Assembly: GCA_023379265.1 (NCBI GenBank)
Contig: JAMCUI010000009.1
Location: 252,908 to 316,907, forward strand
DNA from: Patescibacteria group bacterium
Lineage (GTDB): Bacteria; Patescibacteriota; Microgenomatia; 2-02-FULL-39-11
DNA length: 64,000 bases
Direction: 5' to 3'
Part shown: piece after piece, positions 1 to 64,000 of the stretch
Position numbering within the stretch: the first letter of the stretch is position 1
Layout of the letters: the number at the start of each line of letters is the position of its first letter
Program-made: the position numbers and the translations under genes
The notes under the pieces: model-generated
Seen by the model: only the letters and a program-made list of their open reading frames with translations
Database searches by the model: none
Told to the model about the DNA's origin: nothing

Positions 1-1
1 A

Positions 2-769
2 GCAAAATCTTTTTCAGTCAGGCTTTTCAAACACGCATATACCGGTTTTGTGGAACCGGCCCGCAATTTCGCCATCTCCAAAGCCAAAGGCGATTGGGTT
101 TTGATACTTGATGCAGATGAGGAAATTCCCAAAACATTGGCAGATTACATTAAGGATATTGTACTGGGCAAGAAAGTTGATTTCTGCCGTATACCACGTA
201 AGAATATCATTTTTGACAAGTGGATAACGCATGCAGGATGGTGGCCGGATTACCAGATCAGATTTTTCAAAAAAGGCATGGTGACATGGACCGATAAGAT
301 TCATGGGATTCCTTTGACCCGGGGGAACGGTTTGGACTTTCCTGCTGAAGAGTCTTTAAGCATCGTCCATCATAATTATCAGACTATCGAGCAGTTTATT
401 GAAAGGCTGAATCGCTACTCGGGTATTGCTGCCAAGGAAATGTATCTTGCCGACAAGAGGTTTAAACCTGAATGTCTTTTTGACCTGCCTGTACGTGAGT
501 TTGTCCAAAGGTATTTTGTTCAGGAGGGTTATAAGGATGGAGTGCACGGTTTGGGTTTGTCTCTTTTGCAGTCTTTTTCGGAGATCTCTGTGTATCTGAA
601 GCTTTGGGAACTGGAAAACTTCAAAGAGGAAAAAATATCCGTTGAGGACGTACGGTCTATGATAGAAAATGAATACAGGCACAAAAGATATTGGCTATAC
701 GATCTTTTTCTTTCCAAGCCCCATTCCATCCTTGAGTCCTTAATCTGGCGCATAAAAAGAAAATTATGA
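2..769 (+). CDS. Family 2 glycosyltransferase (GT-A fold), 5'-truncated by the window edge
   Basis: The reading frame is open from nt 2 with no upstream stop, so the gene starts before the window. DXD-type motif 'GDWVLILDADEEI'. The C-terminal half is paralogous to ORFs 1671-2444 and 24229-25032 (shared 'W-PDY-R-F/Y-KG' and 'YLKLWE' segments). Confidence 0.7.
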   Translation, partial: AKSFSVRLFKHAYTGFVEPARNFAISKAKGDWVLILDADEEIPKTLADYIKDIVLGKKVDFCRIPRKNIIFDKWITHAGWWPDYQIRFFKKGMVTWTDKIHGIPLTRGNGLDFPAEESLSIVHHNYQTIEQFIERLNRYSGIAAKEMYLADKRFKPECLFDLPVREFVQRYFVQEGYKDGVHGLGLSLLQSFSEISVYLKLWELENFKEEKISVEDVRSMIENEYRHKRYWLYDLFLSKPHSILESLIWRIKRKL

Positions 770-1674
770 TTTCCAAAACAGCCGTAATTATACTTCACTA
801 CAAGAGTTGGAAGGATACAGCCGTATGTCTGTCTTCTATTTATTCGAGAGGATCCGATTTGGGGAATAAAAAGGTATATATTGTTTCCAATTCGGGAGAC
901 TTTGGAATTCCTTCTGAAATTGATAAACGGTATAAGGGAATAGAGCTTATTATTAATGATTCTAATATCGGTTACTCAGCTGCCAACAATGTGGGTTTGA
1001 GGAAAGCCTTACAGGATGGTTATAAATATTTCATATTACTGAACAATGATACTTTGGTATCTGCAAAATCATTAGACAACTTAGCCGCTTTTGGCTTTAA
1101 AAACCCCCAGGTAGGTCTTGTCTCTCCAAAGATTTATTTTGCCTCTGGCAGCGAATACCATTCACAAAGGTACACAGGGGATGAAAAGGGCCGTGTCATA
1201 TGGTATGCGGGAGGCCTTATAGACTGGAAAAACATTTATGCTTCGCACAGGGGAGTGGATGAGGTGGATACAGGTCAATATGATGAAATTTGCGATACCG
1301 GTTTTTCCACAGGCTGCTGTATGTTTATAAGTGGAAACGTTATAGATAAAATAGGTTTTCTTGATGAGAAGTATTTTCTCTATTTTGAGGATGTGGATTT
1401 TTCACTGAGGGCAAAAAGAGCAGGATTTGAAATAAAATATTATCCGGGGGTTTCCATATGGCACAAAAATGCAGAGACTTCAGGAAAACCGGGTTCAAAA
1501 CTGCACATTTATTACCAGCTTCGCAACAGGCTATATTTTGGCATCCGGTATGCTCCGCTTAGGGCAAAAAAATCCCTTCTTCTGGAAAGCTTCAGAGATT
1601 TATTTAAAGGAAACATCTTCAGACAGGCAGTAGCTGATTTTTATAAAGGTAAGATGGGTAAGGGAAAATTATGA
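766..1674 (+). CDS. Family 2 glycosyltransferase, rhamnosyl/galactosyltransferase-like
   Basis: 'VIILHYKS' N-terminal strand, 'NIGYSAANNVG' and 'LLNNDT' (DXD) motifs, and 'EKYFLYFEDVDFSLRAKRAGFEI' C-terminal GT2 signature. The start overlaps the upstream stop (ATGA). Confidence 0.75.
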   Translation: MISKTAVIILHYKSWKDTAVCLSSIYSRGSDLGNKKVYIVSNSGDFGIPSEIDKRYKGIELIINDSNIGYSAANNVGLRKALQDGYKYFILLNNDTLVSAKSLDNLAAFGFKNPQVGLVSPKIYFASGSEYHSQRYTGDEKGRVIWYAGGLIDWKNIYASHRGVDEVDTGQYDEICDTGFSTGCCMFISGNVIDKIGFLDEKYFLYFEDVDFSLRAKRAGFEIKYYPGVSIWHKNAETSGKPGSKLHIYYQLRNRLYFGIRYAPLRAKKSLLLESFRDLFKGNIFRQAVADFYKGKMGKGKL

Positions 1675-2444
1675 AAAACGCAGATATAAGCGCCATCATT
1701 ATAACCAAAAACGAAGAAAAAGACATAGAAGGTTGCATAAAAACATTGCCCTTTGCAAAAGAAATTATTGTTGTTGATAATGGTTCAACTGATAAGACAG
1801 TCGATAAGGCAAAATCTTTGGATGCAAAAGTGGTTGTAAGCGGTACTCTTGATTTTTCCTATCTGCGCAATCTGGGCCGCGAAAAGGCCGAACATGAATG
1901 GCTTTTTTATATTGATGCTGACGAAAGAGTGACGCCGCACCTCAAGGAAAGTCTTGTAAAAGCAGCAAAAAATATAAGGGGAAAATACTGTGCCTATGCT
2001 GTCAGGCGGAAAAATTATTACCTGGGAGTGGAATGGCCAAATGAGGAAAAGATGGTCAGACTGGTTAGGAAAAAGGATCTTCTGGGTTGGTACGGATCAC
2101 TGCACGAGACGCCCCAGGTGCTTGGTAAGGTAGACGATATAAAAGAGGGTATTTTACTCCATTTTGCTCATAACGACATTTCCGAGATGGTGGAAAAGAC
2201 AAATCAATGGTCCAACCTTGAGGCACAATTGCGCTACAAGAACAACCATCCTAATATGACTCCGTGGCGGTTTTTTAGGGTGATGTCGACTGCTTTTATG
2301 AAATCATATGTTACCGACGGAGGTTATAAAGCTGGCACTACCGGTCTTATAGAGAGTGTTTATCAGTCATTTAGCATGTTTATCACCTATGCTAAATTGT
2401 GGGAAAAGCAAAATGGCGATAAGTTGTATGATGAAGAAAAATAA
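1671..2444 (+). CDS. Family 2 glycosyltransferase
   Basis: 'ISAIIITKNEEKDIEGCIKTL...IIVVDNGSTDKT' and 'YIDADE' motifs. Paralog of ORFs 2-769 and 24229-25032. ATGA overlap with the upstream gene. Confidence 0.75.
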   Translation: MKNADISAIIITKNEEKDIEGCIKTLPFAKEIIVVDNGSTDKTVDKAKSLDAKVVVSGTLDFSYLRNLGREKAEHEWLFYIDADERVTPHLKESLVKAAKNIRGKYCAYAVRRKNYYLGVEWPNEEKMVRLVRKKDLLGWYGSLHETPQVLGKVDDIKEGILLHFAHNDISEMVEKTNQWSNLEAQLRYKNNHPNMTPWRFFRVMSTAFMKSYVTDGGYKAGTTGLIESVYQSFSMFITYAKLWEKQNGDKLYDEEK

Positions 2445-2457
2445 AGAGACCAAAAAG

Positions 2458-3528
2458 ATGAAAATAGGGATATACAGTCCTTATCTGGATACATTGGGGG
2501 GAGGGGAAAGGTATATATTGTCTATTGCCCGGTATTTGAAAAGCCAAAAAGACTATGCCGTCTATATCTATGGGGATGTGCGTCTGCGGGAGAAAATTGA
2601 ATCAATGTTAAGTATTGATCTTTCCGGTGTCTATTTTTTGCCTCAATCACAGATAATAAAAACTGGCCCTCTTTCCAAAATCATAAGACCTCGGATGTAT
2701 GACATTTTTTTTTACATGACGGACGGTAGCCTTTTTTTTCCGATTGCCAAGAGGAATTTTCTAATAATGCAATCACCTATTCATCTGACTAAAAAGTCAC
2801 TACTGAATAAAGTGAAATTGCATAATTGGGAAATTTTGTGCTATTCGGAATTTATGGCGGGTGTGATTTTTGACAGGTTGGGACTTGAAGCCACCGTTTT
2901 ATCCCCTCCGGTTGAGACTGAAAAGTTGCAATATAGTGGAGAAAAAAAACAAAATATAATTTTGTCTGTTGGCCGATTTTTTATAAATCCCCACAACAAG
3001 AAGCAGGAATTCCTTATAGACGTTTTCCGACGAAGCTATAAAAAATATTTTTCAGGATGGAAACTAATTCTTGCTGGAGGCTTCCTACCAAGTAAAAAAA
3101 CAAATATTGAAATGAACAGGTTGAAAGAGACAATCGGGAGCTTTCCTATAGAGTTCTATACAAACGTTAATTTCCACGAATTGGTAAGACTTTATAGAAA
3201 ATCAAAAATATATTGGCATGCGACTGGTTACGGTGAAGACTTACAGTTATATCCTGAAAGGGCGGAACACTTTGGTATTACTACTTTGGAGGCGATGTCA
3301 GCCCAGTGCGTACCGGTTGTTTTTAATGGCGGCGGTCAGGTGGATATAATAAATGACGGTATAGACGGTTATTTCTGGAAAAGCGAGAAGGAGTTGTTGT
3401 ATAAAACAACCATTTTAATGAAGGATGAAAGGCTCAGGAAAAAGATGTCTTTGGAATCAGTAAAAAGAGCAGCAGATTTCGGACCTAAAAAATTCTATGA
3501 AAAGATTGACCAAATTCTTTCAGAATAA
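2458..3528 (+). CDS. GT4-family (GT-B fold) glycosyltransferase
   Basis: 'MKIGIYSPYLDTLGGGERY' N-terminus and 'EHFGITTLEAMSAQCVPVVFNGGGQVDII' (glycos_transf_1 E-x7-E region). I prefer the ATG at 2458, just after the upstream stop (2444), over the extended track start at 2356. Confidence 0.75.
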   Translation: MKIGIYSPYLDTLGGGERYILSIARYLKSQKDYAVYIYGDVRLREKIESMLSIDLSGVYFLPQSQIIKTGPLSKIIRPRMYDIFFYMTDGSLFFPIAKRNFLIMQSPIHLTKKSLLNKVKLHNWEILCYSEFMAGVIFDRLGLEATVLSPPVETEKLQYSGEKKQNIILSVGRFFINPHNKKQEFLIDVFRRSYKKYFSGWKLILAGGFLPSKKTNIEMNRLKETIGSFPIEFYTNVNFHELVRLYRKSKIYWHATGYGEDLQLYPERAEHFGITTLEAMSAQCVPVVFNGGGQVDIINDGIDGYFWKSEKELLYKTTILMKDERLRKKMSLESVKRAADFGPKKFYEKIDQILSE

Positions 3529-5809
3529 TTTTTTCCCGCTTCTTATACTGTTATTGGTAATCATTTTTTTTTACCCGGTCTTTTTGCAGGGTAAACTTCC
3601 CATTCCTGCCGATACCATAACAGGTATGTATTATCCTTTTAAGGATGTGTCTTTTGCCGGCTATCCGTCAGGTGTGCCATACAAAAACTTTCTGACGACA
3701 GATCCTGTAAGACAACAATATGTCTGGCGGTATGCGGCAATGTCACAAATGGCAAAGGGTGAACTACCTCTTTGGAATCCTTACTCATTTTCCGGTACTC
3801 CTCTTTTGGCCAATTTCCAATCAGCACCTTTTTATCCCCTGAATGTCTTATTTATATTTCTGCCCTTTGATGTCGCCTGGACAATTCTTGTTATTGTTCA
3901 ACCTCTTCTTGCCGGTATATTTTTATATTTTTATTTGAAGGAAATCGGAACAGGAAAGATGGGTGCTTTCATAGGATCCATAGCGTTTGCCTTTTCAGGT
4001 TTCAGCATTGCCTGGTTGGAATGGAATACGGTTATACAAACCGCACTCTGGCTTCCATTATTATTGTTATCGATTGAGAGAATTATTCAGACTATCGGCA
4101 ATTTTCAAAATTCAAAACTGCAGGTAAGAAAAAGGAAGATAATTATTTGGGTGGGGATTTTTACTTTTTCCTTAATCTTCTCTTTTTTTGCCGGACATTT
4201 GCAAGTTCTCTTTTATGAGTTTCTAGTCACTAATTTTTATTTAACGATCAAAATTGTACTGGCGAGGAAAAATAAACTAAAGATTATTTTGCTCTTCGCA
4301 TTTAGTTATTTATTATTTGTTGTTTTGACGTCAATTCAATGGTTGCCTTTACTGCGCTTCATCATGCTTTCAGCCAGGAATGTCGATCAGGGAAACTATA
4401 CGCATGTTGCCGGCTGGTTTCTCCCTTGGCAAAACCTTGTTCAATTTATTGCTCCTGACTTTTTCGGTAATCCATCAACGAATAACTATTGGGGGATATG
4501 GAATTACGGTGAATTTATCGGTTTCATAGGTATTTTACCTCTTATTCTTGCTTTGTATGCGCTTGTATTTCGTTATAGCAAGAAGGCCCTTTTTTTCTCG
4601 ACCGTTTTTTTCCTAAGTCTTATTTTTTCCCTGCCAAATGTCTTTTCAATGCTGCCTTTCAGTTTGCATCTTCCTCTTCTTTCTTCAAGTCAGCCCACAA
4701 GATTGATGTTTCTTGTGGATTTTTCGCTCTCTATTCTGGCGGCATTTGGTTTTGATAATCTCTCATCAGATAAAAATATAAGGAAAATATTGTGGGTTTT
4801 AATTCCTGTTGCTGTCGTTTTTATTCTTCTTTGGATATTTGTTTTGAAGTTTCCCCTTTTTAATCTGAATATCTCTGCGGCGGACATTTCTGTTTCCAAA
4901 AGAAATCTTTTTTTGCCGAGTATAGTATATTTGTTTTCTGCGATATTATTGCTGGGGATAGCGTCAATGAAAATGAATAATAAAATCCCTCTATTTTTTT
5001 TGCTGATTATCATTTTTATTGCAGAGATTTTCAGGTTTGGCTGGAAATTTACCCCATTTTCCAAAAGCGAATTCCTTTATCCTCCAACAACTATCACTAA
5101 TTTTATAAAAAAAGACAAAAATAATTTTAGAATGATGACTACGGATAGACGAATAATGCCTTCGAATTTTTCTGTCTACTACGAATTGCAGGATGTAGCA
5201 GGATATGATCCTTTATATCTTCTGTCGTACAATCGGTTTGCGGCTTCGTGGGGAAGGGGAAAGACGGATATAGATGCCGCTTCCTTCAACAGGATTGTAA
5301 CTCCTTCAAATTACGACAGTTTCTTTTCAGATTTATTGGGGGTAAAGTATATAATGAGTTTCGGACCGCTAAAATCAGCAAAGTTAAAGCATATTATGAC
5401 TGAAGGAAATACTTATCTTTATGAAAATAAGAAAGTTTTCCCGAGAGCCTTTTTTGTAGGAAATATTGTCTTTGCATCAAATCCCCAGGAAGAGATGGAC
5501 AAGATGTATTCACTTGCCGATAATTTGCGAAATACCGCTGTGTTGAATAAGAATGTGAAAATCAAACCTCAGAAGAAAGGATTAGAAGATGATAAAGCAG
5601 AGATTGTTCATTATGAGGCAAATGATGTCCAGATTAAGGTTGTTACAACTGCAGAGAGATTGATGGTTTTGACTGATATTTATTATCCGTCGTGGAAGGC
5701 CTCAATCGATGGGAGACCTGCGGAAATTCTCAAGGCTGATTTCCTTTTGCGTGCGATTGTCGTACCAAAAGGCGAACACACAATAATGTTTTATACAAGC
5801 TTGATTTGA
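3497..5809 (+). CDS. YfhO-like polytopic membrane protein (GT-C-related, lipid-linked sugar transferase candidate)
   Basis: 770 aa with many hydrophobic segments. N-terminal 'FYPVFLQGKLPIPADTITGMYYPF' and 'LPLWNPYSFSGTPLLAN' resemble the YfhO family start. C-terminal soluble domain 'IYYPSWKASIDGRPAEI...KGEHTIMFY', shared with ORF 22580-24232. Confidence 0.55.
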   Translation: MKRLTKFFQNNFFPLLILLLVIIFFYPVFLQGKLPIPADTITGMYYPFKDVSFAGYPSGVPYKNFLTTDPVRQQYVWRYAAMSQMAKGELPLWNPYSFSGTPLLANFQSAPFYPLNVLFIFLPFDVAWTILVIVQPLLAGIFLYFYLKEIGTGKMGAFIGSIAFAFSGFSIAWLEWNTVIQTALWLPLLLLSIERIIQTIGNFQNSKLQVRKRKIIIWVGIFTFSLIFSFFAGHLQVLFYEFLVTNFYLTIKIVLARKNKLKIILLFAFSYLLFVVLTSIQWLPLLRFIMLSARNVDQGNYTHVAGWFLPWQNLVQFIAPDFFGNPSTNNYWGIWNYGEFIGFIGILPLILALYALVFRYSKKALFFSTVFFLSLIFSLPNVFSMLPFSLHLPLLSSSQPTRLMFLVDFSLSILAAFGFDNLSSDKNIRKILWVLIPVAVVFILLWIFVLKFPLFNLNISAADISVSKRNLFLPSIVYLFSAILLLGIASMKMNNKIPLFFLLIIIFIAEIFRFGWKFTPFSKSEFLYPPTTITNFIKKDKNNFRMMTTDRRIMPSNFSVYYELQDVAGYDPLYLLSYNRFAASWGRGKTDIDAASFNRIVTPSNYDSFFSDLLGVKYIMSFGPLKSAKLKHIMTEGNTYLYENKKVFPRAFFVGNIVFASNPQEEMDKMYSLADNLRNTAVLNKNVKIKPQKKGLEDDKAEIVHYEANDVQIKVVTTAERLMVLTDIYYPSWKASIDGRPAEILKADFLLRAIVVPKGEHTIMFYTSLI

Positions 5810-5824
5810 TATGAGAAGTTTAAT

Positions 5825-6748
5825 ATGAATAAAAAAATAAGCATTGTTATACCAAACTATAATGGCAGGAATTTGTTTATGAAAAACTTGCCTGAGGTTT
5901 TAAAAGCTGCGAGAGGTGCAGAGATTATAGTTGTGGATGATGCTTCAGAAGATGACAGCGTGGCAATGCTCCGAAAGAATTTTCCCCATATAAACGTTTT
6001 ACAAAGTGAAACCAATCGGGGATTTTCCACTGCGGTAAATAAGGGCGTGATGGCGGCAAAAGGAGAATTAGTGCTTCTTCTTAATAGCGATGTCTATCCA
6101 GAAACTGACTTTTTGGAATATCTTCTGCCCCATTTTGTCGATAATAAAGTTTTTGCAGTAGGATGCCTTCAGAAAAGCGAAGAAGAGAAAAACAGGACCG
6201 TACAGCGAGGCAGAGGTATTGGTGAATTTAAAAATGGATTTCTCATTCACTCAAAAGGAAAGCCCGATAAGAAAAATACTCTTTGGGTTTCAGGAGGAGC
6301 TGGGATTTTCAGAAAAGACTTGTGGAATGATCTGGGGGGGTTGCGGGAAATATATGACCCCTTTTATTGGGAGGATATAGACCTGTCTTACAGAGCGCTG
6401 AAAGCCGGATATAAAGTGGCATTTGAACCAAAAAGCACAGTTTGGCACAAACAAAGTACGGGGGCTATCCGAAACAAATATGACAGCAGTCGAATAAAGG
6501 CAATTTCATATAGGAATCAGATTCTTTTTGTCTGGATGAATATTACTGATTTTGGATTGCTGATTAATCATCTTTTATATTTGGTCTATATTACATCCAA
6601 ATCCATAATTAAGATTGATAAGTCTTTTATATCAGGGCTTTTACAGGCAATAGTAAGATTGCCCCAGGCGATGGTAGAGCGTTTCAAATTTAAGTCAATG
6701 ATTAAAATTAAAGACGAACAGATATTTCTCTTATTTAAGAAAGACTGA
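5825..6748 (+). CDS. Family 2 glycosyltransferase
   Basis: 'ISIVIPNYNGRNL', 'IIVVDDASEDDS', 'LLLNSDV' and 'FYWEDIDLSYRALKAGYKV' motifs. Confidence 0.75.
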   Translation: MNKKISIVIPNYNGRNLFMKNLPEVLKAARGAEIIVVDDASEDDSVAMLRKNFPHINVLQSETNRGFSTAVNKGVMAAKGELVLLLNSDVYPETDFLEYLLPHFVDNKVFAVGCLQKSEEEKNRTVQRGRGIGEFKNGFLIHSKGKPDKKNTLWVSGGAGIFRKDLWNDLGGLREIYDPFYWEDIDLSYRALKAGYKVAFEPKSTVWHKQSTGAIRNKYDSSRIKAISYRNQILFVWMNITDFGLLINHLLYLVYITSKSIIKIDKSFISGLLQAIVRLPQAMVERFKFKSMIKIKDEQIFLLFKKD

Positions 6749-6767
6749 GACGTAAGGCAAGCTGCTT

Positions 6768-6797
6768 TATTTGTTCAGCTTCATTTTGTGCTAAAAT
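6768..6797 (+). promoter_or_regulatory. Candidate promoter upstream of the GT-C array
   Basis: TTGTTC (6771-6776), a 15-nt spacer, then TAAAAT (6792-6797), inside the 82-nt gap before the ATG at 6831. The spacing is suboptimal. Confidence 0.25.
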
Positions 6798-6830
6798 ACT
6801 TGATATTTTGATTAGGTGTTTAGAGTAAAA

Positions 6831-8510
6831 ATGAGACGTCACATTTTTCTATTGGTATCGATTTTTATACTGGCATGTATTTTGCGGCTCTATCAGCTTG
6901 GCAAGACACCTATATCTCTAGAGTGGGATGAGGTAGCCATAGGCTATGACGCTTATTCAATACTGCATACGGGTCGGGATCAATTCGGCACGCTTTTGCC
7001 TTTGACATTCAGGTCTCTTGATGATTACAAGCCTCCAATTTATGAATATATTACAGTTCCTTCAGTGGCTATATTTGGACTAAACTCATTCGGAGTGAGA
7101 TTTCCCTCGGCATTTTTCGGGATACTGACAGTTATTGCCACCTATTTTCTGATCTTTACAATTATGTCGAAGGTGCCCAGGTTGGCAAAAGGAGCCTCAT
7201 ATATAGCTTTTCTTGCGGCATTTCTTCTTTCAGTGTCACCCTGGCATCTGCAGTTTTCCCGGGCGGCTTTTGAAGTAAATGTGTCCGTGTTTATTACAGT
7301 TGTGGCAGTGTATCTTTTTATTGCAGGTTTGGAAAAGTCGCGGCTTTTTGTACTGTCAGCTTTATTTTTCGGCCTTGATCTGTTTTCATATCACAGCACA
7401 AGAGTGGTTGCACCTCTTCTTCTGGTTTCACTTTTTCTTCTATTCAACCGATTGCTGCCGAAAAGAAAATATGTTGTCAGATTTAGTCTTATCTTTGCTG
7501 TATTTTTTGCCGGATTCATATCAATACTCCTTACGCCTGGGTCAGAGATTAGGTTTCAGGCAACAAACATATTCAACGCCGGCGCTAGGTATCTTAACGA
7601 GAAGGATCTTGAGAAAATATTTCTAGACCAGAGACTATTGGATGCGAAAGCGGGCTTTGCCCAGGCCGGAAAAATATTCCATAATCAGAGATTTATTTAT
7701 TCTGATTACGATACTTTGGTAAAAGCATTTAACCATTACCTGTCCAATTTCGGTTTTGAATTTCTGTTTATACGGGGTGATGCACCTTTGCACCATGCTC
7801 CTGGATTCGGACTCATATATGTTTGGGAGTTGCCATTTATACTATTGGGTATTTTGTATATTCTGAAAAACGGGTTAAACCGTTATTCTCTTATATTGCC
7901 CCTTTGGTTTCTTTTCGTGCCCATACCGGACGCCGTTACTCGTGAGGCTCCTCACGCGGTCAGGTCCGAGCTTTTTTTGCCTCTGTGGCAGACATTTGCC
8001 GCAATTGGATTATTTGTAGCCTTTGATTTTGTCAGGAAGGAGTCCCGCTGGGTGGTGGTATTTTCTGTGCTTTTTGCCTTGTCAACTTTTATGGTTGATA
8101 ACAGCTATTATCTGCACCAGTATTATGTGCATACCAATTACGAACTTTCAAAGAATTGGCTATACGGGAGAAAGCAGGCGGTGGAGTATACGGAGAACGT
8201 AAAAGGCAGTTATGATCACGTCTTGGTTTCTATGCATGTTGACATGCCATATATTTTCTGGCTTTTTTACTCCAAATACCCTCCGGCAAAATATCTGGCT
8301 GCGGGAGGTACGGTTTCCGGCGGTTTTGCTGATCAAAGAAATCATTTTGATAAGTATGAATTCAAAAATTTCAATTACAACAATCTGCCGACAAATGAAA
8401 CGTTGCTCTTGGTTGGTGTACCGGGAGATTTTCCGCCAGATGCAAGGATACTCAAAACCATAAGATATATTGACGGTACAAAGGCATTGGAAATAGTTGA
8501 GAATCGGTAG
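6831..8510 (+). CDS. GT-C fold glycosyltransferase, ArnT/PMT-like (GT39/GT83-type), array copy 1
   Basis: Polytopic membrane protein. First-loop 'SLEWDEVAIGYDAYSILHTGRDQFG', 'SVSPWHLQFSRAAFEVNV', 'APHAVRSELFLP', and C-terminal periplasmic domain 'GRKQAVEY...MPYIFWLFYSKYPPAKY'. The ATG at 6831 is preferred over the GTG at 6816. Confidence 0.7.
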   Translation: MRRHIFLLVSIFILACILRLYQLGKTPISLEWDEVAIGYDAYSILHTGRDQFGTLLPLTFRSLDDYKPPIYEYITVPSVAIFGLNSFGVRFPSAFFGILTVIATYFLIFTIMSKVPRLAKGASYIAFLAAFLLSVSPWHLQFSRAAFEVNVSVFITVVAVYLFIAGLEKSRLFVLSALFFGLDLFSYHSTRVVAPLLLVSLFLLFNRLLPKRKYVVRFSLIFAVFFAGFISILLTPGSEIRFQATNIFNAGARYLNEKDLEKIFLDQRLLDAKAGFAQAGKIFHNQRFIYSDYDTLVKAFNHYLSNFGFEFLFIRGDAPLHHAPGFGLIYVWELPFILLGILYILKNGLNRYSLILPLWFLFVPIPDAVTREAPHAVRSELFLPLWQTFAAIGLFVAFDFVRKESRWVVVFSVLFALSTFMVDNSYYLHQYYVHTNYELSKNWLYGRKQAVEYTENVKGSYDHVLVSMHVDMPYIFWLFYSKYPPAKYLAAGGTVSGGFADQRNHFDKYEFKNFNYNNLPTNETLLLVGVPGDFPPDARILKTIRYIDGTKALEIVENR

Positions 8511-8515
8511 ACAGT

Positions 8516-9385
8516 ATGAAAAAGATTTTTTTTCTGGTGCTGATTTTACTTAACACAGTTTTCTTGAGGATATATAAGATCGGGTTGGTTCCACCCCTAA
8601 AGTCACAAGCGGATTTGGATTTACGCTATTTATCTTCAATACTTGGGATACTTTCAGTTTTTTTAATATATTTTTATGTCAAAAAGATATTTCAAGAAAA
8701 CGTAAGGATGGGACTTTTGGGTGCCTGGGTATTCAGTTTGCTGCCTTGGACAATAGAACAAAACCGTATTATTTCCCAGCCGACGTATGCACTTTTCATA
8801 TTAATTATTGCTCTGTTAATTTCGTTGGTAAACAAAAATAAAATAATAAAATATGGAGTTTTTTTTGTTTTTGCCCTAATATTGTATTTTGTCTATCCCC
8901 AGTTCTGGCTTTTCAGACATTTTGCTCATCTTCCGGGGATAAAGGATGTTGCGGATAATGTTTTTATATTGGTTTCGCCTGATCTCCTTTTTTTCAAAAA
9001 TATTACTTTCTGGTGGGGCGGGGTAAGAGACTACGGAATTTTGCTTTTGGGTTTTTTGCCGTTTCTTCTTGTAGGATTTTACCGGGTTGTAGTTTCCCAA
9101 AAAAAGGAAATCCTTCTACCCTTTTTTTTGCTTCTAATGATTTCTGCTTTGAGCCCCTTTTTTCCTGAAAGCCGGGAATATTACCTTACATTACCTTTTA
9201 TTACGGTATTTATATCTGTAGGAATCTGGAATATTTTCCGTAATAAATATTTTTTAAGTAATGTTTTATCGGTTTTTCTTTTTCTTTTTTTAATATATGA
9301 TTTTGCCGGATTTCTTCATTTTTACCAAATACATTACCCGCAATTTATTATAGGTAACCTACACAATATACATGTACCATATTAA
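8516..9385 (+). CDS. Degenerate/truncated paralog of the GT-C array (possible gene remnant or non-catalytic subunit)
   Basis: 289 aa, hydrophobic. The N-terminus aligns with array paralogs ('FLRIYKIGLVPPLKSQADLDLRY' against 'VLRVWNTNYAPPGLNRDEAAIGY'), but the DE pair is replaced and the ~50-aa 'NAYSIL-TGKDEYG' loop is missing. 'SLLPWTIEQNRI' corresponds to the 'ISPWHI-FSR' motif. The conserved C-terminal domain is absent. Confidence 0.45.
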   Translation: MKKIFFLVLILLNTVFLRIYKIGLVPPLKSQADLDLRYLSSILGILSVFLIYFYVKKIFQENVRMGLLGAWVFSLLPWTIEQNRIISQPTYALFILIIALLISLVNKNKIIKYGVFFVFALILYFVYPQFWLFRHFAHLPGIKDVADNVFILVSPDLLFFKNITFWWGGVRDYGILLLGFLPFLLVGFYRVVVSQKKEILLPFFLLLMISALSPFFPESREYYLTLPFITVFISVGIWNIFRNKYFLSNVLSVFLFLFLIYDFAGFLHFYQIHYPQFIIGNLHNIHVPY

Positions 9386-11030
9386 ATTAAAAGCAGGAAT
9401 ATTACTTCTTGCAATCATAATTTTTTCCGCAGTTTTGCGTATTGTCTGGCTTGGTAACTTTCCTGCTTCTTTATATACGGATGAAGCTGACCAAGGATAT
9501 AATGCATATTCTATACTTTTGACGGGAAGAGACGAACATGGTGTATTTCTACCAGTATCGATGAGATCTTTTGGAGATTGGAAGCCGCCCCTACCGACCT
9601 ACCTTATGATTCCATTTATATATTTCTCAGACTTAAATAGTGTCGCCATCAGGATGCCTTCTGCTCTCTCGGGTGTAGGGACTATTGTTCTTACTTATTT
9701 ACTGGTTGTTGAACTTTTCTCCCGCCAAAAATATAAGACAAAAATTGCTCTTTTATCCGCATTTTTTTTATCAATCTCACCTTGGCATATTTTGCAAAGC
9801 CGATCGGCGATGCTTGTTGTCATAAGCCTTTTTTTTCTTGAAGCGGGAGTACTTTTTTTCCTTTGGTATAGGAAAAAGGCTTCAATGTTAATTTTTTCGG
9901 CTATCTTTTTTTCCTTATCAATTTACGCATATTACGGAATGCGTGTAATTACGCCTCTCGTAATCTTGCTTATGTATTTAAGAGAGAGGAAGAATATTGT
10001 TTTGCTATCTAAAGAGGTGATAGTCGGATTTCTGGCGGGAATAATCATTCTTATTCCTCTTTTTGCCGGCATTGTCAAAAATAAGGATGTTCTTTTGGGT
10101 CGCGCGCAGACCGTCAGTGTTTTTTACGACCAAGGTGTAAAACTTTTGCAGTGGGAATATATAGCCCAGGACGGGGTGAAGCAAGTTTCACCTACCATTA
10201 CAAGGTTATTTCATAACAACGTTACTATGTATGTACAGAATATAATCAGACGGTATCTTTCACATTTTGACGGTGATTACCTTTTCTTCACTGGTGACAA
10301 AGCAGAGCCTTTTGAAATACCCAATATGGGAATTTTATATATTCCCGACGGAATATTTATTCTGGCAGGAATAATATTATTGATAAAACGAGGATATAAA
10401 GGTATAGACTTACTGTTGGGATTTTTACTTATATCGTTCATACCTGCTGCATTTACATTTATGACTCCGTCAACTAATCGGACATTCAATGCCGTTGTGC
10501 CTTTGGTTATATTTTCGTCTGGGTGCGCTGTATATTTATCAAGCCTGATGAATAAAAGTATAATACCGGGTCTCGCAATAAGTTTGGTTTATACGGTTTT
10601 ATTTGCATATTTTATGCAGCAGTATTTTCTTGTCCTGCCCAAAAAACATTCCGATTGGTGGAATTGGGGTTGGAAGCAAGTGGTGAATTATGTCAGCGGA
10701 GTGGATAGTAGATACAATAATGTGATCGTTGCTGATGTGAATGGCATGCCGTATATATATTTTCTTTTCTATACTAAATATAATCCCGCGCTTTATCAAA
10801 AGCAAGCAGTAAGGCCATATGTGCCGGATCGATTTGGTTTCGAACATGTCGAAGGGTTCGGGAAATTCTGGTTCCCTAAAAATTTTGAATGGAAGTATGT
10901 AAAAAATGATCTGCAAAAGGATACTTTATACGTTGTGCCGGCAGATCAGGCTCCCGGGAATGACGGCTATATCAAAGAAATAGACAATCCTGCCGGTAAA
11001 CCGTTATTTAAAATTTTCAGCAGTTTATAA
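9372..11030 (+). CDS. GT-C fold glycosyltransferase, ArnT/PMT-like, array copy 2
   Basis: 'YTDEADQGYNAYSILLTGRDEHG', 'SISPWHILQSRSAM', and C-terminal 'GWKQVVNYV...MPYIYFLFYTKYNPALYQK'. Confidence 0.7.
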   Translation: MYHIKLKAGILLLAIIIFSAVLRIVWLGNFPASLYTDEADQGYNAYSILLTGRDEHGVFLPVSMRSFGDWKPPLPTYLMIPFIYFSDLNSVAIRMPSALSGVGTIVLTYLLVVELFSRQKYKTKIALLSAFFLSISPWHILQSRSAMLVVISLFFLEAGVLFFLWYRKKASMLIFSAIFFSLSIYAYYGMRVITPLVILLMYLRERKNIVLLSKEVIVGFLAGIIILIPLFAGIVKNKDVLLGRAQTVSVFYDQGVKLLQWEYIAQDGVKQVSPTITRLFHNNVTMYVQNIIRRYLSHFDGDYLFFTGDKAEPFEIPNMGILYIPDGIFILAGIILLIKRGYKGIDLLLGFLLISFIPAAFTFMTPSTNRTFNAVVPLVIFSSGCAVYLSSLMNKSIIPGLAISLVYTVLFAYFMQQYFLVLPKKHSDWWNWGWKQVVNYVSGVDSRYNNVIVADVNGMPYIYFLFYTKYNPALYQKQAVRPYVPDRFGFEHVEGFGKFWFPKNFEWKYVKNDLQKDTLYVVPADQAPGNDGYIKEIDNPAGKPLFKIFSSL

Positions 11031-12790
11031 TGAAAAGGAAATATCTTCTTATATTTCTTATCCTTATTTTGGGGTTTGTGCTCAGGGTGTGGAATACAAA
11101 TTATGCTCCTCCTGGTTTAAATCGTGATGAAGCCGCGATAGGTTACAATGCTTATTCAATACTGAGAACGGGAAAGGATGAATACGGGAAGTTTCTTCCT
11201 TTATCGTTCAAGTCTTTTGGTGACTGGAAGTTGCCATTCTATATTTATTTGGATGTTATTCCAGTAAAACTTTTTTCGCTGACGCCTTTTTCAGTCCGCC
11301 TTCCTTCTATATTTTTAGGCACTGCTACAATCCTGACTGTATATTTTTTGGTTAAGGAACTCTTAAGAAATAAAAGAAAATCAGATATTATTGCACTTTT
11401 GTCAGCATTTTTTATATCAATTTCTCCCTGGCATATACATTTTTCCCGGGTTGCCGCAGAAGCAAACGTAGCCGTATTTTTTGTCGTTTTGGGGTTGTAT
11501 TTCTTTATAAAAGGAATTAAAACACCAATTTACCTTTTATACTCGTCAACGAGTTTTGGTCTAAGCATGTATACTTATCACGGCAATCATGTATTTACTC
11601 CTCTTCTACTTTTGGCTCTTTTTGTTTATATCCTAAAATCCCATAGAGGGTTAAAAACTGTTTTCATGTTTATTTTGCCCGTATTTTTGTTGGGTTCAGT
11701 TGTATTTGCTAATACACTTTTGGGAGCGGACAGGACAAAAATTTCCGGCTTGACGCCCCTGTCGGATGTATCACTGGTATACCAGAAAGTAGCGTTACCG
11801 AGATTTGACCATACAAATCCGTATTCCAAACTGACTCTTGCCTACCATAATAAAATAACTTTTCTGATTGGAAGGTTTCTACAAGGGTATTATATGGGTT
11901 TTTCACCAGAATTTCTGTTCATAAAGGGAGGAAATAACCTGCAGCACAATATACCGGATTTCGGTAACCTTTATATGTGGGATGCGCCATTTTTTCTTTT
12001 GGGATTATTTTATATTTTAAGGGATAGATTGAGATGGCGCTATATATTGCTATTTTGGTTGCTGATTTCTCCGGTTGCAGCAGCCATTACTAAGGATGCA
12101 CCGCATTCAGCCAGGATGATTGCCTTTTTACCGTTACCGTATATTTTATCGGCAGTAGGATTTCTAGTATTGTCTAAGAGTATCAGGAAACGGGTATTAC
12201 AAGATATATTTTTGTTTGGGTCAGGAGTACTTCTCATCATCAATTTTACTTTTTACCTTGATCGGTATTTTATTCATTTCCCAAAATTATTGGAAGCACA
12301 GTGGGGAGGAGGGTACAAACAATTGGTTGAGGATGTAGATAGTTTATCTCCCAGATATAAGAATATAGTTATTGATAATCCTGACAATTCACCTTATATT
12401 TATTTTCTTTTTTATAAAAGAACTGACCCGAAACTATATCAGAAAAATGTCGTAAGATACCCTACAGATATAGAAGGATTCCAAAATGTCAAAAGTTTCG
12501 GAGGTATCACTTATAAGAAAATAGATTGGGCTGATGATTTGGTTATCCCCAACAGATTATTAATTTCCTGGGTTGATTCAACCCCGGCAGGTGCAACAGG
12601 AAGTGCTGTTCTTGTGACAAATAAACTTCTTTCACATGTTGAAGAAAAGTTCGGCGGCAGAAATTTTAATCTGGCAGTGGGGGATAAGGTGACAAGTAAA
12701 ATTCTCAAAACGATCAGACTTAAAAATGGAATTTCCCAGTTTTATATATTAGATATTGAGCGAACACCGGCTGCATTAATAAATAAATAA
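11030..12790 (+). CDS. GT-C fold glycosyltransferase, ArnT/PMT-like, array copy 3
   Basis: 'NRDEAAIGYNAYSILRTGKDEYG', 'SISPWHIHFSRVAAEANV', 'DAPHSARMIAFLP' and 'SPYIYFLFYKRTDPKLYQKN'. TAATG overlap with copy 2. Confidence 0.7.
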   Translation: MKRKYLLIFLILILGFVLRVWNTNYAPPGLNRDEAAIGYNAYSILRTGKDEYGKFLPLSFKSFGDWKLPFYIYLDVIPVKLFSLTPFSVRLPSIFLGTATILTVYFLVKELLRNKRKSDIIALLSAFFISISPWHIHFSRVAAEANVAVFFVVLGLYFFIKGIKTPIYLLYSSTSFGLSMYTYHGNHVFTPLLLLALFVYILKSHRGLKTVFMFILPVFLLGSVVFANTLLGADRTKISGLTPLSDVSLVYQKVALPRFDHTNPYSKLTLAYHNKITFLIGRFLQGYYMGFSPEFLFIKGGNNLQHNIPDFGNLYMWDAPFFLLGLFYILRDRLRWRYILLFWLLISPVAAAITKDAPHSARMIAFLPLPYILSAVGFLVLSKSIRKRVLQDIFLFGSGVLLIINFTFYLDRYFIHFPKLLEAQWGGGYKQLVEDVDSLSPRYKNIVIDNPDNSPYIYFLFYKRTDPKLYQKNVVRYPTDIEGFQNVKSFGGITYKKIDWADDLVIPNRLLISWVDSTPAGATGSAVLVTNKLLSHVEEKFGGRNFNLAVGDKVTSKILKTIRLKNGISQFYILDIERTPAALINK

Positions 12791-12794
12791 TATA

Positions 12795-14423
12795 ATGAAT
12801 AAGAAAAAAGTTTTATTTGTTCTGATACTTATCTTATCTGTCTTTCTTAGGTTCTATAAGATCTCGACAGTTCCCACGGGATTATACAGTGATGAAGCGG
12901 CGTATGGTTATAATGCCTATTCCATCCTGCTGACGGGTAAGGATGAATATGGTACCCATTTTCCTTTGGCATTCAAGTCCTTTGGTGACTACAAGACTCC
13001 TCTTTATATATATTTTATGGTTCCGTTTGTAAGAGTATTTGGACTGACTATAGAAGCAGTCAGATATTCCTCAGTATTTTTGGGTTTGGCTCTTATCGTT
13101 ATTGTTTATCTTCTCTCAGGCCGTATGTTCCAGAGATCCTCGGTTTCTCTTCTGAGTGCTTTTTTTGTTTCGGTATTTCCCTTCGGTCTACAATTCAACC
13201 GTATGGCGCATGAGAATAATTTGTCAGTCGTGCTTCTTTCTCTTGGGGTTTTGCTATTTTTATATTCTTTCGAGTACAAAAAGCTGATAATACTATCTTT
13301 TATTGCATTTGCCATGTCTATGTATGCGTATCATGACACCCGTGTTATTGTTCCGTGCCTTCTTGCAAGCCTTCTTATTATATTCAGAAGTCAGTTATAT
13401 GATATGAAAAAACAGATTGGAGTAGCAGTAGTTTCCGGCATAATCTTGTTGCTTCCGTTTGTGGATATTGTGAGATCTCCCGATTTCTGGTCAAGGCCTA
13501 GTTTCACCGCAGTTACAACAGACGCGGGTATAAGGAATGAAATTAATCAGGAAAGAGGCGAAGATAAACTATACGGCTTTTTACTTCCAGCCTTCTTTCA
13601 CAATAAACCTTTGTCATACGCATTTACTTTCTTAGATAATTATTTCAAACATTTTTCAGCAGATTTTTTCTTTTTCAGAGGGGATACTGTAACAATATAC
13701 AGAACTTTAGGAAACGGCGTGCTTTATATAGCAGTCCTGCCATTTCTTGTTTTCGGAGCATATTTTCTTGTAAGAAAGAAAAGTGTCTATAATCAGGTAA
13801 TTATTGCCTGGATGATAATTTCTCCGATTCCGGCAGCACTAACCAGATTTGTCCCATCAGCAAGCAGAACATTATCTCTATTACCTATTCTAAGTATCAT
13901 TGTTGCAATAGGAATTGTTTCACTAATTGATAACAAAAAATATTCAAATATTAATCGAGTAATTTATTTACTCATAACAGTGGTTATATCATTTAATGTG
14001 GCGTATTATTTACATATGTACTATTTCAACTCTCCTGTCAGATATGCAAAGGATTGGCATTTCGGGATGCAAACGGTTATAAATGAGGTTGTTAACCTTC
14101 AGTCTAAATATAAACAGGTTTGGTTTAGTCGTAATGCATGGGGATATATTTATCCGCTTTTCTATATGAAATACCCGCCAAGCGAATATCAAAAAGAAGC
14201 AAAATTAAGCAATCTGAACGAATACGGATTTGGCTGGGTTGACGGATTTGGCAAATACAAATTCGGGGATTTCCCTCCAAAATTTGAAAACATGAGAGAT
14301 ACGCTATTTGTTGGAACGCCAAATGACTTTCCTAAGTTAAATAATGCAATATATACAGAATATTATCCTGATAAAAGTAAAGCTTTTATATTGGCTGATT
14401 ACGATTCTCTTCACACAAAATGA
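12795..14423 (+). CDS. GT-C fold glycosyltransferase, ArnT/PMT-like, array copy 4
   Basis: 'YSDEAAYGYNAYSILLTGKDEYG', 'YHDTRVIVP' and 'GYIYPLFYMKYPPSEYQKE'. The 'SPWH' motif has diverged to 'FPFGLQFNR'. Confidence 0.65.
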   Translation: MNKKKVLFVLILILSVFLRFYKISTVPTGLYSDEAAYGYNAYSILLTGKDEYGTHFPLAFKSFGDYKTPLYIYFMVPFVRVFGLTIEAVRYSSVFLGLALIVIVYLLSGRMFQRSSVSLLSAFFVSVFPFGLQFNRMAHENNLSVVLLSLGVLLFLYSFEYKKLIILSFIAFAMSMYAYHDTRVIVPCLLASLLIIFRSQLYDMKKQIGVAVVSGIILLLPFVDIVRSPDFWSRPSFTAVTTDAGIRNEINQERGEDKLYGFLLPAFFHNKPLSYAFTFLDNYFKHFSADFFFFRGDTVTIYRTLGNGVLYIAVLPFLVFGAYFLVRKKSVYNQVIIAWMIISPIPAALTRFVPSASRTLSLLPILSIIVAIGIVSLIDNKKYSNINRVIYLLITVVISFNVAYYLHMYYFNSPVRYAKDWHFGMQTVINEVVNLQSKYKQVWFSRNAWGYIYPLFYMKYPPSEYQKEAKLSNLNEYGFGWVDGFGKYKFGDFPPKFENMRDTLFVGTPNDFPKLNNAIYTEYYPDKSKAFILADYDSLHTK

Positions 14424-16084
14424 AGATAAATTTTTTGATTGTTTTGATACTGATATTAAGCATTTTTCTGCGTTTTTGGCATCTTAATGAGTTCCCTGCA
14501 ACACTTTATGGAGATGAACAAGCTTTTGCCTGGAATGCTTACAATATCCTTTTGACCGGCAAGGATGAGTATGGGAAGCCCTTTCCTCTAGAATTCAGGT
14601 CGTTTGACGACTACAAAGCTCCAATCCCAGTATATATACTTGTGCCATTTTTCAAGGTGATGGGGATGAATATGTTTTCCATAAGGCTTCCAGTAGCAAT
14701 TTCTTCCGTAATAACGGTTTATGCAGTATATCTTCTTTCAGGATTATTTTTCAGGAAGAAAGCTTCGCTAATAATTACTTTTCTTATGGCAATTTCTCCA
14801 TGGCATATACATCTGTCCAGGGGTTATTTTGAGGCAACGATGAGTCTGTTGTTTTTTATACTGGGTATTTATTTCTATTTTGCCAGTAAGAATAGGTTGA
14901 AGATTATGTTTTTTGGGATATTTTTTTTCGCCCTATCGCTTTACACGTATTTCACCCCAAGAATTCTTGTACCCATTTTTCTTCTGTTTCTTTTTATTTA
15001 CAGCTATAAATATCGAGACCGGTTAGTAACAGCTAAAGAAATGTTGAAGAAGTTTACAGTCAGTTTCATATTTTTTATCATACTTATTTCTCCCCTTATT
15101 AAAGTAACATTTTTCGGAGAAGGATTATCACGTTTCAACAAACTTACTGGTTCGCTAGAATTAGAAGCAGTCCAAACTGTTGTTAAAGAAAGAAACACTT
15201 CAAATTTATCAGCCAGATGGAAACCTTTGTTTCATAATAGATATTTAGCAACGGTAAGATTGGTTGCCGATAATTATCTAGAGCTTTTGTCTCCAAACTT
15301 CTGGTACATTTATGGAGACAGTTCCTTGCGGTATTTTACCGGCAATATGGGTATGTTCTACCTTCTGGAGTTTCCGTTTTTTATTGTCGGAGCATATCTG
15401 CTGTTTGTTAAAAAAAGAAAAGTCGCCTTATTTTTCTTTGTGTGGATCCTCTTGGCGCCTATTCCAGCAGCTTTAGTAGGAAAACCATATGCAGTGCGGA
15501 CTCTGGCAATCCTTCCGGCGCCATTTATTTTTGTCGGATATGGAATATATAAAAGCTTTGATATGGTAAAGTATATGTTTGGCAGACGTATTCTTACAGT
15601 ATCATTGGTTTTACTTTTTACCCTCTCTCTTTTTACACTTCTAATAAGGTATTACATGGAATATCCGGTTTATGCTGCAACTTGGTGGGGGTGGGAAAAT
15701 AAAGCGGCTATAGATTATGCAATGGCACGGTCGACAAAATATAAGGATATATTCATTTCAAATTTTTACAGCGGCGCTACATTGGCTTTTGCCGTCTATA
15801 ATCATTATGATCCAATACAATACAGATATGCCATAAATCATCCTGTCACTATGGCTGACGGAAGACATCTTGTAAAACTGGGAAAGTATTATTTTGGTTC
15901 CTTGGATCTTAATAAAAATAGGTTAGAAGAGAAGATAATTCCTACCGACAGCCTTTATATAGGACGTCCCGAAGAACCAAGGGGAGAAGACCAAATAGTT
16001 GCTCCTGACGACGGAAGGCTAATTTTTGTCGTGCATGATACATTGCGTAAAAAATGTTATATTTATGCGAAAATTCCCTGCTGA
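14420..16084 (+). CDS. GT-C fold glycosyltransferase, ArnT/PMT-like, array copy 5
   Basis: 'YGDEQAFAWNAYNILLTGKDEYG', 'AISPWHIHLSRGYFEA' and 'KPYAVRTLAILP'. ATGA overlap with copy 4. Confidence 0.7.
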   Translation: MKINFLIVLILILSIFLRFWHLNEFPATLYGDEQAFAWNAYNILLTGKDEYGKPFPLEFRSFDDYKAPIPVYILVPFFKVMGMNMFSIRLPVAISSVITVYAVYLLSGLFFRKKASLIITFLMAISPWHIHLSRGYFEATMSLLFFILGIYFYFASKNRLKIMFFGIFFFALSLYTYFTPRILVPIFLLFLFIYSYKYRDRLVTAKEMLKKFTVSFIFFIILISPLIKVTFFGEGLSRFNKLTGSLELEAVQTVVKERNTSNLSARWKPLFHNRYLATVRLVADNYLELLSPNFWYIYGDSSLRYFTGNMGMFYLLEFPFFIVGAYLLFVKKRKVALFFFVWILLAPIPAALVGKPYAVRTLAILPAPFIFVGYGIYKSFDMVKYMFGRRILTVSLVLLFTLSLFTLLIRYYMEYPVYAATWWGWENKAAIDYAMARSTKYKDIFISNFYSGATLAFAVYNHYDPIQYRYAINHPVTMADGRHLVKLGKYYFGSLDLNKNRLEEKIIPTDSLYIGRPEEPRGEDQIVAPDDGRLIFVVHDTLRKKCYIYAKIPC

Positions 16085-16086
16085 AC

Positions 16087-17706
16087 ATGATTAAAAAAAA
16101 TATTGCAATTATATTTATAATTCTGTTATTGTCCGCAATGCTCAGGTTGTACAGGATAAACATAAATCCGCCATCACTTTCATGGGATGAAGCTTCACTC
16201 GGGTATAATGCATTTCTTATTGGGTCATCTCTTCATGATGAGCATGGGGAATACATTCCTTTGGCACGTTTTATTGCCTTTGGAGATTATAAACCTCCAG
16301 GATATATATATGCGGACGTTCTGCCCGTCCGTCTTTTAGGGCTGAATGAGTTTTCCGTCAGATTTCCGTCTGCTGTTTCCGGAATATTGATGGTTTTAGT
16401 GACATATCTTTTAGTAAAGGAATTATTCGGAAGCAAGAGAATCGCTCTACTAGCGTCTTTATTTATTGGTATCTCGCCATGGTCACTGCAACTTTCGCGG
16501 GCGGCATACGAGGCAAATATGGCGGCCTTTTTGAATTTGTCGGGAGTTTATTTTTTCCTCCTGTCACGGAAGAGGAAATGGTTTTTAGCTCTATCGGTAG
16601 TGTTATTCATTGCTTCATTTTATACTTTCAATGCCAACAGGATAATCGCACCGTTTCTTCTATTATTCCTATCAGTCTATTTTTGGAGGGATATGCTTTC
16701 AAATAAGAAGTGGGTCATTATTTCAGTGCTTATGGGTATGGTGTTAGTTTCTCCTAGCATACAGTATCTCTTAAGCCGTGAAAGCAAGCTTCGTTTGCAA
16801 GAAGTATCCATTTTCAATAATCTTGCTCCCTTAAAACAATCAAATGAAATGATAGCATATGATAAAGGAGCTTGGTGGGCAAAAATAATTCATAACAGAA
16901 GAGTGCTTTATGGAATGGATTTCCTGAAGCACTATTTTGACAATTTTACCGGTAGGTTTCTCTTTGTCGAAGGCGATGCAAATCCCAGGTTGTCAGTGCA
17001 AAACATGGGGGAACTTTATGTTTTTGATCTATTTTTTCTCATTGCTGGGGGATTCTGGTTATTTAAAAAGAAAAAAGATGTCTTCTGGCCTCTTATTTTT
17101 TGGATGATTATAGTACCAATTCCTTCAGCCTTGGCAAAGGAAACTCCACATGCTTTGAGGATTGTATCAATACTGCCAGTATACCAGATTATTATCGCCT
17201 ATGGGGTCTATATGACTTTTAATAAATTAAAAGTAAGATTACCTTTCAATATATTTCAAACCGCATTGGTTATGATTGTATTAGTTCTTACTGCCTGCGT
17301 CTATTATTATTTGCACAATTATTATATTCATTATCCAATTGACTGGAGTGGTGAATGGCAATACGGGTATAAACAGATGGTTTCCTATGTGACGCCGCTT
17401 GAAAGCAAGTATGACCATATTTTTGTGACAGAGTCTTATGGTAGGCCCTATATATATTTTGCTTTTTACAACAGGTATACGGAGGGTAAACTTCTTAAAA
17501 TAAAGAAAGGTTCCAGGGACTGGTTTGGTTTTTGGCACGTATCGGATCTGGGTAAGATACATTTCGGTTTTGACAATCTGCAAAAATCCAAAGGGAAAAT
17601 ACTGATTGTGACAACATCCGGTAATATGCCCGGAGGTTATAAAGAGATAAAGGAAATACCAAATCTTAAGGGCGACACTGTATTTATCATCGGAAAGAAA
17701 TTATGA
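16087..17706 (+). CDS. GT-C fold glycosyltransferase, ArnT/PMT-like, array copy 6
   Basis: 'SWDEASLGYNAFLIG', 'GISPWSLQLSRAAYEANM', 'ETPHALRIVSILP' and 'GYKQMVSYV...RPYIYFAFYNRY'. I chose the ATG at 16087 (MIKKNIAIIF), right after the upstream stop. Confidence 0.7.
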   Translation: MIKKNIAIIFIILLLSAMLRLYRININPPSLSWDEASLGYNAFLIGSSLHDEHGEYIPLARFIAFGDYKPPGYIYADVLPVRLLGLNEFSVRFPSAVSGILMVLVTYLLVKELFGSKRIALLASLFIGISPWSLQLSRAAYEANMAAFLNLSGVYFFLLSRKRKWFLALSVVLFIASFYTFNANRIIAPFLLLFLSVYFWRDMLSNKKWVIISVLMGMVLVSPSIQYLLSRESKLRLQEVSIFNNLAPLKQSNEMIAYDKGAWWAKIIHNRRVLYGMDFLKHYFDNFTGRFLFVEGDANPRLSVQNMGELYVFDLFFLIAGGFWLFKKKKDVFWPLIFWMIIVPIPSALAKETPHALRIVSILPVYQIIIAYGVYMTFNKLKVRLPFNIFQTALVMIVLVLTACVYYYLHNYYIHYPIDWSGEWQYGYKQMVSYVTPLESKYDHIFVTESYGRPYIYFAFYNRYTEGKLLKIKKGSRDWFGFWHVSDLGKIHFGFDNLQKSKGKILIVTTSGNMPGGYKEIKEIPNLKGDTVFIIGKKL

Positions 17707-19316
17707 AATATAAAATAGCCCTGATTTCAATTATTGCTCTTGCCTTTTTTCTCAGATTTTGGCAGTTGGGAGCCAATCCTGCGTCTTTGGATTGGGACGA
17801 GGCTTCATTGGGATACAATGCCTATTCGATATTGAAAACAGGACGTGATGAATATGGTAGGTTTTTGCCTTTATCGATAAAATCATTCGGAGATTATAAG
17901 CCGCCATTATATTCTTATTTGACTATAATTCCTGTGGCAATCCTTGGGCTGACTGAATTTTCGACACGGTTTACATCGGCATTCTTCGGATTCTTAGCTG
18001 TTATTGTAGCGTATTTCCTTATAAAGGAGCTTTTTCCAAAAAGAAGTCGCCGGTTTTATCTTTTTTTCACTTTTCTTTTCTCTATTTCTCCCTGGCAGAT
18101 ACAGTTTTCCCGCGTGGCTTTTGAAGCAAACCTAGGCCTTTTCTTTTTCATGGGAGGAGTATTATTTTTCCTCAAAGGCTTAAGAAAGAAATTGTGGTAT
18201 CTTTTTTCTGCATTTTTCTTTGCTTTATCAATTTATGCCTATCACAGCCCTAGGCTCATAAGCCCACTGATGCTTTTGGGACTTTTGTTTATTTTTAGAA
18301 AGTACGTTGTAAAAAATCTAAAATGGCTTGTGGTAAGTATTGTCGTTTTGGGTTTTCTTGTGGCGCCGGTTTATATAGAAATGAGAACTACAGGCGCAAG
18401 ACTTGGTTCGGTCACAATAATGAATGATCAGGAGAGGTTGGGTAACAGTATCGGCAAAATAGAATTTGATCGCGGGAGAAGTGATCTTTTGGGTGTTTTG
18501 ACACACAACAGACGTGTAGTATACGGATTTGATATTCTAGCTGGATATCTTGACCACTTTAACTTTGATTTTCTTTTCCTCTATGGTGATGCGCCTGGCC
18601 GCCACCATGCCCTGAATATGGGAATGCTTTATCTCTGGACTCTGCCGTTTATACTTTTTGGATTTTATTACATGTTAAACCATAGGGATGAAAGAGCATG
18701 CGTTATATTTCTGTGGTTTCTTCTGGCACCTGCCGCAGCCTCAATAACAACTGGTACTCCTCATGCGGTGCGCTCATTGGAGTTTATCCCTACTTACCAG
18801 ATTTTTACAGCTGTTGGATTTTTTGAACTTCTATATATTCTGAGGGAGAAAATAAGACCGGAATTTTATAAGTCTTTTGTATCCTTGGCTGTATTTCTAC
18901 TACTAGTAAACTTTTTTTATTATATGCAAATGTATTGGGTTCATACGCCGGTTATGGATTCCCAATCCTGGCAGTATGGATATAAACAGGCTGTTACTGT
19001 CGTAGATAAATATGCATCAAATTACAAAAGAATAATTGTAACTTATAGGTATGACCAGCCGTATGTATTTTTCCTTTTTTACAATAAAACTGATCCTGTT
19101 TGGTACCAAAAAAACTGGGGAAGTGGACAGATTCAGCGGGCAAACAGGTCGTTTGGCAAATATGAGTTTCGCAATATCGATTGGGCAATAGATTCAAAGT
19201 TGAGTGACACACTTCTAGTGGGTACTCCTGATGAAATTCCGCCCGGCGCAGGCAAGCTTCTATCTGAGATTCATTTTTTGGATGGCAGTGTTGCCTTCAG
19301 GATAGTGGGAAGGTAA
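17703..19316 (+). CDS. GT-C fold glycosyltransferase, ArnT/PMT-like, array copy 7
   Basis: 'DWDEASLGYNAYSILKTGRDEYG', 'SISPWQIQFSRVAFEANL', 'GTPHAVRSLEFIP' and 'GYKQAVTVV...QPYVFFLFYNKTDPVWYQKN'. ATGA overlap with copy 6. Confidence 0.7.
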   Translation: MKYKIALISIIALAFFLRFWQLGANPASLDWDEASLGYNAYSILKTGRDEYGRFLPLSIKSFGDYKPPLYSYLTIIPVAILGLTEFSTRFTSAFFGFLAVIVAYFLIKELFPKRSRRFYLFFTFLFSISPWQIQFSRVAFEANLGLFFFMGGVLFFLKGLRKKLWYLFSAFFFALSIYAYHSPRLISPLMLLGLLFIFRKYVVKNLKWLVVSIVVLGFLVAPVYIEMRTTGARLGSVTIMNDQERLGNSIGKIEFDRGRSDLLGVLTHNRRVVYGFDILAGYLDHFNFDFLFLYGDAPGRHHALNMGMLYLWTLPFILFGFYYMLNHRDERACVIFLWFLLAPAAASITTGTPHAVRSLEFIPTYQIFTAVGFFELLYILREKIRPEFYKSFVSLAVFLLLVNFFYYMQMYWVHTPVMDSQSWQYGYKQAVTVVDKYASNYKRIIVTYRYDQPYVFFLFYNKTDPVWYQKNWGSGQIQRANRSFGKYEFRNIDWAIDSKLSDTLLVGTPDEIPPGAGKLLSEIHFLDGSVAFRIVGR

Positions 19317-19317
19317 A

Positions 19318-19350
19318 CCCATCTTACTTTTCGTAGAAATGTTAGATGGG
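19318..19350 (+). terminator. Stem-loop immediately after the GT-C array stop (candidate terminator, no U-tract)
   Basis: CCCATCT (19318-19324) pairs with AGATGGG (19344-19350). An inner TTTTC/GAAA stem flanks a GTA loop. It lies 2 nt after the TAA of ORF 17703-19316. Confidence 0.3.
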
Positions 19351-19369
19351 TATATACTGAGTAACCAAG

Positions 19370-19397
19370 TTGCAGACCTGAGTTAAAGAAGTATAAA
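19370..19397 (+). promoter_or_regulatory. Candidate sigma70-like promoter for the galE-glf operon
   Basis: TTGCAG (19370-19375), a 16-nt spacer, then TATAAA (19392-19397). The ATG at 19408 is only ~4-10 nt from the predicted TSS, so the leader is short. Confidence 0.3.
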
Positions 19398-19407
19398 ATA
19401 TCAGAAT

Positions 19408-20337
19408 ATGAAAATCTTAGTTACTGGCGGAGCAGGATTTATTGCGTCACATATAGTTGATGCTTTTATAGCCAAAGGGTATGAAGTCTGTGTGGTTGAT
19501 AATTTATCCACAGGGCATAGGGACTTTGTAAATAAGAATGCGGTATTTTATGAGGCTGATATAAGAGACAGGAAAGCAATCGAAAAGATTTTTCAGAGAG
19601 AGAAACCAGATATTATAGATCATCATGCGGCACAAATAAGCGTACGTAATTCTGTTGATGATCCTATAAATGATGCGCAGGTAAATCTTCTTGGGCTCTT
19701 AAATCTTTTGGAGACAGGTAGAAAAACAGGTATAAAAAAAGTGATATTTGCTTCATCTGGCGGGGTCGTCTATGGCGAAGCAAAAAAGGTGCCAACGCCT
19801 GAAAGTTATAAACCGTTGCAGCCGTTGTCGCCGTATGGAGTCTCCAAATTGGCTTCCGAGTATTATCTCCATTTTTATCATAAGACCTACGGTATACCAT
19901 TTGTGGCCTTAAGATATTCCAATGTTTATGGACCCAGACAAAATCCGCATGGGGAAGCTGGAGTTGTTGCTATATTCAGTCTCAAGCTATTGTATGGGCA
20001 GGTACCTGTTATAAACGGCGATGGCAGGCAAACTAGGGATTATGTGTATGTAGCTGATGTGGTAAAGGCAAATGTTTTGGCTGCAAAAAAGTCTGTCGTT
20101 GGAGCTTTTAATATCGGGACGGGCAAAGAGACAGATGTGGTGAAAATTTATGAGAAAATCAGAAAATCTACCGATAGTCAGATAGTCGCAAAACACGGCC
20201 CAGCCAAGGATGGGGAGCAGAAGAGGAGTTGTTTAGATGCCTCAATGGCGGATGAAAAATTGGGTTGGGAACCGCAGGTAGATTTATCCAAAGGATTGGA
20301 CTTAACAGTGGCATATTTCAAAAATCTCAGACAATAA
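19408..20337 (+). CDS. NAD-dependent sugar-nucleotide 4-epimerase (UDP-glucose 4-epimerase GalE-like, short form)
   Basis: '[18 protein letters not shown]' Rossmann motif, 'YGVSKLASEYY' (YxxxK) and 'NVYGPRQNP'. The 'SSGGVVYG' pattern fits an epimerase rather than a 4,6-dehydratase. Confidence 0.7.
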   Translation: MKILVTGGAGFIASHIVDAFIAKGYEVCVVDNLSTGHRDFVNKNAVFYEADIRDRKAIEKIFQREKPDIIDHHAAQISVRNSVDDPINDAQVNLLGLLNLLETGRKTGIKKVIFASSGGVVYGEAKKVPTPESYKPLQPLSPYGVSKLASEYYLHFYHKTYGIPFVALRYSNVYGPRQNPHGEAGVVAIFSLKLLYGQVPVINGDGRQTRDYVYVADVVKANVLAAKKSVVGAFNIGTGKETDVVKIYEKIRKSTDSQIVAKHGPAKDGEQKRSCLDASMADEKLGWEPQVDLSKGLDLTVAYFKNLRQ

Positions 20338-20349
20338 AATTATTCTGCA

Positions 20350-21816
20350 ATGATAAAAAATTCAAAAAAAGTCGTAATTCTAGGAGCAGGATTGGCTGGT
20401 TTGGCCGCCGGATATGAATTGTCCAAAAAAGGGATAAACGTGGAGATCGTGGAAAAATGGGATGATGTGGGTGGTTTGGCTCGTACCATAAATGTAAATG
20501 ACTTTCAGTTTGATACTGGCCCGCACCGTTGGTATACCAAAAGCAATATGGTTAACCGGTGGATGTTGAAACTTCTTGGTAACGAGGTAATAAAAGTCCC
20601 AAGACTGACAAGGATATATTTTGACGGGAAATTCTTCTATTATCCCATAAAACTTATGAACGCCCTTTCGGGAATTGGTATATGGAAAGCCATAAAAGCC
20701 GTAATTGATTATATTTACGCCAGAATCCGCGCAAGGATTTTCCAGCCGAAACTATTAACCATGGAAGATGGCTATATTAATCAATTCGGCAAAACTCTGT
20801 ATGAACTTTTTTTCAAGCGTTATAGTGAGAAATTGTGGGGAGCGGACTGTCGAACTATTTCCATTGATTGGGTGGGACAGCGGACCCGCGGGCTGAATAT
20901 TTTTACCCTTATTAGAGAGACGTTGTTTAAGAGCAAAAGTGTAGTGTCTCTTGTGGATGAATTCTCTTACCCCAAAAAAGGAGTGGGTAGGCTAGCCCAG
21001 AAAATGGCTGAAGAAATAAAGAAAAAGGGAGGGAGAATATACTTGAGTGCTGAAGTGATCGGTATTTCCTGTGAAAAAAACAGCATTAAGTCAGTTGAAG
21101 TATCCTTTAAGAGTAAAAAGAAAACCAGACTTTTAGCTGATTATTTTATTTCAAGCATTCCCCTAAATGAATTGGTCAGCCGGATGACCCCACGCCTAGA
21201 CATTAAATATCTGAATTTAGCTTCAAAGCTCACCTACAGAGATGAATTACAGGTTGCGCTATTTGTAAAAAAAACGCATATTACTCCAGATACATGGATT
21301 TATGTCCATCCAAAGGAGATTCCATTTATGAGAGTGATGGAAATGGATAATTGGAGTGATGAATTATCTCCTGAAGGGACAACTACTTTAGTTTTTGAGG
21401 TGGCCTGTACGATGGGAGATGCCGTGTGGCGTAAAAATGATAAAAATGTCATTGATATGGTATCAAATTCTTATATAAAGGAGTTTAAGCTTATTAAAAA
21501 AAGCGATATATTGGGAGGATATGTCCACCGAGTACCCAAAGAATATCCTGTCTATCATGTTAATTATGATGACGATGTCTTAAAGATTAAAGATTTATTG
21601 AAACAATTTTCCAATCTTCAGATTATCGGCAGGAACGGTACTTTCCGTTATAACAATATGGATCATTCAATTGAGATGGGATTGTATGCCGCTTGGAATA
21701 TTATTGCTGGTCGGAAAAAATATGACATAGAGTCGGTAAATATTGAAAGAGAATATCTAGAGGAGAAAAAAATTGAGAATTTAGAGGATGAGACAGTTGA
21801 GACTGAAGATGAGTAA
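20350..21816 (+). CDS. Glf-family flavoenzyme (NDP-sugar pyranose/furanose mutase, UDP-galactopyranose mutase-like, long form with acidic C-tail)
   Basis: 'VVILGAGLAGLAAGYEL...GG' FAD dinucleotide fold, 'GPHRWYT' and 'FDGKFFYYPI', and 'LYELFFKRYSEKLWG', which closely matches the Glf 'LYEKFFRGYTEKQWG' region. 488 aa, with a C-terminal 'EDETVETEDE' tail. Confidence 0.6.
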   Translation: MIKNSKKVVILGAGLAGLAAGYELSKKGINVEIVEKWDDVGGLARTINVNDFQFDTGPHRWYTKSNMVNRWMLKLLGNEVIKVPRLTRIYFDGKFFYYPIKLMNALSGIGIWKAIKAVIDYIYARIRARIFQPKLLTMEDGYINQFGKTLYELFFKRYSEKLWGADCRTISIDWVGQRTRGLNIFTLIRETLFKSKSVVSLVDEFSYPKKGVGRLAQKMAEEIKKKGGRIYLSAEVIGISCEKNSIKSVEVSFKSKKKTRLLADYFISSIPLNELVSRMTPRLDIKYLNLASKLTYRDELQVALFVKKTHITPDTWIYVHPKEIPFMRVMEMDNWSDELSPEGTTTLVFEVACTMGDAVWRKNDKNVIDMVSNSYIKEFKLIKKSDILGGYVHRVPKEYPVYHVNYDDDVLKIKDLLKQFSNLQIIGRNGTFRYNNMDHSIEMGLYAAWNIIAGRKKYDIESVNIEREYLEEKKIENLEDETVETEDE

Positions 21817-21822
21817 ACATAT

Positions 21823-22593
21823 ATGACAAAAAATACCAAAGAAAAGAAAGTTGTAGTTGTTATGCCGGCATACAATGCCGAAAAGACAATAAAAAAAACC
21901 TACAATGATATCCCCCAAGACGCAGTAGACGAAGTGATAGTTGTAGATGATGATAGCGCTGACAGTACTGTGAAAATTGCCAAAAAGTTGAAACTTGCCG
22001 TATTTGTTCACGATAAAAATTTGGGATACGGAGGGAATCAGAAGACGTGTTATAGGGAGGCTTTGAGGAAAAATGCCGATATAATAGTGATGATTCATCC
22101 TGATTATCAGTATGATGCCACTTTGACTAAATATCTTGTACAACCAATCATTGACGGAAAGTTTGATATCATGTTAGGAAGCAGGATAAGAAGCAGAAAA
22201 GAGGCTCTTTCAGGAGGCATGCCTTTGTATAAATACATAAGCAACAGGGTTCTTACACTTTTTGAGAATATCATTCTTGATCTGAATCTTTCCGAATACC
22301 ATACAGGTTTTCGTGCTTTTAGCAGTAATGTTCTGAAGAGGTTGCCTTTAGATAAATTTTCAGATGACTTTGTTTTTGACCAGGAAATTCTAGTTAGTGC
22401 CCATGCTGCTGGTTTTACCATTGGAGAAATTGCAGTACCCGTGCGCTATTTTCCTGAAGCATCTTCAATAAATTTTATCCGTTCTACTAGATATGGAATA
22501 ATGATATTGTATACGCTGGTGAAGTATTTACTTAAAGATTACGGCATGGATTTTCCAATATTCCATTTTAAGGGAAAAAGTGAAAAAAACTGA
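21823..22593 (+). CDS. Polyprenyl-phosphate glycosyltransferase, GT2 Dpm1/GtrB/CsbB-like
   Basis: 'VVVVMPAYNAEKTI', 'VIVVDDDSADST' and 'GSRIRSRKEALSGGMPLYKYISNRVLTLFEN...YHTGFRAF' (the ArnC/GtrB-type R-x-R...S/T region). Immediately followed by a YfhO-like membrane protein. Confidence 0.65.
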   Translation: MTKNTKEKKVVVVMPAYNAEKTIKKTYNDIPQDAVDEVIVVDDDSADSTVKIAKKLKLAVFVHDKNLGYGGNQKTCYREALRKNADIIVMIHPDYQYDATLTKYLVQPIIDGKFDIMLGSRIRSRKEALSGGMPLYKYISNRVLTLFENIILDLNLSEYHTGFRAFSSNVLKRLPLDKFSDDFVFDQEILVSAHAAGFTIGEIAVPVRYFPEASSINFIRSTRYGIMILYTLVKYLLKDYGMDFPIFHFKGKSEKN

Positions 22594-24232
22594 CTTTATA
22601 GTTATTGCCTTAATTATCCTTTTTTCTGTACTTACCCTAAAGGATCTTTTTATTCCGGGATTTTATACAAGTCATGATGGCATTCACCAGATAGTCAGAC
22701 TGTATTATTTTGATAAACTCATGCATGATGGACAGTTTCCACCGCGTTATGTCGGAAACCTGTTGTACGGTTTTGGTTATCCTCTTTTCAGTTTTTCTTA
22801 CCAAATGCCGTGGTTTTTCGGGGAGCCTCTTCATTTTGCTGGATTGTCGGTAATTGATAGTGTAAAGATGACTTTTCTAGTCACTTATGTTCTTTCAGGA
22901 ATTGCTATGTTTATCTTCCAAAAAAAAGTATTTGGTACTTTACCAGCTATTGTAGGTACTGTTGTATACCAATATGCTCCCTACAGATTTTCCAATATTT
23001 TTGTCAGGGCGGCAATCGGGGATGCGACGTCGTTTATTTTTCCTCCACTTTTTTTCTTGGCCATTTATATGATTAAAAAAGGCAAAAAAATTAGTGGAAA
23101 ATGGATTTCACTCTCGGCATTATCCATTGCCGGCCTATTACTTTCCCATGCAATGGTATTTTTCTTATTTATTATTTGTATAGGTATCTATTTTATTTTG
23201 TCATATCTTTTTGTCCCAAATAAAAAACTATTCCTTGTATCTTTTATTTCCATCGGATTTCTAGCATCGGGTCTATCCGCTTATTATTTTTTTCCCTCTC
23301 TAATTGAAAGAAACTATACTGTATTTGCTTCTATATTTGGTCCTGAATTTGTCGGAAATACATTTTTGTCTATTAAAGACTTGATCTACTCTCCTTGGGG
23401 GTACGGTATGATGAACGCGAAAGAAGGAGCAATGTCTCTTCAGGTGGGAATTGGTCAATGGTTATCTGTTATTGCAGGTTTTATAGGATTGATTTGGCTT
23501 TCTTTGCGTCGCAATCTAAGTAATAAAGAAAAACTACTTAGAGGGGAAGCGTTTATTTTTCTTGTCATTTTTATTTTTTCTGTCTTTCTAATGCTTCCTT
23601 TATCGCTATTTTTATGGAAACTTATAAGCCGCTTCGCCATAGTTGATTTTACGTGGAGAGTATTGCCTGTGACAGTGTTAGCAGCATCATATCTGGCCGG
23701 ATTTTTATCATCTGTTGTTCACGGCAGAGAGTTTTTTGCGTTTTTATTAGTACTTATCACGTTATACGCGGTGAGAAATGATACTAGAATAAACCAGGTG
23801 CAGAACTGGTCGATGCCGTTTTACCTTAGTCTAGAATCGACTACTAATCAGAATGATGAATATACACCGCAGTGGGTTAGATCAGATCTGTTGAAACCCG
23901 GCTTACCCAAAGTAGAATTTTCCGGAAATAATGCCGTGATAGATATAAAAGACATGAAATCAAATTATATAAGTTTGGCGGAAAATGCTTCACAATCAGG
24001 CATTTTGCAGATAAACAGAGTTTATTATCCCGGGTGGGTGGCTTATGTCAACGGCCGGCAAGCTCAAATAAATTACAAAGATAACGGTTTTATGAAATTG
24101 CGCGTTGCCGCAGGAAGAAATCTTGTTGAGGCAAAGTTTATGGAGACGCCGCTTAGAAAGATAAGTGATATTCTATCGATCATCTCGCTTTTGGTCGCAT
24201 CATATCTCATAATTAGATACAGGAAAACATGA
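22580..24232 (+). CDS. Polytopic membrane protein, YfhO/GT-C-like (candidate lipid-linked sugar transferase partner of the upstream GT2)
   Basis: 550 aa. First-loop 'FYTSHDGIHQIVRLYYFDKLMHDGQFPPRYV...GFGYPLFSFSYQMPW'. Its C-terminal soluble domain 'VYYPGWVAYVNGRQAQI' shares a motif with the C-terminus of ORF 3497-5809. Confidence 0.45.
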   Translation: MKKTDFIVIALIILFSVLTLKDLFIPGFYTSHDGIHQIVRLYYFDKLMHDGQFPPRYVGNLLYGFGYPLFSFSYQMPWFFGEPLHFAGLSVIDSVKMTFLVTYVLSGIAMFIFQKKVFGTLPAIVGTVVYQYAPYRFSNIFVRAAIGDATSFIFPPLFFLAIYMIKKGKKISGKWISLSALSIAGLLLSHAMVFFLFIICIGIYFILSYLFVPNKKLFLVSFISIGFLASGLSAYYFFPSLIERNYTVFASIFGPEFVGNTFLSIKDLIYSPWGYGMMNAKEGAMSLQVGIGQWLSVIAGFIGLIWLSLRRNLSNKEKLLRGEAFIFLVIFIFSVFLMLPLSLFLWKLISRFAIVDFTWRVLPVTVLAASYLAGFLSSVVHGREFFAFLLVLITLYAVRNDTRINQVQNWSMPFYLSLESTTNQNDEYTPQWVRSDLLKPGLPKVEFSGNNAVIDIKDMKSNYISLAENASQSGILQINRVYYPGWVAYVNGRQAQINYKDNGFMKLRVAAGRNLVEAKFMETPLRKISDILSIISLLVASYLIIRYRKT

Positions 24233-25032
24233 ACAAAATATCCGTCGCCATAGCTACATATAATGAAGGGAAAAACATCAGCAAATGCTTGGAAAGTGTG
24301 AAAAGTTGGGTGGATGAGATTGTGATTGTGGATGGTACATCAACAGATGACACTGTTAAAATAGCCAAAGAGTTTGGCGCGAGTGTAATTTCTGCAGATA
24401 ATCCTGACATGTTTCATATAAACAAGCAGAAAGCCATAGACGCATGTAAATCTGGAAATTGGATACTCCAACTTGATGCAGACGAAGTAGTGTCAACCGA
24501 TTTGAAAAAAGAAATTATAGTTGCTATTAATAACCAACAACCAATAACTCATAGCTTACAATCAATCAATGGTTTCTGGCTTCCACGCAAGAATTTTTTC
24601 TTGGGAAGATTTTTTGAAAAAGGAGGACAGTATCCTGACTATACTTTGAGGTTATACCGTAAGGGAAAGGGCAAGTTGCCCTGTAAAAGCGTCCATGAAC
24701 AGGCGGTTGTAGAAGGAGAGACTGCATATCTTAAAAACCCTCTTTTGCACTACCCATATCCAAATTTCGCGCATTATTTAGAACATTTCAATAAATATAC
24801 CGATATATTTGCCGACGAGTTGATAGACAAGAAAATTTCAATTTCTTTTTCTTCTATAGTTTCTTTTATGTTTATAAAACCATTTTTATGGTTTCTTTTG
24901 ACTTTTGTAAGGCATAAAGGCTTCGTAGACGGTTTTCCCGGATTTGTTTTTTCCTTCTTTTCTGCTTTGCGATATCCTGTTTCCTATATTAAATATTGGG
25001 AAAAGAAGAAACTAGGAAATATTTCCAAGTAA
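24229..25032 (+). CDS. Family 2 glycosyltransferase with C-terminal membrane segment
   Basis: 'ISVAIATYNEGKNI', 'IVIVDGTSTDDT', 'QLDADE' and 'YPDYTLRLYRKGKG'. Paralog of ORFs 2-769 and 1671-2444. Hydrophobic C-terminus. Confidence 0.7.
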   Translation: MNKISVAIATYNEGKNISKCLESVKSWVDEIVIVDGTSTDDTVKIAKEFGASVISADNPDMFHINKQKAIDACKSGNWILQLDADEVVSTDLKKEIIVAINNQQPITHSLQSINGFWLPRKNFFLGRFFEKGGQYPDYTLRLYRKGKGKLPCKSVHEQAVVEGETAYLKNPLLHYPYPNFAHYLEHFNKYTDIFADELIDKKISISFSSIVSFMFIKPFLWFLLTFVRHKGFVDGFPGFVFSFFSALRYPVSYIKYWEKKKLGNISK

Positions 25033-25033
25033 A

Positions 25034-26095
25034 ATGATAAAAGGAAGAAAACTCAAAGTTGCAATTGTTGTTCCTCCGATTGCAGGCCACAAGATGCGCG
25101 GAACCGGCAATTACACTCAAAATCTATATACGGCTTTGAATAAGATTCAAGATGTTGAAGTAAGTTTAAAGACGATCGATGAAATTAGATATTGCACTGC
25201 CGATGTTATCCATTTTCCTTATTTTGACCCTTTTTTTTTGACTCTTCCCTTCATAAAGTCAAAGCCTACAGTAGTCACGGTTCATGATCTTATCCCTCTT
25301 CGTTACCCGAGTCATTTTCCATCCGGTTTAAAGGGTTTTCTAAAATGGAATCTGCAGAAAATTTCTCTTTGGAGCGTCGACGCAGTCATTACTGACTCTG
25401 TTTCATCACAGAATGATATTGAAGGATTTGCCGATATTAAAAAGGAGAAAATACATGTGATCTATCTGGGGGTAACACCGGAATTTAGCAAAGCATACTC
25501 CAAAGATTATAAAGAAAAAGTAATAAAAAGTTTGTCGCTTCCCCAAAAGTTCGTACTAAATGTGGGGGATATCAATTACAATAAAAACATCCCTGGGTTA
25601 TTGAAGGCTTTTTCAGTTTTAGTTTCAAGGAATTCTGGATTGAAATTAATCTTAGTAGGTGAAGGATTTACGCGGCCATCGACAGAATTGGTTCAGATGA
25701 CGGAGTTGATGAGAGAGATGGAAATAGAAGATAAGGTATTGAGAGTTAGTTCATTGGATGTACTCGAATTGGCAGTTGTATATCAACTAGCACAAGTGTA
25801 TGTGCAGCCATCATTTGCTGAGGGATTTGGTCTTCCCGTTCTTGAGGCTTTTGCTGCCGGGTGTCCAGTGGTAGTTGCAAACACCACCAGTCTCCCCGAG
25901 GTGGTAGGTAGTGCCGCCGTTATGTTTAACCCACAGAATACGGATACGCTTGTAAAGTCAATTTCCCTCCTCTTAAAAGACAAGGGTAAAAGAGATTACT
26001 TTATATCCCAGGGAAAGAAGAGAGCAAAATTATTTACTTGGGAAAAATGTGCCAGAGAGACAGCGGAAATTTACAGAAAATTTATCCATAATTAA
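25034..26095 (+). CDS. GT4-family glycosyltransferase
   Basis: 'SFAEGFGLPVLEAFAAGCPVVVANTTSLPEVVG' (glycos_transf_1 signature). Confidence 0.75.
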   Translation: MIKGRKLKVAIVVPPIAGHKMRGTGNYTQNLYTALNKIQDVEVSLKTIDEIRYCTADVIHFPYFDPFFLTLPFIKSKPTVVTVHDLIPLRYPSHFPSGLKGFLKWNLQKISLWSVDAVITDSVSSQNDIEGFADIKKEKIHVIYLGVTPEFSKAYSKDYKEKVIKSLSLPQKFVLNVGDINYNKNIPGLLKAFSVLVSRNSGLKLILVGEGFTRPSTELVQMTELMREMEIEDKVLRVSSLDVLELAVVYQLAQVYVQPSFAEGFGLPVLEAFAAGCPVVVANTTSLPEVVGSAAVMFNPQNTDTLVKSISLLLKDKGKRDYFISQGKKRAKLFTWEKCARETAEIYRKFIHN

Positions 26096-26202
26096 ATAGG
26101 AGCTACGCATTCCAATATCATGCTGAATTTGTTTGTGATTCCGAGACTAGTTCGGGATGACAATCTAAACTACGATTTATTGCGTAACTCCTGATTAAAA
26201 TA

Positions 26203-27399
26203 ATGTTTATTTTTATTACTTTTTTAATCTGGAGAGTAGGTTTATTTTCATTGGCCGCTTTAGGTTCAAATTTATTGCCTTTCGCGCCCCGTTTTCCTTA
26301 TGCGGATATGCTTCTTATTCCCTCAGGTCTTCCGTCATGGTTTTGGTCGTTTGCCAATTTTGATGGAGTACATTATCTGACTATTGCCAAAGAAGGTTAT
26401 AGTGCCCAATATACTCAAGTGTTTTTTCCATTTTTTCCTCTAGTATTGAGATTTTTTCAAAATTTGATCTTTTTTGCTAGTCCTGTTTTTGTTGGAATAA
26501 CTTTATCAAGCCTTATATTTCTGGCGTCTTTATATGTTTTGGGAAAGTTAATGTCGCTTGATTATAAAAAAAGTGAAGTGAAATGGATAATTCTTTTTTT
26601 TGTTTTTTTTCCAACATCATTTTTTTTTGGTAGCCTTTATACCGAAGGTATTTTTCTTTTATTTATGCTCAGTGCATTTTATGAGGCTAGAAGAAAACAT
26701 TTCAGACTGGCGGCAGTTTTGGGTACTCTTGCTTCAGCGACGAGACTTGTTGGCATATTTCTCATTCTTGCCTTATGGTGGGAAGAAATTATTGCAAAGA
26801 GGGAGAAGATGGGCCCAAAAGGTTCAAAAACAATTAAATTAGAGACAAAGTACACGGGATATTTTGAAGTTATAATCAATTATTTGAATTATATCGTTCA
26901 CTCTCCAATAACATATATTCTTCCCATAGGACTTCTGGCCTATATGATTTTTCTACAGTGGCAATATGGGGATTTTCTATATTTCTGGCATGCACAGCCG
27001 GTTTTTGGCGCCCAGAGAAGCGGAGCAGGCATAATACTTTTGCCACAGGTAGTTTGGAGATATTTCAAGATTTTTTCAAATTTAAGTCCGCTTAAAGAAC
27101 CTTTTATTATTGCGTTTACTGAATTTGTAGCAACGATATTATCAATAGTTCTCTTAATTATTGCTTATTTGAAGAAAGTTCGGCTTTCATATCTTATCTT
27201 TTCTTGTTTGACGATATTGGTACCAACGCTTACCGGAACCTTTTCTAGTATGCCTCGATATATATTGGTAGCGTTCCCCCTTTTTATAGTTCTTGGGCTT
27301 ATTAAGAACAAATGGTTGAAGATAGTATTGTTGACGATTTTTATCGTACTTCTTTCTTTTTACACAATACTTTTTACAAGAGGTCACTGGGTAAGCTGA
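26203..27399 (+). CDS. GT-C fold mannosyltransferase-like membrane protein, PIG-V/Gpi18 (GT76)-like
   Basis: 'FANFDGVHYLTIAKEGYSAQYTQVFFPFFPL' matches the PIG-V 'WD--HFL-IAEHGY--EH--AFFPGFPL' signature. 398 aa, polytopic. Confidence 0.55.
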   Translation: MFIFITFLIWRVGLFSLAALGSNLLPFAPRFPYADMLLIPSGLPSWFWSFANFDGVHYLTIAKEGYSAQYTQVFFPFFPLVLRFFQNLIFFASPVFVGITLSSLIFLASLYVLGKLMSLDYKKSEVKWIILFFVFFPTSFFFGSLYTEGIFLLFMLSAFYEARRKHFRLAAVLGTLASATRLVGIFLILALWWEEIIAKREKMGPKGSKTIKLETKYTGYFEVIINYLNYIVHSPITYILPIGLLAYMIFLQWQYGDFLYFWHAQPVFGAQRSGAGIILLPQVVWRYFKIFSNLSPLKEPFIIAFTEFVATILSIVLLIIAYLKKVRLSYLIFSCLTILVPTLTGTFSSMPRYILVAFPLFIVLGLIKNKWLKIVLLTIFIVLLSFYTILFTRGHWVS

Positions 27400-27434
27400 T
27401 TGAATACATCTTAATTCTCCTATAAAATTAAGCA

Positions 27435-28115
27435 ATGAGACTTTTGATAGGGATACCTGCCTATAATGAAGAAAAAATGATTGGGGTTGTTATTTCATCT
27501 TTGCCTAAAAGACTTACGGGAGTTGATAAGGTTGATATAGTGGTGGTTGACGATGGGTCTGAAGATAGAACTGGAGAAATTGCCCAATCTAAAAGGGTTA
27601 CAGTTCTGCGTCATATCATAAACAGAGGATTGGGTGGAGCGTTAAAAACTATATTTGCATTTGCATTAGAGAGAAATTATGATATTTTAGTGACTTTTGA
27701 CGCTGATGGACAACATGAGTCAAAATATATATCTGATGTTATTAAACCTATTCTTTCACAAAAATCAGATGTGGTTATAGGTACCAGATGGAAAAGTAAG
27801 GCACATGTACCCTTTTCCCGAAGATTGATAAACCAATTAGCAAACGTAATAACTTTTATTCTTTACCATGTTTGGACTTCTGATTCTCAATCGGGATTTC
27901 GGGCATTTAATAAAAACTCAATAAACAAAATTAAATTGCAGACTGACGGAATGGAAGTTTCTAGTGAATTTTTTAAGGAGATAAAAAGTAATAATCTGAG
28001 ATTTTCTGAAATATCCATAATTCCTGTTTATTCTGATTATTCATTAGAGAAAGGCCAAAGATTGAGTAATGCTCCTTCAGTAATGATAAATTTACTTTTG
28101 AGGCTATTAAGATAG
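27435..28115 (+). CDS. Polyprenyl-phosphate glycosyltransferase, GT2 Dpm1/GtrB-like (soluble form)
   Basis: 'LLIGIPAYNEEKMI', 'VVVDDGSEDRT', 'FDADGQHE' and 'GTRWKSKAHVPFSRRLINQLANVI...SGFRAF'. Confidence 0.65.
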   Translation: MRLLIGIPAYNEEKMIGVVISSLPKRLTGVDKVDIVVVDDGSEDRTGEIAQSKRVTVLRHIINRGLGGALKTIFAFALERNYDILVTFDADGQHESKYISDVIKPILSQKSDVVIGTRWKSKAHVPFSRRLINQLANVITFILYHVWTSDSQSGFRAFNKNSINKIKLQTDGMEVSSEFFKEIKSNNLRFSEISIIPVYSDYSLEKGQRLSNAPSVMINLLLRLLR

Positions 28116-28119
28116 ATCT

Positions 28120-28485
28120 ATGCATTTAGTATTTACACAAGTTGTCTTAAGTATTTTTATTGTATTTGCTCTATCGCGTGTTTTTTTGCGGTTCAAAAGC
28201 GGAGAAGTGACATTTTTGGGATTCCTATTTTGGATTTTGCTTTTCGGATCTGCTTTGGCAATTATCATTTATCCGCCCATTTCTGGGGGTATCGCCAGAA
28301 TATTGGGTATAGGCCGTGGAGTAGATCTTGTTATTTATACTTCAATCGTACTTCTTTTTTATCTTGTTTTTAGACTTTATGTCTATCTTCAAGATATGCG
28401 TCATGAACTGACGAAATTGGTACAGAAGCTGGCTATGAAGGAGTTGGATGAAAAAAATGAAAAAAAACCCTCTTCCCAAAATTAG
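28120..28485 (+). CDS. Small 4-TM membrane protein, DUF2304-like (commonly paired with Dpm1-like GT2)
   Basis: 121 aa. 'GIGRGVDLVIYTSIVLLFYLVFRLYVYLQD' followed by a charged C-terminal tail. Directly downstream of the GT2. Confidence 0.4.
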   Translation: MHLVFTQVVLSIFIVFALSRVFLRFKSGEVTFLGFLFWILLFGSALAIIIYPPISGGIARILGIGRGVDLVIYTSIVLLFYLVFRLYVYLQDMRHELTKLVQKLAMKELDEKNEKKPSSQN

Positions 28486-29233
28486 TGTAATTACCCCCTC
28501 ATTCAATCAGGGTAACTTTATTGCAGAAACTATAGACTCGGTTCTTTCCCAGGGATATAAGAATTTGGAGTATTGGATAATTGATGGAGGTTCAACAGAT
28601 GATACAATTTCGGTACTAAAAAGATACGGTAAGAAAATCCAATGGATGTCCAAAAAAGATAAAGGTCAAACAGATGCGATAAATAAAGGGATGGAAAAAG
28701 TGAGTGGGGATATAGTTACTTATCTTAACTCAGATGATATTTTATTACCGGGAAGTATAGAAAAAATTGCTGACTTTTTTTCTGTAAATCCGGATATATT
28801 CTGGATTACTGGGAAATGCAAGATAATAGATGAAAAAGGTAATGAAATAAGGAAACTGGTTACATTATACAAAAACTTCTGGCTGAAATATTCCAGAAAT
28901 CCAATATTTCTCTCTATTTTGAATTTCATTTCCCAGCCTGCGACTTTCTGGAGAGCAGAAGTAATAAAATCAGTCGGTTTATTTGACGCCAGTCTTTATT
29001 ACACTATGGACTATGATTATTGGTTAAGAATGAGTAGAATATATAAACTGGGTTTTATCGATGATTATCTAGCATCATTCAGGTTTCATGATAAATCAAA
29101 AAGCTCAAAAAATGTTAAGAAATTGATTGAAGAAGGTTATAAGGTGGTCAAAGGACATGATAAGGGAATGTTGCCGACAATACACAGGTTACACGATATT
29201 TTCACTCTAACCGCTTACTCTATTATTAAATAA
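28448..29233 (+). CDS. Family 2 glycosyltransferase
   Basis: 'ISVITPSFNQGNFIAETIDSVLSQ', 'YWIIDGGSTDDT' and 'YLNSDD'. The start could instead be 28457; it overlaps the upstream ORF. Confidence 0.75.
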   Translation: MKKMKKNPLPKISVITPSFNQGNFIAETIDSVLSQGYKNLEYWIIDGGSTDDTISVLKRYGKKIQWMSKKDKGQTDAINKGMEKVSGDIVTYLNSDDILLPGSIEKIADFFSVNPDIFWITGKCKIIDEKGNEIRKLVTLYKNFWLKYSRNPIFLSILNFISQPATFWRAEVIKSVGLFDASLYYTMDYDYWLRMSRIYKLGFIDDYLASFRFHDKSKSSKNVKKLIEEGYKVVKGHDKGMLPTIHRLHDIFTLTAYSIIK

Positions 29234-30187
<954 letters not shown>

Positions 30188-30199
30188 AATTTTGTATTT

Positions 30200-31222
30200 A
30201 TGGTTAGCAAGAGATTCTGGAAAAAGAAAAAAGTACTCGTAACAGGTGCTTCATTTATAGGGTCACATCTTATAGATAGACTGGTGGATATGGGAACGAA
30301 GGTAAGAGTAGTAAATATAAGTAAAAAACATCTACCCTTTTTTTCTAAACTAGTGAGAAGTGGCAGCGTTGAATTCATATCTAGAGATCTTCGTAATTTA
30401 GAAAATGCGCAAAAAAGTGTAAGAGGAATTGATATTGTTTTTCACCTTGCCTGTAATTACGGAGGTAGAGGATACATAGATTTACATCAGGGTTCTACCT
30501 CATCTAATTTGCTTCTTGATGGATCTGTATTTTTGGCTTCACTAAATGAAAGAGTGGAGAAAGTGGTTTTTGCCTCTTCAGGTTGTGTTTATCCAAATTT
30601 TTTACAGACTGATCCGAATAAAACAATATATCTCAAGGAAGAAATGGTGAAACCTCCATATGATGTAGATAATATGTACGGATGGGCAAAACTTATGGGT
30701 GAGATGACTTTGCGTGCATATTATAGAGATTTCGGATTAAAGTCCGTTTCATGCAGGTATTTTTCCGTCTATGGAGAAAGAGAGGCAGAGAACCATGCGG
30801 TGATCGCCATGATTGCCAAAGCCTTCATTAGACAAAATCCTTATGAAATCTGGGGTACGGGAGAACAGATAAGAAATTGGACTTATGTAGCCGATACTGT
30901 GGAAGGTACGCTTTTAGCTGCAGAAAAGATAAATGACGCAACATCGGTAAATCTTGGAACTACTGAGAGAACAAAAGTAATTGATGCGGCTCGGGAGATT
31001 TTACGTTGTACGGGATCTAATGCTAAAATAAAAGTTTTACCATCCATGCCTACAGGACCTTACAATAGGGTAGCCGATAACCGGCTGGCAAAAAAGCTTT
31101 TAGGTTGGGAGCCTCAGGTGAAGTTTATGGATGGGTTACATAGGACAATAGAATGGTATTTTGCCAACAAAAATGAAAATCAGATCAGAAATTGCTTAAA
31201 AAAGATTCTTTTAGGGAGCTAA
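30200..31222 (+). CDS. NAD-dependent epimerase/dehydratase family protein, diverged paralog of fcl
   Basis: The N-terminus '[21 protein letters not shown]' parallels fcl '[22 protein letters not shown]' but lacks one Gly of the Rossmann motif. 'YGWAKL' supplies YxxxK. 340 aa. Confidence 0.6.
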   Translation: MVSKRFWKKKKVLVTGASFIGSHLIDRLVDMGTKVRVVNISKKHLPFFSKLVRSGSVEFISRDLRNLENAQKSVRGIDIVFHLACNYGGRGYIDLHQGSTSSNLLLDGSVFLASLNERVEKVVFASSGCVYPNFLQTDPNKTIYLKEEMVKPPYDVDNMYGWAKLMGEMTLRAYYRDFGLKSVSCRYFSVYGEREAENHAVIAMIAKAFIRQNPYEIWGTGEQIRNWTYVADTVEGTLLAAEKINDATSVNLGTTERTKVIDAAREILRCTGSNAKIKVLPSMPTGPYNRVADNRLAKKLLGWEPQVKFMDGLHRTIEWYFANKNENQIRNCLKKILLGS

Positions 31223-31231
31223 CTTTCCCCT

Positions 31232-31259
31232 TTTACACGACCACCGGTTTTTATATACT
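31232..31259 (+). promoter_or_regulatory. Candidate sigma70-like promoter
   Basis: TTTACA (31232-31237), a 16-nt spacer, then TATACT (31254-31259), in the gap between the stop at 31222 and the ATG at 31279. Confidence 0.35.
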
Positions 31260-31278
31260 TACGTTATTCCATTTGCAT

Positions 31279-32934
31279 ATGTTACGAATGTTTTCCTCAA
31301 CAATAAAAAAACATACTCCACTTTTTTTTATAATTTTTGCTTATATACTTCTTATTTACCGATATTCCGGTTTCGTGCCACTTTGGGATTCTTTCGAGTA
31401 TGTCAATACTCATATGTACAAAGCCGTGATTTCACAATTTAGCCTGCTGAATTTTAACTTTGCCGAGCATGTTTCTTTTGCCTGGACACTACTTACCAGC
31501 TGGCCTCAGTATTTAAGCTTTGGAAATATGACTCTTCTTCATTTTACTGTAGCCTTTTTTACTGTTCTTTCAATTATTTCATTTTACGGTATATTAAAAC
31601 ACCTTTTTTCCGGCAATAAGCATAATATTGAAGTAAATCTATTGACATTCCTATACGCTTTCTATCCTCCTTTTGTAGCAAATGCCCTGCAATATAGTCC
31701 TGATTACGGAGTTTTGGTTTTCTATACAATTTTTCTTTATTTTTTGATTACTAAACATAAAAAACTTACCATTTTGTCGGGTCTATGTCTCGTATTTACA
31801 AAAGAAACAGGTATTGTCTTATACATAATAAGCATATTTATACTCCATCTTTTTACTATATTTGAACAAAGACTGAATAGAAAAAATATACAAAATTTCA
31901 TATGGAATTTTTCAGCATACATATTGCCTTTTTTATTCTATGTTTTTTTTCAGTTTATTAAGGTTTTGAATTTTAGGCAAGAAGTTTTACCTTGGTATTT
32001 AGATCCAATGTCAGGAAAATTGCAAATGCCGTTATTTCCGGCAAGTGTTGTCCAAAAAATCCCCTTTTCTTATTTTTTGGGGATTTTTGTAATAAATTTT
32101 AATTGGATCTTATCTACGTTCCTCATAATAGGATTGGTACTCAGTTTATTCCATTTTTTCTCTCAAAATAGCATGAAATCCGGAAAAACTTGGGGCATAA
32201 ATAAGTCAATTTCCTATTTATATATAGTTTTTCTTAGTGCAACGGCTATTTTCAGCCTTTATAAAATCTTTACCAATCTGAGATATTTTTTGCCGCTTTA
32301 TGTTTTTATGATTATATTATTTTATTTTGGTTTGAAATCTGTTTTTCGAAAAAGGCGTATTGTAATTTTCATATTATCGATTATAGTTATAGTTTTTTTT
32401 ATATCCTGTTTTAGGACTGTAGATCCGGTTTCAAGGAAAATTTACGGTACTTTCAAATTCGGAAATCACGACATTCTGGATATGACGTCGATTACAGGAG
32501 AATGTTGCGGATATGGACGTGATCAACTCGTATATAATCTTGAGTATACTCATTTACACTACCTTTTAAATGATTTGCTCCATAATATTCGTCCTCCCAA
32601 CGAAGATGCTTTTGCCTATAATCTTCATGCAGGACCATTTCTATTTCCAGTTTGGGATAAAAGCAATTTTTCCAGAACTGTAAGCCATAAGAATGTACAC
32701 CCGGTATATATAATCAACTGGTATAGTTATCTTTATAATAAGCCTAAAATAATCTATTATATTGAAATGCCCAATACTGACAATACAAATTATCTCCAGT
32801 GGTATGAGACCAGAATGTATAGCCCGACTTTGAAATTACATTATGCTTTAGTGAAAGAAATGAGTTTTGATGATGACGGATACGCCCTTAAAGTATATAA
32901 GTTGAAATATAAAAGTGAGACACCTACCAGATAG
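31279..32934 (+). CDS. Polytopic membrane protein of unknown family (possible GT-C-like transferase or polymerase)
   Basis: At least 12 hydrophobic segments and a soluble C-terminal ~150 aa. 'VPLWDSFEYVNTHMY' acidic/aromatic first loop. Start chosen at the first ATG after the upstream stop; the track ORF begins at 31192. Confidence 0.35.
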   Translation: MLRMFSSTIKKHTPLFFIIFAYILLIYRYSGFVPLWDSFEYVNTHMYKAVISQFSLLNFNFAEHVSFAWTLLTSWPQYLSFGNMTLLHFTVAFFTVLSIISFYGILKHLFSGNKHNIEVNLLTFLYAFYPPFVANALQYSPDYGVLVFYTIFLYFLITKHKKLTILSGLCLVFTKETGIVLYIISIFILHLFTIFEQRLNRKNIQNFIWNFSAYILPFLFYVFFQFIKVLNFRQEVLPWYLDPMSGKLQMPLFPASVVQKIPFSYFLGIFVINFNWILSTFLIIGLVLSLFHFFSQNSMKSGKTWGINKSISYLYIVFLSATAIFSLYKIFTNLRYFLPLYVFMIILFYFGLKSVFRKRRIVIFILSIIVIVFFISCFRTVDPVSRKIYGTFKFGNHDILDMTSITGECCGYGRDQLVYNLEYTHLHYLLNDLLHNIRPPNEDAFAYNLHAGPFLFPVWDKSNFSRTVSHKNVHPVYIINWYSYLYNKPKIIYYIEMPNTDNTNYLQWYETRMYSPTLKLHYALVKEMSFDDDGYALKVYKLKYKSETPTR

Positions 32935-32955
32935 TTATATCCGGAGGAGGAGATA

Positions 32956-34236
32956 TCAGAATCTTTTAAGAAATCTTTCTATCATCCTTTTGGTATATTC
33001 GATCATATCAGAGTTTATTCCTGGAAAAACTCCCAACCAGAAAGCTCGCGCCATCACTTCGTCGGCATTTACTATTTTTCCTGCAGTTTTATATTTTATT
33101 TTCAGGTACGCCGGATGCCGCAGAAGGTTTCCTGAAAAGACATTTCTGGTACCTATTCTTTCTTTTTCCAGATATTCAGTAAGCTGATTTCTGGTAAACG
33201 GTGCTTCCTTTCTGACAAGAAGTGGAAATCCAAACCAGCAAGGATCTTCTTTATCTGTTGGAGTAAGAAGTTCGAAGAATTTGATATATTTACTGAAGAA
33301 TTTATATAACTTTTTATAATTCTCTTTCCTTATTTTTATAAAATACGGCAGTTTTGAGAGTTGAGCCAAGCCAATGGCGGCTTGGAAATCCGTAAGTTTC
33401 AGATTGAAACCTATTTGTGAATAGATATATTTATGGTCGTAGCCTGCCGGCAACTCTCCCATCTTCCAGCCAAACCTCTTGCCGCATGTATCATCTTTTC
33501 CCGTATCACACCAGCAGTCCCTGCCCCAGTCGCGAAATTGCCTGATTGAGCGGTGGATAAGGGGGTTATTGGTAACTACCGCTCCTCCTTCACCCATTGT
33601 AATCTGATGAGCAGGATAAAAGGAGAATGTGGATATATCGCCATATGTTCCCACCATTTTCCCGTCATAACGGCTTCCCAAGGCATCGCAGCAGTCCTCA
33701 ATCAACCATAGATGGTATTTTTTGGCTAGTGCCACTATTTTATCCAGATTATAGGGATTACCAAGGGTGTGAGCGACCATTATCAGTTTTGTCTTTTTGG
33801 TTATCGCTTTTTCGATTTTGTCCGTGTCGATGTTAAGAGAAGAAAGTTCGGCGTCCACAAAGACAGGCGTCATGCCAAAGATGATGCCGGGGTTGACGGT
33901 CGTGGGGAAGGCGACAGCGCCGGTAATGAACTCATCACCTTTTTGTAAACGCCTTTCACCAAAAACTTTTGATGTAAGGGAAAAAAAGGCAGCCAGATTG
34001 GCAGAAGAGCCTGAGTTTACCAATGAAACATAACGTACTCCAAGGAAACGCGCGAATTCCCTTTCAAACTCTTTGGCAAATCGTCCTTCTGTCCACCAAC
34101 CATCTTTTGCTGCTGAGACGGCATTTTCTATTTCGTTTTCGTCAAATACTTTTCCAGAAGCTGGAATATAAGTCTTTCCCGGTATAAATGTTGTATCGTA
34201 AGGCATAGAGTATATTAACTTTGTATTATAATACAT
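32956..34236 (-). CDS. ddhC: CDP-6-deoxy-D-xylo-4-hexulose 3-dehydrase (E1; PMP-dependent Fe-S enzyme, DegT/DnrJ/EryC1 superfamily)
   Basis: Collinear with Salmonella RfbH: 'PASGKVF', 'GSSANL', 'AFPTTVNP', 'LIMVAHTLGN' (His in place of the PLP lysine), 'LIEDCCDALG', 'FYPAHQITMGEGGAV' and 'RDWGRDCWCDTGKDDTCGKRFG' (Fe-S cysteine cluster). Confidence 0.85.
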   Translation of the reverse strand: MYYNTKLIYSMPYDTTFIPGKTYIPASGKVFDENEIENAVSAAKDGWWTEGRFAKEFEREFARFLGVRYVSLVNSGSSANLAAFFSLTSKVFGERRLQKGDEFITGAVAFPTTVNPGIIFGMTPVFVDAELSSLNIDTDKIEKAITKKTKLIMVAHTLGNPYNLDKIVALAKKYHLWLIEDCCDALGSRYDGKMVGTYGDISTFSFYPAHQITMGEGGAVVTNNPLIHRSIRQFRDWGRDCWCDTGKDDTCGKRFGWKMGELPAGYDHKYIYSQIGFNLKLTDFQAAIGLAQLSKLPYFIKIRKENYKKLYKFFSKYIKFFELLTPTDKEDPCWFGFPLLVRKEAPFTRNQLTEYLEKERIGTRNVFSGNLLRHPAYLKIKYKTAGKIVNADEVMARAFWLGVFPGINSDMIEYTKRMIERFLKRF

Positions 34237-34265
34237 GGCAATTACTTATAGAAATTAATTTCCAG

Positions 34266-34973
34266 ATGGGAACTGCTTCACTATCAATAATTTTGCCGGT
34301 ATTCAATGAAAAAGAAGTTATAGAATATGTCCTTTCGGAATGGAAAACGCTTCTCGAAAAAAACAAAATCCCTTTCAATTTCGTCATTTGTGAGGATGGC
34401 TCAACTGATGGAACAAAAGAATTATTAAAAAGACTAAAATTGAATTATCCTATTATCCTCAATCAGAAAAGGAAAAGGAGAGGTTACGGTAATGCAGTAC
34501 TTGATGGTATAAAGTCTGCATTGTCAGAGTTTTTACTTTGTGTCGATTCTGACGGTCAATGTGATCCAGAAGATTTTCTTAAGTTTTGGAAGGAGAGAAT
34601 GTCGGCAGACATACTGATTGGGAGGAGACGGGAAAGGTCCGATCCTCTACAAAGAAAAGTATTTTCTAATTTATTTAGAATAGTCCATAAAACACTTTTT
34701 ACAACGTCTATACATGATCCATCTACTCCCTTTGTCTTATTTAGAAAGAAGGTAGTTACTCCCTATATAAATTATTTGACTTACTTAAACGAAGGATTTT
34801 GGTGGGGTTTTATAGCTATGGCTGTTAAGGCTAAATTATCCGTAAATGAAATACCGATTAACCATCGTAAAACACTATGTAGTGTCAAGACAAAGGTCTA
34901 TACACTAGATAAAATTCCGTCTATTGCTTTCAGAAATCTGTTAGGACTTTTTCGTTTATACTTTACAAAATAA
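34266..34973 (+). CDS. Polyprenyl-phosphate glycosyltransferase, GT2 Dpm1/GtrB-like
   Basis: 'SLSIILPVFNEKEVI', 'FVICEDGSTDGT', 'VDSDGQCDPED' and 'GRRRERSDPLQRKVFSNLFRIV...DPSTPFVLFRKKVV' (ArnC/GtrB-type). The track ORF starts at a TTG at 34221; the ATG at 34266 is preferred. Confidence 0.6.
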   Translation: MGTASLSIILPVFNEKEVIEYVLSEWKTLLEKNKIPFNFVICEDGSTDGTKELLKRLKLNYPIILNQKRKRRGYGNAVLDGIKSALSEFLLCVDSDGQCDPEDFLKFWKERMSADILIGRRRERSDPLQRKVFSNLFRIVHKTLFTTSIHDPSTPFVLFRKKVVTPYINYLTYLNEGFWWGFIAMAVKAKLSVNEIPINHRKTLCSVKTKVYTLDKIPSIAFRNLLGLFRLYFTK

Positions 34974-34986
34974 ACGCTTATTGATT

Positions 34987-36045
34987 TCAAAAAGTAATTA
35001 TTTTATTTTTTAAGCCAAGTTTTTTTATATCTTTTAGAATTTCCTTCTTAAAGCGGAATGAGGAGACGAGTATCGGTTCTTTGTAATTCTCTAGATTTTC
35101 TGGCGGGATTATATCAATTCCTTTTAATTTTTTTCCTTGAAGATTTGTATTCCTATCTGCTAATTTAATAGTTTTTTGGGCAAGATTAGTGGTTGAAAGT
35201 AAGCGTTCGGTAAGAGATCCTGCACCCCAAACAATTATTCTTTCAGGAGCGGCATCAATAACCCGGTTTATCCTATCCATTTTTGATTGTGATAATTGGA
35301 TATACTTGACCATAGAATTTCTTACGCCTCCATCTTTTTGCCACACTGAATAGATAGCCTTCCCGTCTGAAGATACATACAACGGAAAAAATTCATACAT
35401 TAGAGAATGAAGTGAGGATTTGCCAAAAAAATTGATATGTTCCAGTGAAAATTCTCCAAAAGGTTCTTCGAAATTTCTGTAAAAATTATCTGCATCAGGT
35501 ACGCATATGAATATTTTCCCTCCATCATTTATAAGACTGCCCAGTATGTGTATGGCTAAAGTGACTTTATCCAGATGTTCAAGAACGGCCGAAAGAATAA
35601 GGAAGTCATATTTTTTAGTGCCTGATTTCAGGTTGAACAGATCATTTGTTTCTACAGTAATGCCGTATTTCTTTTTTGCCATTTCTTTGCAGCGGGGAGC
35701 GGGGTCGACTCCGGAAAGGTTTTTGAAACCGTCTGTTTTGAGGAGATAAAGGAGATGTCCGGTTGAGCAGCCTATGTCCATGATGCGGTCTGATTTGTTT
35801 ATAAATTGTTCAATTATTTTAACGCAGTCTTTATGCAACTGGAAGTCCCGCGTGTCTTCATATTTTGACATTTTTTCATAATATTTGGCATAGTAAGTCT
35901 GTCTTGGGGAATTATTTACAAAAACAAATCCGCACCTGTTACATAAGGCAATATTATGTATTAGACCACCAACAAATTTCTGCGTAAACAATACGGTATT
36001 ATTTCTGCTGGTACAGATAGGACATGGTCTAACAGTCTGTCTCAT
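34987..36045 (-). CDS. NDP-hexose C-methyltransferase family protein (TylC3/EvaC-like): Zn-ribbon + class I SAM MTase + C-methyltransferase C-terminal domain
   Basis: N-terminal 'CPIC...CNRCGF' four-Cys ribbon. 'IMDIGCSTGHLLYLL...LSGVDPAPRCKEMAKKKYGI' SAM fold. C-terminal 'IIVWGAGSLTERLL...ADRNTNLQGKKLKGIDIIPPENL' resembles the Methyltransf_14 domain. Confidence 0.6.
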   Translation of the reverse strand: MRQTVRPCPICTSRNNTVLFTQKFVGGLIHNIALCNRCGFVFVNNSPRQTYYAKYYEKMSKYEDTRDFQLHKDCVKIIEQFINKSDRIMDIGCSTGHLLYLLKTDGFKNLSGVDPAPRCKEMAKKKYGITVETNDLFNLKSGTKKYDFLILSAVLEHLDKVTLAIHILGSLINDGGKIFICVPDADNFYRNFEEPFGEFSLEHINFFGKSSLHSLMYEFFPLYVSSDGKAIYSVWQKDGGVRNSMVKYIQLSQSKMDRINRVIDAAPERIIVWGAGSLTERLLSTTNLAQKTIKLADRNTNLQGKKLKGIDIIPPENLENYKEPILVSSFRFKKEILKDIKKLGLKNKIITF

Positions 36046-36977
36046 TTATTCTTGTTTCCAATAATTTTATCGATGATATAAGTCGGCCTGGCTTTGGTTT
36101 CTTCCACTATTACCTGTATATATTTGCCTATTATACTGATGGCCAAAAGCTGTATTCCTCCAAAAAAGACGATTGAAACTAATATGGTGACAGCACCCTT
36201 TATTGGGTTGCCGTAAATAATACTTATGAGGATATATAAGATAATAAAAAGAAATGACAAGATTACCAATATGAATCCGAAATAAGCCATCAGATCCAAT
36301 AGTAGGTATGAAAATCCAAATACACCCCTTTCAGCATGCTTAAAGTAATCGAGTATGTTATAAGAACTTTTACCTTTTTTTCTTTTGGGCCGGTCGTACA
36401 AGACATAAGCCGTATCAAATCCTACCCATGCCCTGAGTCCTCTGAAAAATCTGTATTTTTCTGGTAATGATTTGATAGCCTGCTGCACCTTTTTATCCAT
36501 AAGTCCATATCCGCTGGCGTTTACCGGAATTTCGATATTTGATATGAGCTTAAAAATTTTGTAGAAAAGCTTTCTGAAAAATATGGTGATAAAATAGTCA
36601 TCAATCTTTTTATACACTCCAACAACAACCTGGTAACCTTTTTCCCATCTTTTAATAAATTCCTTGATGAGATCCGGAGGGTCTTGAAGGTCTGCAGCAA
36701 AGCCGATTATTGCCTCACCTGTAGCCTGATCATATCCCGCCTGAGCAGAAGCTTCCGCGCCGAAATTTCGTGAAAGGAATATTCCTGTAACCCTTCTATC
36801 TTTTCTGACTATTTTGGAGATTATGTCCCTGGAGTTGTCGCTGCTGCCATTATCCACAAAAACAAATTCATAAGAATATTTGGGAATCTGCTTTGTTACT
36901 CTCAATAGGGTTTTATAAGCATTTTCCAAATTTAATTCTTCGTTGAAGCAGGGGATGACAAAAGAAATTTTCTTCAT
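36042..36977 (-). CDS. Membrane-anchored polyprenyl-phosphate glycosyltransferase (GtrB/ArnC-like GT2 with two C-terminal TM helices)
   Basis: 'ISFVIPCFNEELNL', 'FVFVDNGSSDNS', 'FAADLQDPPDLI' and two C-terminal hydrophobic helices ('FILVILSFLFIILYILISII' and 'VTILVSIVFFGGIQLLAISIIG'). Confidence 0.7.
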   Translation of the reverse strand: MKKISFVIPCFNEELNLENAYKTLLRVTKQIPKYSYEFVFVDNGSSDNSRDIISKIVRKDRRVTGIFLSRNFGAEASAQAGYDQATGEAIIGFAADLQDPPDLIKEFIKRWEKGYQVVVGVYKKIDDYFITIFFRKLFYKIFKLISNIEIPVNASGYGLMDKKVQQAIKSLPEKYRFFRGLRAWVGFDTAYVLYDRPKRKKGKSSYNILDYFKHAERGVFGFSYLLLDLMAYFGFILVILSFLFIILYILISIIYGNPIKGAVTILVSIVFFGGIQLLAISIIGKYIQVIVEETKARPTYIIDKIIGNKNK

Positions 36978-36990
36978 ACGAGGTAAAAAT

Positions 36991-37809
36991 TTATTTTATG
37001 AGATTTCGGATTCTTTTTACTGCCGTCTTAAAACCAGCAAAACCGTCCGTATATCCAAGCCAGATTTCAGGGACGATCATTCCTTTATATTTTTTTAATT
37101 TCTCAAAGATTGGTTTGAAATTTATTTCCCCATCGCCAATTTGCACACCCTCGCCATCCTCACCTGTTGCATCTGCGATGTGAAGATGAGCCATATTCTG
37201 GATAAAAATCTCAAATTGAGCCATAAAATCCTTTTTTGCATAATTACAATACAATTTGGAGTGAGAAATGTCGTAGCAGATTTTTCTTTTTGTAGTTTTG
37301 CAAAACTCACCGATTTCCTCACCATCCATAAATATATTCGAGTTCCATTGCCCACCGAAATACCAGGGAAGAGGAGGCAGATTTTCTACCAGAATTTCAG
37401 AATTTTCGGTTCGTAAGAGAGATAGACTCTTTATGAGCGTTTCCATCCTGTAAATGTTATTCTTGGGTATATCTTTTTCATATGACATGCCTCCGGGATG
37501 CAAGATAAAAATATTTCTTTCATTAGTGAAATAGCTGAAAAATTTTTCGCTTTTAGAAATTATATTTTGCAGAATATCAAGTGATTCATTTAGAGGTAAT
37601 ACCTGATTCTCCGGTTTAATGTTTGAGATGTCTATCAAGTGTCCGCTCCAAAATTCGGGGAGATGGATTATGGCAGGAATAGGATATTTTATTTTTGGGG
37701 AAAAAGGGTAATCTGCATCTTTGTCAGAGAATTGGAATTCCACAAATTCTGGATCAAGTTCCATGACTTGGTCAAAATCTGAAAATCTGGTTTTCAAACC
37801 TATTTTCAT
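36991..37809 (-). CDS. Xylose isomerase-like TIM-barrel protein (sugar phosphate isomerase/epimerase family)
   Basis: 'NMAHLHIADATGEDGEG' (metal-binding H-x-H-x-x-D type) and 'MIVPEIWLGY'. 272 aa. Confidence 0.5.
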   Translation of the reverse strand: MKIGLKTRFSDFDQVMELDPEFVEFQFSDKDADYPFSPKIKYPIPAIIHLPEFWSGHLIDISNIKPENQVLPLNESLDILQNIISKSEKFFSYFTNERNIFILHPGGMSYEKDIPKNNIYRMETLIKSLSLLRTENSEILVENLPPLPWYFGGQWNSNIFMDGEEIGEFCKTTKRKICYDISHSKLYCNYAKKDFMAQFEIFIQNMAHLHIADATGEDGEGVQIGDGEINFKPIFEKLKKYKGMIVPEIWLGYTDGFAGFKTAVKRIRNLIK

Positions 37810-37815
37810 ATCTAA

Positions 37816-38862
37816 TCATTGAATATCGCTATGGATGAAATAATCATTTTTAGCTATATTTCTTTTTGTTTTTTTACCTATAAGCTTATCAATGAGCTGG
37901 GGACTGAGACCTTTACCCGGGCTTTTTACATCAATCATTCTGTGAGTAATTACTTCTCCTGCCTTTATTGGGACTGCGGCCACCAGACTTTTGCCAAAGA
38001 CTTCCCTAGTCAATATTTCCCCTCTGGCTATAGTTCTTATGCCGTTTCCTATTGCCACTTCTGCGACTCGAATTCTGTCCACCATTTTCTTTAACCCTTC
38101 GGGCATGATAGATAAATTATGATCGGGTCCGTCCATAGAGCGGTCAAGCGTAAAATGCTTCTCAATAATGTTTGCTCCCAATGCTACTGCACAGACTGCA
38201 ACAGTGATTCCTCTTTCATGTCCAGAGTAACCTACCGGTACTTTATACGTTTCTTTTAAGACATTAATCATCTTTAAGTTAACATCCTTGAAATTGGCCG
38301 GGTAAGTACTTACGCAATGCATAAGTGCGAATTTAGCTTTGTTTTTGTTGAGAAATTTTACCGTATAGTCTATTTCTGACGGATTTGACATACCTGTTGA
38401 AAGTATTATAGGTTTTTTAGTTTTAATAATTCGATGAATTAATGGTATATTTGTTAGATCTCCAGAGGCGATTTTATATAGAGGAACTTGAAGGGATTCT
38501 AAAAATTCTACGCTTTCCAAATCAAATGGTGTCGCAAAAAAAATAATCCCTATTTCGTCACAGTACTTTTTCAATTCTATATATTCACTTTTATCAAGTT
38601 CATATTTCTTAAATATGGAAAATAGATATACTGTTGATTGACTATCCTGGTTGGGATCGTTGTATACATCTTCTTTGTATATCGCCTTCAAATCCCTTTT
38701 TTGAAACTTTACCGCATCAGCGCCGCTGTCTTTAGCCAGTTTTATCATTTTCTTAGCCAGCGAAAGATTACCGTTATGGTTTAAGCCTATTTCTGCCACT
38801 ACAAATGTAGGATGCCCTTCACCTATCAGTCTTCCGTTTATATTCAGAGTACGGTCATTCAT
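37816..38862 (-). CDS. NeuB-family nonulosonic acid (sialic/pseudaminic/legionaminic-type) synthase with C-terminal SAF domain
   Basis: 'GHPTFVVAEIGLNHNGNLSLAKKMIKLAKDSGADAVKFQKR', 'LMHCVSTYPA' and 'GYSGHERG', plus a C-terminal antifreeze-like domain 'VAAVPIKAGEVIT'. Confidence 0.8.
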   Translation of the reverse strand: MNDRTLNINGRLIGEGHPTFVVAEIGLNHNGNLSLAKKMIKLAKDSGADAVKFQKRDLKAIYKEDVYNDPNQDSQSTVYLFSIFKKYELDKSEYIELKKYCDEIGIIFFATPFDLESVEFLESLQVPLYKIASGDLTNIPLIHRIIKTKKPIILSTGMSNPSEIDYTVKFLNKNKAKFALMHCVSTYPANFKDVNLKMINVLKETYKVPVGYSGHERGITVAVCAVALGANIIEKHFTLDRSMDGPDHNLSIMPEGLKKMVDRIRVAEVAIGNGIRTIARGEILTREVFGKSLVAAVPIKAGEVITHRMIDVKSPGKGLSPQLIDKLIGKKTKRNIAKNDYFIHSDIQ

Positions 38863-38940
38863 AAAAAGTTATTATACATTTTATTTTTTCTTATGACCAG
38901 CTGGCTAATTAAAAACCGATTGTACTGTTACTCTTACACT

Positions 38941-39828
38941 TTATGGATTAAGGTTCTTTTTTTTGAAAATAGATTTGTTATCTAAATAATAACGGTACAG
39001 TTGATCAATTGCTGATGTGAAAGGAGTAAATTTGAAACCTGATAATTCAGACAGTAATCTCTGATTATTACATGTATATTCCATATTATATCCCTGTTTT
39101 AAAATCTTTATGGGATGAGGATTATGTGTAGTTTTTTTAACTATCTCAGCCAGCGAGATTAAATCAATTTTTTCGCCTTTTCCGGCATTGTAGTGAGTAT
39201 ATTTCATGTTGTGAATAAGACAATATTCCACAATTTTTACCAGATCGTCAATGTAAATATAATCGAAAAAGACATTCTGTCTTATAACAACTGGTAAACC
39301 CAGAATTGACCGGCAGATAGCCTGGGAAATAAATCTTCTGGTATAATCCTCGTATTTTCCATAAACTCCAAAAAGTCTCAATACTACCGCATTGTCTGTT
39401 TTCTTCATAATTCTGGAAATGGTATATTTCAGTAGTCCATAATCATCTTTTGGAAGCGATAGACCGCTTTCCTTTTCAGATACATTGATAATTGGTTTTG
39501 ATTTATCGTATTCCGCTCCTGATCCGAAAACTATCACTTTGGTATCAGGATGCCTTTGTTCAAGAAGATTGTAGAAAATAGTCAAATTTTTTCCCAACAT
39601 ATCAGAAGAAAATACTCTTTTATCAGATCCTACATATAAGGCTGCATGAATTATGGCGTCGGGATTGTGTTCTTTCAAATATTCTTTGACTTTTTTCCTG
39701 TCAAGAAGATCTAGTTGCGAGTGTGATGGCGATATGGTGGAGAATTTATGTTTCAATTGTTCTGCAAGGTTATGCCCGATAAAGCCGTTTGCGCCCGTAA
39801 TCAGAATTTTTAAGTTTCTTTTATTCAT
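38941..39828 (-). CDS. NAD(P)-dependent sugar-nucleotide epimerase/reductase (RfbJ/RfbS-size; possible CDP-4-keto-dideoxyhexose reductase)
   Basis: 'KILITGANGFIGHNLAEQL' Rossmann motif. 295 aa. 'HAALYVGS'. Confidence 0.55.
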   Translation of the reverse strand: MNKRNLKILITGANGFIGHNLAEQLKHKFSTISPSHSQLDLLDRKKVKEYLKEHNPDAIIHAALYVGSDKRVFSSDMLGKNLTIFYNLLEQRHPDTKVIVFGSGAEYDKSKPIINVSEKESGLSLPKDDYGLLKYTISRIMKKTDNAVVLRLFGVYGKYEDYTRRFISQAICRSILGLPVVIRQNVFFDYIYIDDLVKIVEYCLIHNMKYTHYNAGKGEKIDLISLAEIVKKTTHNPHPIKILKQGYNMEYTCNNQRLLSELSGFKFTPFTSAIDQLYRYYLDNKSIFKKKNLNP

Positions 39829-39831
39829 ATC

Positions 39832-41013
39832 TCAGACGGCAATGCAGATGGTATCTACAAGTTCATTTGAATAATGTCTAACAAAAAGTTTATATGAAGG
39901 ATTAAGTTTTTTAATAAGAAGTATAAGTTTCCAAAGATCAGCGGCATGGTGGTAAATGGAAATAATAAGTTTAGGTTTTGTTTGTCTGATTATTTTTTTT
40001 GCACCTAACAGCGCTTCCCTTTCAACTCCTTCTATATCCATTTTAATAATAGTAGGTTTTGGTTTATCTCGGAAGAAAAAATCTAATGATGATAGTCTAA
40101 TAGACTTTGTTTTTCCGGCGTTTCCCGCAGCGTGATTATTTGATAAATTTTTCTTAATAATTCGTGAGTCAACTGATGAATTCTCACTAAAATCTATTGT
40201 GCCTTCTTTATAAAACACACCTCTTTTTATTGGAATTATTCTTTTGTGATCAATTTTCCTGGAAATTTTTTGAAGTTTTATATAGTTTGCAGTATCAGGC
40301 TCAAAGGAGTAAATTTTCATGAATTTGTTTTTTACTGTTTTACAAAAACTAAGAACGGTATCACCGTCAAAGGCACCGCAGTCAGCCAGAATTTCCTGAG
40401 AATTTAATTTTAATATACTTTCGTCAAAATAAGTCTTTTTTGACGATTGTGCTAACTTTATATATTTTTTATCCAGTGATAACCTGAATTTGATTAGATT
40501 CTCAAAAATTTTCTTTGAGTTGCTTTCCGTCAGTATTTGTTCAGTTTGCAATATGTCTATTAAGTTTCGCTTGGAAAATAAAGAGTTAAACGTATTTTCA
40601 TATTCTGATGAGATAAATATATCAGGATACAGAATATTTAGATAACCCAGAGGATAAATATACTTAAAACCTGCCTTTTTAAGAAGAGAATAAATTTCAG
40701 ATTCATACATCAGGCTGGCAACAAGAATCGGTGTGGCAAGATACAGTTTTTTGGCTGTGACAAACGAAATGATTTTTGCTTCGCCAATTTTCCTGTCATG
40801 GAGTTTTGGATTGTTATCGACTATCGCTGAAACCTTGATATTTTTTGCCTGGAGATTTTCTACAAATATTTTTCCCATTCTGGCTGCACCAAACACGACA
40901 CAGGGGATATTCCTATTGCATATTAATTCCCTTGGAGGAAAGTGTTCTTGAAGCTGTGAAAGATAGTAATTTTTATTCTTTTCCAATAAATATTTAAGGC
41001 TATTTTTTGTCAT
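39832..41013 (-). CDS. FkbM-family SAM-dependent methyltransferase with N-terminal Rossmann-like domain
   Basis: 'ILADCGAFDGDTVLSF', 'YSFEPDTANY' and 'TIIKMDIEGVEREALLGAKKII' FkbM signature. The N-terminal 'PCVVFGAARMGKI' domain is extra. Confidence 0.65.
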   Translation of the reverse strand: MTKNSLKYLLEKNKNYYLSQLQEHFPPRELICNRNIPCVVFGAARMGKIFVENLQAKNIKVSAIVDNNPKLHDRKIGEAKIISFVTAKKLYLATPILVASLMYESEIYSLLKKAGFKYIYPLGYLNILYPDIFISSEYENTFNSLFSKRNLIDILQTEQILTESNSKKIFENLIKFRLSLDKKYIKLAQSSKKTYFDESILKLNSQEILADCGAFDGDTVLSFCKTVKNKFMKIYSFEPDTANYIKLQKISRKIDHKRIIPIKRGVFYKEGTIDFSENSSVDSRIIKKNLSNNHAAGNAGKTKSIRLSSLDFFFRDKPKPTIIKMDIEGVEREALLGAKKIIRQTKPKLIISIYHHAADLWKLILLIKKLNPSYKLFVRHYSNELVDTICIAV

Positions 41014-42814
41014 AAGAAAGTGGCTTGGCTATCATATTTTTGAAAAAAATTTCCCTTGGCAGATAAGGATACATATCCTCAAGCGGTTTTGAAATCATAC
41101 TGCCGTCTGGTAAAACTTCAGAACCGATTCTGGGTATAATTTCAACAGAAGGCGCCATGTTTACACGGCAAAGTACCGGACCTTTGTGTTCTAGAACTTT
41201 TTTTATACCTCTATGTAAATCGTTATGATTTTTTATTTCGATAAAGTGCATTCCGTAAGCGTAAGCAATTTTTGAAAGGTTAGGTATAACTACTCCTGAG
41301 TTGGCATCTGAGGCAAAAAACCTCTGGCCTGCAAATTTTTTTTGAGTATTTCTTATGGATAAATAACCCTTATTGTCATAAACAAAAATCTTTAGTGGTA
41401 GTTCGTAAGTGATGAGAGTCTGGAGTTCATGAATATTAAACTGTAGTGAACCGTCACCCACAATCACAATAACTGGTTTTTTACCGGAGGCGATACTGGC
41501 GCCGATACCTGAAGGTAGTTCATAACCCATCGGGCCGCAGCCGATATTGGCTAGGAATCTTTGGTTTTTTTTCAGTCTAGCCATAAGGAAGGCGGTGGCT
41601 GAAGTGACACCGCTGCAGGTAGTTAAAATATCTCCTTCCTTAAAATAAGAAGATAGTGTATGCATAAAAAAGTAGGGGTTGACATATTTATCGCCATCTT
41701 TTAGGTATTGCGGAAGAATTTTTGGAAAGAGCGTTGTCCACCTTTTACACTTGGTTACCCAAACATCATACTCTGGTAATTTTGATTTTTCAGATTGTTG
41801 GATTAATTCTTCGATAAAAACTTTTGCATCCGCTTCTACTTTCATATATGGATTGACTGTTTTTTTATTCAGTTCATTTGCATCAATATTTACAAAAATA
41901 ATCTTTGCTTCTCTAGCAAAAGCCTGATAATTAAAACCGGTGGTTTTGAAGTTTAACCTGGCGCCAATACTGAGAACTAAATCACTATTTTGAATTATAA
42001 AATTTGCGGTTCTGTCCCCGATTATGCCGGGGTTTCCGAAATACAAAGGATATTCTTCATACATCAGGTCATTGGCGCACGAGGCCGTCAATACCGGTAT
42101 TTTTAGTATATTTACCAATTTTAGAAATGACTTGTAAGCTCCAGAAATCCTAATTCCGTTTCCAGCCAGGATGACTGGCCGGTTGGATTTTTGGAGTAAT
42201 TTTAATATTTCGTTGATAGAGTCAGAGATACTTTTTGAAGTGGTTCGATTAGTCTCTAATTCTTCAGGATCAAATTTTACCATCGATTTTTCCTCTATCT
42301 GGTGCGCCTGGATATCCAACGGAACATCAATCCAAACGGGTCCTGGGCGGCCTGTTGTGGCAAGATAAATTGCTTTTTCCAGATGATAGCGGATGCTTTG
42401 CGGATCTGTAATTCTTACAGCATATTTTGTAACGGGTTTCACGATATCAGTGATATTCAGTTCCTGTTCACCAAGCTGGCGCAAATCTGAGCCTTCCGCG
42501 GAAATTTCTGTCCTGACCTGACCGGATATATAAAGTGCCGGGACTGAATCCTGCCATTGGCAGACGATTCCAGTAAGTGAGTTACTGCCTCCGGGACCTC
42601 CCGTGACTACACAGACACCCAGTTTTCCTGTAATCTTGGAGTAAGCTTCAGCAGCCATGGCAGCTGCCTGTTCGTGGAAGGTGCAATAGTATTTTATTTT
42701 TTTACTTCTGCCGAATGAATCATTCAGATGCATTGCCAAACCGCCGGAGATCATAAAAATATCTCTGACGCCGTAATTTTCCAGGAATCGGACAATATAG
42801 TCACTGAGTTTCAT
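41000..42814 (-). CDS. ThDP-dependent acetolactate-synthase-like enzyme (YerE-like sugar-nucleotide C-branching carboligase candidate)
   Basis: 604 aa. N-terminal Pyr domain 'GGLAMHL...HEQAAAMAAEAY...GVCVVTGGPGGSNSLTG'. C-terminal ThDP-binding 'VIVIVGDGSLQFNIHELQTLITYELPLKIFVYDNKGY' (GDG...N motif). Adjacent to the ddh genes and an SDR. ThDP-enzyme family confidence is about 0.85; the specific role about 0.5. Confidence 0.6.
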   Translation of the reverse strand: MKLSDYIVRFLENYGVRDIFMISGGLAMHLNDSFGRSKKIKYYCTFHEQAAAMAAEAYSKITGKLGVCVVTGGPGGSNSLTGIVCQWQDSVPALYISGQVRTEISAEGSDLRQLGEQELNITDIVKPVTKYAVRITDPQSIRYHLEKAIYLATTGRPGPVWIDVPLDIQAHQIEEKSMVKFDPEELETNRTTSKSISDSINEILKLLQKSNRPVILAGNGIRISGAYKSFLKLVNILKIPVLTASCANDLMYEEYPLYFGNPGIIGDRTANFIIQNSDLVLSIGARLNFKTTGFNYQAFAREAKIIFVNIDANELNKKTVNPYMKVEADAKVFIEELIQQSEKSKLPEYDVWVTKCKRWTTLFPKILPQYLKDGDKYVNPYFFMHTLSSYFKEGDILTTCSGVTSATAFLMARLKKNQRFLANIGCGPMGYELPSGIGASIASGKKPVIVIVGDGSLQFNIHELQTLITYELPLKIFVYDNKGYLSIRNTQKKFAGQRFFASDANSGVVIPNLSKIAYAYGMHFIEIKNHNDLHRGIKKVLEHKGPVLCRVNMAPSVEIIPRIGSEVLPDGSMISKPLEDMYPYLPREIFFKNMIAKPLSYDKK

Positions 42815-42898
42815 AGTATATAGAACTTATTTCAAAACCCTAGCTCGCCGGATTTGAGTTATTATCCGTTAGTAAACGGTTTAGTTTTACAACAGCTA

Positions 42899-43696
42899 CT
42901 AGTGGATAGTCCAGCCGCCGTCAACAAGAAGATTGTGTCCGGTAATGTATCCCGAGATGTCCGAAGCCAAGAATAGAGTTGGTCCGACTAAATCATCTGG
43001 ACTTGCCATTCTACCCAATGGAGTAAGTTTTTCATAATTTTTGATAAAGTCGGGATTTTGATTGGCTTTTACTCCGCCAGGACTTATACAATTGACTCTG
43101 ATGTCGTATTTCCCAAAATATGAAGCGAAATATTTTGTCATCATATTTACTCCACCTTTGATAAGAGCATAAGGGGAAGGTGAGGTCATTTCCGTATTGT
43201 TATAAATGGAGAATGTCGGTGCTACCGTACCATATATGGAACTGAAATTTATAATGTTTCCTCCTTGTGGAGATTTATTTTTCATATAAACGGCAATTTT
43301 TTGAGTACAGTGGTAATAACCGCCCAGATGCATGGCAAGATTTTTCTCTACAGATGAGTAGGGCATTTCTTCAACGTTTTTTGACCAATCCTCGGTTTTG
43401 GGCCAGCTGCAGTTGATAAAAACCTCAATTTTTCCCATTTTCTGGCAGGAAAATTCAATTAATTCATCAATTGATTTTTCTTTGGTCGTATCGAATTTAT
43501 AAAATATCACTTTATTTTTTGAAGATGTATTCACCTTTTCCAGAAATTTCTGATCAGTATTTACGTCGGCAATGATAAGTTTAGATCCAGAAGAGGAAAA
43601 TCCTTTAGCGAGAACTTTACCGATAAGTCCCATTCCGCCCACAATGAGTATAGGTTTATCCTGCAGATCTGAGAAATTATATTTATTTTTATCCAT
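42899..43696 (-). CDS. Short-chain dehydrogenase/reductase (SDR), YerF-like reductase candidate
   Basis: 'ILIVGGMGLIGKVLAKGF' (TGxxxGxG-like), 'NFSSIYG' and 'SPYALIKGG' (YxxxK). 265 aa. Confidence 0.7.
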   Translation of the reverse strand: MDKNKYNFSDLQDKPILIVGGMGLIGKVLAKGFSSSGSKLIIADVNTDQKFLEKVNTSSKNKVIFYKFDTTKEKSIDELIEFSCQKMGKIEVFINCSWPKTEDWSKNVEEMPYSSVEKNLAMHLGGYYHCTQKIAVYMKNKSPQGGNIINFSSIYGTVAPTFSIYNNTEMTSPSPYALIKGGVNMMTKYFASYFGKYDIRVNCISPGGVKANQNPDFIKNYEKLTPLGRMASPDDLVGPTLFLASDISGYITGHNLLVDGGWTIH

Positions 43697-43733
43697 AAAT
43701 ATTTGATTTACATTCTATTTAATTATAATCTAT

Positions 43734-44744
43734 TCAAACTATTACACTATCCATATCGATTATTCTTTTATACTTAATCGAATCATGTGTTGCTAAAAGA
43801 AGTCTCAAGTTGGCAATTCCATCTTCAAGAGATATGGATGGATGCTTTTTATTTTTGACCTTATCAATAAATTCTTTCACTTCATCATAAAACATATTAT
43901 TTCTATTAAAACCTTTTGAATAGTCGATTACTTGTTTTCTTGGCTGATCTTCTTTTTTGTTTTTGTTGAAAATATATAATTTATTGGCAAAAAAATCTAG
44001 TTCTATACGGCCCTTATCTCCAACTATTTCCCAATATCTTTTAGGCGGGTCAAGAATATAGTCAAGATGTATTTCGGCGAGAGTGTTACTACTATATTTC
44101 ATAAGTATTTCGACATTGTCTTCAGTATTTACTCCTGTAAGTGATTTTTTACCGTTCAGAGCAATTACACACGTGGGTAGACCGAAATACCAATAAAGTA
44201 TATCCAGATCATGACAGAGAGTGTTAATCGGACCTCCGCCCAATTCTTTATTTGCCGCATAGCTTTTCTTGTAATTTTCCCAAGGATGCCAGTTTGGTAG
44301 AAACTCGCCCCAGATTACGCGTGAATATACGGGATTTCCTATAATTTTATTCTTAAGAATTTTTTTGATTCTTATAAAGGCCGGGTGATAACGGTGCATA
44401 AAGCCAATTTGGACAATTAGTTCTTTTTGTCTGACAATTTCCTGCAGTTTTTTTACTCCTTCTGTGCTATCTGATAAAGGTTTTTCTATAAAAAGGTGAC
44501 AATCTGCCTGGGCCAGTTTATTTGCCAGGTCTATATGGAGTGAGGAAGGGTTAGTGATAAAAGCAACGTCGGGTTTTTGCTTTATAGCATCTCCGAAATC
44601 CGAAAAGGTTTTAATCTCTTGTCTGACAAATCTTAACGGTTGGGTAGTGGTGCGGTAGGCGATAATATCCTTTTCGCCCATTTTTAATAGATTGTTTAAA
44701 TGTTGTTGTCCGATTGATCCTAGACCGCAAAAAAGAAATTTCAT
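43734..44744 (-). CDS. Gfo/Idh/MocA-family NAD(P)-dependent oxidoreductase
   Basis: 'MKFLFCGLGSIGQQHLNNL' and 'LFIEKPLSDSTEGVKKL' (EKP motif). 336 aa. Confidence 0.7.
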   Translation of the reverse strand: MKFLFCGLGSIGQQHLNNLLKMGEKDIIAYRTTTQPLRFVRQEIKTFSDFGDAIKQKPDVAFITNPSSLHIDLANKLAQADCHLFIEKPLSDSTEGVKKLQEIVRQKELIVQIGFMHRYHPAFIRIKKILKNKIIGNPVYSRVIWGEFLPNWHPWENYKKSYAANKELGGGPINTLCHDLDILYWYFGLPTCVIALNGKKSLTGVNTEDNVEILMKYSSNTLAEIHLDYILDPPKRYWEIVGDKGRIELDFFANKLYIFNKNKKEDQPRKQVIDYSKGFNRNNMFYDEVKEFIDKVKNKKHPSISLEDGIANLRLLLATHDSIKYKRIIDMDSVIV

Positions 44745-45716
44745 TTATTTTGAGTAATAATTGGTATACCAGTTATAGATATTTTTCATGGTATTTTTGA
44801 TCGTATACTCCGGTTTCCAGCCGACTGTTTTTCTGATTTTAGTCCAATCAAGCGACTGGTAAGGAATCTCGTTTTTGGCAGTATTTATAATCTTATATTT
44901 TATCTTCATATCCAAAACTTTTTCCAAAAGTCCAATGAGATCTAACACTGAAAACGAATCATCTGAGCCGAAATTGTAGGCTTCGCCTTTGGTCTTTGCT
45001 ATATTTTGCGCCAAAAGCAGATAGCCCCTGACGACATCTTTAACATATAAATAATCCCTTATATATTTGCCATTGCTTCTAATAAGAAATGTTTGTTTCT
45101 TAACTATTGCTTCCATTATTCCGGGAATTATCCTGGAAAAATGCATATCTCCCTCACCGTAAATATTGCCAAAGCGAGTGATTGTTGTTGGTAAACCGTA
45201 TGTTTTGTAATAAGAATAGGAGATCAGGTCCGCAGATGATTTTGAAACCTCATAGGGATGGTCGCCACGGAGGGGATCGGATTCAGAATATTTTAATTGA
45301 GAATTGAGAATTTTACCGTATGCCTTGTCGGAAGACGCAACGATAATAGCATGAGTTTTACCAAATAGCCTTGTTGCTTCAAGGAGATTTATTGTACCGA
45401 CTATGTTTGAGTAAAGTGTGGTTTTGGGGTTTTTATAAGCGATATCTACTAAAGGTTGGGCGGCTAGATGAAAGATGCAGTCTGGTTTGACATTGAAAAC
45501 CATTTTTTCTACTGCTTTATAACCTGACAGTTCAATCCTGATGATCTTTGTTTTTCGTTCAAGACCCTGAGTAGCAAAATAGGAATTGGTTGGTATATTA
45601 TGGTGAGTGGTGACGGTGATGTCTGCTTTTGTTTTTGCCAATTCTTCAGCTAGATGCGATCCGACAAATCCAGTCGCTCCGGTTATAAGTATGTTTTTAT
45701 AGTTGAAATTTGTCAT
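44745..45716 (-). CDS. ddhB: CDP-glucose 4,6-dehydratase
   Basis: 'KNILITGATGFVGSHL', 'FHLAAQPLVDIAYKNPKTTLYSNIVGTINLLEA', 'SSDKAYG' and 'PYEVSKSSADL' parallel RfbG. The ATG at 45716 is 1 nt after the ddhA stop; the track ORF extends further. Confidence 0.8.
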   Translation of the reverse strand: MTNFNYKNILITGATGFVGSHLAEELAKTKADITVTTHHNIPTNSYFATQGLERKTKIIRIELSGYKAVEKMVFNVKPDCIFHLAAQPLVDIAYKNPKTTLYSNIVGTINLLEATRLFGKTHAIIVASSDKAYGKILNSQLKYSESDPLRGDHPYEVSKSSADLISYSYYKTYGLPTTITRFGNIYGEGDMHFSRIIPGIMEAIVKKQTFLIRSNGKYIRDYLYVKDVVRGYLLLAQNIAKTKGEAYNFGSDDSFSVLDLIGLLEKVLDMKIKYKIINTAKNEIPYQSLDWTKIRKTVGWKPEYTIKNTMKNIYNWYTNYYSK

Positions 45717-45717
45717 C

Positions 45718-46497
45718 TCACTTCCATACCTTCCACGGCGGATTTTCGCTGTTCCAGATGCCGTTGAGCTCGTCATATTCCTTGTTAGTGTCGACAGCAT
45801 ACCAGAAGCCGGTATGCTTGTAGATGGAAAGCTGAGAAATTTTGGCCAGTCGGGTGAGGGCCGCATGTTCCAACTCTGCCGGTTTCTGGTACTTAAAATA
45901 ATCCCTCTTGAAGACCATATATCCGCCGTTTGCCCAGTCGGACATATAAGGTTTTTCCTTAAACTCCACGATTTTGCTGTCGTTTCCTACTTTTACCACT
46001 CCAAACTTAAATTTTGGATGGATTCCAGTGATGGTTCCTATCGTGTTTTGTTTCTTATGGAACTGCACCAGTTTTCCGATATCAAGGTTCGTCACCCCGT
46101 CTCCATAAGTCACCATAAAATTTTTATCACTTTTAGGGATATAACTTTCACAAAGAAGAATCCTTTCTCCCGGAAGGGTATCCATACCCGTATCTACAAA
46201 AGTGATTTTGAAATCGTCTATTTCTTTTCTGTGTTCCCAGTGATAGGCGGTTTTGTGGGTTTTTGTCTCGAGTGTAAAATCTGTGGTAAAAGCTTTCTGG
46301 TTGAGGAAAAAATCCTTGATATAGTTGGCCTTATAACCTAAAGCCAAAATAAATTCGTTAAAGCCGTAATGGGCGTATATTTTCATAATATGCCAGATTA
46401 TTGGTTTTCCGCCAATATTTATCATCGGTTTTGGTTTGTATTCAGTTTCCTCTTTGAGTCTGGTACCTGTACCACCGCATAAAATTATTGTTTTCAT
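45718..46497 (-). CDS. ddhA: Glucose-1-phosphate cytidylyltransferase
   Basis: 'MKTIILCGGTGTRLKEETEYKPKPMINIGGKPIIWHIMKIYAHYGFNEFILALGYK' is near-identical in pattern to RfbF '[42 protein letters not shown]'. Confidence 0.85.
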   Translation of the reverse strand: MKTIILCGGTGTRLKEETEYKPKPMINIGGKPIIWHIMKIYAHYGFNEFILALGYKANYIKDFFLNQKAFTTDFTLETKTHKTAYHWEHRKEIDDFKITFVDTGMDTLPGERILLCESYIPKSDKNFMVTYGDGVTNLDIGKLVQFHKKQNTIGTITGIHPKFKFGVVKVGNDSKIVEFKEKPYMSDWANGGYMVFKRDYFKYQKPAELEHAALTRLAKISQLSIYKHTGFWYAVDTNKEYDELNGIWNSENPPWKVWK

Positions 46498-46659
46498 ACA
46501 GCCTGGATTATAGCAGAACTGGTTGTAAGTTGTTAGTTTTGGGTTGTGAGTGGAGAATGGCTAAATTTTATTATTTAAGAATTAGTAAATTTGTTCATTG
46601 ATCAAAAATTAGAAATTATAATTGAAAATTATACTTGGGCATTATGAGTAGTTCTATAG

Positions 46660-46665
46660 TATAAT
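46660..46665 (+). promoter_or_regulatory. Candidate -10 element (TATAAT) in the divergent intergenic region
   Basis: TATAAT at 46660-46665 within 'tctatagtataattatg', 12 nt upstream of the ATG at 46678. The 180-nt AT-rich spacer separates the minus-strand ddhA start from the plus-strand carbamoyltransferase start. Confidence 0.3.
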
Positions 46666-46677
46666 TATGAAGTTTTT

Positions 46678-48393
46678 ATGGGTACTGACGGTAAAATGCA
46701 TATTACTGTTTTGGGCATCCATGACGGGCACAATAGTGGAGCTGCTTTAGTGCGAGACGGTAAGGTTCTCTCGGCCATATCGGAGGAGAGACTGAATAAT
46801 ATAAAGAATTATTCCGGAGTGCCAGTACTTTCCATTGCCAAGGTTTTTGAAATTGCCGAAATACCTCCTGAGGAAACCGATCTTATCGCAATAGGATGTT
46901 TCGTCCGTGTGGGGCCACCCTATGCTGATATAAATTGGTTAGGTAGAATTCAGGTAGAATTGGCACCATATCTTCATTCACACTTATTTGCTAAAACATA
47001 TGTGAAATTGCTGCACAAATTCAGACAAACAGGTCGATTGAAGGATTTATTTGAAAGTTTGGGAATAGGGGATAAAAAAATCATATTTATAGAACACCAT
47101 CTAAGTCATGCAGCATGTGCTTATTACGGGTCAGGTTTCAAGGATGAGACACTGATTCTCACTCTTGACGGGTCAGGGGATGGGCTATCAGCGACTGTCT
47201 CAGTAGGAAAAGACTGTAGAATCAAAAGGATTGCCGAGACGACATTCTATGACAGTTTGTCAAACAATATATACAGTGAAATCACAGGGTACTTGGGGAT
47301 GAAGAGGTGGGAACATGAATACAAGGTGATGGGTCTTGCTCCATATGGTAGAGATGACGGTTTGGTAGATGAATTTAAAAAAATTGTCAGGATAAATCCG
47401 GCAAAAACTCTGGAGTTTCAGAATATTTTCGGCGCCTATTTATACGATGTTACCAAAAACTTGGTTCCAATTTTAGCCGGGCGGCGATTTGACAATATTG
47501 CTTGGGCGACTCAGAAATATTTTGAAGATTTGGTTTCCCAGTGGGTAAAAAATGCGATAGATCAGACCGGTGTTCATAATGTAGTCTGTAGTGGCGGGTC
47601 ATTTCTGAACGTTAAGGCGAATAAGGTGATAAGGGAATTGCCTGAAGTGAAAAAAGTCTTTTTTTACCCGGCCGCTGATGATGGCGGGACTCCGGCGGGG
47701 GCTGCCATTGAAGGGTATGTCAGGTTGTGCAGGGAAAAGAAAATAAAACCGGTGGTTGAGCCGATTGGTGATTTATATTTTGGTCAGCAATATTCTGACG
47801 AAAAGATAAGCGCTATTTTGAAAAAATCAAATTGGAAAAAAAAGGCAGTAAATTTAGGAAAAGGGATAGCAAAAGAGGTTGCTAGATTACTAGGTAAAGG
47901 AAAGATTGTCGCCAGGTTTGCCGGACGGGATGAGTGGGGTCCAAGAGCATTGGGAAATCATAGTATATTGGCAGATCCCCGCGATCTGCGTGTAATTTCA
48001 AAACTGAATTTTGCTATCAAACAGAGAGATTTCTGGATGCCTTTTGCCGCGTCCATTCTGGAGGAGGATGCTGGAGAATATTTGAAGGATTATAGGGGAC
48101 AAGCAAGATATATGATTGAAGCTTTCGATACAAAAGAAAAAGCAGCTGAAATTACGGCAGCTCTCCATCCTTACGACCTGACATGCCGGCCTCAGACAGT
48201 AAACGATTGGAATCCCGGTTACAGAAGTATATTGACGGAATTTAAAAAACTGACGGGAGTCTCAGGAATTCTAAATACTTCATTTAACCTGCACGGGTTT
48301 CCAATGGTGGGTACTCCTGACGTTGCTCTTTCCACTTTTGAAAATTCAGGATTGGATGCGCTTATTCTTGAAAATTTCTTAATTACTAGATGA
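46678..48393 (+). CDS. NodU/CmcH-family carbamoyltransferase
   Basis: 'ITVLGIHDGHNSGAALVRDGKVLSAISEERLNNIK' N-terminal signature. 571 aa; 'EHHLSHAACAYY'. Confidence 0.7.
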   Translation: MGTDGKMHITVLGIHDGHNSGAALVRDGKVLSAISEERLNNIKNYSGVPVLSIAKVFEIAEIPPEETDLIAIGCFVRVGPPYADINWLGRIQVELAPYLHSHLFAKTYVKLLHKFRQTGRLKDLFESLGIGDKKIIFIEHHLSHAACAYYGSGFKDETLILTLDGSGDGLSATVSVGKDCRIKRIAETTFYDSLSNNIYSEITGYLGMKRWEHEYKVMGLAPYGRDDGLVDEFKKIVRINPAKTLEFQNIFGAYLYDVTKNLVPILAGRRFDNIAWATQKYFEDLVSQWVKNAIDQTGVHNVVCSGGSFLNVKANKVIRELPEVKKVFFYPAADDGGTPAGAAIEGYVRLCREKKIKPVVEPIGDLYFGQQYSDEKISAILKKSNWKKKAVNLGKGIAKEVARLLGKGKIVARFAGRDEWGPRALGNHSILADPRDLRVISKLNFAIKQRDFWMPFAASILEEDAGEYLKDYRGQARYMIEAFDTKEKAAEITAALHPYDLTCRPQTVNDWNPGYRSILTEFKKLTGVSGILNTSFNLHGFPMVGTPDVALSTFENSGLDALILENFLITR

Positions 48394-49577
48394 AAATTCT
48401 TCAATTAGTCCCCTACTTTTATCCAGCTCTTTCAGTTGGAGGAAGCGCGACAGCGGTCTATAGTCTCTCCGGAGAGTTGGTCAAGCGTGGTCACAAAGTA
48501 ACCGTATATACGACTGATGTTAACCATAGCATGCCGGAAAAGAAAATGCTGGTAAATAAAAGAGTCAGGATTGGTGGTTTTGATGTTTATTATTTCAGAA
48601 ATATATCAAATAGTCTTGCGTTTAGAAACCATATTTTTTTCCCTCCCTATTTTTTCACTGAGATAATCAGACACATTACCGATTTTGATATTGTCCATAT
48701 GCATGAAATTTACACCCTTATGCATCTCTGGACAGCTTTTTTGGCAAGAAAACAGGGGATTCCGTATATTTTGACAGGACACGGTACGGCAGTGTTGGGT
48801 GAAAAAGAAGGTAATATGGGAAGAAAAAAGTTGTTTTACTCTTTTGGAGGAAAAAAACTTCTATTGGGTGCATCAAGGATTGTCGCTTTGACTGAGAAGG
48901 AAAAAAGGTCTTACCTTAAACTGGGAGTGGAAGAAAAAAATATTAGGGTTATCCCAAACGGTATAAACCCAGAATTATTCCACAAACTGCCTAAAAAAGA
49001 AGTGTTTAGAAATAAAATGCGACTAGTGAAGGATGATTGTGTCATACTTTATCTAGGAAGACTTCATGCAAAAAAAGGAATTGAGCTTTTGATAAAATCC
49101 TTAAAACTCCTAAAGAATGAGCATTTGTTAGTAAAGTTGGTGATTGCGGGCCCAGTGGAGCAGGAGGATTATCTTAAAAGGCTAAAAACCATTATAGAGA
49201 AAGAAGGTCTTTCCCAAAACGTGATTTTTACAGGCAACCTGACAGGAAAAGAAAAAATGGAAGCTTATTCCAGTGCGGATATATTTGCTCTGACATCGTA
49301 CTCCGAAGGACTGCCCGTTTCGGTTCTGGAGGCCGCTGTCTGCGGACTTCCACTTCTTTTATCCGAAAATTCAGGGGTGCCGATGATAGAAAAATATAAC
49401 GCCGGGGTATTAGTGAAAAATGATTTAGACAGTATTGTAAAAGGTCTGGAAAGAATTTTGAAAAAGGATAATTTCCGCAGATATTACGGAGATAATGCCA
49501 AAAAGATGGCGCAAAAAGAATATTCTATTTCCCGGACAGCTTTTATGATTGAAAAAGTTTATAAAGAGTTTGTGTAA
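48390..49577 (+). CDS. GT4-family glycosyltransferase
   Basis: 'MKILQLVPYFYPALSVGGSATAVYSLSGEL' and 'SYSEGLPVSVLEAAVCGLPLLLSENSG'. ATGA overlap. Confidence 0.75.
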   Translation: MKILQLVPYFYPALSVGGSATAVYSLSGELVKRGHKVTVYTTDVNHSMPEKKMLVNKRVRIGGFDVYYFRNISNSLAFRNHIFFPPYFFTEIIRHITDFDIVHMHEIYTLMHLWTAFLARKQGIPYILTGHGTAVLGEKEGNMGRKKLFYSFGGKKLLLGASRIVALTEKEKRSYLKLGVEEKNIRVIPNGINPELFHKLPKKEVFRNKMRLVKDDCVILYLGRLHAKKGIELLIKSLKLLKNEHLLVKLVIAGPVEQEDYLKRLKTIIEKEGLSQNVIFTGNLTGKEKMEAYSSADIFALTSYSEGLPVSVLEAAVCGLPLLLSENSGVPMIEKYNAGVLVKNDLDSIVKGLERILKKDNFRRYYGDNAKKMAQKEYSISRTAFMIEKVYKEFV

Positions 49578-49579
49578 TT

Positions 49580-51532
49580 ATGTGCGGAATTGCAGGAATC
49601 TATAATTTCGATAAAAGAAGTGTTGAGTCTTATGTTATTCACAGGATGAACAATGTCATGGTGCATAGAGGTCCTGATGGTCAAGGTGAACATTTGGAAG
49701 AAAATATCGGCTTGGCAAACCGCAGGCTGGCAATTATTGATCCTACAACAGCCGGAAACCAACCCATGGCGACCGCTGATGGGACACTCTGGATTACGTT
49801 TAATGGAGAGATATTTAATTTCGAAAAGCTGAAAAAAGATTTAATAGGTAGGGGTTATCATTTCAGATCACACACTGATACTGAGGTAGTATTAAACGGA
49901 TACAGGGAATACGGACACATGTTTGTAAAAAAACTTATCGGCCAGTTTGCCTTTTGCATCTGGGACAGGAGACAATCAAGGTTTATACTGGCCCGTGACC
50001 AGTTGGGCGTAAATCCTCTCTACTGGACCAGAATAGGTAACGCTTTTATTTTTGCCTCAGAATTGAAGGCAATATTGGCGTCAGGGCTGGTCAAAAAGGA
50101 GATAAACCCCGAGGCTTTACATCATTATCTTTCTATATTTTCCATCCCCAGTCCCATGACGATAATAAAAGGTGTAAATAGTCTTTTGCCGGGTAGAGTG
50201 ATGACGGTGGATAAAGGAGGCGTCAGGATAGAAAAGTACTGGGAACTCCCCGTTGGTTTATGGCAGAATAAAAACATTTCGGAAGGAGAGGAGATAGAGG
50301 AATTAAAAAGTCAACTGGTATCTGCAGTATCCTATGCCAAGGTATCAGATGTGCCGGTAGGCGCGTATCTCTCAGGTGGCGTGGATTCCTCGACAGTTGT
50401 TGCGCTTCTTTCCATGTCGCAAACCAAGCCCGTAAGGACATATTCTCTCTGGTCAGAGGGTGGTGAGGCTTATGATGAAAGAAAATACGCCAGCCTCGTT
50501 GCAAAACGTTACGGGACTGTTCATACAGAGTTTACGGTATCTCAAAGTGATTTAATAAGCAGCCTTCCTGAAATTATCTATTACTTTGATCAGCCAACAG
50601 GTGGATCACTCGAGACTTATTTTATCTCCCGATTGGCAGCCAAAGACGTAAAAGTTGCATTATCTGGACTCGGGGGCGATGAACTTTTTGCCGGATATCA
50701 TAGTGAACTATACAATACCAAGTCTATAGGAGACATATACAACCATATTCCTCCGGCTCTCCGTTCACTCCTTTTTTTACTGATGAAAAGAATTGCTTTC
50801 CGGTCAGACTGGAAAAAAGTTTTGTCAGTATCACAGGATTTTTTTAACCTGCCGACTCTGGTACGGCGTAGCCTTTATCTTTATTTTGCTTATCAGGAGG
50901 AAGAGAAAAAAAATCTTTATAGCAAGTCTTATCTTTCGCTGCAAAAGGGGAGTTACAGTACTCAAAGTTACTTCGAAGGACTTTATCAGAAAATAAAAGG
51001 CTGGCATCCGGTAGATCAACTAAACTATATTGACCTGAAAAGCTATACCAGAGACGATTTGCTTTTGGGTATGAATATGATGAGTATGGCAAATTCTCTC
51101 GAGGCAAGAGTGCCCCTTCTTGACCCCAGACTGGTTGAGTTTTCCGCCAGAATCCACCCTTCCCGTAAATATAGAGATGGAATTTCCAAATATATTCTCA
51201 AGAAAGCCGTAGCGGACTGGTTGCCAAAGGAAGTGGTAAATCACAAAAAAACCGGTTTTGCCATTCCTAGAGTGATTTATATGAAAGGAATATTGAAACC
51301 TTATATAAAATCAGTTTTGAGCCCAGAGTCCTTAAAGAACAGAGGAATATTCAATGATAAATATATTACCGAAGTGGTGAATAAATTTTATGGTTCAAAA
51401 CAGGGCAAGATGCTCTGGAGTGAGCATTTGCGCGTCTGGATACTTTTTGTATTTGAGCTCTGGTGCCGGATCTATCTGGATAATACAAAAATCGCCAAAC
51501 CGGCAGTCACGTTGGATGATCTTGCCATATGA
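49580..51532 (+). CDS. Asparagine synthase (glutamine-hydrolysing)-like amidotransferase (AsnB/WbpS type)
   Basis: 'MCGIAGIYNF' Ntn Cys nucleophile, 'HRGPDGQG', 'RRLAIIDP', and 'YLSGGVDSS' PP-loop ATP pyrophosphatase motif. Confidence 0.8.
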   Translation: MCGIAGIYNFDKRSVESYVIHRMNNVMVHRGPDGQGEHLEENIGLANRRLAIIDPTTAGNQPMATADGTLWITFNGEIFNFEKLKKDLIGRGYHFRSHTDTEVVLNGYREYGHMFVKKLIGQFAFCIWDRRQSRFILARDQLGVNPLYWTRIGNAFIFASELKAILASGLVKKEINPEALHHYLSIFSIPSPMTIIKGVNSLLPGRVMTVDKGGVRIEKYWELPVGLWQNKNISEGEEIEELKSQLVSAVSYAKVSDVPVGAYLSGGVDSSTVVALLSMSQTKPVRTYSLWSEGGEAYDERKYASLVAKRYGTVHTEFTVSQSDLISSLPEIIYYFDQPTGGSLETYFISRLAAKDVKVALSGLGGDELFAGYHSELYNTKSIGDIYNHIPPALRSLLFLLMKRIAFRSDWKKVLSVSQDFFNLPTLVRRSLYLYFAYQEEEKKNLYSKSYLSLQKGSYSTQSYFEGLYQKIKGWHPVDQLNYIDLKSYTRDDLLLGMNMMSMANSLEARVPLLDPRLVEFSARIHPSRKYRDGISKYILKKAVADWLPKEVVNHKKTGFAIPRVIYMKGILKPYIKSVLSPESLKNRGIFNDKYITEVVNKFYGSKQGKMLWSEHLRVWILFVFELWCRIYLDNTKIAKPAVTLDDLAI

Positions 51533-52689
51533 AAATTGTTCACCTTATTGATTATTTCCAGCCCCAAGTAGGTTACCAGGAGACATTTTTGGCAAAAGAG
51601 CATAGAAAAGCAGGGCATGACGTATGTGTGGTAACGTCAGACAGGTATTTCCCTTTTGAAGGATACAGATCATCATATTTTTCTCTTTTGGGTGAGAGAT
51701 ATGTGGGGGAGGGAGAAAGAAATGAGAATGGGATAAGGACTGTGAGATTAAAGAATATTGAATTTCCCGGGACAAATCTGATTTATCTCTTGAAATTAAA
51801 AAGGACATTAGCAGATATTTCACCTGACGCAGTTTTTTGTCATGGGATGTATTCTATTACGTCTTATTTTGCAGCCAAAATCAAAAATGAGTTGGGATAT
51901 AAGCTGGTTTATGATACTCATGCGGCGGGATTTAATACACAATTTGGTACTTTTTTGAAAAAGGCTTACCGTTTTTTCTTTCGAAAATTTGCCGTGCCCC
52001 TCATCAAAGATCAGGCTGACAGTATTTTTGCCATAGGCGAAGCGGAGCAGGATTTTATCTGCACTGAATTCGGGTTAAATCGGAATCACGTTTCAATAAT
52101 AAGGCTTGGGGTGGATACCGAATTATTTACGGCAAGTGTGGTTAAAAGAAAGGAAATAAGGAAAAAAATGGGAGTTGCGGCTGACGGTGTTGTCTGTATT
52201 TTCTCAGGGAAAATCAGTCCCAGAAAAGATATTGAGACTCTACTTCTGGCGGTTAAAAAAATAAATGATACTAAAATCAAGGTACTTCTGGTGGGAGGCG
52301 GTAAAACGAATCATGTATCAGACCTGAAAAAGATTCTTGACGCAAAAGAGCTGATTGTTGAACATTTTGTAAGCAATGATAAATTACCCGATTATTACAG
52401 CGCCGCCGATATTGCGGTCTGGCCGGGAGACCCGTCACAGGGGATGCTTGAAGCAATGTCCTCTTCACTGCCGCTTATAGTTCCTGAATGGTACGGTTCT
52501 GAATTTTTGCAAAAAAGCGGGGGCGTACTTTTTTTCAAAAGAAAAGATATTCGTGGTTTAGCACAAAAAATAGCCAAATTATCGTATAATAAGAACAAAA
52601 GAAAGGAAATCGGAATGAATGCCCGATATTATATCGGGAGGTATTTCAGTTGGAAAGAAATTGCACGGCAGACTTTATCTCTCTTGTGA
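51529..52689 (+). CDS. GT4-like (GT-B fold) glycosyltransferase
   Basis: 'MKIVHLIDYFQPQVGYQE...GHDVCVVT' and 'DPSQGMLEAMSSSLPLIVPEW'. Confidence 0.65.
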   Translation: MKIVHLIDYFQPQVGYQETFLAKEHRKAGHDVCVVTSDRYFPFEGYRSSYFSLLGERYVGEGERNENGIRTVRLKNIEFPGTNLIYLLKLKRTLADISPDAVFCHGMYSITSYFAAKIKNELGYKLVYDTHAAGFNTQFGTFLKKAYRFFFRKFAVPLIKDQADSIFAIGEAEQDFICTEFGLNRNHVSIIRLGVDTELFTASVVKRKEIRKKMGVAADGVVCIFSGKISPRKDIETLLLAVKKINDTKIKVLLVGGGKTNHVSDLKKILDAKELIVEHFVSNDKLPDYYSAADIAVWPGDPSQGMLEAMSSSLPLIVPEWYGSEFLQKSGGVLFFKRKDIRGLAQKIAKLSYNKNKRKEIGMNARYYIGRYFSWKEIARQTLSLL

Positions 52690-52699
52690 AAAGGAAAAG

Positions 52700-53524
52700 A
52701 TGGATACTAAAGAAATTGTCATCAGGCCCAAATCATCATGGAATTTTATCGATTTTGCAGAGCTTTGGCGGTTCCGGGAGCTTTTCTATGTTTTTGCATG
52801 GAGGGATATAAAAGTCCGTTATAAACAGACTTTGTTGGGAATACTATGGGTAGTTTTCCAGCCTTTGGTGAGCACATTCATTTTTACCGTCTTTTTCGGC
52901 AACCTGGCCAAAATTTCTTCAGGCAAACTGCCTTATGCGCTTTTTGTGCTGGCTGGTCTGGTTTTCTGGAACTTTTTCTCCAGCGCACTCTCCCACGCTG
53001 CGACCAGTATGGTAGGAAGCGCCAATATTTTTCAAAAAGTATATTTCCCCAAAATGATTCTGCCCCTGTCAGCCATTTTGACCAGTTTTGTCGATTTTCT
53101 TATAAATTTAGCTATGCTACTTCTGGCGGCTATTGTGTTGGGGTATTACCCCAGTCTATCAGCGCTGATAATTTTTCCCATGGCGGTTGTAGTGACCGCC
53201 ATTACTGCAGCCGGTCTGGGACTTCTATTGACCTCCATAAACATCAAATATAGGGATGTGGGGTACATTTTGCCTTATTTTATACAGCTTCTTTTGTTTC
53301 TGACTCCGGTCATTTATCCCATTACAATTCTTTCCCAAAGCCACAGGTTTATTATGGCCTTAAACCCCATGACTTCCGTCATTGAGGCTTCCCGGACAGT
53401 TTTTTCCGGAGCAACTTACGATCCTGTTTATATGGTGGTTTCATTTATATCTGCCCTGGTAATCCTGTCCGTAGGGATTTTGTATTTTAATAAAACTGAA
53501 CAGTTTTTTGCAGATATTGTTTAA
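52700..53524 (+). CDS. wzm: ABC-2 type polysaccharide exporter permease (Wzm/TagG/KpsM-like)
   Basis: 'WRDIKVRYKQTLLGILWVVFQPLVSTFIFTVFFG' and six hydrophobic segments. ATG at 52700 with an AAGGAAAAGA RBS, right after the upstream stop. Confidence 0.75.
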   Translation: MDTKEIVIRPKSSWNFIDFAELWRFRELFYVFAWRDIKVRYKQTLLGILWVVFQPLVSTFIFTVFFGNLAKISSGKLPYALFVLAGLVFWNFFSSALSHAATSMVGSANIFQKVYFPKMILPLSAILTSFVDFLINLAMLLLAAIVLGYYPSLSALIIFPMAVVVTAITAAGLGLLLTSINIKYRDVGYILPYFIQLLLFLTPVIYPITILSQSHRFIMALNPMTSVIEASRTVFSGATYDPVYMVVSFISALVILSVGILYFNKTEQFFADIV

Positions 53525-53527
53525 GAT

Positions 53528-54817
53528 ATGGAAACAATGATCAAAGTCAATAAATTGTCTAAAAAATACAGGTTCGGGCAAAACCAGCCGTACAATACTT
53601 TGCGCGATACTCTGGTTGGTCTGGTGCATAACCCCAAAAATATTTTCGGAAAAAGGAAGCATGAGGAAGGACAGTTGGCCGAAAATGAATTCTGGGCCCT
53701 CAAAAACATTTCCTTTGATGTTGGCGAAGGGGAAGTGTTGGGGATAATAGGAAAAAACGGTGCGGGCAAAAGTACTCTTCTTAAGGTTCTTAGCCGCATT
53801 ACCCCTCCAACAGAAGGTGAAATTAGGCTAAGGGGAAGAGTGTCAAGTCTGCTTGAGGTGGGTACGGGTTTTTCGGGAGAATTAAGCGGTAGGGAGAATA
53901 TATATCTAAACGGAGCCATATTAGGAATGACTAGGAATGAAATTAGGCGCAAGTTTTCCCAAATTGTGGATTTTGCCGAAGTGGGAAAATTTATCGATAC
54001 GCCGGTAAAATATTATTCTTCAGGCATGTATGTCAGGCTGGCATTTGCGGTGGCGGCACACCTTGAACCGGAAATACTTCTGGTGGATGAAGTGTTGGCG
54101 GTGGGAGATGTTGGTTTTAGGAAAAAAAGCATGGGGAAGATGAGGGAGATATCCAAATCATCGGGGCGTACTATACTTTTTGTCAGTCATGATATGTCTT
54201 CAATCCAAAATATATGTTCACGGGCAATTTTGCTAAGAGACGGAAAATTAGCATACAGCGGTTATGCCGATGAGACTATAAAAAAATATCTTGAGGAAAG
54301 CGGGGGAGAGACTGCCGATAAATGGTTGGAATGGAAACCCGAAGCTTCAGGAAGATATCCTTACGGTGAAATTATAAAACTTAAAAAGTTTTATATTAGC
54401 GATGTTGCCGGGAAGACGGTAAAAGGCAGATTGTTTAATAGCAAGCAGTATTTCGTCAATATTGACGCTGATTTTAAAAAAAGGGACTCGCGTCTGGTTT
54501 TTGCCGTTGCCTTTTATGATGAAAAGCAGACAGTACTTTTTGCCTCAGATATAAACGATAACGGTTTAGTTGATTTTGGAACTATAAAACCGGGTCATAT
54601 CAAACTTCAATTCCTCCTGCCGGTCGAATTACTTTCAAATGAAACATACGAAATTGAGTTGTTGTGCGCTTTGCATCACGTCGGTTGGATATTTCCGCCC
54701 AACAACGACTGCCGTCTGAAGTTTAGTTTTTTCCGGGACAAGGATGACAATCCTTATTCCAGTGATACGCGAATGGGGCTTTTGGCACCGGTATTAAAAT
54801 GGTCGGTTATTACCTGA
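53528..54817 (+). CDS. wzt: ABC exporter ATPase (Wzt/TagH-like) with ~170-aa C-terminal carbohydrate-binding-type extension
   Basis: Walker A 'GIIGKNGAGKST', signature 'YSSGMYVRLAF' and Walker B 'ILLVDEVLAVGD'. The C-terminal tail beyond the ~250-aa NBD is predicted beta-rich ('KLQFLLPVELLSNETYEIELLC'). Confidence 0.8.
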   Translation: METMIKVNKLSKKYRFGQNQPYNTLRDTLVGLVHNPKNIFGKRKHEEGQLAENEFWALKNISFDVGEGEVLGIIGKNGAGKSTLLKVLSRITPPTEGEIRLRGRVSSLLEVGTGFSGELSGRENIYLNGAILGMTRNEIRRKFSQIVDFAEVGKFIDTPVKYYSSGMYVRLAFAVAAHLEPEILLVDEVLAVGDVGFRKKSMGKMREISKSSGRTILFVSHDMSSIQNICSRAILLRDGKLAYSGYADETIKKYLEESGGETADKWLEWKPEASGRYPYGEIIKLKKFYISDVAGKTVKGRLFNSKQYFVNIDADFKKRDSRLVFAVAFYDEKQTVLFASDINDNGLVDFGTIKPGHIKLQFLLPVELLSNETYEIELLCALHHVGWIFPPNNDCRLKFSFFRDKDDNPYSSDTRMGLLAPVLKWSVIT

Positions 54818-54824
54818 GAATTTT

Positions 54825-55685
54825 ATGGCTGATAGTGTTTCCAAAAAGAGTGATTATTCAATAGGGGTTGTAACCTTTCTTGATAGATACGAAGAGACTT
54901 TCAAAAAACTGGCAATAGATTTGGCCAGGTATTTCCCTGATGTGGAAAAAAACGTTATACTGAACGGTTTTCCCGACAAAAACAGGCAGCTTAAGTATCT
55001 TAAAGAAGCCACAGGTTTTCTTTCCGGTCTTGGTTTTAACCATGTTTTAACATTTGAAACGCACCAGTCTTTAGCCAGAGGTTGGAATCTGCTTGTTATA
55101 TTATCCTCAAAATCCAAGGTTCTCATATTAAATGATGATTGCCTGATGGGGCCTGGTTTTCGTAAGGAGTTTGAGACACAAAAGGGAAATAGAGATTGGA
55201 TTTTTATAAACGAGTCATACAGCCATTTTATGACTTCCAAAAACGTGGTTAGGAAAGTGGGTTGGTTTGACGAAAGGTTCAAAGGGATAGGCCACGAGGA
55301 TGGGGATTTTTCCAGACGTTGTGCTCTGGCCGGTTATCCATACGATGTAGGAATTGATTGTCCCACCCTGAAAAATCTTAAAGTAGAAAGCAGAGAAGTA
55401 AGCTATTTGGAAACAGATAACAATAACAAGAAAGGATTTCTAGGAAAAGTCAGGAATTATCTAAATAGAGAAAAGTCCGGCAGAAGCGGAAATTACTCCA
55501 CCTATAATGAATATTTTTTCAGAAAAAAGTGGAAACATGCCGACAGGCCGTTACCCGGCTATACGCTAATTCCCATCCGCCATCTGAAGAAATACCGCGG
55601 TATCAAGCCGGGCGCAGGCGCTTATTGCAAGCTGGCTCCCGGTATGGAAACACCGCTTTTTTATCCTCTTGATATTCTTAATTAA
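54825..55685 (+). CDS. GT-A fold glycosyltransferase (GT2-like)
   Basis: 'IGVVTFLDRY', 'LILNDDC' (DXD) and 'GWFDERFKGIGHEDGDFSRRCALAGY', which parallels the GT2 'G-FDE-F--Y-ED-D---R---AG' block. Confidence 0.5.
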   Translation: MADSVSKKSDYSIGVVTFLDRYEETFKKLAIDLARYFPDVEKNVILNGFPDKNRQLKYLKEATGFLSGLGFNHVLTFETHQSLARGWNLLVILSSKSKVLILNDDCLMGPGFRKEFETQKGNRDWIFINESYSHFMTSKNVVRKVGWFDERFKGIGHEDGDFSRRCALAGYPYDVGIDCPTLKNLKVESREVSYLETDNNNKKGFLGKVRNYLNREKSGRSGNYSTYNEYFFRKKWKHADRPLPGYTLIPIRHLKKYRGIKPGAGAYCKLAPGMETPLFYPLDILN

Positions 55686-55693
55686 AGCCGCCT

Positions 55694-56647
55694 ATGCAAA
55701 AAACCAAACTAGTTATCTATATTCCTTCCTACAACAGAGGACAAGTGTTGTCAGAACAGCTGGAAAGGATAGTAAACCAGTGGGGAAAATACAGGGATAG
55801 GATTCGTCTGGTAATCAGCGATAACTTTTCCAGTGATCCGGTATATAAAACATTGTCAGCTAAATTTATCCAAAAGAACATATCTTTCAGGCGAAACATC
55901 TCCAATATAGGTGGCAATGAGAATATTATGCAAGGGTTCCTTACTGCCGGGGAGGATGATTATCTATGGATACTTTCGGATGATGATATGCTGACTTCTT
56001 CTGCTCTTGAAGAGATTTTCTGGGGAATAGATAAGAATACAGATATTATACATATTGGTGAGACCGAAAGGATAATCCAAACAGAGTTAAGCCTGAATAA
56101 TGTTTTTACAATAACAAAAGGGGCAGGGTTTGGATTGACCAGCGTGGTAATTTTCAGCGTGAACTTCATAAAAGATTTTATATACTACGGCTTTGAGTAT
56201 ATGGATTCTTCTTTTCCCCATTTTGCCATACTTCTTTCTTCCCTGAGGGAACATAAAAAAGCCAAATTGACTATAGTCAGGCATAAATACGTTTTTACCA
56301 AAGAAACGGTTGCGACACACGGTTCCGGGGATTATTTTTTGAGCGCAGTGGGTTTTGGTTATTTGTCTGATTTTCTTGAGAAACCTAACCAGCGGAAATT
56401 TCTTTGGGATTGGATTACATCTACCTGGCCGCTATATTTTGCTGCCAGAAGACATTATCCTGCCGCTTTCCACAAATCTGAAGGTTATCTAAGGTCATTT
56501 GGATTACGATTTTTCTTTTTCCTTTTTTTTGCGGGAATACTTTACGGTTTGCAATCCGCGCAGAAAAAAATTCTTATGGCAGCTGTAGTTGAGGCAAAAA
56601 AATCCTCTTTTGGCCGAAGTATAATAGAGAGTTTGAAAAAACTTTAA
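55694..56647 (+). CDS. Family 2-like glycosyltransferase
   Basis: 'LVIYIPSYNRGQVL', 'LVISDNFSSD' and 'WILSDDDM'. Confidence 0.55.
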   Translation: MQKTKLVIYIPSYNRGQVLSEQLERIVNQWGKYRDRIRLVISDNFSSDPVYKTLSAKFIQKNISFRRNISNIGGNENIMQGFLTAGEDDYLWILSDDDMLTSSALEEIFWGIDKNTDIIHIGETERIIQTELSLNNVFTITKGAGFGLTSVVIFSVNFIKDFIYYGFEYMDSSFPHFAILLSSLREHKKAKLTIVRHKYVFTKETVATHGSGDYFLSAVGFGYLSDFLEKPNQRKFLWDWITSTWPLYFAARRHYPAAFHKSEGYLRSFGLRFFFFLFFAGILYGLQSAQKKILMAAVVEAKKSSFGRSIIESLKKL

Positions 56648-56845
56648 TAGTGATTAATCAATAAATAAGAAATTATTATTGTTTGGGCATAAAAATCAGT
56701 ATTTAAAAAGTGAAATCCTTACTTTTGAATATGTAATAAACATTAGTTTGTTTAAAAATTAATAAGTAAAGCGGTTTGTCTCAAGAAAAGGATTAAAAGT
56801 CCCAAAATAGTCAGCATACATACAATAGATTAAATTTCCGTTAAT

Positions 56846-57547
56846 ATGGTTAGAAAATACATCAATTCAGTTATAAGAATAATAGACAATTTATGGCAAA
56901 AAAATGATGATCTGCGACAGTTAATCTTTAGGCGAATGAAAAGATCTTACAGCCAATATTTCGAAGATTTAGAACTGGATAAAGCTTTTAAAAATAAAAC
57001 TCTTGGTTTTTATGTAGATGTTGGGGCAAACGACCCAAGAATTCTTTCCAATACGTATCATTTCTACTTAAAAGGATGGAGAGGAATAAACATAGAGCCT
57101 GATACAGATTTGTTTACAAAGTTGGAAAAATATAGAAAAGAAGATATAAATTTGAATATAGGAATAGCAAGAAGAAGAGGAAAAAGAAAATTCTTTAATA
57201 TTTCGGCTCCTACACTTTCTACTTTCTCCGAAATAACTGCAATAAGGTCAGAATCGGAAGGCTATAAGATAAACGAAATTAAATATATAGACGTAATTCC
57301 ACTGTCACAAATATTAGATAAGTATTTGGTTAATGGAAAGGTGGATTTTTTTTCTATAGATGTAGAAGGATATGAATCTGAAGTGCTTAGAAGTAATAAT
57401 TGGCGAAAATACAGACCTGAATTTATTATTATCGAAATAAACAGAAGTGGAAAGGAGATAAAATCATTCTTAGAATCAAAAATGTACAGACAGATTTTCG
57501 AAAATGGTACTAACGCAATATTTAGAGATAATAATCTTAAAAATTAA
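56846..57547 (+). CDS. FkbM-family SAM-dependent methyltransferase
   Basis: 'GFYVDVGANDPRILSN', 'NIEPDTDLF' and 'VDFFSIDVEGYESEVL'. Visibly lower GC than the neighbours and flanked by ~200-nt and ~115-nt AT-rich spacers. Confidence 0.65.
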   Translation: MVRKYINSVIRIIDNLWQKNDDLRQLIFRRMKRSYSQYFEDLELDKAFKNKTLGFYVDVGANDPRILSNTYHFYLKGWRGINIEPDTDLFTKLEKYRKEDINLNIGIARRRGKRKFFNISAPTLSTFSEITAIRSESEGYKINEIKYIDVIPLSQILDKYLVNGKVDFFSIDVEGYESEVLRSNNWRKYRPEFIIIEINRSGKEIKSFLESKMYRQIFENGTNAIFRDNNLKN

Positions 57548-57661
57548 GATTGCTAATACAAAGAAATTATTTATGAAATGTACGGTGCTAATGAAGTAAA
57601 AATCTGACAGGAAAAGATATAGTCATTCTTGAAAATTTTGGAGGAAGGTTAATACAAACTG

Positions 57662-58792
57662 ATGAATTTTATTCTAGCAATTTGCGTAGATATTCAGGCA
57701 TTCTATAAAAATAAAATTTTGGATGGTAATTATGCCCGTAAGTTTCCAGGCGCAGGTTGGGTATCAGAATTTCTTCCTTTAGCCAAAAAACGAGACGTCG
57801 ATGTAGCGACTGGAGACATTGCTTTAGAGATGGTACATGCCGGGAAATGGAAAGCTAAGGATATATTTGTAATTTCGGAACTTGATGCCAGCCAGGCAAA
57901 AGAACTGATTGGGCTCGGCGCCCGGCCATTTATACTTTCTGCTTTCGAATCACCCCTTATTGCCTATAATTTTTACGATAAACTGAAAGATTTATCGGTA
58001 AAGTTTCCTTATAGACTTCTTTTCCCGGGAGCTTTCGGGTTAGCAGCGGGAGATGGCAAAAACATGAGGGCGTATTTTCCGAATTTTGACCCGTCTGAAA
58101 TAAAAAGGCCTGTCGCGTGGGACAAAAGGAAATTTATTTGTATGGTGGCGGCAAATAAATTCTGGCGGGAAAAATTCGTTTTCCCTTTATATTTGTCACC
58201 TTTAAGGTACGCCAAGTGGCTGGCGTTTCAGCGGGAAAAAGTAACTTCTCCAACAAGAAGGTACGCAATAAAAAATGAGTTGCAGTCAAAGAGGTTTGAA
58301 GCAATTGAGTATTTCGGGAAAAGAAAAGAATTGGATTTATTTGGTTACGGTTGGAAGGATAGGGAGAGATTACCTGACGGTTTTAGAGAAAGATTAGATC
58401 CAATTCTTGATAAGATTAAACCAAATTCGTGTAAGGATAAAAATAGAACTATTTCGGGATATAAATATGCCGTCTGTTTCGAAAATACCGCATATCCGGG
58501 GTATATTACGGAGAAAATTATCGACTGTTTTACGGCAGGGGTGATACCGGTATACCTGGGAGCGCCGGATGTGGAAAAGTATATACCTCCTGAAACATTT
58601 GTCGATATGCGCAAATTTGATTCATGGGAGAAACTTGAGAGGAAATTAAAACGCATAAACGAACAAGAGGCTAAAAGGATGATTGAGGCAGGCAGAAAAT
58701 TCTTGATGGGCAAAGAGGGTATAAAATACAGCTTTTCCGGTTTTGCTAAAGATATTGATGATTTAGTTCAGAAAGAAATAAACAATCTATGA
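57662..58792 (+). CDS. GT10-family alpha-1,3(/4)-fucosyltransferase
   Basis: 'YKYAVCFENTAYPGYITEKIIDCFTAGVIPVYLGAPDVEKYIPPETFVDMRKFDSW' matches the FucT alpha-1,3 motif (compare Helicobacter FutA 'FHLCFENSQGYGYVTEKIIDAYFSHTIPIYWGSPSV'). A GGAGGAAGG sequence lies upstream. Confidence 0.8.
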   Translation: MNFILAICVDIQAFYKNKILDGNYARKFPGAGWVSEFLPLAKKRDVDVATGDIALEMVHAGKWKAKDIFVISELDASQAKELIGLGARPFILSAFESPLIAYNFYDKLKDLSVKFPYRLLFPGAFGLAAGDGKNMRAYFPNFDPSEIKRPVAWDKRKFICMVAANKFWREKFVFPLYLSPLRYAKWLAFQREKVTSPTRRYAIKNELQSKRFEAIEYFGKRKELDLFGYGWKDRERLPDGFRERLDPILDKIKPNSCKDKNRTISGYKYAVCFENTAYPGYITEKIIDCFTAGVIPVYLGAPDVEKYIPPETFVDMRKFDSWEKLERKLKRINEQEAKRMIEAGRKFLMGKEGIKYSFSGFAKDIDDLVQKEINNL

Positions 58793-59721
58793 AATATTCA
58801 AACGAAGATTTAGGAGTATTTATTCTTACTTATAATAGGCCGCGGTTATTGGAGCAGACGTTATTGAGCTTTGTTCACCAGACTATTAAGGGATTTAAAC
58901 TAACAGTGATTGATAATGGATCAACAGATAGAGAAATGAAGCAAATGAAAAAGAAAATTATTAATTGGGGATATAACTATATGAGACTCAGGAAAAATTT
59001 AAACCCAAGTCTGATCTTGGAACCAATAAAGCCGAAAATGAAAACAAAATTATTTATGCTTTTTCATGATGATGATTTAATACACCCTGATTACTTAAGA
59101 CAAGCAATAAATTTGTTCAACCGTTACCCTGAGACAATATTTATCGGCTCCGCAATGTCTTTTGACAGTCAGCCTGAAAAGTTATCTTGGCCTAATTTTA
59201 CTGGTGAGTTTGAGGTGTTTGATACAGTAAATGACTTTGCTGCATTTATTTATAAAGGATTTCCGCTTCATTTTGCTTCCGTCGTTTACGTAACTAGATA
59301 TTTCAAAGAGGCATGCAATCCTTTTGACGTGTATGGCAAAATAGCTGACAGACCTTTTTTATTTGATATGGCTGGAAATAAAAAGAGAGAGATAATTGTA
59401 CTAACGGAATGTTATATCAGATATCGTACTCACTATAACCAGGATTCGCAGAATGTAAATACCGGTCCTTTCAAGGATCAGCTTTTTGCACTGCACAGAA
59501 GATATCGCGAGCTTTTGGGTGATAATATTTTGACCGCAAACGGTAGGATTTTTGTCAGAAAAAATTACGAGTATTTATATTTAGAAGCGTTAAAATTAAA
59601 AAAAACCACATCCCCGGAAGAATATATTATAGAAGCTTTGGAAAAAGGCGCGACGACCCGGTTGGCTATAAATTACGGCAGACTGCATTTATATCTAAAA
59701 AGATTGCTAGGATATGGGTAA
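58789..59721 (+). CDS. Family 2 glycosyltransferase
   Basis: 'LGVFILTYNRPRLLEQTL', 'LTVIDNGSTD' and 'LFHDDDL'. ATGA overlap. Confidence 0.65.
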   Translation: MKYSNEDLGVFILTYNRPRLLEQTLLSFVHQTIKGFKLTVIDNGSTDREMKQMKKKIINWGYNYMRLRKNLNPSLILEPIKPKMKTKLFMLFHDDDLIHPDYLRQAINLFNRYPETIFIGSAMSFDSQPEKLSWPNFTGEFEVFDTVNDFAAFIYKGFPLHFASVVYVTRYFKEACNPFDVYGKIADRPFLFDMAGNKKREIIVLTECYIRYRTHYNQDSQNVNTGPFKDQLFALHRRYRELLGDNILTANGRIFVRKNYEYLYLEALKLKKTTSPEEYIIEALEKGATTRLAINYGRLHLYLKRLLGYG

Positions 59722-60715
59722 GAAAAAGAATATTAACATAATCTCAGAATCTGCAAAGTCTGGCAAAATTACGGGTCCGTATAAGGTATTCCTTAATACT
59801 TGCAAAGGGTTTGGCCAAATCGGCCAGCCATATACGGTTAATCACAATATTTATAGTTGCGAAAGGAATTGGATACACGATTCGGTCGGCGGATTTATGG
59901 AGATGGCAGTATCAGGTTTGCCGGGAGTGGTTGGACCCAACATATTTATTTTGCCAGATGATATTCCAAAGTATCGGCCCAAACTCAAAAACTGCATTTA
60001 TGTCCATCCAAGTGTTTGGCCGATAAGATTGTGGGAGAGATTAGGGTTTGATGAGTGTAAATTAGAAATATGGTCAGCAGGCATTGATATAGATTATTTT
60101 ATTCCGGAAAAAAAAGAAAAATCAAAACAGGTAATGGTATATTTTAAGGAACGTGAGGCCAAATTACTGGATAAAGTTTTGGAAGTTTTATCCTCAGAAA
60201 AAATTGAACCGGCTGTCATAAATTACGGTAATTACAAAGAAGACTATTATTTGGATACATTACAAAACTCAATTTTCGGAATTTGGCTGGGACGACACGA
60301 AAGCCAGGGTATAGCGATGCTAGAGGCGCTTTCGGCAGGATTGCCGCTTTTGGTGATTGACGTGAACTCTCTTTTTGAGGTATCCGCAGAAAACCATTAC
60401 AGGTTTCCTCCGGGTCTGAAGAATTTCCGTGTAACTAGCGCGCCATACTTCAGTGACAGATGCGGAATTATCATAAAGGATATAGGCAGATTGGAAGGGA
60501 CAGTTAGACAAATGACGGAAAACTACAAGAAATATAACCCTCGACAGTACATATTGGAAAATTTATCTCTAAGAAAATCAGCCCAAAGAATAGTAGGCCT
60601 GTTTGATAAATTGGAGAATGACGGATTTTTGCAAAAGTTTACAGGGTCGGTTGACAAAGAATTTCAATTAAGCGTCAGGTCAAAATTGTTACTCAAAATA
60701 AATAAATTTTTATGA
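59714..60715 (+). CDS. GT-B fold (GT4-like) glycosyltransferase
   Basis: 'GRHESQGIAMLEALSAGLPLLVIDVNSL' C-terminal GT-B motif. Confidence 0.55.
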   Translation: MGKKKNINIISESAKSGKITGPYKVFLNTCKGFGQIGQPYTVNHNIYSCERNWIHDSVGGFMEMAVSGLPGVVGPNIFILPDDIPKYRPKLKNCIYVHPSVWPIRLWERLGFDECKLEIWSAGIDIDYFIPEKKEKSKQVMVYFKEREAKLLDKVLEVLSSEKIEPAVINYGNYKEDYYLDTLQNSIFGIWLGRHESQGIAMLEALSAGLPLLVIDVNSLFEVSAENHYRFPPGLKNFRVTSAPYFSDRCGIIIKDIGRLEGTVRQMTENYKKYNPRQYILENLSLRKSAQRIVGLFDKLENDGFLQKFTGSVDKEFQLSVRSKLLLKINKFL

Positions 60716-61389
60716 GAGAAAATGTAAAAATCACAAATGTCCGGAAACTGCACCTGGGTTGCGGGGAAATATACCTGCCCGGTTATATAAACATAGATTT
60801 TCCCCAAAGCAAGCATACTGTCCAGGAAAATGCGAAAGTCGATCTTTATGCTGATATAAATAAGCTTAAATATAAGCCAAATTCAATAGGTGAGATAAGG
60901 TTGCACCATGTATTTGAGCATTTTGAGAGACCGGTAGCCTGCGCGCTTTTGGTTTCGTGGCGATCCTGGTTGACTGTAGGAGGAAGACTAAGAATTGAAG
61001 TGCCTGATTTTGACAGGACCGCATTGAATGTAATCAATCCCTTCACTAGTTTCCGGACGAAAACCGTGGCACTGAGGCATATTTTCGGCTCAAATGAAGC
61101 TTTGTGGGCGGTACACTTTGAAGGATGGTCAAAAAATCGGTTAACGGAAATTCTTGAGACGATCGGATTCAGATTGGTTAAAACGAGAAAGAATTCCTGG
61201 AAAGGAACATATAATATTGATATTACCGCAGTTAAGACGGAATCTGTTTTAAGTGTGGCAGATTATTATCGTCAGGTAAGGGATTATCTCGGTAATTTTA
61301 CCCTGGATGAGTCGGAAGGGGAAAAGCGCATACTGATGGTCTGGATGCAGAAATATAATAGACAGATTAAGTTATCATTTGCCAAATGA
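60712..61389 (+). CDS. Class I SAM-dependent methyltransferase
   Basis: 'KLHLGCGEIYLPGYINID' (motif I), 'LHHVFEHF' and 'GGRLRIEVPDF'. Confidence 0.6.
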   Translation: MRENVKITNVRKLHLGCGEIYLPGYINIDFPQSKHTVQENAKVDLYADINKLKYKPNSIGEIRLHHVFEHFERPVACALLVSWRSWLTVGGRLRIEVPDFDRTALNVINPFTSFRTKTVALRHIFGSNEALWAVHFEGWSKNRLTEILETIGFRLVKTRKNSWKGTYNIDITAVKTESVLSVADYYRQVRDYLGNFTLDESEGEKRILMVWMQKYNRQIKLSFAK

Positions 61390-62192
61390 AAAAAATAAGC
61401 GTAATTATTCCGACTTTCAACAGATCAAAAAGTTTGATCCGTGCAGTAAAAAGTGTAATTGGTCAAACGGTCAAACCTTTTGAGATTATTGTTTCTGACG
61501 ACGGGTCAAATGATGGTAGTGAAAAAATCGTAGGCAGGATTGGTGATCCGATAGTAAAATGGATAAGCGCAAAACATACAGGACTTCCGGCCGCCGTGCG
61601 AAACAAAGGCATAAAAAAATCCAGGGGAGACTGGCTTGCATTTCTGGACAGTGATGATAAGTGGGAAGAAAACAAGTTGGAAGAACAAATAGAGATTATT
61701 GATAAGTATAAATGCGGAGCTGTTTGTGCCAACTCTTCAAGAGTAACTAATAATGCTAGTAAAGCAGGTTTTGTTTCCCCTTTTTCCGGCAGAATTATCC
61801 GCTTAACTGATTTGTTAAAAGAAAATTATGTCGTCACCAGTTCTGTTTTGATAAGGAAAGATTTGATTCAAAGGACAGGAGGTTTTCCTGAAGATAAGAA
61901 TTTATTGGTGGGTGAGGATTATGCCTTGTGGCTTAGGGTTGCTGCCGAGACAGATTTTTACTTTATTAATAAACCTCTTTTAAGGTATACCGATAACCCT
62001 AAAAGCAGTATAAGAAAGCTTGGCAAAGATGATTTTTTACAAAGGGTGGAAGTATTGGAAAATTTCAGCCGTTATCTGGCCGAAAAAAAATACCCATTTG
62101 GTATGAGACTAAAAACACATATATATAAGACATTATTGTATTACTTTTTTTACACTAACCTACTGATAAGGAAAACTAAATATTTGATATGA
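61386..62192 (+). CDS. Family 2 glycosyltransferase
   Basis: 'ISVIIPTFNRSKSL', 'IIVSDDGSNDGS' and 'FLDSDDKW'. Confidence 0.75.
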   Translation: MKKISVIIPTFNRSKSLIRAVKSVIGQTVKPFEIIVSDDGSNDGSEKIVGRIGDPIVKWISAKHTGLPAAVRNKGIKKSRGDWLAFLDSDDKWEENKLEEQIEIIDKYKCGAVCANSSRVTNNASKAGFVSPFSGRIIRLTDLLKENYVVTSSVLIRKDLIQRTGGFPEDKNLLVGEDYALWLRVAAETDFYFINKPLLRYTDNPKSSIRKLGKDDFLQRVEVLENFSRYLAEKKYPFGMRLKTHIYKTLLYYFFYTNLLIRKTKYLI

Positions 62193-63367
62193 AAATACTA
62201 CATGCAGTCCAGTTCTATTTTCCCGCTACCGGAGGGATGCAGGAAGCAGTCAGGCAAATTTCCGAGAACCTCGCCCGACTTGGACATGACGTGACGGTAG
62301 TTACCTCAAAAGATACTAAGAGGAAGAAAGGGATGGTAAACGGGGTCAAAATTGAAGAATTTGATATAACGGGAAATGCGGTAGTAGGGATAAAAGGAGA
62401 GATTGAACGTTTTAGGAAATATCTGACGGATTCCCGCTTTGATATCGTCACAAATTTTGCCGCGACCCAATGGGCGACGGACATAATGCTGCCTATCCTT
62501 TCCAGAGTAAAGGCCAAAAAGGTATTTGTGCCGACCGGTTTTTCCATGCTTTACACGCCTTCCTATTCGCAATATTTCAGGGAGATGAAAAGCTGGATGA
62601 AGGAATATGATATGAATGTTTTTTTATCAGAAAACTATCGGGATATAAATTTTGCCAGGGAAAACGGGATTAAAAAGATACGTATTATCCCAAACGGAGC
62701 CAGCAGGGAAGAGTTTGGAGAAAAAGTGAAAATCGATATAAAAAAAAAGCTGGGAATTCCTAAAAACCATTTACTTATCCTTCATGTTGGTTCTCATACG
62801 GGAGCCAAGGGTCACAGTGAAGGAATCCGCATATTTGACAAAGCGGATATTAATAACGCAACATTTCTCATTATTGGAAACAAAACAACCAAAGGATGTT
62901 ATAGAAGCTGCAAGTTGAGAGAACTGGCATTTGCAATAAAGCCCAAAAACAGGAGAAAAGAAAAAAGGCTGAAAATTATGGAGTTTGACAGAGCTCATAC
63001 AATTGCGGCATACCAGGCTGCCGATCTCTTTCTTTTTCCCTCAAATATAGAGTGTTCTCCTCTTGTGCTTTTTGAGTGTATGGCTTCAAGAACCCCATTT
63101 TTAACGGCTGACACGGGAAACGCCAGGGAGATAATCGATTGGTCACATTCGGGGGTATTATTACCCACCATTATTGACACGCTAGGCTATAGTCATGTTG
63201 ATGAAAAAGAATCCGCGGGTATTTTGGAGAAAATGGTAAACAATAAACCACAGCTTCAAAAAATGGCAGGTAATGGTTTCATAGCCTGGAAAAATAAATT
63301 CACCTGGGAAAAAATTGCAATAAAGTATGAAAATCTTTATAAGGAATTGTTATGCAAAAAAAATTAA
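62189..63367 (+). CDS. GT4-family glycosyltransferase
   Basis: 'MKILHAVQFYFPATGGMQEAV...GHDVTVVTS' and 'NIECSPLVLFECMASRTPFLTADTGNAREII'. Confidence 0.7.
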   Translation: MKILHAVQFYFPATGGMQEAVRQISENLARLGHDVTVVTSKDTKRKKGMVNGVKIEEFDITGNAVVGIKGEIERFRKYLTDSRFDIVTNFAATQWATDIMLPILSRVKAKKVFVPTGFSMLYTPSYSQYFREMKSWMKEYDMNVFLSENYRDINFARENGIKKIRIIPNGASREEFGEKVKIDIKKKLGIPKNHLLILHVGSHTGAKGHSEGIRIFDKADINNATFLIIGNKTTKGCYRSCKLRELAFAIKPKNRRKEKRLKIMEFDRAHTIAAYQAADLFLFPSNIECSPLVLFECMASRTPFLTADTGNAREIIDWSHSGVLLPTIIDTLGYSHVDEKESAGILEKMVNNKPQLQKMAGNGFIAWKNKFTWEKIAIKYENLYKELLCKKN

Positions 63368-64000
63368 TGAATTATTTCCTAAAAGAAGCAGTATCAGCAT
63401 ATCATTTTTTATTCTATTTCTATGAAATTTTCGGCATGCCGCGGCCAACACAGGAATATTATAAAGATATGGGTTATTTTTACAAAAATGATCCTTACAC
63501 CAGACAATACCGTTTTTCAAATTGGGGAAGCAGAAAATGGGAGTACAGATATGCACAGGGAATTCTTGAAGAGATTGGAATAAAAGATAAAAACGTGGTT
63601 GATGTCGGGATCGGCATTCCGTCTGATTATGATTTTTATAAATATTATTTGAAATCTGGTTGCCATCTTTGGGCGTTTGATCCGGATGGCAGGTTGCCAA
63701 AAGTATTAAACTTGTCGGAAAAATGCCGGATTTTCAATAAATCAGCAGAGAAAATCAACATTCCTCCAAAATCATGCGATGTTGTAGTCTGCATATCGGC
63801 TTTTGAGCATTTTCCTTTCAGGATATTTCAAAAAACAGTGAAGGAGGTCTATAGAATATTAAAGAAAAACGGGCATTTTATCATAACTTTGGACTTGACT
63901 CATGATAAAAAGAAATCAGCCAGGTGGGCAATTTTGGAGAAAACACTAAACGGACTGCCAGAATATGAAAATGATATCGGACTGAAAACTCACGACAAAC
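63367..64000 (+). CDS. Class I SAM-dependent methyltransferase, 3'-truncated by the window edge
   Basis: This ORF is not in the supplied track because it has no stop in the window. Translation from the ATG at 63367 (TAATG overlap) gives 'MNYFLKEAV...VVDVGIGIPSDYDF...CDVVVCISAFEHFP...LKKNGHFIITLD', i.e. SAM fold motifs I to III. Confidence 0.55.
   Translation, partial: MNYFLKEAVSAYHFLFYFYEIFGMPRPTQEYYKDMGYFYKNDPYTRQYRFSNWGSRKWEYRYAQGILEEIGIKDKNVVDVGIGIPSDYDFYKYYLKSGCHLWAFDPDGRLPKVLNLSEKCRIFNKSAEKINIPPKSCDVVVCISAFEHFPFRIFQKTVKEVYRILKKNGHFIITLDLTHDKKKSARWAILEKTLNGLPEYENDIGLKTHDK

Follow-up and report, generated by a model that had tools for sequence, protein, structure and literature searches.

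The 64,000-nucleotide stretch of DNA analysed here (the window) carries, on its plus strand, the adjoining permease and ATPase genes of an ABC transporter, wzm and wzt, embedded in a string of glycosyltransferase and methyltransferase genes from which a block of nucleotide-sugar genes diverges. The features are as follows.

32956-46497, minus strand: nucleotide-sugar block, divergent from the wzm/wzt string
39832-41013: second FkbM methyltransferase, within that block
46678-48393, plus strand: NodU-type carbamoyltransferase (PF16861, 4.2e-52; PF02543, 2.2e-35)
48390-49577, plus strand: GT4 glycosyltransferase, head of the gene string
49580-51532, plus strand: AsnB-like amidotransferase (PF00733, 1.8e-84)
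51529-52689, plus strand: GT4 glycosyltransferase, directly preceding wzm
52700-53524, plus strand: wzm, ABC-2 type permease, 274 aa, six predicted transmembrane segments
53528-54817, plus strand: wzt, 429 aa, with nucleotide-binding domain, hinge helix, linker and all-beta C-terminal domain
53528-54265, plus strand: wzt nucleotide-binding domain, residues 1-246 (limits from the full-length model)
54266-54373, plus strand: wzt hinge helix (residues 247-258) and linker (259-282), from the secondary structure of the full-length model
54374-54817 (including the stop codon), plus strand: wzt C-terminal beta-sandwich carbohydrate-binding domain of divergent Wzt_C type, residues 283-429
54825-55685, plus strand: GT2-like glycosyltransferase of the PF10111 family, its own PF10111 match being weak
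55694-56647, plus strand: GT2 glycosyltransferase (PF00535, 1.9e-11), kept in related loci L003, L004, L006 and L010
56846-57547, plus strand: FkbM-family methyltransferase (PF05050, 1.2e-23), GC 0.33, in a variable low-GC slot
57662-58792, plus strand: GT10 (fucosyltransferase-family) glycosyltransferase (PF00852, 1e-16), kept in L003, L004, L006, L008 and L010
58789-59721, plus strand: GT2 glycosyltransferase (PF00535, 9e-14), kept in related loci
59714-60715, plus strand: weakly GT-B-like 333-aa protein (weak PF00534 match), kept in related loci
60712-61389, plus strand: small class I SAM-dependent methyltransferase, 225 aa, with KLHLGCG and RLHHVFEH motifs
61386-62192, plus strand: GT2 glycosyltransferase (PF00535, 1.8e-31)
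62189-63367, plus strand: GT4 glycosyltransferase (PF00534, 3.9e-14)
63352-64000 (window edge), plus strand: Methyltransf_11/23 class I methyltransferase (PF08241, 1.9e-10)

The genes at the head of the string (46678-52689) abut or overlap one another on the same strand as wzm and wzt, and the string as a whole holds about 14 single-domain glycosyltransferases. A promoter-like site at 46636-46665, before the string head, is weak evidence, and the promoter/terminator scan returned counts near the shuffled expectation and is hence uninformative. On the other side of the transporter, the GT2-like gene begins 8 nt after wzt; homologues of its product carry PF10111, the named ones coming from candidate phyla radiation (CPR) bacteria, and its orthologues lie directly 3′ of wzt in L004, L006 and L010 with 60-83% identity. 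The methyltransferase cut by the window edge is a complete 266-aa protein whose full gene is found in L001 at 11164-11964, and the copy in L010 is 86% identical.

The sequence-only reading had described a Wzm/Wzt exporter here, and both open reading frames are present where it placed them. Wzm is an ABC-2 permease, with a match to PF01061 (ABC2_membrane, E 1.4e-20) and six hydrophobic segments. Its ATG at 52700 is preceded by an AGGA-like ribosome-binding site; a start at the ATG at 52619 would create a 71-nt overlap with the preceding GT4 gene and is disfavoured by the 274-aa NCBI annotation and by homologue sizes of 274-290 aa. The wzt start follows wzm by 4 nt. The N-terminal part of Wzt matches PF00005 (E 2.7e-22) and contains the Walker A motif (GKNGAGKS, 75), the signature (YSSGM, 163), Walker B (ILLVDE, 183) and the H-loop (SHD, 220), as well as an intact Q-loop region, so that the nucleotide-binding domain is predicted from its motifs to be catalytically intact. 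Its closest solved relative is the nucleotide-binding domain of Aquifex aeolicus (A. aeolicus) Wzt, with an E-value of 9e-63. A minus-strand open reading frame overlapping wzt (53521-53952) has no support and is treated as spurious.

The pair could in principle be a TagGH/TarGH-like exporter of wall teichoic acid or a KpsMT-like capsule exporter. The top NCBIfam match of the nucleotide-binding domain is TagH (1.5e-61), far below the TagH cut-off, and the domain reaches none of the NCBIfam equivalog cut-offs; TagH/TarH structures likewise rank just behind Wzt, both in the search for solved relatives and in comparisons with the full-length model, and Wzm has a weak KpsM match (1.5e-12). Wzm nevertheless fits the Wzm/RfbD permease model better (1.6e-21), and neither the window nor its flanks contain a Glyphos_transf protein (PF04464, TagF/TarL), a TagD-type enzyme, KpsC, KpsS, KpsE or KpsD. 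Moreover, the Wzt_C beta-sandwich that is present here is lacking from TagH, TarH and KpsT. An exporter of either of these types is thus very improbable.

Between the ATPase and the C-terminal domain of Wzt is a segment that resembles the hinge and linker of the A. aeolicus protein. Among 74 Wzt homologues, the hinge residue Tyr254 is nearly invariant and the linker residue Trp269 is invariant. In the alignment, Tyr254 falls at the “AYY” with which the hinge helix of A. aeolicus Wzt ends, the residue correspondence being approximate; in that protein, Tyr233, which resides in the hinge helix, contacts the O antigen (PMC9445017).

The residues that Wzt carries beyond a plain ATPase run from approximately 259 to 429 and include a C-terminal domain of approximately 150 residues. 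The extension had been expected to be beta-rich, and AlphaFold models of the domain alone (pLDDT 91.4) and of full-length Wzt (pLDDT 87.2) are both all-beta in this region. The best 17 Foldseek matches of the isolated domain are all Wzt carbohydrate-binding domains, which bears out the proposed likeness to Wzt_C, and over about 420 columns the model of the whole protein aligns with complete A. aeolicus Wzt (E 1e-34). As modelled, the last ~150 residues of Wzt therefore adopt the beta-sandwich fold of Wzt carbohydrate-binding domains, and a hinge helix and linker connect them to the ATPase as in A. aeolicus. A chance origin of the open reading frames, their domains and the all-beta extension is ruled out.

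At the level of primary sequence the relationship is more distant. Wzt scores 21.2 bits against PF14524 (Wzt_C) as a full protein and 23.6 bits as the domain alone, below the gathering cut-off of 30.4, and a precomputed PF14524 assignment is missing from most of the protein's close relatives. Homology to PF14524 is supported by hhalign against canonical PF14524 C-termini, at 96.4% probability, and 25 of the 52 members of the domain family match the model at E ≤0.01. When a family profile was run against every PDB sequence, the result was noise (E 0.23) and none of the solved Wzt carbohydrate-binding domains came up; the connection to those domains, to which identity is 9-20%, therefore rests on fold and profile-profile evidence. 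The family has 1565 representatives at E ≤1e-3, and in full-length proteins it is invariably the last domain of Wzt-sized ATPases (413-445 aa). The C-terminal domain of this Wzt belongs to a divergent branch, for which the present Pfam Wzt_C model has reduced sensitivity. Its invariant or nearly invariant positions, together with that of the linker (W269, D344, Y374, W387, R415 and W425), are all aromatic or polar. In the monomer models the last strand (residues 426-428) is detached and follows a lower-confidence loop, and the protein ends in a conserved G-x-L-A-P-V-L-x-W tail; these features are consistent with, without proving, a C-terminal strand swap in the Wzt dimer.

The carbohydrate-binding domain of the A. 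aeolicus WzmWzt O-antigen transporter (PDB 7K2T, 8DKU, 6O14, 8DKY) is 13-18% identical to the one here, and its ligand is a 3-O-methyl-mannose or -rhamnose that caps an LPS rhamnan or mannan. The ligand of the present Wzt is by contrast predicted from gene content. Its glycan is probably a heteroglycan of complex structure, and the bacterium, labelled Patescibacteria, is presumed to have a single membrane. The Wzt domains of E. coli O9a/O8 and Klebsiella O12/O4 (PDB 2R5O, 5HNO) are 9-12% identical to this one. The caps that Wzt proteins are known to read are methyl, methyl-phosphate or Kdo groups, upon which export depends (PMC9445017, PMC11231755).

Chains in the E. coli and Klebsiella systems are ended by WbdD or WbbB terminators, whereas the locus described here has stand-alone methyltransferases and glycosyltransferases and lacks both a WbdD-like enzyme and a Kdo-transferase terminator. 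The sequence-only reading had suggested a search for a coiled-coil WbdD-like kinase/methyltransferase, and the window plus 10 kb on each side yielded none; a WbbB-like terminator is likewise absent among open reading frames of at least 150 aa in the same region. Over these ~83 kb no kinase, coiled-coil or multidomain chain terminator was found, and what is present are stand-alone methyltransferases, fucosyltransferase-like GT10/GT11 genes and the carbamoyltransferase.

The several enzymes that had been put forward as candidates for capping all proved to be encoded here: the two FkbM methyltransferases, the carbamoyltransferase, the AsnB-like amidotransferase, and two class I methyltransferases, one at 60712-61389 and the other read as running from 63367 to the window end. 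The product of 60712-61389 has no Pfam match of its own, and its assignment is backed by the KLHLGCG motif and by its family, which is annotated as class I SAM-dependent methyltransferase and in which PF13489 or PF08241 is found in ~25% of close homologues. Orthologues of this gene occur in L003, L004, L006 and L010, and one lies directly 3′ of wzt in L016, making it the best candidate here for a conserved O-methyltransferase of the glycan or its cap. The FkbM gene at 56846 is a poor candidate for an essential capping enzyme, because it is missing from L010, which is syntenic with the window and encodes a Wzt 92% identical to this one; its slot is empty in L003 and occupied by an unrelated MT_11-like gene in L004 and L006. 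This FkbM gene, downgraded accordingly, looks accessory.

Gene content was compared between eight loci from the close domain clade and three controls. Only wzm and wzt are common to all eight, and since no accessory gene is universal among them, the capping enzyme cannot be singled out. Certain associations do recur. Methyltransferase genes also sit beside wzt in L009, L014, L015 and L016, which are unrelated loci with a Wzt of this domain family, and 8 of the 11 informative loci have a GT11 gene no more than ~10 kb from wzt. A profile search of genome contigs with the narrow domain alignment returned a single locus, L010.

The divergent block at 32956-46497 probably supplies unusual sugars for the exported glycan. 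It encodes an RfbF-like glucose-1-phosphate cytidylyltransferase, CDP-glucose 4,6-dehydratase, RfbH (635 bits against a cut-off of 423) and an acetolactate-synthase-like ThDP enzyme, along with NeuB, the second FkbM-domain protein and a class I methyltransferase. Genes of this block accompany the close Wzt domain clade in L003, L004, L006, L007 and L008 and are missing from the three control loci, and the RfbF/G/H and ThDP-enzyme genes sit beside that clade in six of eight loci, versus none of the three controls.

The absence of Wzx, Wzy and Wzz had been cited in favour of ABC-transporter-dependent assembly. Within the window this holds among open reading frames of at least 150 aa, and neither Wzy nor Wzz was seen among such frames when 10 kb on each side were added; for Wzx the statement fails just outside, where a Wzx-type flippase (PF13440, E 2.8e-51) lies ~1.9-3.3 kb upstream of the window start, as read from contigs 99.97-100% identical to the window. 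A 562-aa protein beside this flippase was considered as a Wzy and rejected, having only one hydrophobic/transmembrane segment, at its N-terminus. The tight wzm/wzt string with its glycosyltransferases, and with no Wzy or Wzz, counts for the ABC route, and the upstream Wzx suggests that the locus is composite and has a second route, which does not refute the first. The window plus 10 kb on each side also contains no initiating phosphoglycosyltransferase of the WecA/WbaP type (PF00953, PF02397), the gene for which may be elsewhere in the genome, by analogy with E. coli, and no ligase (WaaL, Wzy_C or LCP) among open reading frames of at least 150 aa.

A parallel outside the Gram-negative world is provided by the S-layer glycan (slg) clusters of Geobacillus stearothermophilus NRS 2004/3a and Paenibacillus alvei, whose hosts are Gram-positive and have a single membrane (PMC2943079). 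These clusters resemble the present locus in their low GC and in having Wzm/Wzt at the head of a tight glycosyltransferase string, and that of P. alvei also has an asparagine-synthase homologue (PMC2943079). In G. stearothermophilus, the S-layer glycan uses Wzm/Wzt and bears a 2-O-methyl cap, which Wzt is predicted to read; the methyltransferase for this cap is one of three activities combined in WsaE, where it forms a domain, unlike the stand-alone enzymes here, and the cluster includes a WbaP-type initiator and the WsaB oligosaccharyltransferase (Wzy_C family), neither of which was found at this locus (PMC2943079). No S-layer gene was identified in the window.

The nature of the product depends on the host, whose envelope type rests on conflicting labels of metagenome-assembled genomes (MAGs), two reading Patescibacteria and one Gammaproteobacteria. 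Given the Patescibacteria label, “O-antigen” is probably a misnomer, and a wall-, lipid- or S-layer-linked glycan is more likely than an LPS O antigen. Were the host instead a mislabelled Gram-negative bacterium, the pair would export an LPS O antigen in the classical way and supply it to WaaL and Lpt, with the same transport mechanism and a different product. The syntenic L010 (79% nucleotide identity, with the closely similar Wzt noted above) does come from the MAG titled “uncultured Gammaproteobacteria bacterium”, RfbF, RfbG and RfbH are classic O-antigen genes, and the nearest solved relatives are from Gram-negative bacteria. This seems unlikely, however, given that identical proteins occur in two independent NCBI MAGs labelled Patescibacteria, that CPR lineages (Doudnabacteria, Magasanikbacteria, Saccharimonadia and WWE3) account for most of the named close homologues of neighbouring genes, and that the ~83 kb hold YfhO-type and many PMT_2 GT-C genes with no WaaL, Lpt or Kdo genes.

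Taken together, these features point to a Wzm/Wzt ABC exporter for a polyprenol-linked cell-surface glycan, with a C-terminal domain that reads a cap so that only terminated chains are exported, a reading to which a probability of roughly 0.68 is assigned. The glycan would be assembled by the glycosyltransferases of the string and completed, still polyprenol-linked, on the cytoplasmic face. By inference from the family, the C-terminal domain of Wzt would dimerise and bind the non-reducing end of the finished chain; binding at this end would mean that terminated glycans alone are exported, creating a quality-control checkpoint. For the terminal epitope an O-methylated sugar is most probable, and this could plausibly be a 6-deoxyhexose or a residue of fucose type, since methyltransferases and GT10/GT11 genes recur beside wzt across the domain family; a carbamoyl group or a 3,6-dideoxyhexose are alternatives. 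Outside the membrane, the glycan may be further decorated by the many GT-C enzymes encoded nearby.

Conceivably, the beta-sandwich is a Wzt_C homologue that does not read a cap, leaving export uncoupled from termination; it might bind internal repeats or a lipid-linked primer, or serve only in dimerisation or ATPase regulation. Such an arrangement would accord with the missing WbdD/WbbB-type terminator, with the low identity to solved carbohydrate-binding domains, and with the number of single-domain glycosyltransferases, which suggests a glycan of defined length that perhaps needs no ruler or terminator. It is nonetheless improbable: every Wzt carbohydrate-binding domain studied so far binds a terminal epitope (PMC9445017, PMC11231755), conservation is strong at the aromatic and polar positions and at the hinge tyrosine, and methyltransferase genes repeatedly adjoin wzt across the domain family. 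Cap-dependent export, as extrapolated from that family, is the best reading of Wzm/Wzt here.

The exporter itself is an ordinary, if divergent, member of a well-known type and is mechanistically nothing new; the only unusual point is that its host is labelled as a tiny-genome Patescibacteria. A more far-reaching and rather doubtful proposal is that a reduced-genome CPR/Patescibacteria bacterium runs an O-antigen-type, capped-only checkpoint for a non-LPS glycan, in which a divergent Wzt clade (~14 clusters with 38-54% domain identity) reads a terminal epitope new to the pathway. Candidates for that epitope would be a 3,6-dideoxyhexose of the CDP pathway, possibly branched by a ThDP (YerE-like) enzyme, or a fucose-type residue bearing a carbamoyl or methyl group.

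On the preferred reading, the cap-reading checkpoint known from enterobacterial O antigens and from A. aeolicus would also be encoded in MAGs labelled Patescibacteria. In these the glycan locus exceeds 80 kb, a very large share of a ~1 Mb genome. Surface glycans are prime candidates for host attachment and phage evasion by Patescibacteria episymbionts. For the family at large, the Pfam Wzt_C model detects incompletely a sizeable branch, of ~1,500 representative proteins at E ≤1e-3. A ligand-specific Wzt domain would also offer a handle on the glycan, as the expressed domain may be usable as a probe for its native terminal epitope.

The Wzm and Wzt reading frames named in the sequence-only reading are both present as described.

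52700-53524, plus strand: wzm, 274 aa, PF01061 (ABC2_membrane) at E 1.4e-20
53528-54817, plus strand: wzt, 429 aa, starting 4 nt past wzm

Wzm has six hydrophobic segments and scores better with the model of the Wzm/RfbD permease than with that of KpsM (1.6e-21 versus 1.5e-12). Its start at 52700 is favored over an upstream ATG at 52619 because it is preceded by an AGGA-like ribosome-binding site and gives a length in line with the NCBI protein (274 aa) and the homologues (274-290 aa). Wzt carries a Walker A motif, a YSSGM signature, a Walker B motif and an H-loop. Among solved structures, the best match to its nucleotide-binding domain is A. aeolicus Wzt (E 9e-63), with TagH/TarH, mycobacterial Wzt and KpsT ranking behind. 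Approximately 170 residues lie beyond this domain.

By direct sequence comparison, the extension falls below the PF14524 (Wzt_C) cut-off of 30.4 bits, scoring 21.2 bits as part of the whole protein and 23.6 bits alone, and the precomputed PF14524 assignment is missing from most close homologues. A sequence search of the domain-family profile for solved carbohydrate-binding domains found none. When the C-termini of 52 homologues were cut and aligned, 25 of the 52 matched PF14524 at E <= 0.01, and hhalign comparison of the family with the C-termini of 10 PF14524-carrying Wzt proteins gave a probability of 96.4% (E 1.1e-9). Searched against 1.84 billion representatives, the domain profile matches 1565 proteins at E <= 1e-3 (147 at E <= 1e-30); in full-length matches, the domain always lies at approximately residues 250-430 of an ATPase that is 413-445 aa long.

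The domain model built from the 52-member alignment (pLDDT 91.4, pTM 0.86) consists of 10 beta-strands and no helices. In a Foldseek search of the PDB, places 1-17 are all occupied by Wzt carbohydrate-binding domains, from E. coli O9a (2R5O), A. aeolicus (6O14/8DKY/7K2T/8DKU) and Raoultella/Klebsiella O12 (5HNO/5HNP), and generic Ig-like lipid binders rank only behind them. The full-length model (pLDDT 87.2) has the following architecture.

Residues 1-246: nucleotide-binding domain
Residues 247-258: hinge helix
Residues 259-282: linker
Residues 283-428: carbohydrate-binding domain

Full-length A. aeolicus Wzt chains make up its best seven PDB matches, with alignments of ~420 columns (E 1e-34 to 4e-33). 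Based on fold, profile-profile comparison and the full-length model, the beta-rich extension proposed earlier is a genuine, yet divergent, Wzt-type carbohydrate-binding domain. Residues W269, D344, G356, P365, Y374, W387, R415, G417, P421 and W425 are invariant or nearly so, as is the hinge residue Tyr254, which aligns, with approximate residue numbering, to the "AYY" end of the A. aeolicus hinge helix. In that helix, Tyr233 contributes to holding the O antigen (PMC9445017). Models and hhalign support the proposal of a cap-reading Wzt as to fold and architecture, while cap recognition by the domain is inferred from its family.

Neither a WbdD-like (kinase/methyltransferase) nor a WbbB-like (Kdo transferase) multidomain chain terminator occurs in the wzm-wzt string. 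Candidate capping enzymes were compared across eight related loci (L002-L010; Wzt domain 38-90% identical to the window's) and three control loci from the wider family (L014-L016). After wzt, many of these loci carry a common module, comprising a GT2-like gene, GT2, a variable methyltransferase slot, GT10, GT2, a 333-aa protein, a 225-aa methyltransferase, GT2 and GT4. In the window, the variable slot holds an FkbM gene (56846-57547), which sits in the right half's lowest-GC stretch (0.33 for 56-58 kb versus ~0.40 nearby) and is flanked, within segment 56647-57662, by the string's only gaps between genes longer than 100 nt. Exactly this gene is missing from L010; it is also missing from L003, and an unrelated MT_11-like gene takes its place in L004 and L006. 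It therefore looks like a swappable methyltransferase cassette and is an unlikely source of an essential cap. In L009, an FkbM gene sits directly 3′ of wzt. The family of the 225-aa protein (60712-61389) is large and well conserved and carries the annotation class I SAM methyltransferase. Its gene occurs in L003, L004, L006 and L010, and in control locus L016 it comes directly after wzt. Methyltransferases also adjoin wzt in L014 and L015, and of the 11 informative loci, 8 have GT11 no more than ~10 kb from wzt. The carbamoyltransferase listed among the capping candidates proved to be of the NodU type. Our best guess for the cap is an O-methylated terminal sugar, the alternatives being a terminal 3,6-dideoxyhexose or a carbamoyl group.

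Genes for sugar supply and transfer are as follows.

32956-46497, minus strand: nucleotide-sugar block with RfbF-like glucose-1-phosphate cytidylyltransferase, CDP-glucose 4,6-dehydratase, RfbH, acetolactate-synthase-like ThDP enzyme, PtmA-like SDR, GFO/IDH/MocA oxidoreductase, NeuB, 393-aa FkbM-domain protein and Methyltransf_23 protein
19408-20337: GDP-mannose 4,6-dehydratase-like gene
57662-58792: GT10
12926-13759 of L001, a contig reaching past the window's end: GT11
15760-16701 of L001: second GT10

RfbH scores 635 bits against an equivalog cut-off of 423, and the ThDP enzyme appears to resemble YerE of yersiniose synthesis. The block's content points to a CDP-3,6-dideoxyhexose, perhaps with a yersiniose-like branch, and to a nonulosonic acid. 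RfbF/G/H and ThDP-enzyme genes stand beside the close Wzt domain clade in L003, L004, L006, L007 and L008 and in none of the three control loci, a sample far too small for statistics. Along with the two GT10 genes and the GT11 gene (fucosyltransferase families), the GDP-mannose 4,6-dehydratase-like gene points to a surface glycan that is fucosylated (Lewis- or H-type-like). Also, a 488-aa flavoprotein (20350-21816, plus strand) has an amine-oxidase domain and an NAD_binding_8 domain and weakly matches UDP-galactopyranose mutase (GLF); it may have a mutase-like role in the formation of a furanose sugar.

The window holds an unusually dense set of extracytoplasmic glycosyltransferases.

6816-19316, plus strand: eight tandem GT-C (PMT_2/ArnT-like) genes, seven full-length (537-586 aa) and one 289-aa fragment (8516-9385)
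3497-5809 and 22580-24232: YfhO-type genes
26203-27399: PIG-V-like gene
31192-32934: 580-aa protein with 8 hydrophobic (TM-like) segments and no Pfam match

The GT-C genes are mutually only 27-40% identical, and their duplications are therefore old.

The glycan locus extends past the window on both sides and, with the upstream flank, covers at least 83 kb. The plus-strand string runs on to L001 11164-21179, that is, from window position 63352 to ~9.4 kb past the end. The flanking genes lie on contigs matching the window.

L001 (100% identical), in order: 266-aa methyltransferase, 306-aa protein without assigned function, GT11, GT2, MT_11/DUF268 gene, second GT10, GT2, 778-aa membrane protein (16 hydrophobic, TM-like segments; no Pfam match), DUF2142 membrane protein
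L011 and L013 (99.97-100% identical), upstream flank: epimerases, GT2 genes, PMT_2 gene, Wzx-type flippase
L011 5910-7358, ~1.9-3.3 kb upstream of window position 1: the Wzx-type (MOP) flippase (PF13440 E 2.8e-51, PF01943 9.7e-27)

The earlier statement that Wzx, Wzy and Wzz are absent holds within the window and is incomplete beyond it, given the PF13440 flippase just upstream. Because this gene lies on contigs matching the window start, the locus also encodes a second, Wzx-type translocation route. The ~83 kb surveyed contained no recognizable Wzy, Wzz, WaaL, LCP enzyme or initiating phosphoglycosyltransferase. The 562-aa protein following the L011 wzx gene, which has no Pfam match, was rejected as a Wzy on account of its single transmembrane segment. 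Overall, the locus looks composite, with a left part containing the Wzx gene and many GT-C enzymes, a divergent nucleotide-sugar block in the middle, an ABC-dependent assembly string from 46678 to past the window end, and further GT-C-like membrane proteins.

Two NCBI MAGs bearing the name "Patescibacteria group bacterium" encode proteins identical to the window's, on contigs 355,528 and 82,837 bp long. L010 (CAZFNL010000137.1), syntenic with window 44812-64000 (~79% nucleotide identity; Wzm 94%, Wzt 92%), comes from a TPA MAG titled "uncultured Gammaproteobacteria bacterium", and so one of the taxonomic labels is probably wrong. Named homologues of neighboring genes are mostly from CPR (Doudnabacteria, Magasanikbacteria, Saccharimonadia, WWE3). 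Patescibacteria is the more likely but unproven host.

In E. coli O8/O9a, Klebsiella O3/O4/O5/O12 and A. aeolicus, it is established that export depends on a cap and acts through a Wzt carbohydrate-binding domain (PMC9445017, PMC11231755), and a passage of the latter, citing Mann et al. 2019, calls the strategy widespread across bacteria and glycan classes (PMC11231755). The model is also accepted for the S-layer glycan of the Gram-positive G. stearothermophilus, with a 2-O-methyl cap; the related P. alvei S-layer glycan cluster has an asparagine-synthase homologue (PMC2943079). Among the papers searched, none names both Patescibacteria and Wzt. The exporter is thus a sequence-divergent member of the already-known Wzm/Wzt type, and its interest comes mainly from its host and the size of the locus.
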